64,000 nt of DNA from positions 1,183,695-1,247,694 of the forward strand of contig OY970346.1 of assembly GCA_963717685.1 (NCBI GenBank). Reading direction: 5' to 3'. Both the position numbers and the translations under genes were made by a program. Under the pieces are notes generated by a model, which saw nothing but the letters and a program-made list of their open reading frames with translations, was not told where the DNA came from and ran no database searches. Shown piece by piece: positions 1 to 64,000 of the stretch. The first letter of the stretch is position 1, and each line of letters opens with the position of its first letter. The stretch is from an uncultured Bacteroidales bacterium. GTDB lineage: Bacteria > Bacteroidota > Bacteroidia > Bacteroidales > VadinHA17.

Positions 1-166
1 CTAATTGATAACCTATCTCGGAACCTGTTAATATTGAAGTAGATTTGAAATAATTGTCTGGAGAAAAGGTTATTCCAATGCTCCAATTGCCTTTATTATC
101 TACTTTGTCTTGGGAAAACCCCATCAAGGAGTAAAAAAACAAGATACTGATTAGAAATGTTTTCAT
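1..166 (-). CDS. Partial CDS (N-terminus only, continues off the left edge): signal-peptide protein, possibly an outer-membrane beta-barrel
   Basis: ATG at 166-164 on the minus strand. Own translation is MKTFLISILFFYSLMGFSQDKVDNKGNWSIGITFSPDNYFKSTSILTGSEIGYQL. Absent from the ORF track because it is truncated. Confidence 0.4.
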   Translation of the reverse strand, partial: MKTFLISILFFYSLMGFSQDKVDNKGNWSIGITFSPDNYFKSTSILTGSEIGYQL

Positions 167-574
167 GGTTGGGATTTAAAAAGAGAGGTTTATTTTATGG
201 ATAGCCAGAAGTATTATTTTAACCGAATCAATTATTTGGTTTATAAATCTGTTAGATTAAAATGTTTTACAAACAAAACGAAGCACAATATAAAAGTTGC
301 AAAAATCATTCCATTCTTATACTTGTAGGATGAAATATATTACATATATCGATTTCTATAGTGGTTTTCAACTAAGTTGAATTTATCTAGATGCACTATC
401 GCTTAAGCCTAACGCTCTTATATATCTACCTATTAGGTAGATATATTTGTCAAATCGGGTATTTGTCGTTTAGCTTTTTGCCAGTTATTGTTTGTCCGTT
501 GTAGATAATAAGAAAGTTCAGTCATATAACCAGCACGCTGTCAGAGTTACACATCATTTTCCTTCCCTTTATCC

Positions 575-819
575 ATGCTTCCGCCCCGTCAGTCACATGG
601 GGAAAACCTTATCAAAACCTCTCTAATACCGATCTATTGGGTGTGCCTGACGAATGACCTTCTTTTATCCAATACAAGTTAAATAAATTCCGGGGAATGA
701 TGAAGGGATTTAAGAAAAATCAGATATATACAGTTGACTTTTTTGGGAATTTTGTTTATATTTTATTGAGAAAGGATTTACAAATGAGGGATGAAAAACA
801 GATAGAGGGATACAAGAAT
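575..819 (+). repeat. Repeat family D (~245-290 bp), copy D1 (precedes C1)
   Basis: ATGCTTCCGCCCCGTCAGTCACATGGGGAAAACCTTATCAAAACCTCTCTAATACCGATCTATTG..GACGAATGACCTTCTTTTATCCAATACAAGTTAAATAAATTCC... Confidence 0.65.
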
Positions 820-1065
820 GGTGTAAATTAACACCGACCTTTGTTTAAATTTAAACGAATTGTAATAAAATCCATCAAAAATCTAGTAAGAAACATGCAA
901 CAAAGAAAAACCAACTTATATTGGTTGTCATGACATAATATCTCCAGATGTCACCAGGTTAATTCTGGTTGCTTCTGGGGTAGTTACTAAGGATGGGAAG
1001 GGGAGATGCTTGGCAAAAGATAATCTGTCACCAGAACTCTTAAAACATAGTAGATATAATGAATT
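820..1065 (+). repeat. Repeat family C (~245 bp), copy C1, directly abutting MITE M1
   Basis: The head is a hairpin GGTGTAAATTAACACC plus CGACCTTTGTTTAAATTTAAACGAATTG. The body contains CCAGATGTCACCAGGTTAATTCTGGTTGCTTCTGGGG..GATGGGAAGGGGAGATGCTTGGCAAAAGATAATCTGTCACC. Confidence 0.7.
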
Positions 1066-1209
1066 AGATAAAATCCCTTCTTCCTTTGACCACTTCAAAA
1101 TCCGGTCAGATCTCACCGAACATACAAAACAAAACAACAAGGATTTAACTCCCCTTTAAAGGGTGGTCAATTTATTCCGGCGAAAAGTGGTCAGAGCCAC
1201 TGGCTTCTC
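1066..1209 (+). mobile_element. IS21-like MITE, full copy (M1)
   Basis: Left arm CTTTGACCACTTCAAAATCCGGTCA, core ACAAAACAAAACAACAA, right arm GGGTGGTCAATTTATTCCGGCGAAAAGTGGTCAG, and end GGCTTCTCC. Confidence 0.75.
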
Positions 1210-1292
1210 CGAAAATCAGGATTATCTGAAAAATCGCTCAAGTAATCGGAAATCAAAAGAGAAATAATCCGGACTTCTATTGAACCGTCAAG

Positions 1293-1487
1293 AAAGGTGT
1301 AAACGATCACCGACCTTTTCGTTTAAATTTAAACGAATATTTAAATAGATCAATAAAAAAATCGGCTGAATTGACCGATTTGAAGTGTTTGAATCAGGAT
1401 TTTTAAATCAGTTAGTGTCTTTGAATATTATTAGGGAGTATTTTTAATTTTGATTAACCCTGGACTATACTTTTCATGGCATTGTAT
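1293..1487 (+). repeat. Repeat family B (~190 bp), copy B1
   Basis: CACCGACCTTTTCGTTTAAATTTAAACGAAT, the hairpin AAAAAAATCGGCTGAATTGACCGATTT, and GTGTTTGAATCAGGATTTTTAAATCAGTTAGTGTCTTTGAATATTAT..GGAGTATTTTTAATT. Confidence 0.7.
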
Positions 1488-1690
1488 GAGTCAGCAGTTG
1501 TAATTCAAGAAAAAATAGTTGTCATTTCAGACAGTATGTCACAATTATTGCAAAAATATGTCAAACCAGTCTTTCGGATGAACATATGTGTTTTAATTAT
1601 GTTAAATCATCTAATTGAGAAGAGATTGATTTTTACTGACATGATCCTAATAAATTCATTATTAATTAAACAATTTAATTTCATAATAAC

Positions 1691-2434
1691 ATGTTCTCTT
1701 TGGCAAATTTATTTACTCAGAATAAGAGTATAGTCAAGTCACGAAGAAAAACCGAGAACAGAAACTTCCGTATTCCCTTAATCGGGGAGCAGGCCCCATC
1801 ATTTACTACTGAATCAACAGCAGGAACAATCCATTTTCCTTTTGATTTTGGCAGTAACTGGAAGGTAATTCTAAGTCACCCGATGGACTTTACTCCTGTT
1901 TGCTCGACAGAATTAATTGAGCTGGCCAACCTTCAGGATGAATTTGAAGAGCTTGGGGTCAAGATCATAACAGTTTCCACAGATCCCCTTGAAACACACA
2001 AACAATGGAAGAAAACTCTTGAACAGATTGAATATAAAGGATATCCCCGACAGAAGATTAATTTTCCAATTGTGGATGATTCCAGTTTGGTCATTGCAAA
2101 GTTATATGGGATGATCCATCTTGAATCGGAAAACAATCGAGATGTCAGGGGCGTATTTGTTATTGATCCCGACAACAAGATCAGAGCAGAATACTTTTAC
2201 CCGCAGGAGGTTGGGAGAAACATGGATGAGCTTCTAAGAACAATTATTGCTCTTCAGACAACAGACAATGACAAAGTTATGACACCAGCCAATTGGAAGA
2301 CCGGGAATGATGTGCTAATCCCCTTTCCCCTAAAAGCTAATATGTCAGCCATGAATAAAGAATCAGGAGAATATTATCAGGTTGCGTGGTTCCTGATATT
2401 TAAAAAAGGGATTGACGGAACCCTATTGGAATAA
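1691..2434 (+). CDS. Peroxiredoxin, 1-Cys (Prx6-like) AhpC/TSA family
   Basis: FTPVCSTELIELA peroxidatic-Cys motif, a thioredoxin-fold pattern, and a C-terminal 1-Cys Prx extension. TAA stop. Confidence 0.9.
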   Translation: MFSLANLFTQNKSIVKSRRKTENRNFRIPLIGEQAPSFTTESTAGTIHFPFDFGSNWKVILSHPMDFTPVCSTELIELANLQDEFEELGVKIITVSTDPLETHKQWKKTLEQIEYKGYPRQKINFPIVDDSSLVIAKLYGMIHLESENNRDVRGVFVIDPDNKIRAEYFYPQEVGRNMDELLRTIIALQTTDNDKVMTPANWKTGNDVLIPFPLKANMSAMNKESGEYYQVAWFLIFKKGIDGTLLE

Positions 2435-2501
2435 AACCGGACAATATGACCATATTCGCTTGACACACATCGCTATAAAACAAATATTCAGCTTTGGATT
2501 A

Positions 2502-2540
2502 TGGTGGTCAATTAATAATTACGGTCAACTATTGTCAATG
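2502..2540 (+). mobile_element. MITE fragment (right arm only)
   Basis: tggtggtcaattaataattacggtcaact. Confidence 0.4.
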
Positions 2541-2594
2541 TATGTGGGGTCGCGCCTTATATGATTATAAGAGATAAAGTGAAATTAAGCTGGT

Positions 2595-3413
2595 TCAATA
2601 AAGTTTGAAATTGAAGGGTACTGTAAACCATACGGGGACGGGTCTTCCGGACTGTTTGCCTGGTTTAAATGGTGGGAATGTTTTTACAACCCTTATCGCT
2701 TCAGCATCAAGTAAGGAATCGACACCTTTTATAATACTGATTTTATCGACATTGCCTTTAGAAGTCACGCAAAACCTTACAAATACTTTTCCCTGGATGT
2801 TGTTGTCTTTTTCTGTCTGCGGATATTTTGTGTTTTCAGCAATGTACTTTAAAAGGCCTGGCAACCCTCCGGGGGGCTCCGGCATCTCTTCAACCGATAT
2901 AAAAGGTTCGGGGTCAGCCTCAGCCTCCTGCGACTCTTCCCTGACTTCCTTCACCGGAATAGCTGCTTCTTCGTTCTTAATTTTGTTCTGTGCATCATCA
3001 GCAGTCATAAGTTGTGACATTTCTTCAGGTTTAACCGAGTCTACGACGACCGGTGGTAAATATTTAGCTTGCTGAAATGCGTCTGTGGGTGGGGGTGGAG
3101 GAGGAGGGGGGGGTGCAACGATTTCATTTGGCGGATCTAAATTTTCCAGCCTGATCTCTACCAGTCTTTCAGTATTATTTCTATGGTTTACCAAAGCTTT
3201 GGCATTAGCGTAAGGAATAAGAATTGCAGCAGCCATAATATTGATTCCAATCAAAAGAGAAATGATGACATTGAAGCTGTACTTCTTTCGCAGGATATAA
3301 GCTCCGTACCTCTTGTTCCTGCGCTCGAATACGATATCATTAAAATCAGGAATTCTGTTCAATTCTCTTGTCATGAAATATTTCATGATCAATATTTTAA
3401 TAAAATATGACAT
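2595..3413 (-). CDS. TonB family energy transducer
   Basis: N-terminal TM anchor (YGAYILRKKYSFNVIISLLIGINIMAAAILI), a PPPPPPPPP proline-rich spacer, and a C-terminal TonB domain (PGGLPGLLKYIAENTKYPQTEKDNNIQGKVFVRFCV..GRPVPVWFTVPFNFKL). The true start may be an internal Met. Confidence 0.85.
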   Translation of the reverse strand: MSYFIKILIMKYFMTRELNRIPDFNDIVFERRNKRYGAYILRKKYSFNVIISLLIGINIMAAAILIPYANAKALVNHRNNTERLVEIRLENLDPPNEIVAPPPPPPPPPTDAFQQAKYLPPVVVDSVKPEEMSQLMTADDAQNKIKNEEAAIPVKEVREESQEAEADPEPFISVEEMPEPPGGLPGLLKYIAENTKYPQTEKDNNIQGKVFVRFCVTSKGNVDKISIIKGVDSLLDAEAIRVVKTFPPFKPGKQSGRPVPVWFTVPFNFKLY

Positions 3414-3551
3414 GACACAAACAAAATGTGAAACAAAATGTTCAGATATATTAAATAAATGATATCAAATTTCTTCTTTTAAAAAACTATCTCATTTGTC
3501 TCATAATCAGCGCCCCCAATGCCGACCATTACATAATTATGAATCATGATC

Positions 3552-3690
3552 TTAAAATCAGCCCTTCCCTGACCACCTCAAAATCCGGTCAGATTCCCAT
3601 TGACATACAATACAAAACAACAAATCTTTAACTCCCCTTCTTAGGGTGGTCAATTTATTAAGGCCAATGGTGAGCCCCGTGAGTAGCGTT
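3552..3690 (+). mobile_element. IS21-like MITE (M2)
   Basis: CCCTGACCACCTCAAAATCCGGTCA .. GGGTGGTCAATTTATTAAGGCCAA. Confidence 0.7.
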
Positions 3691-3771
3691 ATCAACATAC
3701 CAAGAAACCCAGCAAGTTTATTGAGTATATTATGACTGGTTCCCTATTATAATTATAAGATAACTTTAAGA

Positions 3772-4755
3772 TTATCTCAGGAAAGTTCTTATCAAATTAA
3801 ATTCTTTATCCCGTTCTTCAATTTGCGGAAGGTGTCCTGAATGTTCAAACATCACAAACTTAGCTTGCGGACAATATTTTTTGTAGAGTATTGCTAATTT
3901 TGGAACTGCAACACGGTCATATCTTCCAGTAATAATTAAAACTGGCATTTTTAAATTCTTCAATTCATTTCTGACATCAAATTTTCCAACTTCATTTCCA
4001 ACAACAAAATCTCCATCCTCTCCTACATAGTGATAATATAACTTTCTATTGAAATTGTTTGGATAGCTTTTGTCTTCAAGAAGGAGATTAACATTATAAG
4101 GACAATAAAAATACAATAGAGGTGAATGAAATCTACCATATAAATCCGAATGTTTGGCATCTGAACTGCGGTATCCCTGGGAGCGCAAAACCATCAATGA
4201 GTCCCACAGTTCAGGATCATTTTCGGCATATTCACGATTAGAATTATCATTATTTTCCTGCCACATGGAGTTGCTGTATATTCCATCTGCAATAATGAGA
4301 TGCTTAAGATTTATTCCATATTTGACAGCGTACAATTTAGCAATTATACTCCCGAAAGAATGTCCTAACAAATTAATTTTATCGAATCCCAGTGCTTTAC
4401 GAATGCCTTAAACATCTTCGACATCTCGAGCAATGCTATACTGAGAAATATCACTTGTAGTGTCCGATTTCCCTCTCCCAAAGTTATCTATAAATACAAG
4501 GAGAGATGAATCTTTCAGTCCATCAAAATTATGCATATACACATGAGAATTTCCTGGGCCACCTGCAATTAAAAATAATGGATCCCCCTTCCCTTCAGTT
4601 TCAATCCAAAGTTTAGCTCCATTAACAATAACATACTTCCCTGGCGGATGTGTAAATGTAGTTTGAGTTTTAGTACAGCTTAGAAAAAGAAATAAGCTTA
4701 TGATAATAGCTATTATTTTATTTTCGGGAATTAAATTTAAATAAAGATATTTCAT
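3772..4755 (-). pseudogene. Alpha/beta hydrolase (proline iminopeptidase-like) interrupted by one in-frame TAA
   Basis: ORFs 4408-4755 and 3772-4371 are in the same frame. The TAA is at 4408-4410 (plus-strand tta). Read-through gives ..ARDVEDV*GIRKALGFDKINLLGHSFGS.., which joins the GGPG oxyanion region to the GHSFG nucleophile elbow. Confidence 0.8.
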
Positions 4756-4878
4756 TTGGTTATTTTTATTTCGTTCGATTCCTTAATATGTCTCCTAAAG
4801 GTAAACATATTTAACCAATTATAAAGATAATAGGTGACTTAAAACCAATCACAAAAGAAAGATAAGCTGGATTTAAAA

Positions 4879-5023
4879 TGTAAAATCTGTCCTTCTTTGA
4901 CCACCTCAAAAATCCGGTCATAGAGCACGTAACATACAATCCCAAACAACAATAATTTAACTCCCCTTTAAAGGGTGGTCAGTTCAGGACGGCCAAACAA
5001 AATCAAGGTCTCTGGCTTTTCCA
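4879..5023 (+). mobile_element. IS21-like MITE, full (M3)
   Basis: TGTAAAATCTGTCCTTCTTTGACCACC .. GGGTGGTCAG .. CTGGCTTTTCCA. Confidence 0.75.
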
Positions 5024-5161
5024 CCAAGGGGAGGAATGAGGTAAATTAGGACTGATTGCAGTATATTTTTTTGGAATATTCTATATAAAGTTATAATAAA
5101 CAAGAAAGAATCGGGATAATATTTTATAATTATATTTAAAAATTAATAATAATATTCAGGC

Positions 5162-5959
5162 ATGAAAACAGCAATTATTACTGGAGGTACCAGGGGCATT
5201 GGTGCTGGACTTGTAAGAGATTTCCTGCGATGTGGTTGGAATGTTGCATACTCAGGAACGACTGAGAGATCAATAGAAAAATCATTATTATCGCTTTCAG
5301 GAAAATTTAAAGAAGGAACCTATGTCGTATTGAAATGTGATGTAACAAATGAAAAGGATCTTAATGATCTATGGGAAAGTACCTTGAAAAGCTTTGGGAA
5401 GGTCGACATTTGGGTAAATAATGCAGGAGTTGCTAATGAGCAGGCTCCATTTCATCAGATTTCGCCTGATATATTCATAAAAATAATTGACACAAATGTT
5501 AAAGGGTTGATGCTTTCAACATATGTGGCTTATAACCGGATGTTAATACAGGGTTTTGGAGCAATTTACAATATGGAAGGTCTGGGAAGTGACGGAAGAA
5601 TGATTCCTGGATTGACACCATATGGGACATCTAAAAGAGCTGTTGGGTATTTTACTGATGCATTTGCAAAAGAGATAAAAAATGGTCCTGTGATTGTAGG
5701 CACTATTAGGCCTGGAATGGTTTTGACTGATATGACTCTTGAACCATTGAGGAAAGATCCGACTAAAAACAAACAGCTTATCAGGATATATAATATTCTT
5801 GCAAATGAACCTGAGACAGTAACTCCCTTCCTTGTAAGAAAGATGATAAAAAACAAAAAAAAGGGAGCAAAGATATCATGGCTTTCATCATTGAAGGTAA
5901 TGAAAAGATTTATATCCGCACCCTTCACTAAGAGAGATATAGTCGGCAAATATATTTAA
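5162..5959 (+). CDS. Short-chain dehydrogenase/reductase (SDR)
   Basis: TGGTRGIG cofactor motif, NNAG, and the catalytic YGTSK (YxxxK). Confidence 0.9.
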   Translation: MKTAIITGGTRGIGAGLVRDFLRCGWNVAYSGTTERSIEKSLLSLSGKFKEGTYVVLKCDVTNEKDLNDLWESTLKSFGKVDIWVNNAGVANEQAPFHQISPDIFIKIIDTNVKGLMLSTYVAYNRMLIQGFGAIYNMEGLGSDGRMIPGLTPYGTSKRAVGYFTDAFAKEIKNGPVIVGTIRPGMVLTDMTLEPLRKDPTKNKQLIRIYNILANEPETVTPFLVRKMIKNKKKGAKISWLSSLKVMKRFISAPFTKRDIVGKYI

Positions 5960-5976
5960 TTGGAAATCCTATAATA

Positions 5977-6117
5977 TCCAAAAACCAGACACCTTGAACA
6001 TATTTGTTCTGTCAGATTTCCCTCAACACCCAAAACAAAACAACAAATATTTAACTCCCCTTTAAAGGATGGTCAATTTGAAACGGCCAACGATGGTCAA
6101 GGGCAATGGCTTTTCGA
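5977..6117 (+). mobile_element. IS21-like MITE, diverged left arm (M4)
   Basis: .. GGATGGTCAATTTGAAACGGCCAACGATGGTCAAGGGCAATGGCTTTTCG. Confidence 0.7.
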
Positions 6118-6162
6118 GGCAGACAATTAATTATTTTAAGAAATATTTAGTAAAAGGACAAG

Positions 6163-6909
6163 TTAATGAATATATGAATATTTCTTCAATCGTTCCTTAT
6201 TCTTATTGAAATTATCAATACTCCTGTTAATGGGAATCCTGATTTTGATAGTTCCAACTAGAGTACCGATTGCAAGTCCATCTAAACCACCCAAAACTCC
6301 GCCAATTGTTGCCTTGTCCGATGCACTCCAGACAAATAAATCAAAAGAACCTGGTGTAGGATGATCACTGCCCTGTGAATATCCTATTATTGCACCCGCC
6401 AATGATCCTATAATTAAGCCGGACAAGGCTCCTCTTATAATAGAATTTTTACAACGCGTTTCAATAATTCCAATTTTTTTGTATTCTATTTCTGTTGTTT
6501 GATACTTGCCTGATAAAAAGTCCCTTTTATTTAAATAATTTGCTCCTATAATGGAAGAATCCTTTATTTGATACAAAACATCTGCTCTTCTTGGTTGCCC
6601 ATAAAAAACAGCTCCACTTTTTGTGTAGTTATCTAATTTAATCCATGTACGGTAAATCCTGGACTTTTGCAGGGTATCTTTTTTTTCAATGGAAGGCTCT
6701 TTTGTTATTTTTAAAATCTTATTCATATTAAAAACTAATAGCTTATTATCGGCAGTTTGAATCTCGACGGAGTTATCATTATCCCCTTCAATAATTTTCC
6801 CATTAATACTTGTTCCATTCTTCAGGTAAATTGTATCCTGATACCCTTTCTGGGCAAGCATGACACTGCTGACAGTGATCAAAATAATTAATGATAAAGA
6901 TTTCTTCAT
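6163..6909 (-). CDS. Secreted hypothetical protein with a C-terminal glycine-zipper membrane segment
   Basis: Signal peptide MKKSLSLIILITVSSVMLAQ, and a Gly-rich segment GALSGLIIGSLAGAIIGY..GGVLGGLDGLAIGTLVG. The first ~55 aa are shared with the CDS at 8585-9337. Confidence 0.6.
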   Translation of the reverse strand: MKKSLSLIILITVSSVMLAQKGYQDTIYLKNGTSINGKIIEGDNDNSVEIQTADNKLLVFNMNKILKITKEPSIEKKDTLQKSRIYRTWIKLDNYTKSGAVFYGQPRRADVLYQIKDSSIIGANYLNKRDFLSGKYQTTEIEYKKIGIIETRCKNSIIRGALSGLIIGSLAGAIIGYSQGSDHPTPGSFDLFVWSASDKATIGGVLGGLDGLAIGTLVGTIKIRIPINRSIDNFNKNKERLKKYSYIH

Positions 6910-7120
6910 GGCGTTATTCCTTTTTATTTATTCAAAAACCAACTCAAGGCAAAATAATATTTCAGTTTGTTTACTCATAAGGTCATTCACTCTTTACTCT
7001 TTATTGAAATTTCAAATATTTCTTTTCTTTTAATGCAGTAAGATGATTAATAATAAGAGCAACCCGAACGCCACTAATCGATAACTATAATGTTATAATC
7101 ACAGAACCTTAATGATTCCT

Positions 7121-7645
7121 TTAAAAATGACCTACATAAATATGACCTATATTAAAACTCCAATTTAGATTCGAAATACTTTTTAACGCCCGATACACAA
7201 GCCAATAAGACCCTGCGGCCAGAACTGCAGCGCCACAGATTTCAACAAGTAGAATAGTCTTTGCTTTATTAAAAGATTTCACATTAACCTTTACAATGCC
7301 ATTAAGAGGTACACTTAAAATATTATCCTCCGCATTAATCTTCAACTCTGTATCTGACGAGAGATAAACTTTAATTTTATCCCCTTTAGGAAAAAGTGTC
7401 ACTGTATTATTTATTTTACCTGATAATATCCCATTTGAGACCATGGTGTTATCAGGCTTATACTTTATTTTTTTGCCAGTAATTTCATTTTTGCCATATA
7501 TTATATAATGATGTTTCCCGGGATCAGGAATCGGGAGGCTGGAACCTGAAACAACTTTATAACTGTAGCAACCTGAAATTTGAATCGACAGAATGAAGAT
7601 CATAAATACAGAAATAATCTTCTGGAGCAGGGAATGTCTTTTCAT
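7121..7645 (-). CDS. Hypothetical lipoprotein with a C-terminal TM segment
   Basis: Lipobox-like ISGCYSYKV. The architecture resembles the N-terminal domain of the 542-aa protein at 10945-12564 (NGCYYFKV..). Confidence 0.55.
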   Translation of the reverse strand: MKRHSLLQKIISVFMIFILSIQISGCYSYKVVSGSSLPIPDPGKHHYIIYGKNEITGKKIKYKPDNTMVSNGILSGKINNTVTLFPKGDKIKVYLSSDTELKINAEDNILSVPLNGIVKVNVKSFNKAKTILLVEICGAAVLAAGSYWLVYRALKSISNLNWSFNIGHIYVGHF

Positions 7646-7703
7646 AGTTTTTAATTTTAAATAGTCTTCCAGGCAATTTTATTTGGTCATAGAAATGTTT
7701 CAG

Positions 7704-8462
7704 TTAGTAACTAAACTCACAGATTACAGAATCCTGTTGATATCCGTCATAAGAACTTTCATACATTTTGGTTGGTAATGAATTGCTGTTATATTCATAT
7801 TTTAATGACATCCTCGATGTGCTTTGTCCTGATGCTGCTATTGCCTCAATGACGTTATTCTTGGTGGGTGGTGACACAAAGTATGCTCCCACATTGATCA
7901 TGCCTGTTAAAACTGCGGGTTGCTCCGGAAAGCCAATAAAGGGGTTTACCATATTGTCGTATGTGACTGTATAATGGGCATTTAGAAAATCTGCAGAGAT
8001 TACATCTCCTTCAGAATTCCAATCCATACTTAAAGTATCTTCGGGGGAACCGGGATATGAGACGGACACAAGCTCATGCTGGTCATTGTAATGCCAGCAC
8101 TGCGTCCATGAATTCTGGATGTTTCTGACTGTATCAATATCGCCGTTTTTATCATAACTGTAATTAATAATAAGATTCTCAGAGTTCCACCTGATCTGAA
8201 TCAATTTGTTGTTGCTGTCATATTTAAAGAGCATCGAATCCCTGCTTTTATCGGAATAAATTACTGTCAATTGAACCGGGCTGCCAGACAGGTAACTGAA
8301 CTGATAAGTAGTCACAACATTATATGTCACATCTGTACTGATAATCTGTTTAATCCCGGAAGAAGCAAGATTTAAATCGCTCTCCTCGTTTTTCTTTGAA
8401 CAAGAATATAAGATCAAACCAGCCAGGCAGGACATAAATAATATCGAGTATCTTATTTTCAT
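7704..8462 (-). CDS. Hypothetical lipoprotein with YD-repeat-like segments
   Basis: Preferred start is the ATG at 8462 (MKIRYSILFMSCLAGLILYSCSKK, with a lipobox). The track start at 8522 is GTG. Repeats resemble YDKNGD / YDSNNKL. Confidence 0.6.
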   Translation of the reverse strand: MKIRYSILFMSCLAGLILYSCSKKNEESDLNLASSGIKQIISTDVTYNVVTTYQFSYLSGSPVQLTVIYSDKSRDSMLFKYDSNNKLIQIRWNSENLIINYSYDKNGDIDTVRNIQNSWTQCWHYNDQHELVSVSYPGSPEDTLSMDWNSEGDVISADFLNAHYTVTYDNMVNPFIGFPEQPAVLTGMINVGAYFVSPPTKNNVIEAIAASGQSTSRMSLKYEYNSNSLPTKMYESSYDGYQQDSVICEFSY

Positions 8463-8584
8463 TTTTAGAAGTTTTATTAAACCTTTTTTCATGATTTGAA
8501 ATTTTAGTTTTTCAACGTTCACTACTTACTCTTTTCTGAATTTTCATGTATCTCCTTACAGCCCATCAAAGAATTATTGACAGA

Positions 8585-9337
8585 TTATTTTAGTCTGTAT
8601 GCTATGCCGAACCCAATTGATATAGTCTCATAATGAATATAATAAGGCCACAATAAACCATTGATTGTCCCTGATGATGTGAAATAGCCGGCGTTTAAGA
8701 AAAATGCAATTCTTTCATCAGCATTATAATGAAATCCAGTATCAAAACCATATGCAAAGACAGGATTCCCATAAACGCTTACAAATGAAGCGCCAATCAT
8801 CGGCCTTAATTCCCACCGGAATTTTTCTGAAATTGGAAATGAAAACAATGGACCTGCCATACAATTGACATAGCTGTAATTCCAATTGGTGTAGTTCCCT
8901 GCAGAAGGGTTTGCTGCTCCGCATAATATAGCTGTGACTCCAAAATTGTCAGTGAATAAATAACCAAAATCTGCCAGGGTTAATTGAATACCTGTTTTAG
9001 TCTGATAATCATAGCCACTTAAAGGAATTGACGGGCCAGTTGACAAGCCAATGTATCCTTTTCTTTTTGCGACTGAATTAGTTGTTAAATCAGTAGCGTT
9101 ATTAGGTCTCTTTACTATTTTTTCAATCTGATCCATTTTAAAATAAAAATATATTTTATCGACAGATTGAATCTCGACGGATTTGTCTTTAGCCATTTCA
9201 ATGATTTTCCCATTAATACTTGTTCCGTTCTTAAGGTAAATTGTATCCTGATAACCTTTCTGGGCAAGCATGACACTGCTGACAGTAATCAAAATAATTA
9301 ATGATAAAGATTTCCTGATCGCATTATTCTTTTTCAT
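8585..9337 (-). CDS. Secreted hypothetical protein, probable small beta-barrel OMP
   Basis: Preferred ATG at 9337 (MKKNNAIRKSLSLIILITVSSVMLAQ). The C-terminal half has alternating aromatic/Gly residues and ends ..SIGFGIAYRLK. The N-terminal module is ~90% identical in DNA to 6740-6909. Confidence 0.6.
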   Translation of the reverse strand: MKKNNAIRKSLSLIILITVSSVMLAQKGYQDTIYLKNGTSINGKIIEMAKDKSVEIQSVDKIYFYFKMDQIEKIVKRPNNATDLTTNSVAKRKGYIGLSTGPSIPLSGYDYQTKTGIQLTLADFGYLFTDNFGVTAILCGAANPSAGNYTNWNYSYVNCMAGPLFSFPISEKFRWELRPMIGASFVSVYGNPVFAYGFDTGFHYNADERIAFFLNAGYFTSSGTINGLLWPYYIHYETISIGFGIAYRLK

Positions 9338-9404
9338 GGCATAATAATTATAAAGTTCCCTTACTCTTGAGTTTTTAAGCATATACTTTTAACTCTTAAA
9401 ACAG

Positions 9405-9539
9405 GAAGAGAAATTCAACAATCAGGCCAATAATTATAACTATAAGATAAACAGTTATTTATAAAAAAAGACAAGATAAAACTGAATCATTATTGTAGCG
9501 TTTTGGTACAATTAAGTGATTCAGAATACTACACTTATT
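9405..9539 (+). repeat. Repeat family E (~140 bp), copy E1 (precedes M5)
   Basis: AAATTCAACAATCAGGCCAATAATTATAACTATAAGATAAACAGTTAT..GAATCATTATTGTAGCGTTTTGGTACAATTAAGTGATTCAGAATACTACACTTATT. Confidence 0.65.
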
Positions 9540-9680
9540 CGTAAAAGTCAGACAGCCTGACCCCAATTGGCCAGTTAGATTATCATTGACATACAATACA
9601 AAAACACAATTGTTTAACTTCTCTTTAGATGGGAGTCAATTTAAACCGGCCAACTATGGGCAAGGGCACTGACTTTACCA
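9540..9680 (+). mobile_element. IS21-like MITE, diverged (M5)
   Basis: CGTAAAAGTCAGACAGCCTGACCCCA .. GGGAGTCAATTTAAACCGGCCAAC .. CACTGACTTTACCA. Confidence 0.6.
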
Positions 9681-9779
9681 TTATTTATCACAATTTATTT
9701 ACCGCAAGGCAAATGAATAAGCAGTTATGCAAATAATAAATCTTAGGTTTTATAGTGTTATATAGCCAACAGAGAGATA

Positions 9780-10934
9780 TTAGTCGATTAAATTAGTATT
9801 AAATTTCTGGCAACCACGCGACTTTAATATCGTTACGGTATCTTCGATTCGGTCTGTAACCGCATTACCGGCAGGGCGCCGGCAGAATGGGCAGGCATGA
9901 ATATCACCTTTCGGGTCAATGTAAAGATAGCGGCTTCCTGCACCGTAACATCCTATTCTTCGTTGAACATATCCGATATATGAGATTATGGGATATTCAG
10001 GAAATACTCCAGGTGAAGCTGCTCCCTGAAAAAACTCCTCAAGAAGTGCAATCTGTTGCTCTGACAGGGAAACTTCTTCGCCTTTAAATACACATGTTTC
10101 GCGGGGCTCAAGAATTCTGATGAAATTTATTCGCCAGCTCTTTGCCAGCTCAGCATATTTCTCCAGATTTTCAACTGTAACGAAACTTCTTGTGGCACAG
10201 AGTGAAAGACTGGTAAGAAGACCTGCCTCAAGACAATTTTTGGCAGCTTCCCTGACCCAGAAAAAAGATTTGCTATTGCCCCGGAACCTGTTGTGCTCAG
10301 CTTCATCCCAATGGTCAAGACTTATCTCTGCACCTGTAAGTCCCGCCTTTTTTAACAGGAGGGCTTTTTCATAAGTGAATCCAAATCCTGATGTATTTAT
10401 CCATAATTCAACATCTTCTGGTGCGTAATTAATCAGAGAAATAAGATCTTCCATTCGTTCAAGAGGCTCTCCGCCTGCCAGCTGAATAAGATTCACTCCA
10501 AGCCCCCTTATTTTTTTTATTATCTCTTTCATTTCTTCAAGAGACAGGTATTCATTTCTGGAAAGGTTTTCCCTCTCATAACAGTGCCTACATCTCATTG
10601 GGCACTTTGATGTAATAGCAAAAAAGACTGTTGAGAGAGGCACTCTGACGCTATCGCGACCTGAGACCCTTATTATTTCACCCATAAAATGTTCGTTAAA
10701 AGCAGCTGACGGCCAGCCTGGAACATCATCCGAGAAGAAATATCTTTCTCCTGATTTTATAAATTTCCTGATCTTCGGGAGACCTTGTACTATTTTTCTT
10801 TTATTGTTGATCTGCGACAGGGCTCTCAGAACATTGATAGGGATTTTTAAGTAAGAAAAGGCAAGTATAGCTATACTGTAGAGAATCCTTATTCTCAATA
10901 ATTCAGCTTTGAAACCAGTAACGATTTTATTCAT
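9780..10934 (-). CDS. Radical SAM enzyme with a C-terminal SPASM/twitch-like Cys cluster
   Basis: CPMRCRHCY (CxxxCxxC), a GGEPL SAM-binding motif, and the C-terminal cluster GCYGAGSRYLYIDPKGDIHACPFC..GC. Confidence 0.85.
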   Translation of the reverse strand: MNKIVTGFKAELLRIRILYSIAILAFSYLKIPINVLRALSQINNKRKIVQGLPKIRKFIKSGERYFFSDDVPGWPSAAFNEHFMGEIIRVSGRDSVRVPLSTVFFAITSKCPMRCRHCYERENLSRNEYLSLEEMKEIIKKIRGLGVNLIQLAGGEPLERMEDLISLINYAPEDVELWINTSGFGFTYEKALLLKKAGLTGAEISLDHWDEAEHNRFRGNSKSFFWVREAAKNCLEAGLLTSLSLCATRSFVTVENLEKYAELAKSWRINFIRILEPRETCVFKGEEVSLSEQQIALLEEFFQGAASPGVFPEYPIISYIGYVQRRIGCYGAGSRYLYIDPKGDIHACPFCRRPAGNAVTDRIEDTVTILKSRGCQKFNTNLID

Positions 10935-10944
10935 CTTATGGTAA

Positions 10945-12564
10945 TCATTTGGTTAATAGTGAGTCAAACATCTCCTTTGAGAATTCAGGGTACCGGTCTG
11001 GCTTACGAAATTTTCTTAATTTCTTTTTATCCGATTTCCCAGTTTGTTCTCTTAGAATTTTATAATGTCCCCTGGTATGCAGAAAAACCGAACGAGCACC
11101 CTCTCCTTGTAAGGGTGCTAAAAAAGTTAGAACTGCCTCATCACCAGGATGATTCTGTATATAGTAATCATTATCTGAATTAAGAAGCAATCCTTTGATG
11201 TCAAAATTATTGTTATCAATTGCAGTTACGATAGGCACTACCACTGGTTTAATTACTTCGTTCTTACTAAAATCCATTGCTACATAATCGATTTCCCAGA
11301 AAAGGAAGCCGGTCACCAGTTTTATTTTTATTGTGTCAGAATTAATTCCAGTCAGATCCATAGGAAGAATATCATCCTTTAAGGCTATCGGCCCTGCGAA
11401 ATTAAAATAATCAACGAATTTCCAGTCATTGTCTCTTTCGATGTAAACCGACAAGGGCATTTTCTGATCGAGAAACCATTTTTGCATCTTTTCTCCAGGT
11501 TCTTTTTCCTGTTTTGACCAGTAAGTATTGTATTTTCCCCCAAAGAGTTGATCTGTTTTGGACATAAGGCCTTCAAGCCAGAAGGAGTTTTTTGCCCTTA
11601 TTATCAGCCTTGATGATTGTGCACCTTTAGGCTTAATAAATTTTAATACGATATTTTCTATTCCGGTCTTGTCTGTTTCTTTTTCATTCCCGATGTAACT
11701 CATTGAATCTTTGCTGGCAATCAAAGGAAGAATATCACAATTGCCTGTACCGCGTGCAACAACTGGAGGAGATGGATTTTTGAAGGAATATGGGATTCCA
11801 TTCTTATCAATTAAAACTGAATTACCAGAGGGATGATCGATTACTAAAAGCTCAACAAGGTTTACCCATTGTATTTCCTTAACTTCATTTGTTATTTTTA
11901 CCTTATAAGTGCCATCAGTCGGCACAATTGATGGAAGTAGCAGATAATCATCGCGTTCAAGCTTAGGTTGCACTGCTCCGCTGAATATCTCCCCGGTGAG
12001 GACGAATTCCTTTCCATTATATGCATAGACAAAGGGACAAGAACTCTTGGTTAAAAGGATGATGACACCAACAATTCCTGCAGTTCCGGCAATCACTCCC
12101 AGACCAGAAAATACCCATGATGCAATTGTTGCTCCGGTATCCTTTTTATAAATCTCGATTTTGGTTATTGCTTTGATTGGAATAGAAACCTTTGATGCAT
12201 CAACAGTAGTGAATTCTGTTGTGTAAATATGAACTTCGTTCAGAATTAACGAATCTTTCATCCTGTAACGGTTTGCCACATCAGGTTTAACCTTTTTGTA
12301 CATTTCATGACCGGGAATATCAGTTATTATCCCATTTATATTTTCCTTTTCAATGGTTATATTTGATAAATGCCAAGCTTTATCATTAAGATGAAGGATA
12401 ATAAATTTTTGCTCTTCCTGCATCTTACTAATAACAGTAGGCGGTGCATTTGATGATCTGATCACCTTGAAGTAATAGCATCCATTAATCATCATCATGA
12501 ATGATAAAAGGATAACCCAGGTCAGTGACTTGGGACGGGTTAGTAAACGCAGAATTTTAAACAT
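10945..12564 (-). CDS. Hypothetical lipoprotein/membrane protein (about 539 aa), co-oriented 10 nt upstream of the radical SAM gene
   Basis: Preferred ATG at 12564 (the track start at 12573 is TTG). Lipobox MMMINGC, and a central TM segment ASWVFSGLGVIAGTAGIVGVIILL. I recognise no family. Confidence 0.65.
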   Translation of the reverse strand: MFKILRLLTRPKSLTWVILLSFMMMINGCYYFKVIRSSNAPPTVISKMQEEQKFIILHLNDKAWHLSNITIEKENINGIITDIPGHEMYKKVKPDVANRYRMKDSLILNEVHIYTTEFTTVDASKVSIPIKAITKIEIYKKDTGATIASWVFSGLGVIAGTAGIVGVIILLTKSSCPFVYAYNGKEFVLTGEIFSGAVQPKLERDDYLLLPSIVPTDGTYKVKITNEVKEIQWVNLVELLVIDHPSGNSVLIDKNGIPYSFKNPSPPVVARGTGNCDILPLIASKDSMSYIGNEKETDKTGIENIVLKFIKPKGAQSSRLIIRAKNSFWLEGLMSKTDQLFGGKYNTYWSKQEKEPGEKMQKWFLDQKMPLSVYIERDNDWKFVDYFNFAGPIALKDDILPMDLTGINSDTIKIKLVTGFLFWEIDYVAMDFSKNEVIKPVVVPIVTAIDNNNFDIKGLLLNSDNDYYIQNHPGDEAVLTFLAPLQGEGARSVFLHTRGHYKILREQTGKSDKKKLRKFRKPDRYPEFSKEMFDSLLTK

Positions 12565-12619
12565 TTTAGTCAATTTTTAATGAATAGTGAAGGAAATATT
12601 TTGTTCTTAAAAGTTTTTT

Positions 12620-13354
12620 TCAGAAACCAATTGAAATCCCAATTTGTGGACAGACAAAAGCTAAAAAAGGGATTATTGACAACTCTACCCCTCCCGAGAC
12701 CTGAAAATGATCACCCAGATATACCTTTTCTTCAATATTCCACAAAAGAGACTTAGCAAAACCCTGTTTTACGATATACGGATAATAGTATATATCTTGA
12801 TATTTATATGAGCTCATTAATATTGACCATCCTGTTAAAAACCTGAAATTGCTATGCTTGACAAGAGAATTGTTGAACGGATACCAGTTAATTTCCACCC
12901 TACCAGAAAAATAAAATGGACTATAAGTCATCCTCTCGAGTGGGTGTAATTTATATGAATTTGTATTAATTAGCAAGCCAGCAACAAAGCCTACTCTACC
13001 CGTTTTAAAAAGCCTTTCATAATTGAGGTTAAGCATACCTGCCAATGTATTAACAATCTCAACATTAAGAGAATTCCGGCTTATCTGTCTTGGCTCCGGT
13101 TCTCTAATACCTGAAGCAAATGTAAAATCGATTGATTTCCATTTAAGGCTGTCAAGAATTGATTTACTCAAATAATAAATTCTATCAGGGGACTCTCCCG
13201 GAATTTTATATGTTATCGATTTCCCATCAAAGTCTATAATATTAACTTTCACAATACTAGAATCTTTCTTAAATAAGATGTCCTGGCTGAATACTTGTAC
13301 TGAAATTAATGCCAGAAAGAAAAACAGAACACTTAATAATTTGAATATTCTCAT
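12620..13354 (-). CDS. Secreted hypothetical protein (possible beta-barrel)
   Basis: Signal peptide MRIFKLLSVLFFFLALISVQVFSQ. The C-terminus ends ..PQIGISIGF. Confidence 0.55.
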   Translation of the reverse strand: MRIFKLLSVLFFFLALISVQVFSQDILFKKDSSIVKVNIIDFDGKSITYKIPGESPDRIYYLSKSILDSLKWKSIDFTFASGIREPEPRQISRNSLNVEIVNTLAGMLNLNYERLFKTGRVGFVAGLLINTNSYKLHPLERMTYSPFYFSGRVEINWYPFNNSLVKHSNFRFLTGWSILMSSYKYQDIYYYPYIVKQGFAKSLLWNIEEKVYLGDHFQVSGGVELSIIPFLAFVCPQIGISIGF

Positions 13355-13419
13355 TATCTACTATAAATTTTACATCCTGGTTAAGCCAAAGTCAATTATA
13401 CTATAACATCAAAGGCAGA

Positions 13420-13567
13420 AGAAGAAATTCAACAATCAGGCCAAACATTATAACTATAAGATAAACAGTTATATATAACAGAAGGTAGAATGAAAATGAA
13501 TCATTATTGTAGCGTTTTGCTACAATAAAGTGATCCAGAATGCTACACTTATTAAAACATATATATA
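13420..13567 (+). repeat. Repeat E, copy E2 (precedes M6)
   Basis: Same blocks as E1. Confidence 0.65.
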
Positions 13568-13701
13568 TGTCAAATATATTTGGCCGGTCTGTTTGCTCTT
13601 AACATTCACAACTAAACAACGAGTACCTGTGACTCCATTATTTGGTGACCAATTTATTGCGGCCAACTATACACGGCCACTTACTTTTTCATTTAGTCAA
13701 T
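13568..13701 (+). mobile_element. Degenerate MITE (M6, inside tandem-duplication unit 1)
   Basis: TTTGGCCGGTC .. TGGTGACCAATTTATTGCGGCCAAC .. CTTACTTTTTCA. Confidence 0.5.
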
Positions 13702-13836
13702 TTTATTTTAGACAGCAAGTTCGGATGCTGATTTACGAGGGATGACAATAAGTTTTTATTACAAATAGTTAATTAATCTTTACGCATCGAAAAGAAAATC
13801 GATCCATTTGAATACCTATTTAATTTGACAGGCACC

Positions 13837-14376
13837 TTATTTAGATGAACATTCCCAGATATAGGTATATTGGCCAACCGTGACAGGAGGGGTGGCCTCG
13901 ATTACAACAAGATCGGCTCCACAGTATTCCGCTGCATCAGACATATTATGATCATACACGCCATTGATATAAACTACCTCTTGGCAACACTTACAATAAT
14001 TTAGAGTTGTGAATGAAAGTGCCATTCCATATCCTGTTCCAGCACTATTTGTGGCATAAGCCCTGACATAATAGGTCGAATCAGAATCCAAGCCTGATAT
14101 ATGACTTATAAAAGTACCAGCACCAGCGCCATCATTAGTTTTACTGTCAGCCAAGGTTGGAGTGGCTTTAAGACTCCAACAAACGCCTCGAGCTATTATA
14201 TTGCCTAAACCTTCATCGATTATGGTCCCTCCACATGTCGCGCTGTTTCCCGTGATATTAGTAATGGCTGCTGTTGTCAAAGTCGGAACATTTTCCTTCT
14301 TACAACTATTTATAAGAAATAAAACAAATCCAATCGCTATTATTGGAGAAAGCCAGATTCCATTTTTAGTTTTCAT
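13837..14376 (-). CDS. Lipoprotein with an Ig/FN3-like domain and a Cys-rich C-terminus (copy 1 of a tandem duplicate)
   Basis: Lipobox LINSCKK. The ITNITGNSATCGGTI..RGVCWS..YYVRAYATNSAGTGYG pattern is common in Bacteroidota surface proteins. The protein is identical to the one at 14812-15351. Confidence 0.7.
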   Translation of the reverse strand: MKTKNGIWLSPIIAIGFVLFLINSCKKENVPTLTTAAITNITGNSATCGGTIIDEGLGNIIARGVCWSLKATPTLADSKTNDGAGAGTFISHISGLDSDSTYYVRAYATNSAGTGYGMALSFTTLNYCKCCQEVVYINGVYDHNMSDAAEYCGADLVVIEATPPVTVGQYTYIWECSSK

Positions 14377-14395
14377 ATCTATATAATTGGCAGGA

Positions 14396-14542
14396 ATAGA
14401 AAATCAATAATCAGGCCAAACATTATAACTATAAGATAAACAGTTATATATAACAGAAGGTAGAATGAAAATGAATCATTATTGTAGCGTTTTGCTACAA
14501 TAAAGTGATCCAGAATGCTACACTTATTAAAACATATATATA
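14396..14542 (+). repeat. Repeat E, copy E3 (precedes M7)
   Basis: Identical to E2 from 13434 onward. Confidence 0.65.
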
Positions 14543-14676
14543 TGTCAAATATATTTGGCCGGTCTGTTTGCTCTTAACATTCACAACTAAACAACGAGTA
14601 CCTGTGACTCCATTATTTGGTGACCAATTTATTGCGGCCAACTATACACGGCCACTTACTTTTTCATTTAGTCAAT
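14543..14676 (+). mobile_element. Degenerate MITE (M7, identical to M6, in unit 2)
   Basis: Offset by 975 nt from M6. Confidence 0.5.
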
Positions 14677-14811
14677 TTTATTTTAGACAGCAAGTTCGGA
14701 TGCTGATTTACGAGGGATGACAATAAGTTTTTATTACAAATAGTTAATTAATCTTTACGCATCGAAAAGAAAATCGATCCATTTGAATACCTATTTAATT
14801 TGACAGGCACC

Positions 14812-15351
14812 TTATTTAGATGAACATTCCCAGATATAGGTATATTGGCCAACCGTGACAGGAGGGGTGGCCTCGATTACAACAAGATCGGCTCCACAGT
14901 ATTCCGCTGCATCAGACATATTATGATCATACACGCCATTGATATAAACTACCTCTTGGCAACACTTACAATAATTTAGAGTTGTGAATGAAAGTGCCAT
15001 TCCATATCCTGTTCCAGCACTATTTGTGGCATAAGCCCTGACATAATAGGTCGAATCAGAATCCAAGCCTGATATATGACTTATAAAAGTACCAGCACCA
15101 GCGCCATCATTAGTTTTACTGTCAGCCAAGGTTGGAGTGGCTTTAAGACTCCAACAAACGCCTCGAGCTATTATATTGCCTAAACCTTCATCGATTATGG
15201 TCCCTCCACATGTCGCGCTGTTTCCCGTGATATTAGTAATGGCTGCTGTTGTCAAAGTCGGAACATTTTCCTTCTTACAACTATTTATAAGAAATAAAAC
15301 AAATCCAATCGCTATTATTGGAGAAAGCCAGATTCCATTTTTAGTTTTCAT
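14812..15351 (-). CDS. Lipoprotein, identical copy 2 of 13837-14376
   Basis: The 179-aa translation is identical, offset by exactly 975 nt. Confidence 0.7.
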   Translation of the reverse strand: MKTKNGIWLSPIIAIGFVLFLINSCKKENVPTLTTAAITNITGNSATCGGTIIDEGLGNIIARGVCWSLKATPTLADSKTNDGAGAGTFISHISGLDSDSTYYVRAYATNSAGTGYGMALSFTTLNYCKCCQEVVYINGVYDHNMSDAAEYCGADLVVIEATPPVTVGQYTYIWECSSK

Positions 15352-15370
15352 ATCTATATAATTGGCAGGA

Positions 15371-15420
15371 ATAGAAAATCAATAATCAGGCCAAACATTA
15401 TAACTATAAGATAAACAGTT
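15371..15420 (+). repeat. Repeat E, 5' fragment E4 (end of the tandem duplication)
   Basis: AATCAGGCCAAACATTATAACTATAAGATAAACAGTT, then divergence. Confidence 0.65.
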
Positions 15421-15458
15421 GTTTATAATATATTATAGAATTATATAGATTAATTATT

Positions 15459-15598
15459 GAGCTAAAGCCGGACACTTTGACCACATTTAGCCGGTCATTT
15501 TGCAATTAGGATACAATTCTATATACCAATTATTTAACTTCGTCTATTAATGGTCAATTTTCTCCGGCGAAAGGTGGTCAGTGACACTGGCTTTTCCA
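15459..15598 (+). mobile_element. IS21-like MITE, subfamily 2 (M8)
   Basis: GCTAAAGCCGGACACTTTGACCACATTTAGCCGGTC .. TGGTCAATTTTCTCCGGCGAAAGGTGGTCAG .. CTGGCTTTTCCA. Confidence 0.75.
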
Positions 15599-15817
15599 CC
15601 TTATTGTTTATGTCTGTAAATTAAGTCAAATAAGACCAGATTTTGAAGCGGTCAAAGGAAAATGATTCAAAATCATAAGGTCGGGGGATCATGGTCCCCT
15701 CTCGCTATAACGAAAATCAGACACTATCACATTTAACCGGATAGGTGTTTTTTGTTTTATGCCAGGTTTTAGTGGATTTTTAAGTCTTTAAGTAACTCTA
15801 AATTATTTGGGGTATTA

Positions 15818-17104
15818 TCAGAAAGTTGAAACTTTTATTTCATCAAATTCAATTTTTTGCTTATTAGAACTATATATCCCCAAGAGCTTACTGCCAGGAT
15901 ATAAAAAATCTACAAATTTTTCAAGTCCGGGAAAGTAGTTATGAGGCGCCCGTGATACAAACATATCATTAACGTAATATGTGATTACCTTATCAATAAC
16001 CTGCACCCGAATGGTGTTTTGACCGCTACCATCAGTTTTAATTGATGGAATATTTTTCCAATTAGCAAGACCAGTTCTTGCCTTCACAATTTTATGTTTT
16101 TCCTTGTTATAATATAAACCTTCATACCAGATACAAGCAAATCCGTTCGAGGATATTCCAAAAATATAACCTCGTGGTTCCACTTCACCTTCAGGGCATT
16201 TTGGGTCAGTAAATTGATGTCCGGGGATAATAAGTCCATATGGAGAATTATTGAGTCCGGCTTTCCAGTTGCAGCGAAGTTCTATTTCAAATGTATTTCC
16301 TAATTTTTCAGGAAGCTCAATAATTTCAACGCCCAGGTTGTAACATGGTTTACCTTCTATGCAGTATTGCCCGTTTTCATAGGAGGCTATATGAAGGCTA
16401 TCGTTTGATTCATTCCATATTCCTTCACTTTTTGCAAAATGGCTCGAAAATATAACTTTTGTTGGCTGCACAGGTGTGGGAAAGGAAAAGGTAGCCGGAA
16501 TAAAATCATCTTTAAAACTGATGAAAGAGTTGGGATACTTTTTTTCAAAATCATGTATAATTTCATCGCTGATTACATTCTGATTAAATACTGAGTATGT
16601 ACATTTACCATTTTCATCAAAATTAATTTTTACTTCGCCCGCATAATAAGCTTTCCCGGCTTTTAGCTCTATGACGGTATTAATGGGGAATGACAAGTCT
16701 GGAGATCTATATACAGATGTAACACCGTTAAAGGAGGTACCTTTGCTTGAAGTACCCGGACTAAAAAAATCTAAAAGATCATATTTACCGGGTTTTGCTG
16801 CAAGATATACTATATCATCAAAATAAGTATAATAATCTTCGCTATAACCATGGAATTTTATCCAAACCTGAGACAATACCGGGCCGTCAAAATAGCGTAA
16901 TAAACGAGAACCTTCAGAATCATGCCGCCCCTTCTGCGTGATTACTTTACTTTTTGAGGTTTGATTCATTCTGAAGCATAAAATAGATGAATATTCACTA
17001 TCCTTAATCTTATTATCTTTTAATGGAATCAGATTAACACCGGCAAACGATAATTCCGGGAAAAAGAGCGACAATACTGAAATTGCAAAAATCATTCTTT
17101 TCAT
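15818..17104 (-). CDS. Secreted hypothetical protein (428 aa)
   Basis: Signal peptide MKRMIFAISVLSLFFPELSFA in a long uninterrupted ORF. No family recognised. Confidence 0.6.
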   Translation of the reverse strand: MKRMIFAISVLSLFFPELSFAGVNLIPLKDNKIKDSEYSSILCFRMNQTSKSKVITQKGRHDSEGSRLLRYFDGPVLSQVWIKFHGYSEDYYTYFDDIVYLAAKPGKYDLLDFFSPGTSSKGTSFNGVTSVYRSPDLSFPINTVIELKAGKAYYAGEVKINFDENGKCTYSVFNQNVISDEIIHDFEKKYPNSFISFKDDFIPATFSFPTPVQPTKVIFSSHFAKSEGIWNESNDSLHIASYENGQYCIEGKPCYNLGVEIIELPEKLGNTFEIELRCNWKAGLNNSPYGLIIPGHQFTDPKCPEGEVEPRGYIFGISSNGFACIWYEGLYYNKEKHKIVKARTGLANWKNIPSIKTDGSGQNTIRVQVIDKVITYYVNDMFVSRAPHNYFPGLEKFVDFLYPGSKLLGIYSSNKQKIEFDEIKVSTF

Positions 17105-17318
17105 ATTTATTTGAATTAATTATTATGTAAAGCTCAGCTCAAAAACGTTGATTGTCGGATATGCACGGGTTCAGACCATCTTTATAATGTGCGCCATTCC
17201 CAGAGCAAAATTTAGTCAAAGTCAAGTCGGGTTTTTATTAATAATGATAATGTGAAAAGGCCAATGCCCTTAACGACCCTTACCCAGAATTGAAAATTTA
17301 TTTTAGTATGATATTTGC

Positions 17319-18323
17319 TTAATTTCCACTATACTTATATAATCCATGATCGGTTCCAAACCACTTTACATTCTGCGAATCGATGACAATTGAAGTGGTC
17401 GTTGTATTCCCTCCGTTAGGATAAACCTCATCATAATCTTTATAGTTTGACCAGGAGGTCCCGTCAAATTTCCTTACACCGTCAGGAGTACCGAACCATT
17501 TATTACCATGTGAATCAATTGCGATTGCCAGAACAGTATTGTTGGCATAGCCTCGTCCATCCGGTATATCACTTATATCGTAGGTCGTCCAGTGGGTTCC
17601 GTCAAATTTCGATACTCCGCCGACAAAAGTGCCAAACCATTCATTCCCGGAAGCGTCTATTGCTACCGTTTCGACTTCATTACCAGCTAATCCATTTGAG
17701 GTCGTATAAGTAGTCCAGTTTGTATCGTCAAATTTTGACACCCCGCCACCATATGTACCAAACCATTTATTATTATTGGCATCTATGGCAATGGAAAAAA
17801 CAGTATTATTTGCTAAACCAGAATTAGCAGTCGAGTATGTAGTCCAGTTAACACCATCGAATTTTGATACTCCGCTGCTCTGATGAGTCACAGCATCAGC
17901 AAAAGTGCCAAACCAGACATTCCCGCTGGCATCTACTGCAATTGAAGCTATATCATTACCAGCCAGGCCATTGGAAGTATTATAATTTGTCCAGGTTGTA
18001 CCGTTAAATTCAGATACACCACCGCCATCAGTTCCAAACCATAAATTGTTTCTGGTATCTACTGCTATTGCCATGACATTATTCCCAGCTAAACCACTGG
18101 TTGTATCATATGTTGTCCAGTTTGTATTATTAAACATTGATACCCCGCCCTGGGTACCGATCCATTTGTTACCACTTTTATCGATAGCAAGGGATAAAAC
18201 TGAACTGCTTTTCAAACCATCAGTGTAAACTGTGAATGTCGGTTCGCTTGATTCTTTTTTACAGGAGTTAACCAGAAAAGACATAATAACAATTAAAACG
18301 ATTGTAAGGGATTGTTTTTTCAT
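17319..18323 (-). CDS. Beta-propeller lipoprotein with two-component-regulator propeller (Reg_prop) repeats
   Basis: Lipobox LVNSCKK and about 7 repeats of SGLAGNxVxAIAVDxxGNxWFGTxGGGVSxFDGTxWTxY. Confidence 0.8.
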   Translation of the reverse strand: MKKQSLTIVLIVIMSFLVNSCKKESSEPTFTVYTDGLKSSSVLSLAIDKSGNKWIGTQGGVSMFNNTNWTTYDTTSGLAGNNVMAIAVDTRNNLWFGTDGGGVSEFNGTTWTNYNTSNGLAGNDIASIAVDASGNVWFGTFADAVTHQSSGVSKFDGVNWTTYSTANSGLANNTVFSIAIDANNNKWFGTYGGGVSKFDDTNWTTYTTSNGLAGNEVETVAIDASGNEWFGTFVGGVSKFDGTHWTTYDISDIPDGRGYANNTVLAIAIDSHGNKWFGTPDGVRKFDGTSWSNYKDYDEVYPNGGNTTTTSIVIDSQNVKWFGTDHGLYKYSGN

Positions 18324-18503
18324 GTTTTATACTTATAATGTAGTAACTTATAAAACGAAGTTAATGCAATTTATTGAACCTGCAATAGTTATCCTGACAT
18401 TCGATTAAGCTAATAGTTGATTTATTAATGTCTTTTTTTTTAATTGATGCCTCCATTGCTGTATCATTGAGACAAAAAATTTCATTTGCAAAGATTTATA
18501 TAG

Positions 18504-18642
18504 TGCAAGAGCCGGACACCTTGACCACATCTGGCCGGTTCAATTACAATTATCATAAATATTTTAACAACAAACACTTAATTCCGGCCAAGAATAGTCA
18601 ATCTACTGCGGCGAAAAGTGGTTAGAGCCACTGGCTTCTCCA
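18504..18642 (+). mobile_element. IS21-like MITE, subfamily 2 (M9)
   Basis: TGCAAGAGCCGGACACCTTGACCACATCTGGCCGG .. GCGGCGAAAAGTGGTTAGAGCCACTGGCTTCTCCA. Confidence 0.75.
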
Positions 18643-18832
18643 CACCGACCTTTTCGTTTAAATTTAAACGAATTTTTAAATAGGTCAATAAAAAAACCGG
18701 CTGAATTGGCCGGTTTGAGGTGTTTGAATAAGGATTTTTAAATCAGTTAATGTCTTTGAATATTATCAAGGAGTATTTTTAATTATGATTAACCCGGGAC
18801 TTTGCTTTTCATAGCATTTGTAGATCGTCAGC
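18643..18832 (+). repeat. Repeat B, copy B2 (abuts M9)
   Basis: Same blocks as B1. Confidence 0.7.
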
Positions 18833-18943
18833 CTAAACTATTTACTGGTGCACTATAGGTTGACGATTTACAGTTTATTGTTATTAAGTTTCTTAAATTA
18901 GAATTTTTATTTTGAATTCACATTAAATTAATAAAGCTTAATC

Positions 18944-20437
18944 ATGGGAAAGAATCATCAAATTAATCTACATCATTTGTTAGTTGCAATAATCTCAGCT
19001 TTGGTGCTTAACTTGAATATTTATGCACAAAACCAGGGGAATGCGGTTACAGTGAATTGGAGCGATATCGTTATGGTATCAAGAACCACTCCAACCTTGC
19101 AGCTGGTCGAAAATCCCAAGGTTAGGCCTTCGTCACCGATACATGAAAAAGTTTTCAGTGCTTTGAAAAATCTGGGAGCAGCCGATGTCCGCTATGTGCC
19201 ATGGTTCCCCTATCCTAAAATGGCTGTGGCTGAATTAAAACCACCAACTAAAGATAAAACATTCTGGGATTTCTCCTATCTCGATAGCACTATGAATGCT
19301 TTTATGAAAGCTACCAAAGGGTATCCTGTCGTTATCAATTTCAGCACCACTCCGGCCTGGATGTGGAAGACAGAAAAGGAAGTAGCCTATCCCGAAAATC
19401 CTTATCAAACCTGCTGGGACTATAATCAGGGAAAGGAGCTTCGGGATACGACCGTGAAAGAGCTTTCTGGCTATTTTGCAAGATTGTTTAGCTGGTACAC
19501 AAAAGGAGGGTTTACAGATGAATTGGGCAAGTTTCACAAGTCGGATCATTTTTACAGAATAGCTTACTGGGAAGTTTTAAATGAACCTGACGGAGAACAT
19601 CAGATTTCACCTCAGATGTACACCAGGATTTACGATGCCATAGTGTCTGAATTGAAAAAAATATCCCCGGATACAAAGTTTGTAGGTCTTGCTCTGGCAG
19701 GAGAAAATAACCCCGAATATTTTGAATATTTCCTGAATCCAAAGAACCACAAACAGGGAATTCCGCTGGAAGGGATCTCCTATCACCATTATTCTTCCCC
19801 ATCGATTCCCGGCCAGCCACTGGAATGGTACCAGTATACTTTCTTTGAAAAGGCCGATTGTTTTTTAGACAAGGTCCGTTATATTGAGAATATAAGGAAG
19901 CGTCTGGCGCCCGGTACATTTACCATGGTTAACGAGATTGGTGTTATTCTGCAAGATCTGGCAGACCCCTCAATTATTACATCTGAATACTGGAATGTTG
20001 CGGGAACCATGTATGCACATATTTTTCTTGAGTTGACCAGGCTTGGGATTAATGTAGCAGGAGAATCCCAGCTCGTTGGTTATCCTTCTCAATACCCGGA
20101 TGTCAGTATGGTTAACTGGGAAACCGGGAACCCGAATGCAAGATATTGGGTTCTAAAACTTCTTATTGATAACTTTCGACCCGGAGATCAACTTGTTGAT
20201 ACCCATCTTAATACACAGGGCGTAGATGCTCAGGGGATAATAACAAAGACCGGAGAAAAGATCTTATTAATAAACAAAAGGAATGTTGAAGTTGAGCTTA
20301 GATTACCGTCATCTGGTAACAATTACAAAATCAGGTATGTCGATGTTGAAACAGGTGAAAATCCACCGGCTAAAGCTGAACTGAAAAGCGAAATAATTAA
20401 GCTAAAGCCTTTTTCAGTGATTGTAGTTGATTTATAA
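18944..20437 (+). CDS. Glycoside hydrolase, clan GH-A (GH39/GH5-like)
   Basis: Signal peptide, YWEVLNEPDGEH (the NEP acid/base motif) and a TIM-barrel-like pattern. The family assignment is not resolved. Confidence 0.65.
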   Translation: MGKNHQINLHHLLVAIISALVLNLNIYAQNQGNAVTVNWSDIVMVSRTTPTLQLVENPKVRPSSPIHEKVFSALKNLGAADVRYVPWFPYPKMAVAELKPPTKDKTFWDFSYLDSTMNAFMKATKGYPVVINFSTTPAWMWKTEKEVAYPENPYQTCWDYNQGKELRDTTVKELSGYFARLFSWYTKGGFTDELGKFHKSDHFYRIAYWEVLNEPDGEHQISPQMYTRIYDAIVSELKKISPDTKFVGLALAGENNPEYFEYFLNPKNHKQGIPLEGISYHHYSSPSIPGQPLEWYQYTFFEKADCFLDKVRYIENIRKRLAPGTFTMVNEIGVILQDLADPSIITSEYWNVAGTMYAHIFLELTRLGINVAGESQLVGYPSQYPDVSMVNWETGNPNARYWVLKLLIDNFRPGDQLVDTHLNTQGVDAQGIITKTGEKILLINKRNVEVELRLPSSGNNYKIRYVDVETGENPPAKAELKSEIIKLKPFSVIVVDL

Positions 20438-20456
20438 ATACCCCATTCTCCTGCAA

Positions 20457-20510
20457 ATAGCGGTCAAATTACTCCTTTGAAATGTGGTCGAAGTGGTCGA
20501 ATTATCCAGA
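20457..20510 (+). mobile_element. MITE fragment (right-arm repeats)
   Basis: agcggtcaaattactcc..aaatgtggtcgaagtggtcg. Confidence 0.4.
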
Positions 20511-20544
20511 CTATACATCGAGTCTCTTTAATTAATACTTAAAG

Positions 20545-20605
20545 TAGAAAAATAAGGAAGGATTTATAATTGAGGGATGAAAAACAGATAGGGGTATACA
20601 AGAAT
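20545..20605 (+). repeat. Repeat D, 3' fragment D3 (precedes C2)
   Basis: GGAAGGATTTATAATTGAGGGATGAAAAACAGATAGGGGTATACAAGAATGG versus 768-819. Confidence 0.55.
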
Positions 20606-20861
20606 GGTGGTAATTACCACCGACCTTTTCGTTTAAATTTAAACGAATTGTCATAAAATCCGTCAAAAACCTAGCAAGAACCTAGCAAGATGAAAAAACC
20701 AATTATACGAGTTGTCAAGTAATTGATATAACATAATACCACTAGATTTCACCAGGTTGATTCTGGTTGCTTCTGGGACAGTTTCTAAGGATGGCAAGAG
20801 GTGATGCTTGGCAAAAAATGATCTGTCACCAGGAACCTTAAAACATAGTAAAAATGGATAA
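20606..20861 (+). repeat. Repeat C, copy C2 (abuts M11)
   Basis: Same head and body as C1. Confidence 0.7.
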
Positions 20862-20999
20862 TGTAAAATCCAACCTTCTTTGACCACACCAAAATTCGGT
20901 CTGCTTTCACCGAACATACAATACAAAACAACAAGGATTTAACTCCCATATGAAGAGCGGTCAATTTATTACGGACAACTGGGGACAGTGGCTTTTCCA
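20862..20999 (+). mobile_element. IS21-like MITE, full (M11)
   Basis: TGTAAAATCCAACCTTCTTTGACCACACC .. GCGGTCAATTTATTACGG .. GTGGCTTTTCCA. Confidence 0.75.
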
Positions 21000-21006
21000 G
21001 AAATTA

Positions 21007-21292
21007 TTAAATCTTTATCCCAATCAGCAGAACATCGTCGGTTTGTTCATTTTTCCCTTTCCATGTCTCAAAAGCAGATTCAAGGATAATTTTTTGTTGA
21101 TCCATAGGAGTGTTGCATAGCTCTGTCAAAAGTTTCCTAAGCCTGGAATACATAAATATTTTATTATCTGAACCACCAAATTGATCAGCAAAGCCATCGG
21201 TGAAAAGATAGATAATATCGTTTCTATTTAATGTAAATGTATGATTGGTAAATGGTTTAAAATATTCATCTACTCCTATAGGTTGTTGCAAA
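21007..21292 (-). pseudogene. C-terminal remnant of a SpoIIE/PP2C phosphatase, truncated by a MITE
   Basis: PIGVDEYFKPFTNHTFTLNRNDIIYLFTDGFADQFGG..QTDDVLLIGIKI aligns with the C-terminus of the 716-aa protein at 50373-52523. The upstream 44 codons of the track ORF are MITE sequence. Confidence 0.8.
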
Positions 21293-21425
21293 AGCCGGAG
21301 AGCTTGACCACATTTGGCCGATAGAAATGCAATTACTATAAATAACTTAGCAACAAGAACATAGTTCCGGCTATGGGTGGTCAATATACTCCGGCTAAAA
21401 GTGGTCAAGGCCATTGGCTTTTCCA
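21287..21425 (+). mobile_element. IS21-like MITE, subfamily 2 (M12), 139 bp, identical to M18
   Basis: TGCAAAAGCCGGAGAGCTTGACCAC .. GGGTGGTCAATATACTCCGGCTAAAAGTGGTCAAGGCCATTGGCTTTTCCA. It truncates a SpoIIE gene. Confidence 0.8.
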
Positions 21426-21679
21426 CTCATAAGAGACCGTTTAATGAAGTTTAGAAGAACTGTTGGCCCGGAATGGATTATTGAGGGTGAAAAACTATGA
21501 AGTGCTTAATCCAGATTAAAAGGACCAATCTGCAAGAGGTTTTTAGACAGCTGTTGGGCATTCTCCGATGCAACCTTTTTGAGAGTTTTTAAATCTCAAT
21601 AAATAATCTAAAAAGATAGATTATGAAAATACGATCAAATTTAGTCCTACTTTTATTTTAAATTCTTCTATGCTATAAA

Positions 21680-22129
21680 ATGCGAAGCCAAATGAAATAT
21701 ATTATCGCAATCATCTTAGTATTTATAGTCTTTGCCTCGAGTTTTTGTAAAAAATCCCCTGTAAATGATTCTTCACTTATTGGGAAATGGAATATTATAA
21801 ATGACTCGACTTCGTTGCAAGGCGTTGGGCCACTCCTGACAGATATTCATTCAAACTACATCGGAGTCCAGACAGATTATTACAATTTTACATCAGAGGG
21901 TAATCTTTATGTAAAGGAAGGAACTAGTTTAGACACGTGTACATATACATTTGTGTCAAGCAATCAAATAAATATCATTGCATTTTACGTTGATGGCACT
22001 GAGTTTCTGGGCGGCGCAAGCATGGGTACTTATGTTATTGCAGGTCTGACGGAAAATAGTGTAACTTTAAGATTATCAGAACTGACTCCTGATGGAGAAG
22101 AAATTAAAATTATTAATTTAGAAAGGTAG
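21680..22129 (+). CDS. Small lipoprotein (149 aa), copy in the left inverted repeat
   Basis: Signal and lipobox IVFASSFCKK. The protein is identical to the one at 37662-38111. Confidence 0.65.
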   Translation: MRSQMKYIIAIILVFIVFASSFCKKSPVNDSSLIGKWNIINDSTSLQGVGPLLTDIHSNYIGVQTDYYNFTSEGNLYVKEGTSLDTCTYTFVSSNQINIIAFYVDGTEFLGGASMGTYVIAGLTENSVTLRLSELTPDGEEIKIINLER

Positions 22130-22185
22130 TATTGGAATAAAATATTTAAAACGAAGATAAATACTGCCCGCTAACACGGACAATG

Positions 22186-22360
22186 TTATGAAAACCAGAG
22201 TCCTGGGTTATCATAATTAAAAATACTCCTTGATAATATTTAAAGACATTAACTGATTTAAAAATCCTGATTCAAACACTTCAAACCGGTTAATCCAGCC
22301 GGTTTTTTTATTGATCTATTTAACAATCCGTTTAAATTTAAACGAAAAGGTCGGTAGCAG
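22186..22360 (-). repeat. Repeat B, copy B3 (inner end of the left inverted repeat)
   Basis: Reverse complement of B. Confidence 0.7.
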
Positions 22361-22614
22361 TTAACAACATTCTATTTCACATTAAAATTTTCGATTAAAT
22401 TCGTAGTTAAAAGCAAAAATTGATTTGATATTGAAAAACCAACAGATAAGTGCCCATTTCTAATTCAACTTGATTATTGATACCTATTTTTGCCGTTAAT
22501 CAAGAATGCACCAAGAGCTTAATTTGTTTAGTACTATGTTCTTTCCGCCATCATGATATCAAAGATCCATGAAGAAATATTTTTACAGAGTTACCAATTA
22601 AAATAAAAGAAAAA

Positions 22615-23349
22615 ATGATCATGGAAAAGTCACAATTCAATTCAGTCAACTCAAATATGAAAGGATTGTATAGAATGGGCGGTATATCTGCAATTGTTCT
22701 GGGTATGTCATATATAATCATTACTGTTTTGTATGCATTGAGCGGAGCTCTGCCGAGTGGAGGCGAGGAGTGGCTCAATCATATCTCTCGGCACATATTG
22801 GAGTGGCGTGCAATTCTTGGATTATCTGTCCTGACGGACTTCCTATTCATACTTGTTGCCTGGTCACTTTACATCGCGTTGAAAGAGGTCAACAGAAATG
22901 CCATACTAGCAGGTACCGGCTTCGTGGGATTGTTCGTTGTATTGGACTTGGCAGTCACATGGCCAAATTACTCATCGCTCATTAATCTTAGCTGCAAGTA
23001 TGCTGCAGCCATCAATGATACACATCGGGTTGCCCTTGTCGCGGCTGCAAATTATGCGGTTGGAGTACTATCATCCAAATTATTTGCTGTCTATGCAATT
23101 CTTGTGCCCGCCTTAGGGATTCTTATAATAGGATTTGTAATGATAAAAGGTACTTTTAGCAAGGTTACGGGCTATTTAGGAGTGGTCACGGGAATCCTCG
23201 GGATAATTTCAGTGGTAGGTCCGTTTTTCATTGCTGCTCTAGGTATAACAACAATCATTACTTCTGTTCTCACAACACTCTGGGTTTTATTTGTAGGCTA
23301 TAAACTATTAATACTTTGTCAGCAGAACACAATCTCGAAGAGCCGTTGA
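22615..23349 (+). CDS. Polytopic membrane protein (about 6 TM)
   Basis: Repeated hydrophobic segments. Possibly DUF4386-like, but unverified. Confidence 0.6.
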   Translation: MIMEKSQFNSVNSNMKGLYRMGGISAIVLGMSYIIITVLYALSGALPSGGEEWLNHISRHILEWRAILGLSVLTDFLFILVAWSLYIALKEVNRNAILAGTGFVGLFVVLDLAVTWPNYSSLINLSCKYAAAINDTHRVALVAAANYAVGVLSSKLFAVYAILVPALGILIIGFVMIKGTFSKVTGYLGVVTGILGIISVVGPFFIAALGITTIITSVLTTLWVLFVGYKLLILCQQNTISKSR

Positions 23350-23362
23350 TAAAGAAGTCAAA

Positions 23363-23506
23363 TAGGAAAACCATTGCCCCATACCCTATCTGGCCAGCAT
23401 AAATTGACCACCCAATAAAGGGTAGTTAAAAACTTGTTGTTTTGTATTGTATGTTCGGTGAAAGCAGACCGAATTTTGGTGTGGTCAAAGAAGGACGGGT
23501 TTTGTA
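23363..23506 (-). mobile_element. IS21-like MITE, full (M13)
   Basis: The reverse complement contains all blocks, and the plus strand ends ..GGTGTGGTCAAAGAAGGACGGGTTTTGTA. Confidence 0.7.
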
Positions 23507-23650
23507 TTATTCATTATTTCTACTATGTTTAAGGTTCCTGGTGACAGATCATCTTATGCCAACATTCTCCCCTTCCCATCCTTAGAAACTACTCCAGAAG
23601 CAACCAGAAGCAACCTGGTGACATCTGGTGGTATAATGTCATAATAATTA
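23507..23650 (-). repeat. Repeat C, partial copy C3 (abuts M13; the palindrome head is missing)
   Basis: Reverse complement of the C body. Confidence 0.55.
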
Positions 23651-23740
23651 CATGATAACCCATCAAAAAAATCACCAGCTTTGCAGACAGGTGGTCTTTT
23701 TGCTCGCCCTAATTTCACGAAAACAGGAATATAAAAAGTT

Positions 23741-24499
23741 CTATTTTATAAATTTGAACTCTCTCCATTCGCTCCATTTTCCACCTTTGCCTTCTACAAA
23801 TGCACGAACTCTCCAGCGTCCGGGCTGTGCTCCCACAAAAGTAATCTCGAAAGCGTTTGGAATAACCATCTGGACATACTGGTTCTTCCAGGCTCCATCA
23901 TTATACTGAACCTGTATCTGATACTGTCTGGCTCCTTCAATTTTATTCCATCTGAATATAAATCTCCGTGGAAAAAAGTCAAGTGTTGCTCCTGCGGCCG
24001 GGTATGTCAATTCAGGAGCGGGTAACTCCTGTTCGGTCTTACTACCTCCGGCATTCGTCTTTGTTCCGGTGCTCGTTCCTGAACTTCCTTCCTTTGAAGT
24101 TTTATATCTGAATACCCATACATCACTCCATATTCCCGGCTTGCCGTCCTCATAGATTGCACGTACTGCCCAATGGCCTGTATTATCGCCAATAAAATTT
24201 ACAGTTGCGGTCGTACCTGCAACTTTTAAAGTTTTGAGCGTTTTCCACTGCCCGTCAAAGTAATCAACACGCAGTTCATACGATTTTACTCCAGATAGTG
24301 CCTCCCATTCGAATTTTGTCTCCCTTGGAAAATTTTTAAGGATCGCTCCATTATCAGGCTTAATTATTTTTGGCTGCACGCCTCGATGCAGATTAGGATC
24401 ATTTTTGAATTCCTGGCCGCTTAGTGAAGTGCCAGAAGCCAGCAGAAATGTACCGGCAGTGATTACTCTAAGAAAAAGACAATAGGATTTACTTTTCAT
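23741..24499 (-). CDS. Secreted protein with two tandem ~95-aa Ig-like domains
   Basis: Preferred ATG at 24499 (MKSKSYCLFLRVITAGTFLLASG). The domains repeat the pattern P..GA.L..FPR...F.W....G...Y...V.Y.DG.WK. The track's N-terminal extension reads into a MITE. Confidence 0.65.
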   Translation of the reverse strand: MKSKSYCLFLRVITAGTFLLASGTSLSGQEFKNDPNLHRGVQPKIIKPDNGAILKNFPRETKFEWEALSGVKSYELRVDYFDGQWKTLKTLKVAGTTATVNFIGDNTGHWAVRAIYEDGKPGIWSDVWVFRYKTSKEGSSGTSTGTKTNAGGSKTEQELPAPELTYPAAGATLDFFPRRFIFRWNKIEGARQYQIQVQYNDGAWKNQYVQMVIPNAFEITFVGAQPGRWRVRAFVEGKGGKWSEWREFKFIK

Positions 24500-24585
24500 A
24501 TTTACCTCCAACCTTAATGTTTGATTCTTAAAGATATTAAAATATTCAATAAATATTTTTGGATAATCAATAAGTGTTTGATTTG

Positions 24586-24726
24586 TGGAAACGCCAGTAT
24601 CCTTGCCCATAGTTGTCCGTAATAGATTGACCACCCTTTAAAGTGGAGTTAAATAATTGTTGTTTTGTTTTGTATGTTAATGGTAATATGACCCACCAAA
24701 TGTGGTCAAGACCTCCAGCTTTTGCA
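24586..24726 (-). mobile_element. IS21-like MITE, full (M14)
   Basis: TGGAAACGCCAGT .. ATTGACCACCCTTTAAAG .. CCAAATGTGGTCAAGACCTCCAGCTTTTGCA. Confidence 0.75.
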
Positions 24727-24973
24727 ACAACATTTATTTGACTCATTTATAAGCGTTTTGTAATTTTATAAAAAATTGAAATCATGCCTAAGAGAATTAA
24801 GATTGTACTTACTTTCATTTTAGCTTTATTGCTGCTGGTTATAATTGGCTCAATCTGTAATTGGGCTTATGTTAAAATTAAGCATGGAATCGGGAAAAAT
24901 ACTCATCCGGTAGATTCGATAGAGAATAAAAAATAGTAAGTCAGAACAATTCACTCCTCAAGCTTTTACTGAA

Positions 24974-25070
24974 TTCGATTCCGGCAGGGCCCACTTCAGT
25001 AAATCAACCACTTACGAGGAAAATCAGTAAGTGGTTTTTTATTTTACGCCAGGTTTACGCCAGGTTTTTG
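24974..25070 (+). repeat. att-like unit i: tRNA-3'-end-like stub, hairpin, and 2x ACGCCAGGTTT
   Basis: ttcgattccggcagggcccact .. aaccacttacgaggaaaatcagtaagtggttttttatttt acgccaggttt acgccaggttt. Confidence 0.6.
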
Positions 25071-25092
25071 AGAGATTCGTTTAAATTTAAAC

Positions 25093-25385
25093 GAATTTTG
25101 GAATGAACTATCACACTTTTTATACCTGCATTACCTGTCCCTATTTCTTTCCTAACCTTCATTTATTATCACTGTCTTTCTATAATAAATATTAAATAAA
25201 ATTCCCTAAAAAGTCAACTGATTTCAACTGATTTATCTTTTTCCCCTTCATCGTTCTTAGGAATTTATTTAACTTGTATTGGATAAAAGAAGGTCATTCG
25301 TCAGACACACACAATAGATCGATATTAGAGAGGTTTTGATAAGGTTTTTCTCCTGTGACTGACGGGGCGGAAGCATACCTGAAGA
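25093..25385 (-). repeat. Repeat D, copy D2 (inverted relative to D1)
   Basis: The reverse complement aligns with 575-870 at roughly 85% over the first 140 nt. Confidence 0.65.
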
Positions 25386-25448
25386 GAAGAAAAAAGAACA
25401 AAGAAGATAGATCTATGATATATATGATTATTATTAACTTCAAAAATT

Positions 25449-25892
25449 ATGAGAGCGTGCATTTTATTTGTGGGTTTTATTATAGCATTTGCATCTTGTA
25501 ATAAAGATGACAATAATGATTCTACCAAGGTTTATAATGATTCAAAAGGCACTTCGCTTAGTATTTCATTTTCTAAATGGTTTATATCTACATATAATGA
25601 TTCAGCAGGTGGTTTTTTTGCTCTGAATTTGATAGTTTCTGGCTCAACCAATGCGGATAGGATAACTGTGGAAACTTATAATGGACTAACCCAATGGAAA
25701 GAGCTTATTGGTGAACATGATGTTTTATTAGATTCAAACAAGAGTTTTAAAAAAGATACTATTGGTATTGCATTTGTATATTATTCAGGTACCCAACCAA
25801 CTGGAGCATTTGCCACTAATACTGTAATTACTGCTTATAAAGGGTTAGATACATTAGCGGTTACATTAAATAGTGGGACATTGAACTATTGA
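25449..25892 (+). CDS. Hypothetical lipoprotein (147 aa)
   Basis: Lipobox IIAFASCNK. Confidence 0.55.
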   Translation: MRACILFVGFIIAFASCNKDDNNDSTKVYNDSKGTSLSISFSKWFISTYNDSAGGFFALNLIVSGSTNADRITVETYNGLTQWKELIGEHDVLLDSNKSFKKDTIGIAFVYYSGTQPTGAFATNTVITAYKGLDTLAVTLNSGTLNY

Positions 25893-26151
25893 TAAATTCA
25901 TGTTGAATTAAACCCCTCTGGCAATATCCTATGGGGATTAGAGTGGTTTTTTTATGCTATGCTCATGTGACTGACGGGGTGGTGCTGTAAGAAGACTATA
26001 CTAAAACCCTGGGATTTGAGAGTTGAATAACTAAGAAAAAAGGTGGTGATTTTATTGAATTACTTTTATCCATTCTGGATGAATAAGATTAATTTTATTT
26101 ATTCAATAAACTAGTTATTAGGCATTTTCTCCTACTCCAAACATAATTACC

Positions 26152-26622
26152 ATGAAAGAAGCATTATCAATCACGAATGAAATTCTCGATCTCATTAAGA
26201 CTTGGGAACCAAAACTTGAATCTTTCCCTGATGAGAAAATCAAAGGACCAAAAAATAATCAAAATAGATCTATAAAAATGATTCTTGGCCATTTGATTGA
26301 TTCAACATCAAATAACATTCATAGAATAATCCATCTACAAAATCTGCCAAGTCCACTTTCCTTTCCAAATTATGCTTCATTGGGAAACAATGACAGGTGG
26401 ATTTCTATTCAGAACTATCAAAACGAAGACTGGTATAATATGATTCAACTTTGGAAGTACTCAAATTTCCACCTTTGTCATATAATTAAGAATGTAGATG
26501 ATGCCAAACTTGAAAATAAGTGGATTGCTGGACCAGACAGATTGATTTCTTTAAAAGAAATGATTATTGACTTTTTAAGACACTTCAAATTGCATCTTTC
26601 CGAGATTAATGATCTTATTTAA
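26152..26622 (+). CDS. DinB-family (DinB_2-like) four-helix-bundle protein
   Basis: ILGHLIDSTSNNIHRIIHLQ and FLRHFKLHLSEI, a His-triad pattern typical of the DinB superfamily. Confidence 0.6.
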   Translation: MKEALSITNEILDLIKTWEPKLESFPDEKIKGPKNNQNRSIKMILGHLIDSTSNNIHRIIHLQNLPSPLSFPNYASLGNNDRWISIQNYQNEDWYNMIQLWKYSNFHLCHIIKNVDDAKLENKWIAGPDRLISLKEMIIDFLRHFKLHLSEINDLI

Positions 26623-26769
26623 TCTCCACATAATCAAGATTTAATATATAATTCTTAAATTAACAACGTCTTATAATACATAAGGCTTCATACGGTGCGT
26701 AGCACCCAGTTATGGAGCCCCGGTTGAACTAAATCCCTTAATCCCTTAATACCATTCTTTTATTAAAAC

Positions 26770-26860
26770 GCTGGTTCGATCCCAGCTGGGCCCACTCTTG
26801 AAAATCAACCACTTACAAGTTTTTTTCGTAAGTGGTTTTTTATTTTACGCCAGGTTTTGG
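26770..26860 (+). repeat. att-like unit ii: T arm plus acceptor fragment, hairpin, and 1x ACGCCAGGTTT
   Basis: gctggttcgatcccagctgggcccactcttgaaaatcaaccacttacaag ttttttt cgtaagtggttttttattttacgccaggttttgg. Confidence 0.7.
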
Positions 26861-27042
26861 ATAAAAATCGGGTGTTTTTGACCTAAAAAATGAGTTGGAA
26901 ATATTCCTCCTCCTACAAGAGCATCATCCAACAAACACTGATGCGGTATAAATACTGTCAATTATCTGTATATTGATACATTATAAAAACAGAATGCCCA
27001 AAAATTTTAAATCTTGGGGCAAATATTTGGAGTTAAGAACCA

Positions 27043-27543
27043 CTATTTTATTCGTGTAAATGTATAGGTGTTAAGAAGTTTCCCATTCATAATAATTGTT
27101 TGTGTTAACATATTGGGTGATTTAATTTCAATTTCACATTTTAATGATGCGTTGTCAGGACTCGTAATATCACTATAAAGAATTTCTATTAATTTATTAT
27201 TTGATATAAACCACAGCACATATATTCCGATATCCTGTCCTTTTTCCAGACTAGCCTCAACGATTTTATCAATTTTCTTATCATAACCCCAAAGTTGCTT
27301 CCTTTCCATTACAATTTTTCCTTTGGAAATCTCTTTCCAATTACTCTCTAAACCTGTTCCAAAAGGTTTAGCTTCCCATAAGCCAGTTGTGTCCTTATTT
27401 CCCCAATCACATTTCCAAGAGCCTATTAACTGCTTCATTAACTCAACCTGATTAAGTTTTGGTTGAGTTGTTTGTGCCTGAATTTCTGATAAACCTATGA
27501 GCAGAAATCCAGTAATTACCAGAATAAAAATAGATTTTTTCAT
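27043..27543 (-). CDS. Secreted hypothetical protein, paralog of 49164-49661
   Basis: Preferred ATG at 27543 (MKKSIFILV..). About 50% aa identity by eye to the 165-aa protein at 49164 (QAQTxQPKLNQVELMKQxIGxWK..). Confidence 0.6.
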   Translation of the reverse strand: MKKSIFILVITGFLLIGLSEIQAQTTQPKLNQVELMKQLIGSWKCDWGNKDTTGLWEAKPFGTGLESNWKEISKGKIVMERKQLWGYDKKIDKIVEASLEKGQDIGIYVLWFISNNKLIEILYSDITSPDNASLKCEIEIKSPNMLTQTIIMNGKLLNTYTFTRIK

Positions 27544-27635
27544 ATGATTAAAATTGGTTTTAATAATTAACTGTAAATCAAAGACATTGACTAAATTACG
27601 CAATTATTAAACACAAGTCAATTAATTCTTTATTT

Positions 27636-27740
27636 CACCACAATCACCCCAACCCGGAGTTATGGAGTTATTGTTTTGTTTTGTATGTTCGTTATTATGT
27701 GACCGGTTTTTGAGATGGTCAAAGAAGGACGGATTTTACA
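27636..27740 (-). mobile_element. MITE, partial (M15)
   Basis: .. TGACCGGTTTTTGAGATGGTCAAAGAAGGACGGATTTTACA. The other arm is degraded. Confidence 0.6.
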
Positions 27741-27990
27741 TTATTCATTATTTTTACGATGTTTTAAGGTTCCTGGTGTCAGATTATCTTTTGCCAACTT
27801 TCTCCCCTTCCCATCACCAGAAATAGTAACAGAAGCAACCAGAATCAATCTGGTGACATCTGGTGAATTAGGTCATATTAATTACATGATAAAACATCCA
27901 AGCGGTTTTGGCTTGTTGCTTGGTTTTTGATGGATTTTATTACAATTCGTTTAAATTTAAACGAAAAGGTCGATGGTTTTAACACCACAG
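27741..27990 (-). repeat. Repeat C, copy C4 (abuts M15)
   Basis: Full body plus ATTCGTTTAAATTTAAACGAAAAGGTCG. Confidence 0.7.
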
Positions 27991-28020
27991 TTCTTATAAA
28001 TTAGGGGTAGTAAATTATAG

Positions 28021-28111
28021 CCCATCTGAGCCCACTCCTGAAAATCAACCACTTACGAGGAAAATCAGTAAGTGGTTTTTTATTTTACGCCAGGGTTACG
28101 CTAGGTTTTGG
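28021..28111 (+). repeat. att-like unit iii (diverged stub)
   Basis: cccatctgagcccactcctgaaaatcaaccacttacgagg..gtaagtggttttttattttacgccagggttacgctaggttttgg. Confidence 0.6.
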
Positions 28112-28416
28112 AGTGATTTTGTTTAAATTTAAACAAACATCAACATGAATTAACTTTATTTTAATATGGACTGATCTTAATAAAATCCAACTTGACTTTG
28201 ACTAAATCTTGCCCCGGGAATGGGGTATATTATAGCCACTCGCAAACAAATTATAGCTGTAAGGTTAAAGACTTTCCCTTTTGTACATTTGAGTTATTCT
28301 TCGCAAATTTGATACAACATCATAAGAAATGTGATTTTAGATTACGGATGTTTGATATTAATTTAACTCTAAACCTCATTATCTCACTTTCACATGTCAA
28401 TTAAAAACTTAATAAA

Positions 28417-29697
28417 ATGAAAAAGACAATCTTCTTACAGGTATCGATGCTTATACTAATCTTTGCATGCTCATGTTCACAAACATCAACTCTTAAAGAG
28501 GCTGCTCCGGATTCAGTAAAGGTATCGGAAAAGCGTCTTGTCAGAATTGATAAGATGCTTCAGCAAAGTATTGACAGTGGATGGATTTCAGGAGCAGTAG
28601 GTTTTATAGTTCGTGATGGGAAAATTATTTATAATAAATCGTTTGGGGTAAAGGATCTTGAGACAAAAATGCCTATGCTAAGCGATGATATTTTTAGAAT
28701 CGCATCTCAAACAAAAGCCATAACCAGCATTGGGTTGATGATGTTGTACGAAGAAGGAAAATTTCTACTGGATGATCCCATCTCAAAATATATTCCTGAA
28801 TTTCATAATCCAACCGTTCTTGACAAGTATAATGAGAAGGATTCAACTTATTCAACTATTCCTGCAAAACGTGAAATAACCATAAGAGATCTTTTAACAC
28901 ATACTTCTGGAATTGATTATGCTCAAATAGGCTCAGATAATATGAGGGCTATTTATGCAAAAGCCGGTATTCCGGCAGGTTTTGTCAGTGAGAAAATATT
29001 ACTAGCTGATAAAATTAGGATTTTAGGCAAAATGCCTCTTGTTCATCAACCTGGAGAAAGATTCACCTATGGATTGAATGTGGATGTTCTCGGCTACCTT
29101 ATTGAGATTTTATCAGGTGAAAGTCTGGATCAGTATTTTAGGAATCACATCTTCGTACCGCTGGGCATGAATGATACCTATTTCTATCTACCATCATCAA
29201 AAGCAAAGAGACTGGTAAAAGTTGTCACAGAAAATCAGAACCATCACCTGACAAATGTTCCAGAAAACGTAACAGGCTTTGGAAGTTTTAACTATCCACT
29301 TGTCAATGGTACCTACTATTCAGGTGGAGCAGGACTTAGCTCAACTGTAAAGGACTACGCAATTTTTTTACAGATGCTTTTGAATAAAGGGGAATATAAT
29401 GGTAAAAGACTACTCTCAAGACGTACAGTTGAATTAATTACATCGAACCAGATTGGAGAGTTGAATCTGGGAAGGGATAAGTTTGGTCTAGGATTTGAGA
29501 TCACGACAGAATATGGGCAGGCTAGACTTGGTATTACAAAAGGATCTTTTTCATGGGGAGGTTTTTTCGGAACAATATACTGGGCTGATCCAAAAGAACG
29601 TCTGGTTTGTCTTATGTTCATACAACAATTCCCTTTAAGTCATTCCGAGATTCAGGACAAATTCAGAACGCTGGTTTATCAGGCATTGGATGACTAA
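28417..29697 (+). CDS. Serine hydrolase, beta-lactamase (class C / PBP4*-like) fold
   Basis: Lipoprotein signal LIFACSCS and the SxxK motif FRIASQTKAITS. Length and pattern match the Beta-lactamase family. Confidence 0.8.
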   Translation: MKKTIFLQVSMLILIFACSCSQTSTLKEAAPDSVKVSEKRLVRIDKMLQQSIDSGWISGAVGFIVRDGKIIYNKSFGVKDLETKMPMLSDDIFRIASQTKAITSIGLMMLYEEGKFLLDDPISKYIPEFHNPTVLDKYNEKDSTYSTIPAKREITIRDLLTHTSGIDYAQIGSDNMRAIYAKAGIPAGFVSEKILLADKIRILGKMPLVHQPGERFTYGLNVDVLGYLIEILSGESLDQYFRNHIFVPLGMNDTYFYLPSSKAKRLVKVVTENQNHHLTNVPENVTGFGSFNYPLVNGTYYSGGAGLSSTVKDYAIFLQMLLNKGEYNGKRLLSRRTVELITSNQIGELNLGRDKFGLGFEITTEYGQARLGITKGSFSWGGFFGTIYWADPKERLVCLMFIQQFPLSHSEIQDKFRTLVYQALDD

Positions 29698-29825
29698 AAC
29701 GATTTTGAATCTTAATTTCTAAACCTCAAGAAGAGTATTATCCTTTGTGAAGTTACTTCTATTAATACTTCTGACAGATCAGTTTTAGTCTATGGCAGAA
29801 ATAATTTCCGAGATTTACTGCTAAC

Positions 29826-29967
29826 TGGAATAGCTAATGTCCTTAACCACTTTTGGCCTGAATAAAATGACCTCCCAAAACCCGGAGTTAAATCCTTGTT
29901 GTTTTGAATTGTCTGTTCGGTGAAGTCAAACCGGATTTTGAGGTGGCCAATGAGCTAGGCTTTTGCA
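29826..29967 (-). mobile_element. IS21-like MITE, full (M16)
   Basis: TGGAATAGCTAATGTCCTTAACCACTTTTGGCCTGAATAAAATGACCTCCC .. GAGGTGGCCAATGAGCTAGGCTTTTGCA. Confidence 0.75.
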
Positions 29968-29968
29968 A

Positions 29969-30442
29969 TTATTTAGGATTCTGTTTCAATTTAAGAATTA
30001 TATTATTGTTGGAATAAACTGAAGCAGTACCGTCTTCGTTGAACTTGAATTGAATATCATATTCTCTCGAATCCATTTTCGTACCATTTTCATAATGAAT
30101 ATCAGGGAAAACTGCTTTCCCAGTAAAAATCCCATTTTTATCAACTTTACCTTCTATTGAAATATTATACTTTTCTTCCTCGCCTAAGCCTCTAAATTTA
30201 ACCAGTTCTGAAGGAATTCTTATCTTCATATTATTGGTTTTATCTAATTCTACACTACTGATATTCGCTGACTCATTACCCCATTCAACTAAAGAGGAAA
30301 TTTGAGTAATATCAATCGAATATTTATCAAAATAATTATAAAACTTTATTACTCCGTCCCATCTTGATTGACAGTGAATGTTTAAAGGAATAATACAAAA
30401 CAAGACGAGATTAACCACAAGATGTTTAAAAAGTGTTTTCAT
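29969..30442 (-). CDS. Secreted hypothetical protein (157 aa)
   Basis: Signal peptide MKTLFKHLVVNLVLFCIIPLNIHCQ. Confidence 0.5.
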   Translation of the reverse strand: MKTLFKHLVVNLVLFCIIPLNIHCQSRWDGVIKFYNYFDKYSIDITQISSLVEWGNESANISSVELDKTNNMKIRIPSELVKFRGLGEEEKYNISIEGKVDKNGIFTGKAVFPDIHYENGTKMDSREYDIQFKFNEDGTASVYSNNNIILKLKQNPK

Positions 30443-30708
30443 GCTGTTATCTTTTAATGTTATGTATAGTTCATAAAACTAACAATTTACCTCTTTCCCT
30501 TGGTTATTACAACAGAATATTCATAAATAATAGTCCGTTTTTAATTTTTGCCTTTGGGTTTCATCATTAACTGGTATGATATAGCTCATGACAAACAAAA
30601 AAAGCAGTAAATTACTACTTGAAACAGTTGATAAAAATGGATACTATTCCAAAGTCAAAAACGAACATCATTGTTGCAATGGAAACTTGTTGATCTTAAT
30701 TTAATTGT

Positions 30709-31323
30709 ATGAAAAGAATTGCAATTATATTGACAATTTTTTGTACGATTCAAACTGGATATTCTCAAAAGGAATATTCTACCCTTATTGATCACGACAA
30801 ATATCTGATATTGATTGACAATACATCTTTTGGTGGTAAAGATACAGTCATAATAAGATATTATAAGGATGGACATATTCAATCAATTGGGAAATATGCA
30901 ATTGACTCAAATGGGAAATCGAGCAGTTTAAGAATTGGCAAATGGACTGAGTATTATTCAAATGGAGCAATCAAATCTATCGGAGATTATCAAATAAGTT
31001 CTTATTTGGATTGCGGAGTTGCCGGACTTGAAAGGATGTTTTACAACTACAAGGTTGGTGACTGGACTTATTATGATCAGGATTCAACAATTGAAGCAAA
31101 AGGAAACTATAAAATTATTAATACAAGGATCAGTACACGATGTAAAGGAGGTGATAACTTGATTTTTATGACAATAACGAATAATTGGTATTTTTTAAAG
31201 CCATATGATGACACAAAATTGATTGATAGAATCAAATTTTTATCTACATCTGTAGAATTCGAAGATGGTTTTAATATTCATTATGCCTATGACATAAAAC
31301 AAAAAAAAGTGATTACATTTTAA
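30709..31323 (+). CDS. MORN-variant repeat protein (YwqK-like)
   Basis: Signal peptide plus GKWTEYYSNGAIKSIGDY and GDWTYYDQDSTIEAKGNY repeats. Confidence 0.6.
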   Translation: MKRIAIILTIFCTIQTGYSQKEYSTLIDHDKYLILIDNTSFGGKDTVIIRYYKDGHIQSIGKYAIDSNGKSSSLRIGKWTEYYSNGAIKSIGDYQISSYLDCGVAGLERMFYNYKVGDWTYYDQDSTIEAKGNYKIINTRISTRCKGGDNLIFMTITNNWYFLKPYDDTKLIDRIKFLSTSVEFEDGFNIHYAYDIKQKKVITF

Positions 31324-31346
31324 GTTAATCATATTAATAATCTTGC

Positions 31347-31438
31347 AAAACCCAGCTGTTGAAGAATTGTTGTTTTTTTTTGGATGTTCGGGGAAATCTG
31401 ACCGGATTTTGAGGTGGTCAAAAAAGAACGGATTTTAA
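31347..31438 (-). mobile_element. MITE, partial (M17)
   Basis: .. CTGACCGGATTTTGAGGTGGTCAAAAAAGAACGGATTTTA. Confidence 0.6.
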
Positions 31439-31589
31439 AAAACATCAGACACTTACAAGACCAATTGTGGGTGTCTTTTTGTTTGGTACCAGTTTGGTGT
31501 CAGGATCTACTATTAATTGATTACTTATCTCTCCAATATGGTCCTGAAATAGGAAGAGTCTCATCATTTGGCCCCTTAATAAACATGGG

Positions 31590-31728
31590 TGCAAAAGCCG
31601 GAGAGCTTGACCACATTTGGCCGATAGAAATGCAATTACTATAAATAACTTAGCAACAAGAACATAGTTCCGGCTATGGGTGGTCAATATACTCCGGCTA
31701 AAAGTGGTCAAGGCCATTGGCTTTTCCA
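31590..31728 (+). mobile_element. IS21-like MITE, subfamily 2 (M18), identical to M12
   Basis: 139 bp identical by eye to 21287-21425. The flanks differ. Confidence 0.8.
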
Positions 31729-31940
31729 ATAAGGAATGAACCTGAGGCTGTTTATTACCCAGACGAGGAAAGTGAGTTAAGTAATTTACTTGATGAGATT
31801 TATACTGAATCTATCCTATTCGTTCGTTACGAATTAACCGCTCTCGGGTTGGAGGTTGATGACTACTTCAGGGACTATCTATAATGGGTATAGTAGGTTA
31901 ATAATGAATAAGATAAATAAAGTGTTAAGAGCTGTAATTC

Positions 31941-32408
31941 TCAGAAATTATAGCTCTTTTTTATTTTGGATTCGTAAACAGTCTTAACCAGATCGATGCT
32001 ACATTCTACCACCAAATATCTATTTCTGGACTTGAAGGTCAAATAATAGAATATCAATGTGATAAATAGAATAATTATAACTAATAAACTTATTGTTTGG
32101 ATCACCCATACTATTATGGTTGTCATTGAAAAGAATACTGCCAAAGCACTTGCAAGACGAAAAAGGGTATAAAATATGTCCTTTTCTTCAATCAGATATT
32201 TTATCACCAGATCTCTCTCCCCTATAAAATCTTCAGCATCTTCAAGTCGTTTTCTAGCTATCAGAAAACAGTCAGTTTTCATCACCTGAGAGTGCGAAAA
32301 TCTGAGTTTATTGATGCAGATTCCTTCTTTTGTCCAAAATATTAACCCGGCTCCTTTAATCATTAAAAAGTAGAATAGAGTGCAAAGGTAACGTGATCTG
32401 GCCATCAT
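31941..32408 (-). CDS. Hypothetical membrane protein (155 aa)
   Basis: Two or three hydrophobic segments. No family recognised. Confidence 0.4.
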   Translation of the reverse strand: MMARSRYLCTLFYFLMIKGAGLIFWTKEGICINKLRFSHSQVMKTDCFLIARKRLEDAEDFIGERDLVIKYLIEEKDIFYTLFRLASALAVFFSMTTIIVWVIQTISLLVIIILFITLIFYYLTFKSRNRYLVVECSIDLVKTVYESKIKKSYNF

Positions 32409-32699
32409 TACAAGCCAGATATAATAGATATTTGTTTATCTGTTTACCTCTGGCCAAAGGGAAATCTTTTTCCCGAAGGAAGTAGATTCGGGTGAAACCC
32501 AGGAAAGTAAATTATTGCAAGAAAAGTATCATTTTGGGGTATCACATTGGTATATATGGATAAATCGGCCATATTGACCACCCTTAATCGTTTTTAAGAG
32601 ACCATGCTTTTCCGGCAGTGAAAGACCACCCCTAAGTTAACCTCCTTTTTTGCTTCATTTTCATCATGATTTTCAGGGTGATTTTACAAAGTTATTTTT

Positions 32700-33455
32700 T
32701 TAGTTTGTTCCTCCAAGTGATATGATTGTTTTCTTAATCTGTTTTCTCATGGATTCACCAGAGAGTTCAATACGGTGTGCCTGGTGTACGATGCGATCCA
32801 GTATAGCATCTGCAATGGTATTTTCTCCGATAATCTCATACCATTGTAAGACCGGGAGTTGTGAGGTGATGATCGTTGACCGTTTACCATGACGGTCTTC
32901 GATAATCTCCATGAGTGAAGAACGACTTTGATTATCAAAGGGCTGTATCCCAAAGTCATCAAGTATTAACAAGTCCTGCTTTTCAATGCGTGCTATTTCT
33001 TTGATATAGGACCCATCAGCTTTCGACATTTTTAGTTTGGCAAAAAGCTTTGTGGTATTGGCATATAAAACTTTATATCCCAGAGTACATGCCTGATTTC
33101 CGATAGCTGAAGCCACAAAGCTTTTCCCGATGCCAGTACTTCCAGTGATAATAATTGTTTCTGACTTATCAATAAAACTACAATCGGCAAAGCGCATGAT
33201 CTGGTTTTTATCAAGGTTCCGGTCGGTTTCAAAGTCGAGGTGCTCAATATCTGCCTTGTAACGAAAACGGGCTTGATTTATGTGCCGTTCAATACGGAGG
33301 TTGTTACGATGGTCCCATTCCGATTCAACCATGAAAGCTACCATCTCATCTGCTGTCATGCTGGCCATGCGACCGTCTTCAAGTGTGGTTTTAAAGGCCG
33401 TAGCCATTCCCTGGAACTTCATTTGTTTAAGTCGCTGTAATGTTTGCTCATTCAT
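32700..33455 (-). CDS. istB: IS21-family helper ATPase IstB
   Basis: Walker A GSTGIGKS and Walker B LLILDDFG, with the typical IstB length. Confidence 0.95.
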   Translation of the reverse strand: MNEQTLQRLKQMKFQGMATAFKTTLEDGRMASMTADEMVAFMVESEWDHRNNLRIERHINQARFRYKADIEHLDFETDRNLDKNQIMRFADCSFIDKSETIIITGSTGIGKSFVASAIGNQACTLGYKVLYANTTKLFAKLKMSKADGSYIKEIARIEKQDLLILDDFGIQPFDNQSRSSLMEIIEDRHGKRSTIITSQLPVLQWYEIIGENTIADAILDRIVHQAHRIELSGESMRKQIKKTIISLGGTN

Positions 33456-33532
33456 AGATTTTTATTTTTAAAAGTTAATAATAGTGTTAATCCAGCCACG
33501 ATCTTCCCGTGACTGGATAACTGATAAATTGA

Positions 33533-35086
33533 CTATTTGTAATATCCTCCCCCACGAACATTGCGATGCCCGGGCATTTTCTTATTGTCATCTTCTGAGT
33601 CGAAAGGTTCCTGGTCAAGTCGTTTTTCTATGATGGTACGGATAGCATTATAACTGAAGTCGCCATAATATAATGCCCTCCGACAGGCTCTATTCAAACG
33701 ATCACTACCAACATGTATAACAAAACTGAGGATTCCCTGGCATGTTTTATAGGCTTGCTCGGGATGTTGCCTTATCTCAAGAATATGGACAATATAATCC
33801 CTGGTATCATCACCAATAAAGGTTGCCCGCTGAATAAACTTCTCCGCGGTCCAGTCGCTTTTAAACTGGTGGTGGGATGCCAGATGATCTTCGTTGGTGG
33901 TGTATCCGTAGAGTTTAAAATTGCGAGTATATGTTGCTATAAGATCATATCGGTAATATATCTCCACCAGGTCAGAAGTGTAAAGTATGGTAACCTTCTT
34001 TCCAATATACCGGTAAGGGACGCTGTAATAATGTTTGTCTTCAGCCAGACATACATGATTGTTTTTCATTACTGTAACTACTTTCTTCCTTTTAGCCTGG
34101 TACCTGTATTGTGGCAGCGGCTGCAGATCCGATTTCTCTATTTCTTCGAACAATTGCCTTCTGCTATAGGGACGGCCGGATAAGAGTTTGTTGTTGTGAT
34201 CCTCAAGTGCTTCCCTGATAGCAGTATTTAAGTCTGTTAAAGAAAAGAAAGTGCGTTGCTTAATCGTGTAAAAAATAGTCCGGTATATTATTTTAACTGC
34301 TCCCTCAACCAGAGCTTTGTGTTTAGGTTTATAGGGACCGGCCGGAAGCGCTGTCATATGATAATGCTCTACAAAATCACGGAACATCTCGTTAAGCGTT
34401 GGTTCGTACCTGTCACTTTTGATTACTGCCGATTTTAAGTTGTCTGTTACTATGGCCAGTGGCATACCACCATAATAATGAAGAGCATTCTCGCAGGAAC
34501 ATATAAAGTCTTCTTTCCTTTGGGTCATAGATGCCTCAACATAGGTAAGCTGGCTGGACCCCAGGATCGCAACAAAGATTTCTACCGGAACCACTTCCCC
34601 TGTTGCCTGATCAACAAAGGACAGCTTATCGCCTGTATAATCTACATACATCTTGTCACCGCTCTTATGCTCCATGTGCATCGAAGAGTTGACCTTCTTG
34701 CTCCATAGATTATAATGTTCATTAAACTGTGTTTTACGATAGCCATCAGGATGTTTTAAAAAATATTGCTCCCACTGTTTTTCCCGTGTCTCCCCTTTGC
34801 GTTTAAGGGCTTTCTCCATACCAGGAAAGAAGGCTATCAGATCTGCTTTGCGCTGATCTGTCGGTACCTCCTGACGGGGCATTGAAAACAAGGCCTCCAT
34901 CTGAGTATCACTGAGTTTATCAATTTCTTCCAGTGTCTTACCCATGGCAGTAAATTGCCGGATATACTTCTTAACCGTGTTTCGTGTAGCTCCTGTGCGG
35001 ATGCTGATCGATTGCTTACTTACACCCTCGGTGTACATCTTTAAAATACTTCTTGCTTTACTCATAATAATTAAATTGTTAGACAT
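33533..35086 (-). CDS. istA: IS21-family transposase IstA
   Basis: N-terminal HTH (RNTVKKYIRQF) and a DDE/rve-like core. 517 aa, located upstream of istB. Confidence 0.95.
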   Translation of the reverse strand: MSNNLIIMSKARSILKMYTEGVSKQSISIRTGATRNTVKKYIRQFTAMGKTLEEIDKLSDTQMEALFSMPRQEVPTDQRKADLIAFFPGMEKALKRKGETREKQWEQYFLKHPDGYRKTQFNEHYNLWSKKVNSSMHMEHKSGDKMYVDYTGDKLSFVDQATGEVVPVEIFVAILGSSQLTYVEASMTQRKEDFICSCENALHYYGGMPLAIVTDNLKSAVIKSDRYEPTLNEMFRDFVEHYHMTALPAGPYKPKHKALVEGAVKIIYRTIFYTIKQRTFFSLTDLNTAIREALEDHNNKLLSGRPYSRRQLFEEIEKSDLQPLPQYRYQAKRKKVVTVMKNNHVCLAEDKHYYSVPYRYIGKKVTILYTSDLVEIYYRYDLIATYTRNFKLYGYTTNEDHLASHHQFKSDWTAEKFIQRATFIGDDTRDYIVHILEIRQHPEQAYKTCQGILSFVIHVGSDRLNRACRRALYYGDFSYNAIRTIIEKRLDQEPFDSEDDNKKMPGHRNVRGGGYYK

Positions 35087-35257
35087 GAATGATTGGTATT
35101 AATAATACCATCAACGTTAATCATTCATCCTAATAAATCATGATAAAAAAGCAATCCGGATGGGGTGGTCTCTTTACTCCGGTTTTGGGTGGTCAATTTC
35201 CTCCGGTTAAGGGTGGTCAGTTTGCTCCGGCGAGGGGGTGGTCTTTTTGCTCCGGTC

Positions 35258-35569
35258 TCAGGTGATCATTTTGACCGTTTTTTCCAATATGTCCCCTTCG
35301 CAAGCATAACAAAACACTGTTTTACCATTTTTTTGCCTAATAGGGGTAAGCTCAATGAAATTACCAGATAAAGGAATTCCAATTTCCTCTTTAAATTCTC
35401 TTATCGCTGCAGCTAAGGGACCTTCTTCTTCAGTAAATTCTCCTTTTGGTATAGACCAGCAATGCAAATCTTTTTTAACCCAGAAAGGTCCTCCTGGATG
35501 TACTAAAAGTACTTCTAACTTGGAATGAGTTAATCGATATAAGAGAATACCTGCACTTTTCTTTTCCAT
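35258..35569 (-). CDS. NUDIX hydrolase whose 3' end abuts or is replaced by the IS21 terminus
   Basis: Perfect Nudix box GEFTEEEGPLAAAIREFKEEIGI. The last ~9 codons (LEKTVKMIT*) are IS21 end sequence, and the protein is short for its family. Confidence 0.75.
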   Translation of the reverse strand: MEKKSAGILLYRLTHSKLEVLLVHPGGPFWVKKDLHCWSIPKGEFTEEEGPLAAAIREFKEEIGIPLSGNFIELTPIRQKNGKTVFCYACEGDILEKTVKMIT

Positions 35570-35593
35570 ATAGGATGATATGAACTGTTCGTG

Positions 35594-36043
35594 TTATGTC
35601 TTCAATTCCCATGTTTGAAGTTCAATTATGTTACCCTCAGGATCTTTTGCATAAGTAAATACTAAGCTTCCTTTCGCATAGTCTTTTTTTACAATTTTAC
35701 CAAGTTTTGAGCCACCATTCAGAATCATTTTTTCAAGAATCATTTCTATATTGTCTACTGAAAAGGCAATATGGCCAAAACCTTCTCTGTTAGCCATGGG
35801 ATAAGGTTTGTCTTCATTTTCTTGATATTGGAAAATTTCTAAAGTCGGGCCATCTTTATCAAAGCCAGGTAAAAGTAGATGAATACCTTGTAAAGCGGCA
35901 TTTTTAACACCTGTGCCGTTTTCCAGCCAAACTCCCTTGAGATTTCTTTCCGGAGGTATTGGTTTGCATTCAAAGACTTTAATATAGAATTCTGATAGAA
36001 GCCTCCAATTTTTAGCAATGATGTTAGTATGAACAAATTTCAT
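35594..36043 (-). CDS. VOC-family (glyoxalase/bleomycin-resistance fold) protein
   Basis: FGHIAFSVDNIEMILEKM and AKDPEGNIIELQ. Confidence 0.8.
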   Translation of the reverse strand: MKFVHTNIIAKNWRLLSEFYIKVFECKPIPPERNLKGVWLENGTGVKNAALQGIHLLLPGFDKDGPTLEIFQYQENEDKPYPMANREGFGHIAFSVDNIEMILEKMILNGGSKLGKIVKKDYAKGSLVFTYAKDPEGNIIELQTWELKT

Positions 36044-36144
36044 AGGAATGATGTTTTAAAGTATTTTCTCAATACCAGAATCATAAGCTGTTAATCGTGG
36101 TTAAATAAGTAAGTTTAAATTACTTCTGTAATATGTCAAAGTTA

Positions 36145-36284
36145 CAGCTAAAGCCGGACACTTTGACCACATTTAGCCAGTCATTTTGTATTTAGGATAC
36201 AATTCTATATACCAATTATTTAGCTTCTTTCATTAATGGTCAATTTTCTCCAACGAGAGTTAGTCAGAGACACTGGCATTTCCA
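36145..36284 (+). mobile_element. IS21-like MITE, subfamily 2 (M19)
   Basis: GCTAAAGCCGGACACTTTGACCACATTTAGCCAGTC .. TGGTCAATTTTCTCCAACGAGAGTTAGTCAG .. CTGGCATTTCCA. Confidence 0.7.
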
Positions 36285-36648
36285 CTCAAACATCTGATTC
36301 AAAAAATGTTGATTTGGATGTATTAACTCAAGAATGGAGACAAGCAAGTGATAGGATTAAAGAAATTGGAGTATAAGAAGCTGAACAACCCAAAGGTGAG
36401 CTCGAAATTAAGAAAATAAGGATGCTTGATGATGGATCGCTGAGTGAAGAAATGGGCCCAGGATTTTTCTATGAAGAATACAGCTTGGCATTGGATATTG
36501 TAAACATCAGGAGAAGTCAGAAGAACTGATCACATCTGTCCGGAGGTAAGCATACAACTCTATATAACTTAAATTGCTATTTTAACATATTCTGGTAATA
36601 TTTTGATTTACCTTTACATTGACTTTTAAACTTAAATTAAATAGAGCT

Positions 36649-37131
36649 ATGGGTAAAATATTACGTTGGACAGGTTATGTATCAACACTTATTGGTGCAA
36701 TATTTATTATTATGTCTATTATTGGTGGTTTTAGATACCATCATCATTACATTCAAGCGCATGCGCAGACTTGCTGTAATATGCAACATCCTGGTGGCAA
36801 CATGGCTGTTGTTATAAGTGATTCTGTAAGGTGCAAACAACATTCAGTTACTGTTACAGGAACCAGGGGAAAACAAGATTCTGTTAAATATTCAATTACT
36901 GTTACAGGGACTATGGGGAAACAAGATTCTGTAAAATGTTGTAAAAAACAACCAGTGTATTTAACGACTGCTCCTATGATTTGCCATGGTTGCCAAATGT
37001 ATCATCACCGTATTGGATTTCATATGGGATTGGCAATATGTTTTCTATTGTTAGCGATTTCTTTATTTATGATAAGTAATAGTTGCTGTTGTAAAAAAAA
37101 TAGCGAAAACAACGAAGAAAAGAAGGAATAA
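36649..37131 (+). CDS. Cys/His-rich small membrane protein with an internal 16-aa tandem repeat
   Basis: Preferred ATG at 36649. It has N- and C-terminal TM segments and the motifs HHHYIQAHAQTCCNMQHPGG, CHGCQMYHHR and SNSCCCKK. The repeat is VTVTGTRGKQDSVKYS / ITVTGTMGKQDSVKCC. Confidence 0.55.
   Translation: MGKILRWTGYVSTLIGAIFIIMSIIGGFRYHHHYIQAHAQTCCNMQHPGGNMAVVISDSVRCKQHSVTVTGTRGKQDSVKYSITVTGTMGKQDSVKCCKKQPVYLTTAPMICHGCQMYHHRIGFHMGLAICFLLLAISLFMISNSCCCKKNSENNEEKKE
36844..36939 (+). repeat. In-frame 48-bp x2 tandem repeat inside the Cys/His-rich CDS
   Basis: tcagttactgttacaggaaccaggggaaaacaagattctgttaaatat versus tcaattactgttacagggactatggggaaacaagattctgtaaaatgt. Confidence 0.8.
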
Positions 37132-37424
37132 TAGATTATAAGCGAGTTTCACACCTGAAATTATAACTTAACAAAGCATTTGGTGGAGCGTACTTCACTG
37201 AATGCTTACGTCCTGAGAAAATCAAGTCTCCTCAGGGGAAAAAATCAAACGGCAACAACAGAACACCTGACATATCTAACTGATTCCTATTATATCGAAG
37301 ACAGAATACGAGAAAAAATTTTTGCTCAGAGATTTTAAAAAATCCCAAGATCGGAAAAGTGAAAGAAAAATTTCCAGCAAAATATTAGGAAAATCCTGAC
37401 TTTGATTGGTCTATTAAGAAAGGT

Positions 37425-37605
37425 GAAAACGACCACCGACCTTTTCGTTTAAATTTAAACGGATGATCATAGAATTCAATAAAAAAACCGGCTGAATTGG
37501 CCGGTTTGAAGTGTTTGAATCAGGATTTTAAAATCAGTTAATGTCTTTGAATATTATCAGGGAGTATTTTTAATTATGATTAACCAGGGACTTTGCTTTT
37601 CATAG
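37425..37605 (+). repeat. Repeat B, copy B4 (inner end of the right inverted repeat)
   Basis: Same blocks as B1. Confidence 0.7.
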
Positions 37606-38234
37606 CATTGTCCGTGTTAGCGGGCAGTATTTATCTTCGTTTTAAATGTTTTAATCCAATACTACCTTTCTAAATTAATAATTTTAATTTCTTCTCCATC
37701 AGGAGTCAGTTCTGATAATCTTAAAGTTACACTATTTTCCGTCAGACCTGCAATAACATAAGTACCCATGCTTGCGCCGCCCAGAAACTCAGTGCCATCA
37801 ACGTAAAATGCAATGATATTTATTTGATTGCTTGACACAAATGTATATGTACACGTGTCTAAACTAGTTCCTTCCTTTACATAAAGATTACCCTCTGATG
37901 TAAAATTGTAATAATCTGTCTGGACTCCGATGTAGTTTGAATGAATATCTGTCAGGAGTGGCCCAACGCCTTGCAACGAAGTCGAGTCATTTATAATATT
38001 CCATTTCCCAATAAGTGAAGAATCATTTACAGGGGATTTTTTACAAAAACTCGAGGCAAAGACTATAAATACTAAGATGATTGCGATAATATATTTCATT
38101 TGGCTTCGCATTTTATAGCATAGAAGAATTGAAAATAAAAGTAGGACTAAATTTGATCGTATTTTCATAATCTATCTTTTTAGATTATTTATTGAGATGT
38201 AAAAACTCTCAAAAAGGTTGCATCGGAGAATGCC
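37430..38234 (-). repeat. Right arm of the inverted repeat (core 37606-38234)
   Basis: See the left arm. Confidence 0.8.
37662..38111 (-). CDS. Small lipoprotein (149 aa), copy in the right inverted repeat
   Basis: Identical to 21680-22129. The track's 19-codon upstream extension exists only in this copy, because the left copy has TAA where this one has a sense codon. Confidence 0.65.
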   Translation of the reverse strand: MRSQMKYIIAIILVFIVFASSFCKKSPVNDSSLIGKWNIINDSTSLQGVGPLLTDIHSNYIGVQTDYYNFTSEGNLYVKEGTSLDTCTYTFVSSNQINIIAFYVDGTEFLGGASMGTYVIAGLTENSVTLRLSELTPDGEEIKIINLER

Positions 38235-38235
38235 C

Positions 38236-38304
38236 GCTAGGGGAGAACTTGGCAAAAGATGATCTGTCACCAGGAACCTTTAAAATAGTAGAAATAATGA
38301 ATAA
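38236..38304 (+). repeat. Repeat C, 3' fragment C5 (abuts M20; cut off by the right inverted repeat)
   Basis: GGGGAGAACTTGGCAAAAGATGATCTGTCACCAGGAACC... Confidence 0.55.
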
Positions 38305-38446
38305 TGTAAAATCCGTCCATCTTTGACCACCTCAAAATCCGGTCATCCTTCACCGAACATTCAAAACAAAACAACAATTCTTTAACTCCCCTTTAAAGGG
38401 TGGTCAATTAATTCCTTCCAATTAGGGTCAGATTGTCTGGTTTTTG
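38305..38446 (+). mobile_element. IS21-like MITE (M20)
   Basis: TGTAAAATCCGTCCATCTTTGACCACCTCAAAATCCGGTCA .. GGGTGGTCAATTAATTCC .. GGGTCAGATTGTCTGG. Confidence 0.7.
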
Positions 38447-38454
38447 TAAATTTG
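38447..38454 (+). promoter_or_regulatory. Candidate Bacteroidetes -7 promoter element (TAnnTTTG)
   Basis: TAAATTTG lies about 55 nt upstream of the S8 peptidase ATG. This is a motif match only. Confidence 0.25.
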
Positions 38455-38507
38455 TATAGACTTGGACCTCAATCGATAATATCATAGTTTCCAAATTCAT
38501 TATTCAA

Positions 38508-41500
38508 ATGAAAAATAAAATAGCCCTAATTACCCTGGTAGTCTTTGTTTTTGGATTAGGAATTCTGAACGCACAGGAAGCCAGTTCTTTTACGAAAGCA
38601 AATGGGAATACCAGCCATAGGCTGGATACGACTGATTTTGTAACTAATGAGATACTTGTCAAATTCAAAGACGAAGTGGAAGTTACTCCTGATAAGCTTA
38701 TGAATTACTCTTTAGCATCAAAAGGGGTAAACAGCATCCTTGAGGAGAATAATATTAAAACTGCTGAAAAGCTCTTCCCGGGGGCACAGATGCATAAGGG
38801 CGTGAAAACTGTGAAGACTCCTCTTGGCAAAGATATGGTTATACCCAATCTTCATAATATCTATAGGATTGTTCTTGGCGGAAACAAATCCTCAGGGTTA
38901 AATCCATTTGAATTAAAAGCGCTTATAAATCAGTTGAAAACGCTTCCAGAGGTTGAATATGCTGAACCGAACTATTATTATTCGATAGGCGATTTCAAAC
39001 CCGTTTCACCGGTGATGAACCAGATGGAAGCTATGAAGTGGGCTGACAGTCATCAATCAAAAGGTGGCTCCGGGCTTGTCCCGAATGACCCTCTTTACAG
39101 CCAGCAATGGGGCATTCCCGCCATTCATGCCGATCAGGTTTGGAATACTTTTACAGGTGATACAAGTGTCATAATTGCTATCCTTGATACGGGTGTAGAC
39201 TGGCACCATCCTGATCTGGCAGAGAACATCTGGATCAATCCCGGTGAAATCCCAGGTAACGGCAGGGATGATGACGGGAATGGATTTATTGATGATGTGA
39301 GAGGATGGGATTTTATTAATAATGATAATGATCCGATGGATGATAATTCGCACGGTACGCACTGTGCAGGAATTGCAGCAGCCGCAGGTAATAATGGAAT
39401 AGGGATTGCAGGTGTCAACTGGAAAGCAAAAATAATGCCGATAAAAGTATTCCAATCCGACGGATGGGGAGATGCAGCAACTATCTCCAAGGGTATAAAT
39501 TATGCCGCCCAGAATGGAGCGAAGGTCATTTCAATGAGCTTCGGAGGATACGGAGAATCTCAGACCATGAGAATTGCTCTTGCGAATGCATATGCAACGG
39601 CAGTTCTCGTTGCAGCTGCAGGGAATGACGGACTTTGTATCGGTCCAGGTAAGTGCCCCGATGATAAAATAGGCCAACCATTATTCCCAGGAGCTTATTC
39701 ATTTGTTTTAGGAGTTCAGGCTCCGCCATTACCAGCAGATGGAGGTTTTACAAATTATGACCAGGATGGCCCAGTCTTTTCAAATTACCCTGACCAATAT
39801 AATTATGAGCTTTCAGCCCCTGGCACTGGCATAATTTCTTGTGTCCCAGGAGGGAATTACAGGATAGCCTCAGGCACATCAATGGCAACTCCTTTTGTTG
39901 CGGGTGCAGTTTCTCTTTATAGAGAATTGAAACCAAAGGACGGTCAGGAAATTATGTGGGGAAACCTCATTAACAGTTCATCTGAATATATTGATATCAA
40001 TGGTGCACTCAATATTGTTTCTATACCAGTCATAAATATTACCAATTTTGTTATGTCAGATACAATGCCGGGTGATGACAGGGATGGTAAAGCAGACGCA
40101 GGGGAGACGATACAGCTTGAGGTTTTTGTACATAACACCTGGGGACCGGCAGATTCTGTTTATGTGGGCATTCAATTTGCAGAATTTGAGGATACCACGA
40201 CAGCAACCATTCTACAGAAGCAGGCATTTGTAGGCTCAATAGGAGCCTATGGAACCCTTTCAAATCATCTTAATTTATTAGAGATAAAAATCAGTCCAAA
40301 CATAGCAAACGGCCGTGATATAAGATTTGTTCTTAAAACCTGGCAAGGTAAGAATCATCTTTATCAGACATCTGTTCCAGCCATTATCAATGTCACGCAT
40401 GGAACAGAGCTTAAAGGTATTCTTGACGACACGCTCCGGCTCACTTCTGATAAATTCTGGTTGGTTGACAATAGCTTTAAAATTGGTCCCAACGGGGTAT
40501 TAATAATTGAACCTGGAACTACCTTAGAAATAGAAAAACAGATAACTAATCTTGGGGAGATTTTCGCATTTGGGAAGGCCGATTCAATAGTGACAATAAT
40601 TGGTCCCTACGGTATTACTGGAGGGTTTATTTCATGTCAATATACTCATTTTGAATCATTTTATTGTGCTCCATTTTTCACAAGTTCAACTGCAAATTTT
40701 GAATATTGTAGATTCGAGAATGCTCAAAATATTATATGTTTTCAGGCAACTGATGCAAATTTTTTGCATTGTGAATTACTTAATCTTACAAGCAATTATT
40801 GGGGAACTTTCTATGGTGGTAATCTTACTTTTAAATACATTAATTTTTATAATAATAATACAGGTCCATTTATAGCGTCGAGTAGTTGGGAATTTACATA
40901 TTGTAACTTTGCAAATTCTCCTGGAACATCTCTTTATGAGAGCGGTAATTGTAATATATCTTATTGTAATTATTTAAGCATTTGTAAAAACTTTTACTAT
41001 ACAGCTACAGGCTTATATTCATTTTTGCCAAATATATACTGGGGAACTTTAGACACTTTAAAGATTGAAGATAAGATTTATGATTTTTGGGATGATGCCA
41101 GCTATTCAATCCTTAATTATAAACCATTACTGGAAAAGCCAACCTCACTTGCTCATGGTTGTGTCTGGAAAGTCGTAGTAAATGGTTTTGATGCACAGGA
41201 TCAGTTTAATCAACTAGATGCATTAGGTGTAGGCAAGCATAAATTTGAAGTCTACTTTAACAGGCCAATGGATATTAAGTATACACCTGCAATTACAATG
41301 GGTGTCAGGTATCCCTATAACCAGGTTCCTATTAATGAAAATGGTTCATGGAGCTCCGACTCTGTAATATATACTGTTTATAAAACACTAGGACTTTCAC
41401 AGTCGGACGGCCTTAACAGGCTGCAAGTCGTGGGAGGGAAAGATCCTGAAGGATTTGACCTTGTTCCTGAAAATGAGAGGTTTAATGTCAATATACAGTC

Positions 41501-42632
41501 CCAGGGTTCTCTTTCAGTTGGCTTTTTAGCGACACCGGGGATGGGTAAAGTTGCACTTCAGTGGAACTCTCCCTCCGGAACTGTGCCGGATCTCTTTGGC
41601 TATAATATGTACCGTTACACCTATATAAATGACTCGACGACAACAGATACACTTCTTATCAATAAATCTCTGATAACCGATACGGTTTATACTGATTATA
41701 ATGTTGTCCCGGGGACGAAGTATTTTTACACATATAAGACTGTCCGCACTGACCTTTCTCAAAGCTCCTTCTCAAAAATAGTAGCCGCTACGCCATATAC
41801 GGCCGCAAAAGGCGATGCCAATGGTGACCTGACAGTTAATGTAGCAGATATTATATGTGTTGTAGCATATATTCTTATGGAGAATCCGCAGCCTTTCATT
41901 TTCGATGCTGCCGACTATAACTCGGATGGTGTGGTGAATGTGCTTGACATAACGGGGATAGTGCATAAGATTCTATATCCGGGCAAGGGGGACATTACTA
42001 AAGGAACACCAGAATCTGCAACACTTTTCCTCAGAGGAGATACGCTGTTTGTAGATACACCAGTAGCACTTGGTGGTATCCAATTTACCATTAGGAATAC
42101 AAAAACTACAGATTATACGGTCCTTAGTGCCCTAGAATCATTTGAGAGAGCTACAATATCAAATGCCGACTCGCTGTTCTTTCTTGCTTACAGTATGACT
42201 GGTAAGACATTTGGACCGGGGATTGTTCCATTACTGAAATTCAATAACGGGATTCTGGATATTGACGGCATAGTGCTTTCAACAGCAACCGGTAATAGCG
42301 TCAGTCCCGTATATAAGGGTAGCAATGGAACCACTTCCGTAAACGAAATAAGGGATGTCATAACTAATAGTCTGAAGGCCACACCTAATCCGTTTTCCAA
42401 TGAGACAATTTTATTATTCAAACTTCCGGTCAAAGTTGATTTGGTGATATTCTCTGTATTTAACATATCAGGCATAAAGGTTGATGAGATAATCCTGAAA
42501 AACTTAATTGTAGGAGAAAATCAATATACATATAGACCAAATCTCAGGCAAGGCTTCTACATATTAAAGATGTCAGGGATCGTGAATGGTAAGACCAGTG
42601 TGGAGAGCAATCTTAAAGTCCTTGTGGAATAA
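38508..42632 (+). CDS. S8 subtilisin-family serine peptidase with a dockerin-like module and a T9SS C-terminal sorting domain
   Basis: Catalytic triad DTGVDWHHPDL / HGTHCAGIAAA / SGTSMATPFVAGA. Duplicated Ca-loop motifs GDANGDLTVNVADI and DYNSDGVVNVLDI lie at about nt 41811-41975. The C-terminal ~85 aa (TPNPFSNETILLFKLP..) look like a T9SS CTD. Confidence 0.9.
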   Translation: MKNKIALITLVVFVFGLGILNAQEASSFTKANGNTSHRLDTTDFVTNEILVKFKDEVEVTPDKLMNYSLASKGVNSILEENNIKTAEKLFPGAQMHKGVKTVKTPLGKDMVIPNLHNIYRIVLGGNKSSGLNPFELKALINQLKTLPEVEYAEPNYYYSIGDFKPVSPVMNQMEAMKWADSHQSKGGSGLVPNDPLYSQQWGIPAIHADQVWNTFTGDTSVIIAILDTGVDWHHPDLAENIWINPGEIPGNGRDDDGNGFIDDVRGWDFINNDNDPMDDNSHGTHCAGIAAAAGNNGIGIAGVNWKAKIMPIKVFQSDGWGDAATISKGINYAAQNGAKVISMSFGGYGESQTMRIALANAYATAVLVAAAGNDGLCIGPGKCPDDKIGQPLFPGAYSFVLGVQAPPLPADGGFTNYDQDGPVFSNYPDQYNYELSAPGTGIISCVPGGNYRIASGTSMATPFVAGAVSLYRELKPKDGQEIMWGNLINSSSEYIDINGALNIVSIPVINITNFVMSDTMPGDDRDGKADAGETIQLEVFVHNTWGPADSVYVGIQFAEFEDTTTATILQKQAFVGSIGAYGTLSNHLNLLEIKISPNIANGRDIRFVLKTWQGKNHLYQTSVPAIINVTHGTELKGILDDTLRLTSDKFWLVDNSFKIGPNGVLIIEPGTTLEIEKQITNLGEIFAFGKADSIVTIIGPYGITGGFISCQYTHFESFYCAPFFTSSTANFEYCRFENAQNIICFQATDANFLHCELLNLTSNYWGTFYGGNLTFKYINFYNNNTGPFIASSSWEFTYCNFANSPGTSLYESGNCNISYCNYLSICKNFYYTATGLYSFLPNIYWGTLDTLKIEDKIYDFWDDASYSILNYKPLLEKPTSLAHGCVWKVVVNGFDAQDQFNQLDALGVGKHKFEVYFNRPMDIKYTPAITMGVRYPYNQVPINENGSWSSDSVIYTVYKTLGLSQSDGLNRLQVVGGKDPEGFDLVPENERFNVNIQSQGSLSVGFLATPGMGKVALQWNSPSGTVPDLFGYNMYRYTYINDSTTTDTLLINKSLITDTVYTDYNVVPGTKYFYTYKTVRTDLSQSSFSKIVAATPYTAAKGDANGDLTVNVADIICVVAYILMENPQPFIFDAADYNSDGVVNVLDITGIVHKILYPGKGDITKGTPESATLFLRGDTLFVDTPVALGGIQFTIRNTKTTDYTVLSALESFERATISNADSLFFLAYSMTGKTFGPGIVPLLKFNNGILDIDGIVLSTATGNSVSPVYKGSNGTTSVNEIRDVITNSLKATPNPFSNETILLFKLPVKVDLVIFSVFNISGIKVDEIILKNLIVGENQYTYRPNLRQGFYILKMSGIVNGKTSVESNLKVLVE

Positions 42633-42675
42633 TGGACGAATCATATTTGATGCACCTTAACATTAATTAAAAACA

Positions 42676-44817
42676 TTGAAACCACTTTATAGAATAATTA
42701 CGACCGTTCTGCCAGTCCTGTTGCTCAATCAGCTGTGCATTGGTACAAATGTCATTTACGTGCAAAACGCTGTAAGTCCACCTAACAGTTCTGTAATCAT
42801 TCATGTTGGAGTAAACAATGATTCTTTATTCAATGCAGTGCAGTTTGACCTTCTGTTCCCTTCAGAATTAACATGGATCAATGATAGTGTAAGTCTTACA
42901 GTCCGGGCCGATGGTCATTCTGTTTCATCTGCATTAATTGAGCCCGGACGGTTAAGGGTTGTTGCCTGGTCATCTGTGAATGCGGACTTCACAGGTACAT
43001 CAGGAGATATTGTGGAGATCGGTTTCATTTCAGGAATGGACCCGGGAACATATCCTGTCACAATTGAGAATGCAACTCTCAGCGGCACAAACAGCAATAT
43101 ACTGACAGGAGTAACAGACGGAACCTTTACTCTTACAGCTCCAAAGGCGAAACTCTCTGTGGGATCTATTGACTGGGGGCGGATTCCACTGTTACAGGAG
43201 GCATATCGGACATTGGCAATTACCAACAGTGGAAATTTACCGTTGACTATAACTGCCCTTGATTTTGCAGATAATCGTTTTTCGAGCTCGCTGACATTAC
43301 CATTTACCCTGGCAGCAAACAATTCAGTAAATATTGATATCAGGTTTTATTCCACGATTAAAGGCACAATAACCAGCAATCTCACTGTCTATTCAAATGA
43401 TCCGGACGGCCAGCAGCTATGTGATCTGTCAGTTATTGCTTTTGCTGTCAATGAGATCCATATAGGAAATGCAACAGGGCGTTCAGGTTATGAAATGGTA
43501 ATTCCAATATCAATAAATAACATGGAGCCATTTAATGCATTCCAGGTAAAAATAAAGCTTCCTGCAGTTGCTAAATTCATCAAAGGTTCTGACGTACTAA
43601 GCACAACAAGAAAGGTTGACCATGTAGTGGCCGCAGATACCTTAAAAGATACGCTTACCATAGTTGCCTATTCTCCTTCAAATAAGCCATTCCTGTCAAA
43701 TGATGGTGTTGTCATGAACTTTACCCTTTTTGTCCAGGGACAAGGTGGAAGTTATCCCTTATCCCAATCCGGGTCAATAATTTCAGATTCAACCGGGGCG
43801 AATTCATTATCAGCAAGCTATGACGGATGGATAGATATTACAGCTCCTATTCTTGCCGTCAGTTCCAGCGAAATAGATTTCGGAAATGTTTCAACTCTTG
43901 ACAGTGCTACAACTGAACTTGTACTATTCAATAATGGCAATGATGATTTGATAATAAACCAGATCGATATTGCAGATACTGCATTTGCTTATTATGAGAC
44001 ACTGCCTTTTACGATACCTCCGGGTAAAAATAAAGTCGTGACATTAAGTTTTCGAGCTGTCGATGGGCTGGAACACAAGACTGTTTTAAGAATCCAAAGC
44101 AACGATCTTCCAAGGGATCCGACGGATGTAATATTAACAGCCAAATCCTTTTTCCCAAATGAATTAAGGGTGACTGATCTGATAGTTAAAGCCGGCACTT
44201 CTGATACTCTGTTTATAAACTTATTCAACCAATCGCTGGTCTCCGGATTCCAGTTTGATATTGGACTTCCTGTTGGAATTAATCCTTCCGCAATTGGTGT
44301 TTTCCTCACAGGACGAAAGGCCGATCATGTCGTAATGGCATCAGAAATAGATTCGGGTAAACTAAGGGTTTTATCTTATTCGGGCAGCCTGAAATCATTT
44401 TCCGGAAATTCCGGGAATATAATAGGTATTCCTATCCAGGTATCCGCAGCCTTATTGGGAACTTACCCAGTTGATATTTCTGGTGTCGTAATAAGTGATA
44501 GTATCGGGAAATCGATTGGAACAGGCTATAAATCAGGTAATATTACAATTAATGCAGCAAACGGGATTAAAAGTATAATTCTATTATCAGAAATAAATGT
44601 TTACCCAAATCCAATCACTGATGAGCTTAACATCAATTTTGGTGACGAAACAATAACAAGGATTAGTCTATGTCAACTTAATGGGTTGATAGTTTGGACG
44701 GAAGAAAAAGTAAGTAGTCATATTTTAGTCAATACGGAAATGCTTAAACCGGCAATGTACCTGCTTATTGTTGAGAGTAATAAAGGTATAGAGGTCATAA
44801 AAATTATAAAGAAATAA
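42676..44817 (+). CDS. Tri-cohesin-like surface protein with a T9SS C-terminal sorting domain
   Basis: TTG start. Three ~130-aa cohesin-like modules sit at about nt 42745-43140, 43450-43850 and 44160-44570 (FNAVQFDLLFPSEL, FNAFQVKIKLPAV, VSGFQFDIGLPVG). They are separated by Ig-like modules, and the protein ends with INVYPNPITDELNINF. Confidence 0.7.
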   Translation: MKPLYRIITTVLPVLLLNQLCIGTNVIYVQNAVSPPNSSVIIHVGVNNDSLFNAVQFDLLFPSELTWINDSVSLTVRADGHSVSSALIEPGRLRVVAWSSVNADFTGTSGDIVEIGFISGMDPGTYPVTIENATLSGTNSNILTGVTDGTFTLTAPKAKLSVGSIDWGRIPLLQEAYRTLAITNSGNLPLTITALDFADNRFSSSLTLPFTLAANNSVNIDIRFYSTIKGTITSNLTVYSNDPDGQQLCDLSVIAFAVNEIHIGNATGRSGYEMVIPISINNMEPFNAFQVKIKLPAVAKFIKGSDVLSTTRKVDHVVAADTLKDTLTIVAYSPSNKPFLSNDGVVMNFTLFVQGQGGSYPLSQSGSIISDSTGANSLSASYDGWIDITAPILAVSSSEIDFGNVSTLDSATTELVLFNNGNDDLIINQIDIADTAFAYYETLPFTIPPGKNKVVTLSFRAVDGLEHKTVLRIQSNDLPRDPTDVILTAKSFFPNELRVTDLIVKAGTSDTLFINLFNQSLVSGFQFDIGLPVGINPSAIGVFLTGRKADHVVMASEIDSGKLRVLSYSGSLKSFSGNSGNIIGIPIQVSAALLGTYPVDISGVVISDSIGKSIGTGYKSGNITINAANGIKSIILLSEINVYPNPITDELNINFGDETITRISLCQLNGLIVWTEEKVSSHILVNTEMLKPAMYLLIVESNKGIEVIKIIKK

Positions 44818-44865
44818 CTTCAAACTCTGAATAGTAGAAACGACACTTATTTTGTTTATAATATT

Positions 44866-45040
44866 GAAAGAAAGGTTGGTGTTAATTACCACCAACCTTT
44901 GTTTAAATTTAAACGGATTGTCATAGAATCTTCAAAAACCTAGCGACAAGCCAAAACCACTTGAACAGGTTGTAATGTAATTATTATGACACGATACCAC
45001 CAGATGTCACCAGATTGAATCTGGTTGCTTCTGGGACTAT
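44866..45040 (+). repeat. Repeat C, copy C6, 5' part (interrupted by IS256)
   Basis: Head hairpin and palindrome, ending ..GGTTGCTTCTGGGACTAT at the IS256 junction. Confidence 0.75.
44871..44905 (+). terminator. Hairpin plus T-rich tail 3' of the S8/cohesin gene pair (this is the head of a repeat-C copy)
   Basis: aaaggttggtg-ttaatta-ccaccaaccttt followed by gttta. Confidence 0.5.
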
Positions 45041-46410
45041 AGTAGTGTTCCCTTTTGTGTGTCTGGGTAGGTTCGGTACCCTGTAAGAATTTTGCATATC
45101 TAAAATACATTTTATTTATTTAACAGATCAAGAAATGAATCTTTTTCATCCGGGAAGAGATCCTTATCGACATCCACTGCCGGCAGAGCACGGTAATAAG
45201 CCGTTTTGTCCATCGCCGTTTTCGACATTAAAACGATGACTGACTCTTCACTGGGCATTGCTCCCCGCATCCTTAAAACCCTTCTGAAATCCCTCTGCAG
45301 GCGTTCTATCCAATTGGTTGTGTATATCATCGACTGGATCCGGTAATGATATTTAAGGTATGTAAAATAATACCTGTAAAAGGGATCTTCCCCCATCTTC
45401 TTAATGCTCCTGTAATCATTACCCCATTTTCTGCAAAGTTCCTGCCATGCAATCCATCCTTTCTCCGAAGTATAGGTTCTGTCTCCCGTCCTGAATACAT
45501 CTCTAAGATCATTGGCCAGTTCACCTTTGTCTCCATGTCTTACCCGGTTAAACATATTACGCTTGAGATGGGTGACGCACTTTTGCAGATCGCTGCCGGG
45601 ATATATCTCGGCTAATGCGTCCTCAAGATATTTTATGCCATCAGCAACTGTTAATCCTATTCTTTCAACTCCACGCTCCTGCAGAGACATAAACATCTCT
45701 TTCCAGCCTTCAGCGCTCTCTGAAGGACGATTAAAGATACCAAGCACATCTCTGGTTTTGTCTTCCTTCACGGCCATTACAACATAAAATGCTTCATTTT
45801 CCACGCTTCGCTTGCGATGGACCTTGATATGAATGGCATCTACAAAAACTATCGGGTAATAGTTCTCAAGCGACCTGGTAAGCCACTGTTCCACATCAGC
45901 TCTCAGATACTCGATCATACGGCTAATGCTGGCTTTACTCTATTGCTTACCGTATACCTCACCAAATACCTCACCTACCTGTGACTGGGTCAAGCCCTTA
46001 CAGTATAAACTGCTGGCCAGCTGCTCACATTCTACTTCCTGGTCTTTTAAAAGTGCCAGAATAGTAGGATGAAAATTACCGTATCTGTCTCTTGGTATCC
46101 TGAACTCAAGTATCCTGCCCTGTCCGTAACTCTTACCCTGACGAAAACCGTTGCCTTTGTTCCCCCGGCTCCCGTCAAGAAAATCCCGGCGCTCGGCCTT
46201 CATCATGCTTTCAATCATCAGTTCCATTAAGTCTTGCAACCCTCTTTCACGGTTTAAATGGTTGACAAATACATCCGAAAGTTGTTCCTTTGTGAAATCC
46301 ATTGGTCTTCCTGGTTTTTAGTTTTACATTTTTTGTTTGCCTTTGCAAAACTAATCCAGGGAGACCTTTTTTAAAATACCTATGTGAGACACACTTTTTT
46401 GAACACTATC
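45041..46410 (-). mobile_element. IS256-family insertion sequence (1370 bp) inserted into a repeat-C copy
   Basis: Imperfect IRs AGTAGTGTTCCCTTTTGTGTGTCT and GATAGTGTTCAAAAAAGTGTGTCT (rc). An 8-bp direct duplication GGGACTAT lies at 45033-45040 and 46411-46418. Repeat-C sequence resumes on both sides. Confidence 0.85.
45112..46302 (-). pseudogene. IS256-family (Mutator-type) transposase with an in-frame TAG
   Basis: ORFs 45940-46302 and 45112-45918 share a frame, with TAG at 45940-45942 (..EVYGKQ*SKASISRMIEYLR..). Motifs are YPIVFVDAIHIKV, VADGIKYLEDA and TTNWIERLQ. Confidence 0.85.
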
Positions 46411-46510
46411 GGGACTATTTCTTGTGATGGGAAGGGGAGAAGCTTGGCAAAGGATGATCTTTCACCAGGAACCTTAAAACATAGTAGAAATAATGAATAA
46501 TGTAAAATCC
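46411..46510 (+). repeat. Repeat C, copy C6, 3' part (after IS256; abuts M21)
   Basis: Resumes GGGACTATTTCTTGTGATGGGAAGGGGAGAAGCTTGGCAAAGG... Confidence 0.75.
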
Positions 46511-46621
46511 GTCCTTTTGTGACCACTTCAAAAGACGATCAGATTCCACATAACATACACTATAAAACAACAAGGATTTAACTCCCCTGTAATGGGTGGT
46601 TTGCAAAAACCGTGACAAGCC
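46511..46621 (+). mobile_element. MITE, right arm degraded (M21)
   Basis: TGTAAAATCCGTCCTTTTGTGACCACTTCAAAAG .. ATGGGTGGTTTGC. Confidence 0.6.
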
Positions 46622-46653
46622 TACTTATTATATTGACCGTGTTATAAGCAGTT

Positions 46654-47571
46654 TTATTTTAATGTGCTTAATATTTTATTTAAAATTGGGTAGAAAATTG
46701 CAGGTTTTTCATACATTGGAAAGTGTCCGCAATTTTGAATCCAGAACAATTCAAAGTTTGGATTAGCTATTTTCAATTCATAAGAAACGTATGAAAAAAT
46801 GTCCTGTCTGCCACAAATTATATAAACTGGCTTATTCAATTTTTTTAGTGATTGTCTAAAATCTATTTTACTTTTACTGGCATCATTGTCCATTAAAGAT
46901 TGCATCTTTTGATTTACAGGCGCATCTATTTTTTTGAATAGACTGTCAATCTTTTCTTTATTTGAAATATAGGCTAACCTTATCATGTATTTTAGAACAT
47001 ACAATTGCTCATTTGTAATAATGTTCTTTTCTCTTTTTGCTGTCAATGAGTCAATCATTTTTTTCTCATTTATACTCCATCTGGTAAGTATAGTGTAATC
47101 ATATGTGTGAAATATTTCGTCTCCTAAAGAATAGTTACCTGGGTCTATTAAAATAAGTGATTTGACTTTTTCTGGATGAATAGAAGCAAAGTACATTGCC
47201 AAAGATGCACCCCATGAATGTCCACATAAGACTGCTTGCTTAAGATGTAATTTGTCTAAAAGTAATTTAATATCTGAAACCGCTGATGCTGTGTTAATTG
47301 TAGTTGAATCAAAAGGAGTCGGGATAGAAAGTCCTGTTCCACGTTGTTCAAGTAAAATAATTCGGTGATCACCACTTAGCACTGAAGCCATCTCCGCAAG
47401 TTGCACACAATTATTTCCGGGTCCTCCTGTTAATAATATTATAGTCTCACCTTTTCCATATTCATGGTAGTAAAGGAAGCCGTTATCATACTTTATAGAG
47501 TCAAGTATTTGTCCGAAAGAGGAAAACCAAATAACAAAAAGTAAACTTAATATAAGTAAAATCTGTTTCAT
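46654..47571 (-). CDS. Alpha/beta hydrolase (proline iminopeptidase-like)
   Basis: TGGPGNN, the nucleophile elbow GHSWGAS, and a C-terminal GHFP. Confidence 0.8.
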   Translation of the reverse strand: MKQILLILSLLFVIWFSSFGQILDSIKYDNGFLYYHEYGKGETIILLTGGPGNNCVQLAEMASVLSGDHRIILLEQRGTGLSIPTPFDSTTINTASAVSDIKLLLDKLHLKQAVLCGHSWGASLAMYFASIHPEKVKSLILIDPGNYSLGDEIFHTYDYTILTRWSINEKKMIDSLTAKREKNIITNEQLYVLKYMIRLAYISNKEKIDSLFKKIDAPVNQKMQSLMDNDASKSKIDFRQSLKKLNKPVYIICGRQDIFSYVSYELKIANPNFELFWIQNCGHFPMYEKPAIFYPILNKILSTLK

Positions 47572-47586
47572 AATGCGGTGAGTTTA

Positions 47587-48792
47587 TCACACTATTTTTT
47601 TCAATCTTAATTGATACAATACAAAAAGGGAAATAACTACAAAGCAAATTCCCAAAAATGTTTCTCCAAGCAACATAATCTTTATGCTATATGCATCATG
47701 CAGCCTGCCATCAAAAAAGGTCATATATGCATAAGGAATGTTACCAATTGAAGAAAGTAAAGCATACTTGGTGGAAGCCAAACCTTTACCAATTGAATGA
47801 AGGACAACGGCAGAGAAAGCAGCATTAGATAATCCAAATGTAAAAGCATATAATAAAACTCCGATTATATATGTTGTTGGTACATAAACAGAAAAACTCA
47901 TTACCAAAGTAACGAGTGCCATCAATGTTCCTGCCCCGAAATATAACCACCATCTGCCTAATCTATCGGCTATCCATCCACCTATTACACAACCTATCAC
48001 ACATATTACTCCACTGAGAGTTCCTGTGATTAAAGCAACTGTATCAGCATTCACCTTCCAATCAGTTGCTACAGATGACCACAAAAAAGAGGCAGCACCA
48101 ATACCAATTGGCATAATAATGACAGCCATAGTAAAAATAGCAACAGGTGAGCGGAATAAATCTCTGATATCAACCGTAATCATTTTAAATCTTTCTTTCA
48201 AGAGTCTATCCTTTTCTGCATAAACTTGTGGGACAAAATGCAGTGCTACCGAGCAGATAAGGATAGCAATGGATAAAATAATAATTGCGGCTTGATAAGA
48301 AAAATGACTTGAAAACCAAATGCCAGCGCCACCACCTATACCTATCCCACCTAAATTACCAGCCTGATACCATCCACCTGCTCTACCTTTCTTTTCTTCA
48401 GGTACTGTTTTAGCCATAAACCCACCAACAGGTGATACAATTAAAGTTGCGGCAATTTGAGATAGGAAAACTGTAATTGTCAATACTCCCATTGAACTAA
48501 TTTTCAGTGGTATGAAACAAAGCAATAATAAAGTTGAAGTGCAAAGACCTATTCCAATCAAATACCATTTATGAAGGCTCAGTGATAAATCTGTCATGGG
48601 TGCCCAAAGGAAACGCCAAATGTTTGCTGACAGTCCTAATGCAGTAATTGATGCTGCTGCTGCAACCGAAAATCCATGTTGTGTTAATAGAAATGGTAGT
48701 GTGACAGAGACAAAGCCACCACTAACGCCATAAGGTAATACAAGAAAAAGAAAAGTAAATGGATTTGCAGTATTTCTTTTAAATGTCATCAT
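47587..48792 (-). CDS. MFS transporter (about 12 TM)
   Basis: Hydrophobic throughout, with an MFS-like loop (DRLGRW). Possibly AmpG-like, but unverified. Confidence 0.75.
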   Translation of the reverse strand: MMTFKRNTANPFTFLFLVLPYGVSGGFVSVTLPFLLTQHGFSVAAAASITALGLSANIWRFLWAPMTDLSLSLHKWYLIGIGLCTSTLLLLCFIPLKISSMGVLTITVFLSQIAATLIVSPVGGFMAKTVPEEKKGRAGGWYQAGNLGGIGIGGGAGIWFSSHFSYQAAIIILSIAILICSVALHFVPQVYAEKDRLLKERFKMITVDIRDLFRSPVAIFTMAVIIMPIGIGAASFLWSSVATDWKVNADTVALITGTLSGVICVIGCVIGGWIADRLGRWWLYFGAGTLMALVTLVMSFSVYVPTTYIIGVLLYAFTFGLSNAAFSAVVLHSIGKGLASTKYALLSSIGNIPYAYMTFFDGRLHDAYSIKIMLLGETFLGICFVVISLFVLYQLRLKKIV

Positions 48793-49163
48793 GACAGATT
48801 GCAGTTACGGGATGGTTATTTCATTAAGCGTTGTTTTAGAATTAGGACACTCTTTGACAGATTATAACAGTCGATTTTCATTATTGCATGAATCATGCTT
48901 TTTTATATTCCTTTTCTTTATAATTAATTTTAGGTGTGGTATGTAATCAAATTTACATCTTTATTTTAAATCATTAAACGGACTCTTTTTATCATAGCAG
49001 AAATTCCGTATCAATATACTATAGTGCTGTAAAGATTTATTTTTCGACAGAATCAATATCATTTTAAAAAGATTTATTTGACTTTGCCTTTTAACTGGAG
49101 TAACTTGCTTCATATTTCTGAATTACAGGTATTTATTTTATCTATTAACCAAATCTCAATCAA

Positions 49164-49661
49164 ATGAAAAAAATTTGTTTAACAATTTCAATTGCTGTAT
49201 TCCTATTATTCTTATTAAACGGAATACAGGCACAAACAAGGCAACCAAAACTTAATCAGGTTGAACTTATGAAGCAATTCATTGGTAACTGGAAGGTTGA
49301 CATGGCAAAAGATACTGTTCTTTATTGGGATGCAAAAGCATTTGGGACAGGATTTGAAAGTTATTTTAAGACAGTTGTAAAAGACAAAATAATTTCAGAA
49401 GGGAAACAACTTTTCGGGTATGATAGTAAACTTGATAAATGTGTTGCCGCTACTATATTTAAGGGGATGGATATTGAGATATGGGCATTGTGGTTTACAT
49501 CAAATAATAAATATGTTATCACCTATTATAGTGATATTTCAAATCCTGACAAGTCATCCTTTAAAATAGATGGAGAATTTACCTCACCAAATTCTTATTC
49601 AGAAACCTTATTTATGAATGGGAAGGCTGTAATGAAATATAATTATGTAAGGGTTAAATAA
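49164..49661 (+). CDS. Secreted hypothetical protein, paralog of 27043-27543
   Basis: See 27043-27543. Confidence 0.6.
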   Translation: MKKICLTISIAVFLLFLLNGIQAQTRQPKLNQVELMKQFIGNWKVDMAKDTVLYWDAKAFGTGFESYFKTVVKDKIISEGKQLFGYDSKLDKCVAATIFKGMDIEIWALWFTSNNKYVITYYSDISNPDKSSFKIDGEFTSPNSYSETLFMNGKAVMKYNYVRVK

Positions 49662-49841
49662 TCAGTTTAAATAAATCAATGTGCTTTGAAAGATATTATT
49701 TTGGGGCATTTTGTTTTTATAAAGTATTAATATACTGATACCTGACTATATTTTTACCAAATCAGATATTATTGGATGTTGCTCTTGTAGGGGAGGAGTA
49801 TTACAAACTTATTTTTTAGGTCAAAAACACCCCATTTTTCT

Positions 49842-49932
49842 CCAAAACCTGGCGTAAACCTGGCGTGAAATAAAAAACCACTTACGAAAAAAACTTGTAA
49901 GTGGTTGATATTCAAGAGTGGGCCCAATTGGG
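49842..49932 (-). repeat. att-like unit iv (inverted relative to units i-iii)
   Basis: The reverse complement reads caattgggcccactcttgaatatcaaccacttacaag..gtaagtggttttttatttcacgccaggtttacgccaggttttgg. Confidence 0.7.
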
Positions 49933-49965
49933 AATTAATCTACTCCCAAGATATATAAGTACTAT

Positions 49966-50222
49966 AGTGTCAATTACCACCAACCTTTGTTTAAATTTAA
50001 ACGAATTGAAATAAAATCCATCCAACATCCGTCAAAAACCTGGCAACAAGTCAAAACCACTTATAAGGGTTGTCATTTAATTTTTAAGATATAATATCAC
50101 CAGATGTCACCAGGTTGATTCTGGTTGCTTCTGGGGTAGTTTCTAAGGATGGGAAGGGGAGATGCTTGGCAAAAGATAATCTGTCACAAGAACTCTTAAA
50201 ACATAGTAGAAATAATGAATAA
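49966..50222 (+). repeat. Repeat C, copy C7 (abuts M22)
   Basis: Full head and body. Confidence 0.7.
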
Positions 50223-50338
50223 TGTAAAATCCGTCCTTCCTTGACCACCTGAGAATCCGGTCATCCTTCACAGAACATACATCATAAACAACAATTTTTT
50301 AACTCCGGATTTGGGTGGTCAATTTGTCCGTTTTTCCA
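50223..50338 (+). mobile_element. MITE, short right arm (M22)
   Basis: TGTAAAATCCGTCCTTCCTTGACCACCTGAGAATCCGGTCA .. TGGGTGGTCAATTTGTCCGTTTTTCCA. Confidence 0.7.
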
Positions 50339-50372
50339 TCTATATTTGATTATATTGTATTGATGATCAAAG

Positions 50373-52523
50373 TCAGACCTTTAATCCAACGATTAAAACA
50401 TCATCAGTCTGTTCAATAGTATTTTTCCAGCTAAAAAATGCTGATTCAAGACTCTTTTTTTGTTCATTCATCGTCTTGCCGGCAATTGATATTAATAAAT
50501 CCTGAAAAGGTTTATATTTAAATTTCTTACAAAATTCACCACCGAATTGATCAGCAAATCCATCTGAGAAGAGATAGAGATTATCTCCTTTAATAAGTTG
50601 AAATTCATTTAAATTAAACTTATCCATCTTTTCATAAATAGAAATTGGCATTTTATCAGCTTTAATTTCAATCAAATTGTCATTTCTAATGATATAGAGT
50701 GGATTATTAGCTCCGGAAAACTGAAGAAAATTGTTATTTAAATTAATGCTTATTAATGCTATATCCATACCATCTTTTTGTTCTCCCGCTCTGCCCTCCT
50801 GTTTTAAGGTAGTCATGATCTCTTTTCTCAATTTTCTTAGAATAACATCAGGTTGAATAATATATTCTTTGTTAACAATTTCTCGTAAAAACGAAACGCC
50901 AAGCATACTCATAAATGCACCAGGAACCCCGTGTCCGGTACAATCAGCAACAGCTACTATCAGTGAATCCTCAATGTCCGCCCACCAATAAAAATCACCG
51001 CTTACCCTGTCTCTTGGTTGCAACATAATGAAATGATCCGAAAGATATTTGTCAAGAAGCGATTCATCAGGGAAAATTGATGACTGTATCCGTTTTGCAT
51101 AATCTATACTTTGAGAAACCTCGTGGTGGATCATCTCAATATGTTCCTTTTGTTGCTGGAGAATCACTTTCTTATCTTCAATCTCCTTTTTCTGCGCTGC
51201 AAGAAGTATATTGGATTTTTTCTTTATATAATAGCTTCTGATAACAAAAGATAAACCGAAAATCAACAGAATAATTCCTCCGACTGCAAAATTCCTTACA
51301 AGTTTCTGCTGTCTAATCTCTGTTTTCACCTTTTCATCTTTCTGCTTCTGAATTAATTCCTGTGCCTTTAATTCGGATGAAAACTCGTTTTTCATTTCGA
51401 CCTGGATAATTTTTTGTTTGTTTTCATCTATATTCAGGCTATCTGAGTACGCATTAAATATTCTGTAATATTTGAAAGCCGATTGGAAATCTCCAAGACC
51501 CTCATATGCGTTCGTAAGGTTTTCAGCAGCATTCTTGAGCATCTCCTTAGATCTTTCTTGTTTTGCTATCTGGTAACTTTCCTCACTATATTTAAGAGAC
51601 TTGTTGAATTGTTTCAATTTATTATAAGTAGCCCCGATATTGCTGAAATAACACGAAATACCTTCCTTAAAACCCACTCGTTTCGCAGCAACTACAGCTT
51701 TTAAATAATATTCCAAAGCCTTCTGATAATTACTCTGTTGAAAATAAACTTCCCCGATATTATTGTAACATTCCCCAAGCATTTCAATATTATTGATACT
51801 GTCAAATATTTTTTCTGATTTGTGAAGATATTCAAGAGATTTTAGGTAATTTTTTAACGATGAATAAGTACCTGAAATTTCAAAAAAACACCTTGCGATT
51901 TCACCTTTACCAAATCTGATATCAAGTCTTTCTTTTCCAATAAGTTTTAGATAATCTAATGCTTTTAAATTATATTCAAGTTCTTTCTGGTGATCTCCGG
52001 TTATTGAGTAAATATTTGCAACATTCATTAATGATCGAACCAGACCAAAGGTATCAGATATCTCCTGAAACAAATTGAGTGACTTCAGGTAATTTTCCGT
52101 AGCTTCAGGGTAGAAATTTTGAGTGTAATAAACATTTCCTATGTCTACAAGGCCGTAAGCTTCATCTCGTTTATCTCCGCTTTCACGAGATAATACCAAT
52201 TGCTTGTTGTACGCTGATATTGCAGCCGCATACATCTTAAAATCTAGATATGCACCACCCATATAATAATACATCATTCTAAGGCTCTTCTTATCTTTGT
52301 CCCCGATTATCCTGAACATTCTATCAATGAATGCATTAGCTGAATCCTCTGACAATCTTAGATATTCATGCAAAAGCTCGTAGACTATTGCTCCCTGGGC
52401 TTTTTTATCTTTTTCATTTCTAAATGCGATCTGGAGACTGTCAATAACAGAATGGCTCTGTGGAAAAACTGAGGCAGAGATTAAAATAAAATATAAAACC
52501 CCCAGAACCCTTTTCATATTCAT
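50373..52523 (-). CDS. TPR-repeat, single-TM, SpoIIE/PP2C-type protein phosphatase
   Basis: N-terminal signal, about 8 TPR-like repeats, the TM segment FAVGGIILLIFGLSFVI, and a PP2C core (GDFYWW..AVADCTGHGVPGAFMS..FSDGFADQFGG..TDDVLIVGLKV). Confidence 0.85.
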   Translation of the reverse strand: MNMKRVLGVLYFILISASVFPQSHSVIDSLQIAFRNEKDKKAQGAIVYELLHEYLRLSEDSANAFIDRMFRIIGDKDKKSLRMMYYYMGGAYLDFKMYAAAISAYNKQLVLSRESGDKRDEAYGLVDIGNVYYTQNFYPEATENYLKSLNLFQEISDTFGLVRSLMNVANIYSITGDHQKELEYNLKALDYLKLIGKERLDIRFGKGEIARCFFEISGTYSSLKNYLKSLEYLHKSEKIFDSINNIEMLGECYNNIGEVYFQQSNYQKALEYYLKAVVAAKRVGFKEGISCYFSNIGATYNKLKQFNKSLKYSEESYQIAKQERSKEMLKNAAENLTNAYEGLGDFQSAFKYYRIFNAYSDSLNIDENKQKIIQVEMKNEFSSELKAQELIQKQKDEKVKTEIRQQKLVRNFAVGGIILLIFGLSFVIRSYYIKKKSNILLAAQKKEIEDKKVILQQQKEHIEMIHHEVSQSIDYAKRIQSSIFPDESLLDKYLSDHFIMLQPRDRVSGDFYWWADIEDSLIVAVADCTGHGVPGAFMSMLGVSFLREIVNKEYIIQPDVILRKLRKEIMTTLKQEGRAGEQKDGMDIALISINLNNNFLQFSGANNPLYIIRNDNLIEIKADKMPISIYEKMDKFNLNEFQLIKGDNLYLFSDGFADQFGGEFCKKFKYKPFQDLLISIAGKTMNEQKKSLESAFFSWKNTIEQTDDVLIVGLKV

Positions 52524-52669
52524 ATAATAATAAAAATACTAAACCCCGAACTATAATATTTGTTACAATTACTATCGGGTCAAAATTTATAGTTAATATT
52601 CTCTTTTACACGGGAGTAGTGCAAATGAGATGAGAACAAATAAGAAGGTTTTTATTAGCTGTAAGTCAA

Positions 52670-52849
52670 TTATTGATTTTTGTCAATTTTATATATATAA
52701 ATTGCCAAAAGCACAGCAAAGATAGCTGTTGTAAAGCCTGAAGCAACAAGCATTATAGTTCCTCCAGGCCATTGCATCCTTTTAAATAAGGAGCCAAGAA
52801 TTATCAGGTCCGCACTTACTGCACCAAAAATGTAAACAGCTTTTTTCAT
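52670..52849 (-). CDS. Small two-TM membrane protein (59 aa, below the track cutoff)
   Basis: Own translation is MKKAVYIFGAVSADLIILGSLFKRMQWPGGTIMLVASGFTTAIFAVLLAIYIYKIDKNQ. The K-x-MQWPGG motif resembles the HWPG motif of small Bacteroidota membrane proteins. Confidence 0.45.
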   Translation of the reverse strand: MKKAVYIFGAVSADLIILGSLFKRMQWPGGTIMLVASGFTTAIFAVLLAIYIYKIDKNQ

Positions 52850-53086
52850 AATGGTAAGATTTAAAATATTAAAACTATAATAAAACTCGAAGTCTCTTTC
52901 AAATTCTATTAATTGAATAAATGAACCCTGAAATTATTTTACTTCAAATGATTAATTCTAAGTAATGTAAATATAATAGTTTTCTGTTTAATTAAAAGGC
53001 ATTTAAGTCTATTTGTTGAAAGATTCAATAGAGAAAGAATTTCCCTTTAAAGTTTTAAGGGATTAACATAACTTTCTTCCAAAAGT

Positions 53087-53205
53087 CCAAAACCTGGCGT
53101 AAACCTGGCGTGAAATAAAAAACCACCTACAAAAAAAACTTGTAAGTGGTTGATTTTCAAGAGTGGGCCCAGCTGGGATCGAACCAGCGACCCCCTGATT
53201 ATGAG
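53087..53205 (-). repeat. att-like unit v: longest tRNA fragment (anticodon loop to 3' end), hairpin, and 2x ACGCCAGGTTT
   Basis: See the tRNA fragment feature. Immediately left of the integrase. Confidence 0.75.
53164..53205 (-). other. 3' fragment of a tRNA (CAT anticodon loop, T arm, acceptor 3' strand), not an intact gene; candidate att core
   Basis: The minus strand reads ctcataa-tcagg-gggtc-gctgg-ttcgatc-ccagc-tgggccc-a. Upstream there is no matching 5' acceptor strand or D arm. Confidence 0.75.
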
Positions 53206-53306
53206 TGAGATATAACCCTGATTTTCTGATTGTACCGGTTTTCATGGGTATTCATTATCATTCATTTACGATTTTTCGATTTTATTGTTTTTCACTGGTT
53301 TTCATA

Positions 53307-53329
53307 AAACCTGGCGGAAAACCTAGCCG
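53307..53329. promoter_or_regulatory. Tandem AAACCTGGCG-like motifs between the att core and the integrase gene (candidate arm-type sites)
   Basis: aaaacctggcggaaaacctagccg. The same motif pair, in the same orientation, lies at 53089-53112 on the other side of the tRNA fragment. Confidence 0.35.
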
Positions 53330-53351
53330 ATTTTTCTATCCACTTTTTTCT

Positions 53352-54560
53352 TTAAAGAATTGCTTCATTAATACCAAAAGTACTGTCTGGATCAAGCCCG
53401 GCTAAATAGTGTTCAGTAATCACAACATTGCTGTGGCCTAACATGTGACTAATATCTTCGGTTGGAATCTTCTTTCGGCGAAGTGTATTGGCATAGCAAT
53501 CACGGGCCGATCCTAAATTGAGTGGTTGAGATAATTTAAGCTGGTCTCCTATATCTTTCAACTTCCGATTTATTTGTTGCCTGATTTTATGATTCCTGTT
53601 TTTAAAGGACATCTCATCATAACCTTCTTTAATTAATCCCAATAAATATGGACTATTTTGATCTCCGACATGGGCAATTGAGTCCTTGATCTTATCGGTC
53701 AAAGGAACAATAATCTGTTTTTTATTATTTCGTCTTGTCGATTCAGTCTTCTTGCGAGTAAAGAAAATATAATCCCCGTCTATCTGGCTCCATTTCATTC
53801 GAAGTAAATCTGCAAAGTTTGCTCCATTACAGCGATATAGCATAACCCAAACATCCCTGGCAAATTCATGCTCCCTGGTCTTGAACTCCTTTAAATCAAT
53901 TACAGATTGGATCTCTGACTCTTTAAGCACCTGTGTGGAGGGGAAATAACCTGATACTGAAAATCCCCCTGGCCCGAAGGGATATTCATATTCTTTTGGA
54001 ATTACCTTAACATAATGGGTGAAGTAGTTGATAATAGTCCTCAGATTTCTCATGTGGTGATCAACGGTTGCCTGAGAATGTCCCAAATCAATTTCTTTCT
54101 TTTCAAACTTCTTGAGGAAACTTACAGTGACATCTCCGACAGTAGCCCCGGACTTGAAATTCTCAAACCTGTTTTTAGTGTACCTTATTGAGGCAATGGT
54201 TGTGGGCTTGATATTCTCTTTATTTTGGATATAATAATCAAAAAACTCAGATAGGAGCAGGGACTTTGGTTTATCGTTCTCTGTTTCCCAGAAGAGTTTT
54301 CTAAAAGTCTCTTTATTAAATGGTTTCAGTTCAGAAAAGATCCTCTCGCATTTTGAGATATAGCCGTTGCATGTATCCAGAAACTTCCTACTCTCCTCGT
54401 CTTTAGCTTTACTGTTGAACAGTCTGTCATACTGACTTTCTGATATTTTCTGAAGGTTGATATACATTACATCGTTCCCATTTACCATACGAACTGCAAG
54501 ATTGTATTTACTGTCCTTCAGCTTACTTCGCTTGTCCAAGACAATGTTGAATGTAGCCAT
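53352..54560 (-). CDS. Tyrosine site-specific integrase (Bacteroidetes type)
   Basis: C-terminal catalytic region: ..ANFADLLRMKW.., ARDCYANTL, and HMLGHSNVVITEHYL with the catalytic Tyr. It is adjacent to the tRNA fragment. Confidence 0.9.
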   Translation of the reverse strand: MATFNIVLDKRSKLKDSKYNLAVRMVNGNDVMYINLQKISESQYDRLFNSKAKDEESRKFLDTCNGYISKCERIFSELKPFNKETFRKLFWETENDKPKSLLLSEFFDYYIQNKENIKPTTIASIRYTKNRFENFKSGATVGDVTVSFLKKFEKKEIDLGHSQATVDHHMRNLRTIINYFTHYVKVIPKEYEYPFGPGGFSVSGYFPSTQVLKESEIQSVIDLKEFKTREHEFARDVWVMLYRCNGANFADLLRMKWSQIDGDYIFFTRKKTESTRRNNKKQIIVPLTDKIKDSIAHVGDQNSPYLLGLIKEGYDEMSFKNRNHKIRQQINRKLKDIGDQLKLSQPLNLGSARDCYANTLRRKKIPTEDISHMLGHSNVVITEHYLAGLDPDSTFGINEAIL

Positions 54561-54572
54561 GTCTGTTTAAAT

Positions 54573-54785
54573 TTAAACTTTTGGTAGCTGAGGAAGTTTT
54601 TCTTCCATAACTCCACCGCTAATCACCCAAGAGTCAATCTGACTTCTTTCGAACAGGGTTCTTGTTCCAAGCTTGATATGAGGGATAGCGTTTTTCATTA
54701 CTTTTTTGTAGACAAAACTCTCAGACACATCAATGTAATCACACAGATCCTTCACATTCAGAAATCTCTTTTCTTCAATTAACAT
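54573..54785 (-). CDS. Excisionase-family helix-turn-helix protein (HTH_17/AlpA-like)
   Basis: FLNVKDLCDYIDVSESFVYKKVMKNAIPHIKLGTRTLFERSQIDSWV. 70 aa, 12 nt upstream of the integrase. Confidence 0.8.
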   Translation of the reverse strand: MLIEEKRFLNVKDLCDYIDVSESFVYKKVMKNAIPHIKLGTRTLFERSQIDSWVISGGVMEEKLPQLPKV

Positions 54786-54973
54786 CTAATTTTGGATTCT
54801 TTTTTGACCCGCAATAATCACAGGTTATTATCCATTATATTAAGATGTCAAATATTTGTTTGAATTATTTTTTACTTTTTTTTGTTTTTTCTGGTTTTTT
54901 CCACTTTTCTGTCTGCAAATTTTAATATATATAGTATATGATTTAATTTCTTCATATCGTTTCTAAACTATTA

Positions 54974-55009
54974 AGAACTTCATTTTCTACAAGATGAAGT
55001 TCTTTTTTT
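54974..55009. terminator. 10-bp-stem hairpin with a T6 tail on the plus strand, 3' of the minus-strand cargo genes
   Basis: agaacttcat-tttctacaag-atgaagttct-tttttt. The U-tract is on the plus strand only, so its function for the minus-strand genes is uncertain. Confidence 0.4.
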
Positions 55010-55064
55010 GCTGTCTAAGCAACCTTGAATGATAAATTATAGGAGAAGATGTAAAAGGTAATTA

Positions 55065-55391
55065 TTATACCCCGAAGAGTTCTCTTATCTTCTTAAGTTC
55101 ATCAAATTGCTTTTGGGGTGCATTTGTGTTTTTTAATCTTTCTAATTCATTTTCAAGCTCTGAAATGAACTTGGACGGATAGAATAGGTCTAATAGATCT
55201 ACCTTTTGACTGGCCACCATAGCGTTTTCCATAGTTGAATCCTTGCAAAGAATAAAAATTGTCATAGGGTTCTCTGAAAAATCGTAGATGATGATGTTGT
55301 AATACTTCATCCCTTCGTCCAATGAGTTTATATCCCATTGAAGCTGATCCACCATCTTTTGAAGTCGTTCTATTCTTTGCTTTATTGTCAT
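55065..55391 (-). CDS. Hypothetical protein (108 aa, coiled-coil ends)
   Basis: The ORF is tightly spaced, 13 nt after the ClpS-like gene. No family recognised. Confidence 0.5.
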   Translation of the reverse strand: MTIKQRIERLQKMVDQLQWDINSLDEGMKYYNIIIYDFSENPMTIFILCKDSTMENAMVASQKVDLLDLFYPSKFISELENELERLKNTNAPQKQFDELKKIRELFGV

Positions 55392-55404
55392 ATATATCAG
55401 TTAT

Positions 55405-55698
55405 TTAGTTTAAATAAGAACTAATTCTGACAATTGTTGTTTTTAATTGAAATTTGCTCAACTCATGTCTTAAAAGGTTCAAATCATGAAAAGTCCCGTA
55501 TCGTATTATTGCATTTTGCTTATCAGCCATCTTCATAATCCTTACAGAATTTTCGTAAGACCAACCATTTTGGTACAATGCCATGACAACGTCGATAGCT
55601 TTGTTAGGGCCATCCCATAAAAGAAGAAAACAACTTTCACCTTCAGTGTACTGATTCTTATAAGTCTCTTTCTTTTTATGGCTATCGTTGTTCAGCAT
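55405..55698 (-). CDS. ClpS-like (N-recognin adaptor fold) protein
   Basis: CFLLLWDGPNKAIDVVMALYQNGWSYENSVRIMKMADKQNAIIRYGTF aligns by eye with the E. coli ClpS core ([47 protein letters not shown]). Confidence 0.6.
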   Translation of the reverse strand: MLNNDSHKKKETYKNQYTEGESCFLLLWDGPNKAIDVVMALYQNGWSYENSVRIMKMADKQNAIIRYGTFHDLNLLRHELSKFQLKTTIVRISSYLN

Positions 55699-55770
55699 AT
55701 CAAATTAATTTACATTAAAAAGGTACTTCTAAGTATTAAAGGTTATCATTCAAGATATCATGATAATCAG

Positions 55771-55831
55771 CTTATCCTAAGCAACTTAGAAAGGTCGGCA
55801 AAAATACAGCAAAAAACCGGAACTGCCTAAT
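55771..55831 (-). promoter_or_regulatory. Conserved ~60-bp upstream element, copy A (73 nt upstream of the ClpS-like gene)
   Basis: cttatcctaagcaacttagaaaggtcggcaaaaatacagcaaaaaaccggaactgcctaat. About 80% identical to 57240-57300. Confidence 0.5.
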
Positions 55832-55879
55832 CAAAGCATATTATTGATTCGAGATGGATTACGCAAAGTCGAATTAGGG

Positions 55880-56320
55880 CTATTTAACTGAAAAGATCAG
55901 TTCAATCATTGGAGGTGAGATCAATATACATTGATAGTATCCTTTTGCTTTCAGAGAAGAATAGAAACTCACTGATAACATGAATATACAAAAAGAGGAA
56001 CTAATAATTGTTCCCAAAGTACTTCCTAAAATTAACAATATCAAGGCAATAACAAGAAATAAAATAGCTAGAAATCTTGCAATAACATCTCTAGAAAGCC
56101 AGATATGAATGTTTTCTAATGATTCATTTATAAACATGCGGATGTATAACTGCATGTTAAACTCAGATTTATCCTCAAGTAACCTGGCATAGTATGCTCC
56201 ATGTTCAATTTTGTTCTTCCACGGAAATTCTACATACTTTCTCAATTTTAGACCATTAAAAGAATACTTACCGTATTTAATTTCTGAAAGATCTATGATG
56301 TTTATTAATCGGTTAATCAT
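55880..56320 (-). CDS. Hypothetical membrane protein (146 aa, 2 TM)
   Basis: TM segments FLAILFLVIALILLILGSTLGTIISSSFCIFMLSVSFY. Confidence 0.45.
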   Translation of the reverse strand: MINRLINIIDLSEIKYGKYSFNGLKLRKYVEFPWKNKIEHGAYYARLLEDKSEFNMQLYIRMFINESLENIHIWLSRDVIARFLAILFLVIALILLILGSTLGTIISSSFCIFMLSVSFYSSLKAKGYYQCILISPPMIELIFSVK

Positions 56321-56393
56321 TTAATAGGTAATTATTGATTTATAAATAAAAGACCCTAATATTAGTATATCTGTCAGTTAGTTAATTAAAAAT

Positions 56394-56699
56394 TCAATTC
56401 AAACAGTGATTGTCAGTTACCAGCTCAATCGTAGTCGTTAAATTCAGTTCGTTGAGTCCTTCTCTTATTATCTCCAACTCAGAAAACGTCCCATACCTGA
56501 CTATCGAATTCCCGTGATTATGAGCCGTTAACATAATTCTAACGGAGTTCTCATCTGAAATGCCGATTTGGCATAAAGCTGTGACAACATCAATTGCTTT
56601 ATGAAAATCATCGTTCCATAGTACCAGAAAACAATTTTCCTCTTCCTGCTGCCAGATTTATTTTGAGGTATTGTCCTTATTTTTACTGCTTTGTGTCAT
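56394..56699 (-). pseudogene. Second ClpS-like gene, interrupted by an in-frame TAA at codon 14 (not in the ORF track)
   Basis: Own translation is MTQSSKNKDNTSK*IWQQEEENCFLVLWNDDFHKAIDVVTALCQIGISDENSVRIMLTAHNHGNSIVRYGTFSELEIIREGL... TAA is at 56658-56660. LWNDDF and IMLTAHNHGNSIV match ClpS LVNDDY and LMLAVHYQGKAIC. Confidence 0.6.
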
Positions 56700-56721
56700 G
56701 TTTTTTCTCTTATTAATACCC

Positions 56722-57147
56722 TTATTTGAATTTATAAATCTCAACCTGTAAGTCAAGAGTGACAAAATCCAACTTCCTGAATTCTTTGACAAAGTCAATG
56801 AATTGATCGTCTTCTGTCTCGAAGTAACCTGACCAGTTATTTATGTAATATACCTGTCCATTCCTGCATTTAATTTGTCCTGCCATTATGATTTCATTTT
56901 CTTTCTTTGCTAGCTTGAAATGTCCAATTCCAAAGAATAGTTTGAATTTTGTATCAATAAGGAAATTTACTGCGTCACCATCGGTAACAATAGGGTCGAA
57001 TCTTAGTTTCTTGTCTAGAATAACGGCTTTTAACATTTTGGTAGCAACTTGTGGCACCAAATTCTTCATTTTAATTAAAGGCAAATTTGGTGTTATCAAG
57101 TCACTTAAATCAATAAAGAAGTCATTATCCTTACTTATTTCCTTCAT
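56722..57147 (-). CDS. Hypothetical protein (141 aa)
   Basis: Clean ORF, divergent from the HEPN-motif gene. No family recognised. Confidence 0.5.
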   Translation of the reverse strand: MKEISKDNDFFIDLSDLITPNLPLIKMKNLVPQVATKMLKAVILDKKLRFDPIVTDGDAVNFLIDTKFKLFFGIGHFKLAKKENEIIMAGQIKCRNGQVYYINNWSGYFETEDDQFIDFVKEFRKLDFVTLDLQVEIYKFK

Positions 57148-57239
57148 ATGGTAATAAAAATTTATTAATTGATAGTTTATATAAAAAAAGGTCCCTTCAG
57201 GTTCCTAAGAATATTGACCACGACGCTATAATTAATATG

Positions 57240-57300
57240 CTAATCTTAAGTAACTTAGAAGGGTAGACAAAATTAAGGCAAAAAACCGGAACTGCCTAAT
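57240..57300 (-). promoter_or_regulatory. Conserved ~60-bp upstream element, copy B (93 nt upstream of the 141-aa gene)
   Basis: ctaatcttaagtaacttagaagggtagacaaaattaaggcaaaaaaccggaactgcctaat. Confidence 0.5.
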
Positions 57301-57384
57301 AGATTCTAAAAATGATAGATATTTAAGATTAATTAATTATCTGATTTTATATAACTTGCAATTGAATAATAAAACCACATATAG

Positions 57385-57909
57385 ATGAATATAGAAGATC
57401 TTAAGAATGTCAATCAACTCGTAAAAAATGTCGAAGCCCAGATGCCAAAGGGGCGGGAATTAATTTACTACTTTACAATTACCTTTGCCAGATTTGAATT
57501 CGCTTTGAAACAAATAGATCGATATTTAAAATCAAATCCGGAATATGGTACGGCAGAAGCTAACTGGATTGCCTTTTCAAAATTTGTCAAGCAGCGATAC
57601 TATTTGAACAAAAACAGTGATGCTATTCGTCCCTCCATTGATTTTCTCTTAGGTAACCCTCCAGGAGTTCAAATGGTTGTAAATAGAAATCTAGAATTTG
57701 TTCACAAATATGATGATCGTGGTGAAATTGGAAATATTATTTGTTTTATTAATGTCATAAGAAATAACTTATTACATGGAAATAAATTTGACGGTGATTA
57801 TGAACCAGATTCACGAAACTTCAAATTAATTACCTCTGCTCTTATTATCCTAGATTTCTTACTAGACCTTGATCCGGATGTAAAAGGTCATTTTCGATCA
57901 ACCTTATAG
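57385..57909 (+). CDS. Putative HEPN-domain protein (candidate RNase)
   Basis: An Rx4H motif in an all-alpha context: NVIRNNLLHGNKF (R-NNLL-H followed by G). 174 aa. Confidence 0.5.
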   Translation: MNIEDLKNVNQLVKNVEAQMPKGRELIYYFTITFARFEFALKQIDRYLKSNPEYGTAEANWIAFSKFVKQRYYLNKNSDAIRPSIDFLLGNPPGVQMVVNRNLEFVHKYDDRGEIGNIICFINVIRNNLLHGNKFDGDYEPDSRNFKLITSALIILDFLLDLDPDVKGHFRSTL

Positions 57910-57946
57910 AACTATTTAGAGGTTGTTTTTAAGATTTACTGTATTA

Positions 57947-58891
57947 TTAGTTCCAGGTTATACAATTTAAAACTCCAGCTTTCATTGCAATGCATCGAGA
58001 GTTAGTAGGAATTATAGTTTTATTTATTCCAGAAAAGATGGTTGTGAATACTTTAATTGCCTGAATGTCGCTTTTTTCAAATCCTTCTCCAAATTGAGGA
58101 AGAAAAACAAAATTTTTAGTATCCAGATAATTAATATAAAGACCTAAGGCAGCAGGCATTTCATCCTCTCCGATTTCATCAACAGGGGAATATGTCACCT
58201 GAAGTATATTCAATCCAGCTTTACCAAGAACTCCAAATAAATTATTTAAATAATGATTACTCTCTTCAAATTCAGAACCTATAACAGAAGAGAAGTCATT
58301 TATGAGAACGGTCTTCTCGTCTATGAATCTGACAACTCCATCTGCATGTGAAAGCACATCATACGGTGTGCGAGGAATAATAATAATTTCTGAATTAAGC
58401 AGTTTCTGAATCCTATTTAATAATTGACTCTGCTCTGAAATGCTATTCTGAATACCATTTTCTCTGAATATGGCATCGGTCATAATGATCTTTGCACCAA
58501 ATTGGACAACATTTCCACCATCGATAAGAATATCATCAACAGATTCAAATTCAATATATAATTCATTTAATATCCGAATTATATCTTTTCTTAGAGTAAG
58601 TTTTTCTTTCCATTTACCCCTTAAATAGGAGGGATTGTAATTAAAAAGGAACAAGGTACCATTGGCACCTTTGACAGGCATAAAATCACGACACCAGATA
58701 TCTTTAGTATAAGGTAATCCAATTAATTCTATATTCGTATTTACTGTAAGTTTTTCAAAGAATTCATGGTAAAAAGCCTGTTCTCCTTTTAATAAATTTG
58801 AGATATAAACCTTCTCATTGCTGCTATTTAATGGATCTGAAATCTGCTTCTCATTAGCATTTAAAACACCATGTTTCTGAATATTCTCCAT
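57947..58891 (-). CDS. Agmatine deiminase / PAD_porph-fold guanidino-group-modifying enzyme
   Basis: DIWCRDFMPV (the D-W-RD motif), IDGGNVVQFG, SHADGVVRF (catalytic His) and C-terminal AGVLNCITWN (nucleophile Cys). Confidence 0.7.
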   Translation of the reverse strand: MENIQKHGVLNANEKQISDPLNSSNEKVYISNLLKGEQAFYHEFFEKLTVNTNIELIGLPYTKDIWCRDFMPVKGANGTLFLFNYNPSYLRGKWKEKLTLRKDIIRILNELYIEFESVDDILIDGGNVVQFGAKIIMTDAIFRENGIQNSISEQSQLLNRIQKLLNSEIIIIPRTPYDVLSHADGVVRFIDEKTVLINDFSSVIGSEFEESNHYLNNLFGVLGKAGLNILQVTYSPVDEIGEDEMPAALGLYINYLDTKNFVFLPQFGEGFEKSDIQAIKVFTTIFSGINKTIIPTNSRCIAMKAGVLNCITWN

Positions 58892-58936
58892 AGTCTCTAA
58901 ACTTTTATTCCAACTGTTTAAATAATAATTAATTAC

Positions 58937-59596
58937 TTATAAACTATTACCGTATTTATCTAACCACCTTATTGCTTCCTGGTATTCAGGATATAATGAA
59001 CGCAGTTCTGTCCAAAATCTTTGAGTGTGATTCATTGTTCTGGTGTGAACCAATTCGTGATAAAGCAAGTAATCAATCACAAATTGAGGAGTTTTTATAA
59101 GTCGCCAATTAAATGACAGGTTTTTCTCTGTCGAACAATTACCCCATTTTGTTCTTTGATCTCGAATAAAAATCTTCTTGTATTTGAATTTATGTTTCTT
59201 TGAAATGTCTATCAATCGAATTGTAATGTATCGTTTCCCATAACGTTTATACCATTTTAGCAACTCTGTGTTCTCAAGTAAATTTATTTTTGATTGGATT
59301 GTCTTATGTTCCTGATTGATTAAAACTTTGTTGTACAAGTCGGACCTATAGAAATAGCGGTATTTATCACCAAACAGAAGGATTTGGTTTTGAGGTAGTT
59401 TAATTTTTTCAGTTTTCCCTCTGAACTTATTCAGGTTTTTATCAATCCAGTCTTGTTTTTTCTTTATTAGTTTTTCTATTTCAGAATCGGTAAAAGTGGC
59501 AGGCACAAGCACTCTGACAGACAAGTTTTCTCTTACCCTGATCCTGGCATGCTTCACATTTTTGCGTTCAAGTATATAGTTTTCCGGGAGTTCCAT
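58937..59596 (-). CDS. DUF45/YgjP-type HExxH metal-dependent hydrolase
   Basis: KWGNCSTEKNLSFNWRLIKTPQFVIDYLLYHELVHTRTMNHTQRFW. The start overlaps the hsdR stop (TAATG). Confidence 0.8.
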   Translation of the reverse strand: MELPENYILERKNVKHARIRVRENLSVRVLVPATFTDSEIEKLIKKKQDWIDKNLNKFRGKTEKIKLPQNQILLFGDKYRYFYRSDLYNKVLINQEHKTIQSKINLLENTELLKWYKRYGKRYITIRLIDISKKHKFKYKKIFIRDQRTKWGNCSTEKNLSFNWRLIKTPQFVIDYLLYHELVHTRTMNHTQRFWTELRSLYPEYQEAIRWLDKYGNSL

Positions 59597-62500
59597 TAAT
59601 CTAAACCATAATTTTGAACTACTCTTTTCATTATATTTTCCATTAATTCAGCATCTTCGTCAATATTCAATGATGCAAACGTATCATCAACAGAAAGTAT
59701 TTCAATTTCTGCCTGTATCCGTTTCAATTCTCGATCATTGTCCTGCCATCCAATATATCTTTTTGTCTTAATCATTGAAGAAATAGCTTTTGCGAATGCT
59801 TTTGACAACTCAGAATTGAAATTTTCTTTCTTTTGATTCTTTATTTCTGTGTAAATATCGAACTCTCCCCTATCTTCAAATCCCATTCTATTTGGTAAAG
59901 ATGCCACATTATCTATTTCAGAATAAAGTCCTTCTAATTCTTGCAAGCTAGCTGCAATATTATCAGCTTCGGTTTCTTTCCGTTTTATTAATTCATCCAA
60001 ACGAACCTGAAATTCAATGAAAATCGGGCTTTCTATTTCATTTTTCCTAATGACTGTTTCAATATCACGGATAATTTTTTCGGCTTTATCACTCGGGTTG
60101 AGCCTACTTCTGTTCAAATTATCTAAGTATTTCTCATCTACCTTAATTTCAGGTAAATGTCCTTTAAAACTTAGCAGTATTACATTTTCCTGAATGAGTT
60201 TTCGTGTTTTTACTGCATAAACTTCTGCATCAAAATCCAAACGTTTGAATTCTTCTAGATAAATCTCATAAATCTCATTTAACCATAGATATTTTTCTCT
60301 GCTTTCCCTCAGTTTTGGATGTGGTGATATAGCTTCGTACAATTGGATAACCTGTTTTGTATCTGATTCGAACTTGCCCTGATCAAGCAATGTAAGTGTT
60401 CTGACAATTGCAATGCTACATTCATAACTATCTTCCAAAACAATATCCTTAAAAGGTTCAAATGCTTTGTTCAACACACTCGGGAATGATTCTACCAGCT
60501 TATCTACATCTTCAAATTCACCAATATCAGCAGGGTCATAGTTAAGTGCTTCATTGTAATTTGTAAATACGCCCACATAGTCCACAATTCTGCCAAATTG
60601 TTTGGTCATCTTAGTTACTTTGTCATCATATGGTCTATTTGTTCTGGCAACGGCCTGCAAAAGATTATGATCACGGAGTGGACTGTCCAAATACATCGTC
60701 TGCTCAACCGGTGCATCAAATCCAGTCAGAAGCATATTGCATACAATAAAAATTTTCAGATTATTTCCTCTATTAACTTCTTCATCAGTAATTCTACGTT
60801 TGAATTGTTTTATCAATTTCTTCCTATCCCCATCACTTAAATAATGGTCTCTATATAATTCATAATGGTCAGCGTCGTCATAATTGCTTTCTGAGAAAAT
60901 AATTTTGATTTCACTCCTTTCAAAACCACATTTTATCAATTCGTTGTAATATAAAACACAAGCTTCCTTATCACACCCGACAACCTGTGCTTTATAACCT
61001 AATGGTTCTACAACTGTCCTGTAATCATCATAAATATCCTTTGCTAATGTTTTTATCCTGTCAGGATGTTTTAAAAACTGTTTCCAGGCTTGCGTTCGTC
61101 GTTCAACTAATCTGGTTTCATCCTCACTTAATTCTGCAGTAATAGCTTCCCACCCGTCTTTGAGTTTATCCTTATCTAAATGCCATTTTTGAGGACCGAA
61201 GGTATATCTAATAGCTACCGTTGCTCCATCTTCTATTGCATCTATAATATTATACTGATCAAGAAATGGTTCTATCAGTTTTGTCCCCTCACGGATACCG
61301 AAATCACGATGAGTCTTTGGAATTGGAGTCCCGGTAAAAGCAAATCGTCTAGCTTGAGGAAAAACATTTTGCAGTTCAATCTGAAAATCACCATATTGTG
61401 TTCTATGTGCTTCATCAATTAGTAAAATCACATTAGTTCTATCGTCTTTCCGATTACCTAATTCCTGAAACTTTTGAATTGTTGTAATAAAAACACCAGC
61501 TGGTCGACTATCTATCTTGTGCTTTAAATCTCCAATGTTCCTTATAGTATCAACATTGGGGAATTCACAATCATCGAATGTTCCACCAATTTGTTCTTTA
61601 AGATCTTTGCGGTCAACTACTATATAGACAGTGGGGTCTTTTAATTTATCATTCTGTCTCAATTTGTATGCGGTATATAACATTGTCAAACTCTTGCCGC
61701 TTCCTTGTGTGTGCCAGATAACTCCCTGCTTCAATTCTTCTTTAACTACACGGTCAACAATTTTATTAGCTGCTCTCAATTGTTGATATCTTGCGACCTT
61801 TTTAACTATTCCAGAATCTTCTGTCCTTTCAAAAACAACGAAATTTCTTAGAATATCTAAAACTCTTGCAGGCTGAAGCAATCCAAGAATCCCCCATTTC
61901 ATTTGTTCTTCAGGAATTTGTTTGCCATCAGAAGTTTTCAGATATTTTACCTTGAAATGAACATATCCTTCTTTTTCTTCCCACTCACACAAATCATTTT
62001 CTCTATCCAAAATCGGATTTTCGAATGATGTGTCAATTATTGTGTCCTTCCATTCATTGAAATACGATGAAGATGCCCCTATTATGCCATATTTTGTAAT
62101 CTTTCCGTTACATGCAACGCCAAAACAATGGCTCATCCAGTATTGAGCCGCTCTTTGCTGATAAGTACTGAACTGTTTTACTCCTTCCAGCCAGTTTGTA
62201 CCCTTTCTGGCTCTTTGCTTCGCTTCAATGGGTATAAGAGGAATTCCATTGACAAGTAATACAAGATCGGTCTTGACTATTTTGTATCCCTGCACCCAAT
62301 ATTGTTGTGTCACCCTGAAATCATTCTTCCAGATATTATCAAAATCAATGTATTTGCAATCTTGAGGCTCGCCCTGTATGTTCATTGTAATGCCTTCAAT
62401 TAGCCTCTTCAAGAATCTTTCATTGCCATCAATAGGTGTTGGATTGTTAAGGTTCTGCGTTAATGTTTCAATAGCACTTTGCGTATCTATATCATTAAGA

Positions 62501-62667
62501 TTGTTAAACTCCTTTATTTTGTTAAATAAAATCGGTTCAATAATCGGATTAGAGAATGGACGATGAAATTCCTGCAAATCTTCCAAAGAATTATAATTCC
62601 AACCCATCTTGCTTAACCATTCGCAAACAGGTCTTTCAACTCCGTTTAATTCAGAAATATTTGCCAT
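59596..62667 (-). CDS. hsdR: Type I restriction enzyme R subunit
   Basis: N-terminal PD-ExK nuclease motif (DLVLLVNGIPLIPIEAKQ), helicase motif I HTQGSGKSLT, and the DEAH box LLIDEAHRTQYG. 1023 aa. Confidence 0.9.
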   Translation of the reverse strand: MANISELNGVERPVCEWLSKMGWNYNSLEDLQEFHRPFSNPIIEPILFNKIKEFNNLNDIDTQSAIETLTQNLNNPTPIDGNERFLKRLIEGITMNIQGEPQDCKYIDFDNIWKNDFRVTQQYWVQGYKIVKTDLVLLVNGIPLIPIEAKQRARKGTNWLEGVKQFSTYQQRAAQYWMSHCFGVACNGKITKYGIIGASSSYFNEWKDTIIDTSFENPILDRENDLCEWEEKEGYVHFKVKYLKTSDGKQIPEEQMKWGILGLLQPARVLDILRNFVVFERTEDSGIVKKVARYQQLRAANKIVDRVVKEELKQGVIWHTQGSGKSLTMLYTAYKLRQNDKLKDPTVYIVVDRKDLKEQIGGTFDDCEFPNVDTIRNIGDLKHKIDSRPAGVFITTIQKFQELGNRKDDRTNVILLIDEAHRTQYGDFQIELQNVFPQARRFAFTGTPIPKTHRDFGIREGTKLIEPFLDQYNIIDAIEDGATVAIRYTFGPQKWHLDKDKLKDGWEAITAELSEDETRLVERRTQAWKQFLKHPDRIKTLAKDIYDDYRTVVEPLGYKAQVVGCDKEACVLYYNELIKCGFERSEIKIIFSESNYDDADHYELYRDHYLSDGDRKKLIKQFKRRITDEEVNRGNNLKIFIVCNMLLTGFDAPVEQTMYLDSPLRDHNLLQAVARTNRPYDDKVTKMTKQFGRIVDYVGVFTNYNEALNYDPADIGEFEDVDKLVESFPSVLNKAFEPFKDIVLEDSYECSIAIVRTLTLLDQGKFESDTKQVIQLYEAISPHPKLRESREKYLWLNEIYEIYLEEFKRLDFDAEVYAVKTRKLIQENVILLSFKGHLPEIKVDEKYLDNLNRSRLNPSDKAEKIIRDIETVIRKNEIESPIFIEFQVRLDELIKRKETEADNIAASLQELEGLYSEIDNVASLPNRMGFEDRGEFDIYTEIKNQKKENFNSELSKAFAKAISSMIKTKRYIGWQDNDRELKRIQAEIEILSVDDTFASLNIDEDAELMENIMKRVVQNYGLD

Positions 62668-62672
62668 AATGG

Positions 62673-63839
62673 TTATATTGAAATATTAAAATGATCCTTA
62701 AGAATTTTTTTGATTTGCAACGATTGGTCAGTTCCTTCATAAGTCACAATAAGTCTACCAGGAAAATTATTATCATACCATCTTTTCTTTGTTTCCCAGT
62801 GTTTTTTGTATTCAGGTAAATCTAATCTGCCAATATGTTCCCAATAAAACTCCTCACCTTTCCATCGAATGGTAAAATCAGGTAAATACATTGACCCGTC
62901 TTTAGCAAACTTCGAAACTTCATAACTAAATGGTATTTTTTGTTGGTAAAGAGTATTGGCTATGTTCATTTCAGATTTTGAACGGACAAAATATTCTGAA
63001 AGAGTTGAAATAACTTTCTGATCTTCGTACCAATTTGTCCTTAATGCAAAAAGAGAATCAGGAATTGGTTTAAATTCAAATATGGAAGAATTGATTTTGC
63101 GAATATTTGATTTTTCAATCCTAGTCAGGTCAATAAAAGTAGTAACATCCTCTTGGGCGAAAATTGTAAGACTCTTTTGGGCTCTTGTTATCGCTGTATA
63201 AAAAAGCTCCATTGAAATCAATGAACTGTTTCTTTTGGGAAGAACTAAATAGACTCTGTTGAATTCGCTTCCTTGTGCTTTATGAACTGAAATAACATAT
63301 CCCAATTCTAGATTCTCATCTACTGGTTCATAAAACATTGGTTTATAGTCATATCCTTCAAGGTAACCATAGTTGACCGAGTATTCGTCCCTTCTTTCGA
63401 ACTTAACTTGAAATTTCTTCAAATTAAATTCACTCCAACCAGTATTCTTGTCAAAAGGATGGGGGTAAACAAATCCTAATTCTCCATTGTAAATATCAAT
63501 TTTTATATTTTTCTTTTCCTTAAAACTATAGGCAGATATCTTATTTGATTGTGGCCTATTCCTAAACTGGATAACTTTATCATAAAGAGCAATGCCATCT
63601 AATTGAGTTTTATTGGCTTGTTCTGTATTGAAAAGATTTTGAAAGTAAGAATTAAGATAGTCTGTCCCATAAAATTCACCACGAAAAGGGGATAATATTT
63701 GTAAGTAACTTGGATTAGGATATTGGGTGCCAGTTCTTATGGTTTTCCTCCAAAGATCGACAAAATTTGATTGTTCAAAATCCGACCCTAGTTCTTTTTT
63801 CAGATCAGCATGAATTGTTGATTTAATTAAAGGCTCCAA
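62673..63839 (-). CDS. SF1 (RecD/UvrD_C-like) helicase C-terminal half fused to a PD-(D/E)xK-like nuclease domain; N-terminal ATPase part not in this ORF
   Basis: ILSPFRGEFYGTDYLN, YNGELGFVY (SH3-like), ISVHKAQGSEFNRVYLVL, and YTAITRAQKSLTIF. The C-terminal region is YLPDFTIRWKGEEFYWEHIG. TTG start. Confidence 0.65.
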   Translation of the reverse strand: MEPLIKSTIHADLKKELGSDFEQSNFVDLWRKTIRTGTQYPNPSYLQILSPFRGEFYGTDYLNSYFQNLFNTEQANKTQLDGIALYDKVIQFRNRPQSNKISAYSFKEKKNIKIDIYNGELGFVYPHPFDKNTGWSEFNLKKFQVKFERRDEYSVNYGYLEGYDYKPMFYEPVDENLELGYVISVHKAQGSEFNRVYLVLPKRNSSLISMELFYTAITRAQKSLTIFAQEDVTTFIDLTRIEKSNIRKINSSIFEFKPIPDSLFALRTNWYEDQKVISTLSEYFVRSKSEMNIANTLYQQKIPFSYEVSKFAKDGSMYLPDFTIRWKGEEFYWEHIGRLDLPEYKKHWETKKRWYDNNFPGRLIVTYEGTDQSLQIKKILKDHFNISI

Positions 63840-63840
63840 T

Positions 63841-64000
63841 TCAGAACATCTCTTTCCAATAATGGACGGTCAGATCTTTGTCAATTAGTCCCCCTTGTTG
63901 AACTTTTTTTAGAATAGTTTCCTGATTTGTTTTATTGAAGTTTTCCGATTGATTTTCCTGAATGTAAATCTCGGCTAATTCTAAAATTCCATTACCCTTC
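63841..64000 (-). CDS. Partial ORF (3' end only), in a different frame, ending 1 nt before the helicase-C ORF
   Basis: Own translation is ..KGNGILELAEIYIQENQSENFNKTNQETILKKVQQGGLIDKDLTVHYWKEMF* with TGA at 63841-63843. It may be the helicase N-terminal part (frameshifted or a separate gene). Confidence 0.4.
   Translation of the reverse strand, partial: KGNGILELAEIYIQENQSENFNKTNQETILKKVQQGGLIDKDLTVHYWKEMF

What the first reader, a model, noticed from the sequence alone, without database searches (positions are those of the whole stretch)
53087..54785. attP-like architecture next to the integrase: a tRNA 3' fragment flanked on both sides by AAACCTGGCG tandem motifs
At 53164-53205 (minus strand) there is only the 3' portion of a CAT-anticodon tRNA, running from the anticodon loop through the T arm and acceptor strand. 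No 5' acceptor strand or D arm is upstream, so it is an att core rather than a gene. Tandem AAACCTGGCG-like motifs in the same orientation lie on both sides: 53089-53112 (aaaacctggcgtaaacctggcg) and 53307-53329 (aaaacctggcggaaaacctagccg). The integrase and excisionase genes follow immediately. Core-flanking arm-type repeats on both sides is what an attP, or an attP-like junction between tandemly integrated elements, looks like. A simple attL or attR would carry arm sites on one side only.
Basis: partly seen in the sequence, partly recalled or inferred. Interest (0 to 1): 0.6.

Follow-up and report, generated by a model that had tools for sequence, protein, structure and literature searches.

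The report
Tandem island junction at tRNA site
This is the integrase end of a defence-gene island inserted in a tRNA gene, lying directly against the leftover end of an earlier island of the same family, which puts integrase-binding-type repeats on both sides; this kind of island pile-up is already described.

Summary
Window 53164-53206(-) is the 3' 43 nt of a CAT-anticodon tRNA. There is no tRNA gene anywhere in the window. CGCCAGGTTT repeats, in the same orientation, lie on both sides of the fragment.

Comparative data support them as arm-type sites. The integrase-proximal pair is kept just after the integrase stop codon in relatives down to 52% identity, including one that targets a different tRNA.

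The distal pair belongs to a roughly 110-nt module: tRNA 3' end, terminator hairpin, then two repeats. This module is the element-borne P' arm. It follows the intact tRNA at attL in a complete 8.1-kb relative (L015) and in a 1.8-kb integrase-less mini-element (L027).

Simple one-sided attR junctions exist (L027, L004), and an empty attB shows no repeats in the 48 nt visible (L024). A two-sided junction is therefore composite: attR abutting the P' arm of an earlier resident.

The window holds four more P' modules without integrase or P arm, and several decayed ones. This is accretion of islands and remnants. It is not a free attP, because the source contig is 3.5 Mb.

Known kind, new member. 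The island's far end lies beyond the window, and integrase binding is untested.

The parts
54573..54785 (-). excisionase-type (RDF) gene, 70 aa
   Evidence: PF12728 HTH_17 at 3.5e-9. TIGR01764 'excise' at 35.8 bits, above its 28.8 cut-off. An HTH_17 gene sits directly upstream of int in all related loci.
53352..54560 (-). tyrosine integrase, 402 aa, intact
   Evidence: PF00589 + PF13102. 374 homologues at E<=1e-30, most of them 402 aa. R235, R353, H376 and Y385 are invariant in 25 homologues. The AF2 model has an N-terminal three-stranded sheet (residues 2-40) plus helices. Foldseek aligns the model with full-length lambda Int over 390-403 columns.
53307..53329 (-). P-arm pair of direct repeats, CGGCTAGGTTTT CCGCCAGGTTTT, 12-nt phase
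   Evidence: The same pair lies 20-30 nt after the int stop codon in L003, L008, L009, L010, L015, L016 and L004. In L020/21 it lies about 170 nt after the stop, behind an inserted decayed hairpin-motif unit.
53232..53305 (-). rest of the P arm: two inverted arm-like sites (CACTGGTTTT 53293-53302, TACCGGTTTT 53233-53242 on the + strand) and the conserved block AAATCGTAAATGAATGATAATGAA (53251-53274)
   Evidence: These are conserved columns in the alignment of 11 att regions. The block is unique in the window. The binding partner (Int or Xis) is inferred.
53164..53206 (-). att core: 3' 43 nt of tRNA(CAT), from the anticodon loop (53199-53205) through the T arm and acceptor 3' strand
   Evidence: The left limit of identity to the intact tRNA is one base before the anticodon loop.
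53121..53151 (-). terminator hairpin followed by a T-run
   Evidence: 13 pairs plus a T tail; -16 kcal/mol. Stems differ between loci by compensating changes, while the flanking repeats stay fixed.
53089..53111 (-). P'-type pair of direct repeats, ACGCCAGGTTT ACGCCAGGTTTT, 11-nt phase
   Evidence: Homology with the 95%-identical relative L010 stops exactly here, at window 53086.
49840..49947 (-). second P' module (u49k): degenerate tRNA end + hairpin + repeat pair; no P arm, no int
   Evidence: nhmmer 1.2e-26; alignment. It is in direct orientation to the 53-kb unit, 3.25 kb away.
50018..50075 (-). decayed P' module just upstream of u49k
   Evidence: nhmmer E 0.13 only.
24967..25091 (+). P' module u25k (opposite orientation)
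   Evidence: nhmmer 3.4e-25.
26768..26892 (+). P' module u26k, with a true T arm and acceptor strand but only one repeat
   Evidence: 97% complementary to 53101-53189 (I24); nhmmer 4.3e-25. L007 from another metagenome is 99% identical.
28008..28132 (+). P' module u28k
   Evidence: nhmmer 9.9e-26.
15666..15770 (+). decayed att remnant: a different tRNA-like T arm, a hairpin and one repeat
   Evidence: nhmmer 9.6e-9; sequence.
31441..31507 (+). decayed hairpin + diverged repeat pair (GGTACCAGTTTGGTGTCAGGAT)
   Evidence: nhmmer 1.6e-6; sequence. It resembles the L016 downstream pair.
54800..64000 (.). cargo of the integrase-bearing island (continues beyond the window): small ORFs, a PAD_porph enzyme, a YgjP-like peptidase, type I restriction R subunit, C-terminal part of a PDC-S68 / RecD-like candidate defence protein

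Best explanation
53089-53329 is the integrase-proximal junction (attR type) of a genomic island that integrated into a CAT-anticodon tRNA gene lying beyond base 64000. The island belongs to a widespread Bacteroidota/Bacteroidales family that encodes a lambda-like three-domain tyrosine integrase and an excisionase.

The family's attP spans about 240 bp. It consists of:
- a P arm with two direct CGCYAGGTTTT sites, plus inverted CACTGGTTTT-type sites;
- a core, which is the tRNA 3' half (strand exchange is inferred near the anticodon loop);
- a P' arm, made of a replacement terminator hairpin for the tRNA and two more CGCCAGGTTT sites one helical turn apart.

Integration leaves the P' arm behind the rebuilt tRNA at attL, and leaves P arm plus core at attR. 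In this window the attR core is followed by a P' arm rather than by native chromosome. The island therefore entered a tRNA locus that already carried the P' end of an earlier resident. This is the integration, decay, re-integration sequence known as accretion.

The 49.8-kb unit, the decayed unit at 50.05 kb, the three inverted units at 25-28 kb and further decayed copies are older layers, reshuffled by inversions and IS activity.

Shown here: the anatomy, its conservation, the element-borne origin of the P' module, and the existence of simple one-sided junctions. Inferred: Int binding to the repeats, the position of strand exchange, and the order of events.
For: 1. The P-arm pair is conserved with int across 52-97% identity, including L004, whose core is a different tRNA.

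2. L015 is a complete integrated element. An intact tRNA-Met at 3230-3308 is followed inside the element by a hairpin and ACGCCAGGTTTACGCCAGGTTTT. About 8.1 kb further on come xis, int, the P arm and the core fragment. Housekeeping genes lie to the left of the tRNA.

3. L027: tRNA, P' module, a Fic gene, then a diverged P arm and core. No hairpin or repeats follow. This is a 1.8-kb integrase-less element with a one-sided attR.

4. L026 and L027 have the same MTAP protein (P0240) and the same tRNA and upstream sequence, but diverge exactly after GGGCCCAC. Each has its own hairpin, the same repeat pair and different genes beyond. The module is therefore swapped in with incoming DNA.

5. L024 is an empty site: tRNA plus an unrelated terminator, with no repeats in the 48 nt visible.

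6. Homology between the window and the 95%-identical L010 runs from int through core, hairpin and repeat pair, and ends at 53086.

7. The same layering occurs elsewhere: attR unit, then 1-3 genes, then a second P' unit with a shorter tRNA remnant, in L010 and L019-23.

8. The window has one integrase and one P arm but at least 5 strong and several decayed P' modules. In 281 kb of related loci the profile hits only att sites.

9. The integrase is on a 3.5-Mb contig.

10. Accretion with decayed, integrase-less partners (CIMEs) is the published three-step model (PMC5704250).
Against: - The island's far end and its intact tRNA are outside the window and could not be fetched.
- The 3.1 kb between the 53-kb and 49.8-kb units has no trace of a P arm or integrase. 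It encodes a TPR-SpoIIE protein that looks like an ordinary chromosomal gene.
- The tRNA parts of u25k, u28k and u49k keep only about 9-17 nt of the tRNA end, so they are not clean att copies.
- All seven independent integrase-bearing junctions at this tRNA whose distal side could be read are two-sided; L003 is cut off at the core. The only one-sided case at this tRNA is the integrase-less L027. This could mean that repeats on the target side are preferred or needed rather than incidental.
- The two arrays face each other with no tRNA between them, which needs additional rearrangements that I did not reconstruct.
- No binding or recombination data exist.
Confidence: 0.7

Rival explanations
1. 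It is a true attP. Either the element is present as a free circle or plasmid-like form, or as a head-to-tail duplicate of itself. In that case the DNA to the left of 53089 is the element's own far end.
For: - The P-core-P' span of 241 bp has all the parts of an attP.
- For a 61%-identical relative, one contig (L020) is a circular permutation of the integrated form. Int-P-core-P' continues directly into the element's left end.
- Window and L010 share everything up to the end of the P' pair, and differ beyond it as variable cargo would.
Against: - The integrase is on a 3.5-Mb contig.
- The sequence to the left runs within 3.1 kb into another P' module and then MFS, hydrolase, IS256 and secreted-protease genes. 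It does not run into a copy of the right-hand island.
- L020 could be an assembly path through a >100-nt repeat.
Confidence: 0.08
2. The left-hand repeats are native chromosome. In these bacteria the tRNA gene itself is followed by a terminator and two integrase sites (an 'armed' attB), so every attR looks two-sided.
For: - Seven independent integrase-bearing junctions at this tRNA are two-sided.
- Intact tRNAs in L026 and L027 are followed by the pair with no integrase within 10 kb.
Against: - L026 and L027 share identical upstream sequence and tRNA but have different hairpins and flanks.
- In L027 the pair lies inside a 1.8-kb element whose own attR is one-sided.
- The empty site L024 has another terminator and no repeats in the 48 nt visible.
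- In L015 the pair after the tRNA lies between the direct repeats, so it belongs to the element.
Confidence: 0.07
3. The P' modules are working recombination sites of a cassette platform. Int uses them, integron-like or rAID-1-like, to capture, stack and reshuffle 1-3-gene cassettes behind the tRNA. The 53-kb junction would be the platform's primary site.
For: - Units are spaced 1.2-3.3 kb apart and bound 1-2 genes.
- A second unit lies after 1-3 genes in L010 and L019-23, with different genes between conserved boundaries.
- A 1.8-kb integrase-less Fic element has both arms.
- Arrays of small ORFs, including NTF2-like or immunity-type ones, lie downstream of att in L016 and L020.
- rAID-1 arrays in Bacteroidales pair a tyrosine recombinase with repetitive intergenic sequences (bioRxiv 10.1101/471110).
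Against: - The units lack a P arm and mostly lack the anticodon-side core, so they are not full partners.
- Gene orientation is mixed, not co-directional with the recombinase as the rAID-1 definition requires.
- Many copies are decayed.
- The same cassette was not seen in different positions.
Confidence: 0.1
4. The hairpin-plus-repeat module is a generic intergenic terminator repeat of this genome, unrelated to integration. Its likeness to the P-arm repeats would be coincidental.
For: The window is crowded with other intergenic repeat families, and modules occur about every 6-7 kb.
Against: - All 8 exact 10-mers lie in att units.
- In 281 kb of related loci, including three 10-kb housekeeping stretches, the profile hits only att or tRNA sites.
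- The repeat is identical to the int-proximal site in distant relatives.
Confidence: 0.03

Closest known systems
Lambda-type (heterobivalent) tyrosine integrase with a complex attP
   Same: - Three-domain integrase with an adjacent excisionase gene.
- Short direct repeats, distinct from the core, on both arms.
- The core lies in the middle.
   Different: - The core is a tRNA 3' half.
- The P' arm also carries a replacement terminator for the tRNA.
- Pfam arm-binding models do not detect the N-terminal domain.
- No biochemical data exist.
Tandem accretion of ICEs/IMEs with decayed cis-mobilizable elements (CIMEs), e.g. ICESt1/ICESt3 of Streptococcus thermophilus (Pavlovic 2004 and Bellanger 2011, as cited in PMC5704250)
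   Same: - More than two att copies in direct order.
- The internal junction carries arms from both neighbours.
- The segments between att copies lack integrase.
- The three-step history of integration, decay and re-integration applies.
   Different: - A different phylum, a different integrase family and a different target (a tRNA 3' half).
- The remnants here keep only the P' side and not both att sites, apart from the L027 mini-element.
- Many layers are present, in two orientations.
Bacteroides mobilizable elements NBU1/NBU2 (IntN1/IntN2), which integrate in the 3' ends of tRNA-Leu and tRNA-Ser genes (from memory, not tested here)
   Same: A Bacteroidota host, a tyrosine integrase with a SAM-like domain, a tRNA 3'-end target, and repeats flanking the core in the element's att site.
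   Different: - Those cores are 13-14 bp at the extreme 3' end. Here 43 nt from the anticodon loop onward are duplicated.
- No mobilisation genes are seen in the window part of the island or in L015.
- Sequence relationship to IntN1/IntN2 was not tested.
rAID-1 recombinase-associated immunity-gene arrays of Bacteroidales (bioRxiv 10.1101/471110)
   Same: A tyrosine recombinase next to stretches of small, low-GC, horizontally acquired genes separated by repeated intergenic sequences.
   Different: - rAID-1 is defined by genes co-directional with, and downstream of, the recombinase.
- That paper describes no excisionase and no tRNA core for rAID-1.
- Identity to the rAID-1 recombinase could not be measured here.

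Membership tests
Heterobivalent (lambda-type) tyrosine integrase / complex attP | Tyrosine recombinase catalytic domain with conserved Arg, Arg, His and Tyr | tested here: met
   PF00589 at 6.9e-12. R235, R353, H376 and Y385 are invariant in 25 homologues. Their assignment to catalytic roles is inferred.
Heterobivalent (lambda-type) tyrosine integrase / complex attP | A separate N-terminal arm-binding domain | tested here: inconclusive
   The AF2 model has strands 2-14, 18-27 and 30-40 followed by helices, with pLDDT 81-88 over residues 1-50. Foldseek aligns 390-403 columns with full-length lambda Int chains. Pfam finds no arm-binding family in residues 1-111.
Heterobivalent (lambda-type) tyrosine integrase / complex attP | Arm-type repeats, distinct from the core, on both sides of the core | tested here: met
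   Pairs at 53307-53329 and 53089-53111. Both pairs are conserved in L008, L009, L010, L015 and L019-21.
Heterobivalent (lambda-type) tyrosine integrase / complex attP | The integrase N-domain binds the arm repeats | not testable with these tools
   Needs EMSA or footprinting.
Heterobivalent (lambda-type) tyrosine integrase / complex attP | An adjacent recombination directionality factor | tested here: met
   TIGR01764 'excise' at 35.8 bits, above its 28.8 cut-off, and PF12728.
tRNA-gene-targeting integrative island | att core identical to the 3' part of a tRNA gene | tested here: met
   43 nt, with 1 mismatch to the intact tRNA of L024.
tRNA-gene-targeting integrative island | Integrated copy bounded by an intact tRNA at one end and the 3' fragment at the other | tested here: inconclusive
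   Met in relatives L015 (8.1 kb) and L027 (1.8 kb). For the window itself the far end lies beyond 64000 and the 3.5-Mb contig could not be read.
tRNA-gene-targeting integrative island | An empty target site in a related genome | tested here: met
   L024 has the same MTAP-tRNA synteny, the tRNA followed by an unrelated terminator, and in the same-protein 254-kb contig no integrase nearby. Only 48 nt of downstream DNA are visible.
Tandem accretion array (ICE/IME + CIME) | Three or more att-derived copies in direct orientation | tested here: met
   53.1k, 50.05k (decayed) and 49.8k on the minus strand; 25.0k, 26.8k and 28.1k on the plus strand.
Tandem accretion array (ICE/IME + CIME) | The partner segment is bounded by both an attL and an attR (a true CIME) | tested here: not met
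   The segment 53088-49948 has a P' module at each end but no P arm. It is a remnant and not a CIME in the strict sense. L027 does meet this feature.
Tandem accretion array (ICE/IME + CIME) | Excision through alternative att pairs | not testable with these tools
   Needs reads or PCR across junctions.
Integron / rAID-1-type cassette array | Cassettes co-directional with, and downstream of, the recombinase, each with a recombination site | tested here: not met
   ORFs beside the units are in mixed orientation, and the nearest ones converge on int.

The most novel reading that the evidence does not exclude
The P' module (tRNA end, terminator and two integrase sites) is a reusable docking site and not a dead scar. 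Integrase-less mini-elements that keep the arms (such as the 1.8-kb Fic element in L027), together with P'-bounded 1-3-gene segments, would be moved and stacked in trans by resident integrases. That would make the CAT-tRNA locus of these Bacteroidota a tRNA-anchored, arm-site-guided platform for accumulating defence and immunity genes, analogous in outcome to integrons or rAID-1 but built from lambda-type att arms.
Probability: 0.15. Interest if true: 0.6.

Novelty: new member of a known kind. Interest (0 to 1): 0.3.

Why it matters
It provides a clean, comparatively supported map of the attachment site of a large, uncharacterised integrase family from uncultured Bacteroidota. The family has 374 homologues at E<=1e-30. 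The map covers arm repeats, core, a built-in tRNA terminator and the RDF gene.

It also gives a practical rule for reading such loci. One-sided arms indicate a first integration. Two-sided arms indicate an island stacked on an older one.

The islands carry defence cargo: type I restriction and a PDC-S68 candidate here, AbiE, Fic and E2-like genes in relatives. The locus is therefore a hot spot for turnover of defence genes.

The att map could serve for island boundary calling and, if the sites are validated, as an integration tool for Bacteroidota. The concept itself (complex attP, tandem accretion) is established.

Tried and rejected
- Reaching the island's far end failed. The 3.5-Mb source contig is indexed but not readable. 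Logan contigs from the same run break at the att repeat (L001 ends about 175 nt after the int stop) or stop at the window edge (L002). The last ORF is not on record.
- The genome-contig scan with the integrase gave only 4 loci and not the source genome.
- Three viral-contig scans (repeat pair, tRNA fragment, integrase) gave nothing, so there is no sign of a phage.
- The metagenome scan for the unit gave 3 short contigs, none with an intact tRNA.
- Two look-ups (P0067, P0124) returned gene tables without DNA.
- Pfam, even at E<=10, finds no arm-binding domain.
- I considered that window and L010 differ by an inversion between the 25-kb and 53-kb units, because L010's junction continues like the flank of u25k at 86% identity. 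I dropped this because that flank is itself a multi-copy repeat (D12/D15).
- I considered strand exchange at the repeat pair rather than in the tRNA. I rejected it because L026 and L027 diverge immediately after the tRNA end.
- I considered that the about 350-nt repeats upstream of u49k and u28k are decayed P arms. The profile search gave no support: P-arm columns hit only at 53.3 kb.
- Whether the CAT tRNA is Met or lysidine-type Ile was not resolved.
Full report
**What is there**

On the minus strand the region reads, in order:
- an excisionase-type gene (54785-54573; HTH_17, TIGR01764);
- a 402-aa tyrosine integrase (54560-53352; PF00589 + PF13102);
- 22 nt after the stop codon, two direct repeats, CGGCTAGGTTTT CCGCCAGGTTTT (53329-53307);
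- about 100 nt holding two inverted look-alike sites and a conserved block;
- the 3' 43 nt of a CAT-anticodon tRNA (53206-53164);
- a 13-bp hairpin with a T-run (53151-53121);
- ACGCCAGGTTT ACGCCAGGTTTT (53111-53089).

ARAGORN and Rfam find no tRNA gene in the whole window. Rfam's tRNA model scores the fragment at 18 bits, against a cut-off of 29. Alignment with intact tRNAs from relatives shows identity from one base before the anticodon loop to the 3' end, and nothing upstream of that. The exact 10-mer occurs 8 times in the window against 0.08 expected, always in att-like units.

**The left-hand repeats are part of a module**

The left-hand repeats are the end of a roughly 110-nt module: tRNA 3' end, hairpin, T-run, two repeats. 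This module recurs at 49840-49947(-), 24967-25091(+), 26768-26892(+) and 28008-28132(+).

I built a profile from seven related att regions. It hits full-length only at 53334-53085 (E 1e-84). The four other units match only its core-end, hairpin and repeat part (E about 1e-25). Decayed copies appear at 15666-15770, 31441-31507 and 20659-20727, and by alignment at about 0.8, 44.9 and 50.05 kb. The window has a single integrase and a single P arm.

**Are the repeats arm-type sites?**

The integrase has 374 homologues at E<=1e-30, nearly all 402 aa, from Bacteroidales/Bacteroidota metagenome bins. I read the att region of eleven related loci.
- The pair after the integrase stop codon is always present. 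This includes L004, whose integrase is only 52% identical and whose core is a different tRNA.
- The hairpins differ in sequence between loci, but each folds at -9 to -17 kcal/mol and is followed by a T-run. The repeat pair next to them is almost invariant. That is the pattern expected of a structural terminator beside a sequence-specific protein site.
- The AlphaFold model of the integrase has an N-terminal three-stranded sheet with helices ahead of the core-binding and catalytic domains. It aligns with full-length lambda integrase over 390-403 columns. Pfam does not recognise the N-terminal domain.

Binding itself is inferred.

**Which side owns the distal module?**

Four loci bear on this.
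- **L015.** This 185-kb contig has an integrase 76% identical to the window's, and it holds a complete integrated element. Housekeeping genes (IF-2B/MtnA-like, aldolase, MTAP) are followed by an intact tRNA-Met(cat). Next come a hairpin and ACGCCAGGTTTACGCCAGGTTTT, about 8.1 kb of cargo, xis, int, the P arm and the tRNA fragment. The module after the intact tRNA lies between the direct repeats, so it belongs to the element. It is the P' arm, and it brings a new terminator for the rebuilt tRNA.
- **L026 and L027.** These share an identical MTAP protein (P0240), upstream sequence and tRNA. They diverge exactly after the tRNA end. Each has its own hairpin, the same repeat pair, and different genes beyond.
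- **L027 attR.** In L027 the module is followed by one Fic gene and then a diverged P arm plus core. After that core there is no hairpin and no repeats. This is a 1.8-kb integrase-less element with a one-sided attR.
- **L024.** With the same MTAP-tRNA synteny, L024 is an empty site. The tRNA is followed by an unrelated terminator and no repeats in the 48 nt before the contig ends.

L004 is also one-sided. A two-sided junction means that attR abuts another P' arm.

**How common is the two-sided form?**

It is the rule. It occurs in the window, L008, L009, L010, L015, L016 (with a diverged pair) and L019-23. L015 shows it in an element that is certainly integrated. The architecture therefore does not indicate a free attP.

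The window's integrase sits on a 3.5-Mb contig. One relative gives a real attP-like join: contig L020 is a circular permutation of the integrated form seen in L019 and L021. Int-P-core-P' runs into the element's own left end. This could be a circle, a tandem copy, or an assembly path through the repeat.

**Reading of the window**

The island to the right of 53.2 kb entered a tRNA locus that already carried the P' end of an earlier resident. It carries type I restriction R, a YgjP-like peptidase, PAD_porph and a PDC-S68 / RecD-like candidate defence gene.

Homology with the 95%-identical relative L010 runs from int through core, hairpin and repeat pair and stops at 53086. Beyond that point the two genomes carry different genes, until a second P' unit appears (window 49.8 kb; L010 13.3 kb). 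L019-23 show the same layout: attR unit, three genes, then a second unit with only 14 nt of tRNA.

This matches the published model of integration, decay to an integrase-less remnant, and re-integration (accretion) (PMC5704250). In the strict sense the neighbour is not a CIME, because it has no P arm.

Two features point to later rearrangement:
- The two arrays are in opposite orientation.
- Mobile-DNA and repeat features lie between them: IS21 (32.7-35.1 kb), split IS256-type transposase genes (45.1-46.3 kb) and a 655-bp 99% inverted repeat.

**Limits**

- The segment between the 53-kb and 49.8-kb units looks chromosomal in content.
- Several units keep only 9-17 nt of the tRNA.
- The near-universal two-sidedness leaves room for a functional role of target-side repeats.
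- No biochemistry exists.

I put 0.7 on accretion, about 0.1 on an active cassette platform, and less than 0.1 each on a true attP or self-tandem, a native armed attB, and a generic repeat.

**Verdict**

This is a real, well-formed att junction of a new, widespread but ordinary type of tRNA-targeting island. It is a new member of a known kind, of modest interest.

Noticed in passing
L027:5313-7170: A 1.8-kb integrase-less mini-element. An intact tRNA-Met and a P' module are followed by a single Fic-domain gene, then a diverged P arm and the tRNA fragment. Just upstream of the P arm there are three tandem copies of a 60-nt repeat (6750-7000).
   Followed up: partly
L020 (whole 15.2-kb contig) versus L019/L021: L020 is a circular permutation of an integrated element whose integrase is 61% identical to the window's. 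This points to an excised circle, a tandem copy, or an assembly path through the att repeat.
   Followed up: partly
window 21556-22210 and 37581-38235: A 655-nt inverted repeat at 99% identity, 15.4 kb apart, each arm covering a 149-168-aa ORF with no Pfam match. It could mediate inversion of the segment between the arms.
   Followed up: no
window 32700-35086 and 45112-46302: An IS21-type pair (IstB 251 aa; IstA-like 517 aa with rve and Mu-transposase C domains) and a Mutator/IS256-family transposase split into two ORFs (268 aa and 120 aa).
   Followed up: no
window 1069-1210, 3552-3693, 4881-5022, 5975-6116, 20863-21004, 38306-38447, 46502-46643 and others: Dense families of 80-230-nt intergenic repeats, 7-12 copies each, containing GGTGGTCAA-type short repeats in direct and inverted order. 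Copies also occur next to GroEL in relative L010, so they are probably genome-wide.
   Followed up: partly
window 839-874, 20627-20662, 25075-25110, 28117-28153, 44897-44932, 49985-50020, 54564-54577 and others: The palindrome GTTTAAATTTAAAC occurs at least 9 times. It often follows a P' module, and it also lies 4 nt upstream of the integrase ATG. Possibly a shared regulatory or promoter element.
   Followed up: no
window 27043-27603(-) and 49164-49661(+); L016:2821-3318, 12381-12932, 15059-15568: A paralogous family of 165-186-aa proteins without Pfam match lies just beyond P' modules u26k and u49k. Related sequence recurs at three places in relative L016 (nucleotide similarity 67-84%).
   Followed up: partly
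window 62673-63839(-): This 388-aa ORF matches only positions 819-1200 of the 1202-position PADLOC candidate-defence profile PDC-S68 (E 6.5e-154). It is therefore the C-terminal third of a larger gene that is split or mis-started near the window edge. The adjacent type I restriction R gene has no visible M or S partner inside the window.
   Followed up: no
window 53164-53206; L024:10828-10903: ARAGORN calls the target tRNA Met(cat). From memory, its acceptor stem (GGGCCCA, with C4 and C5) and the sequence around the anticodon resemble lysidine-type tRNA-Ile2. This was not tested.
   Followed up: no
window 15666-15770(+): An att remnant with a different tRNA-like T arm (GGGGGATCATGGTCCCC), followed by a hairpin and one TGCCAGGTTTT repeat. 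This may be a scar of a relative that used another tRNA.
   Followed up: no
window 21007-21426(-) and 50373-52523(-): A 139-aa ORF carrying only the C-terminal part of a SpoIIE phosphatase domain lies 29 kb from the full TPR-SpoIIE gene that sits next to the att junction. This suggests partial duplication within the mosaic.
   Followed up: no
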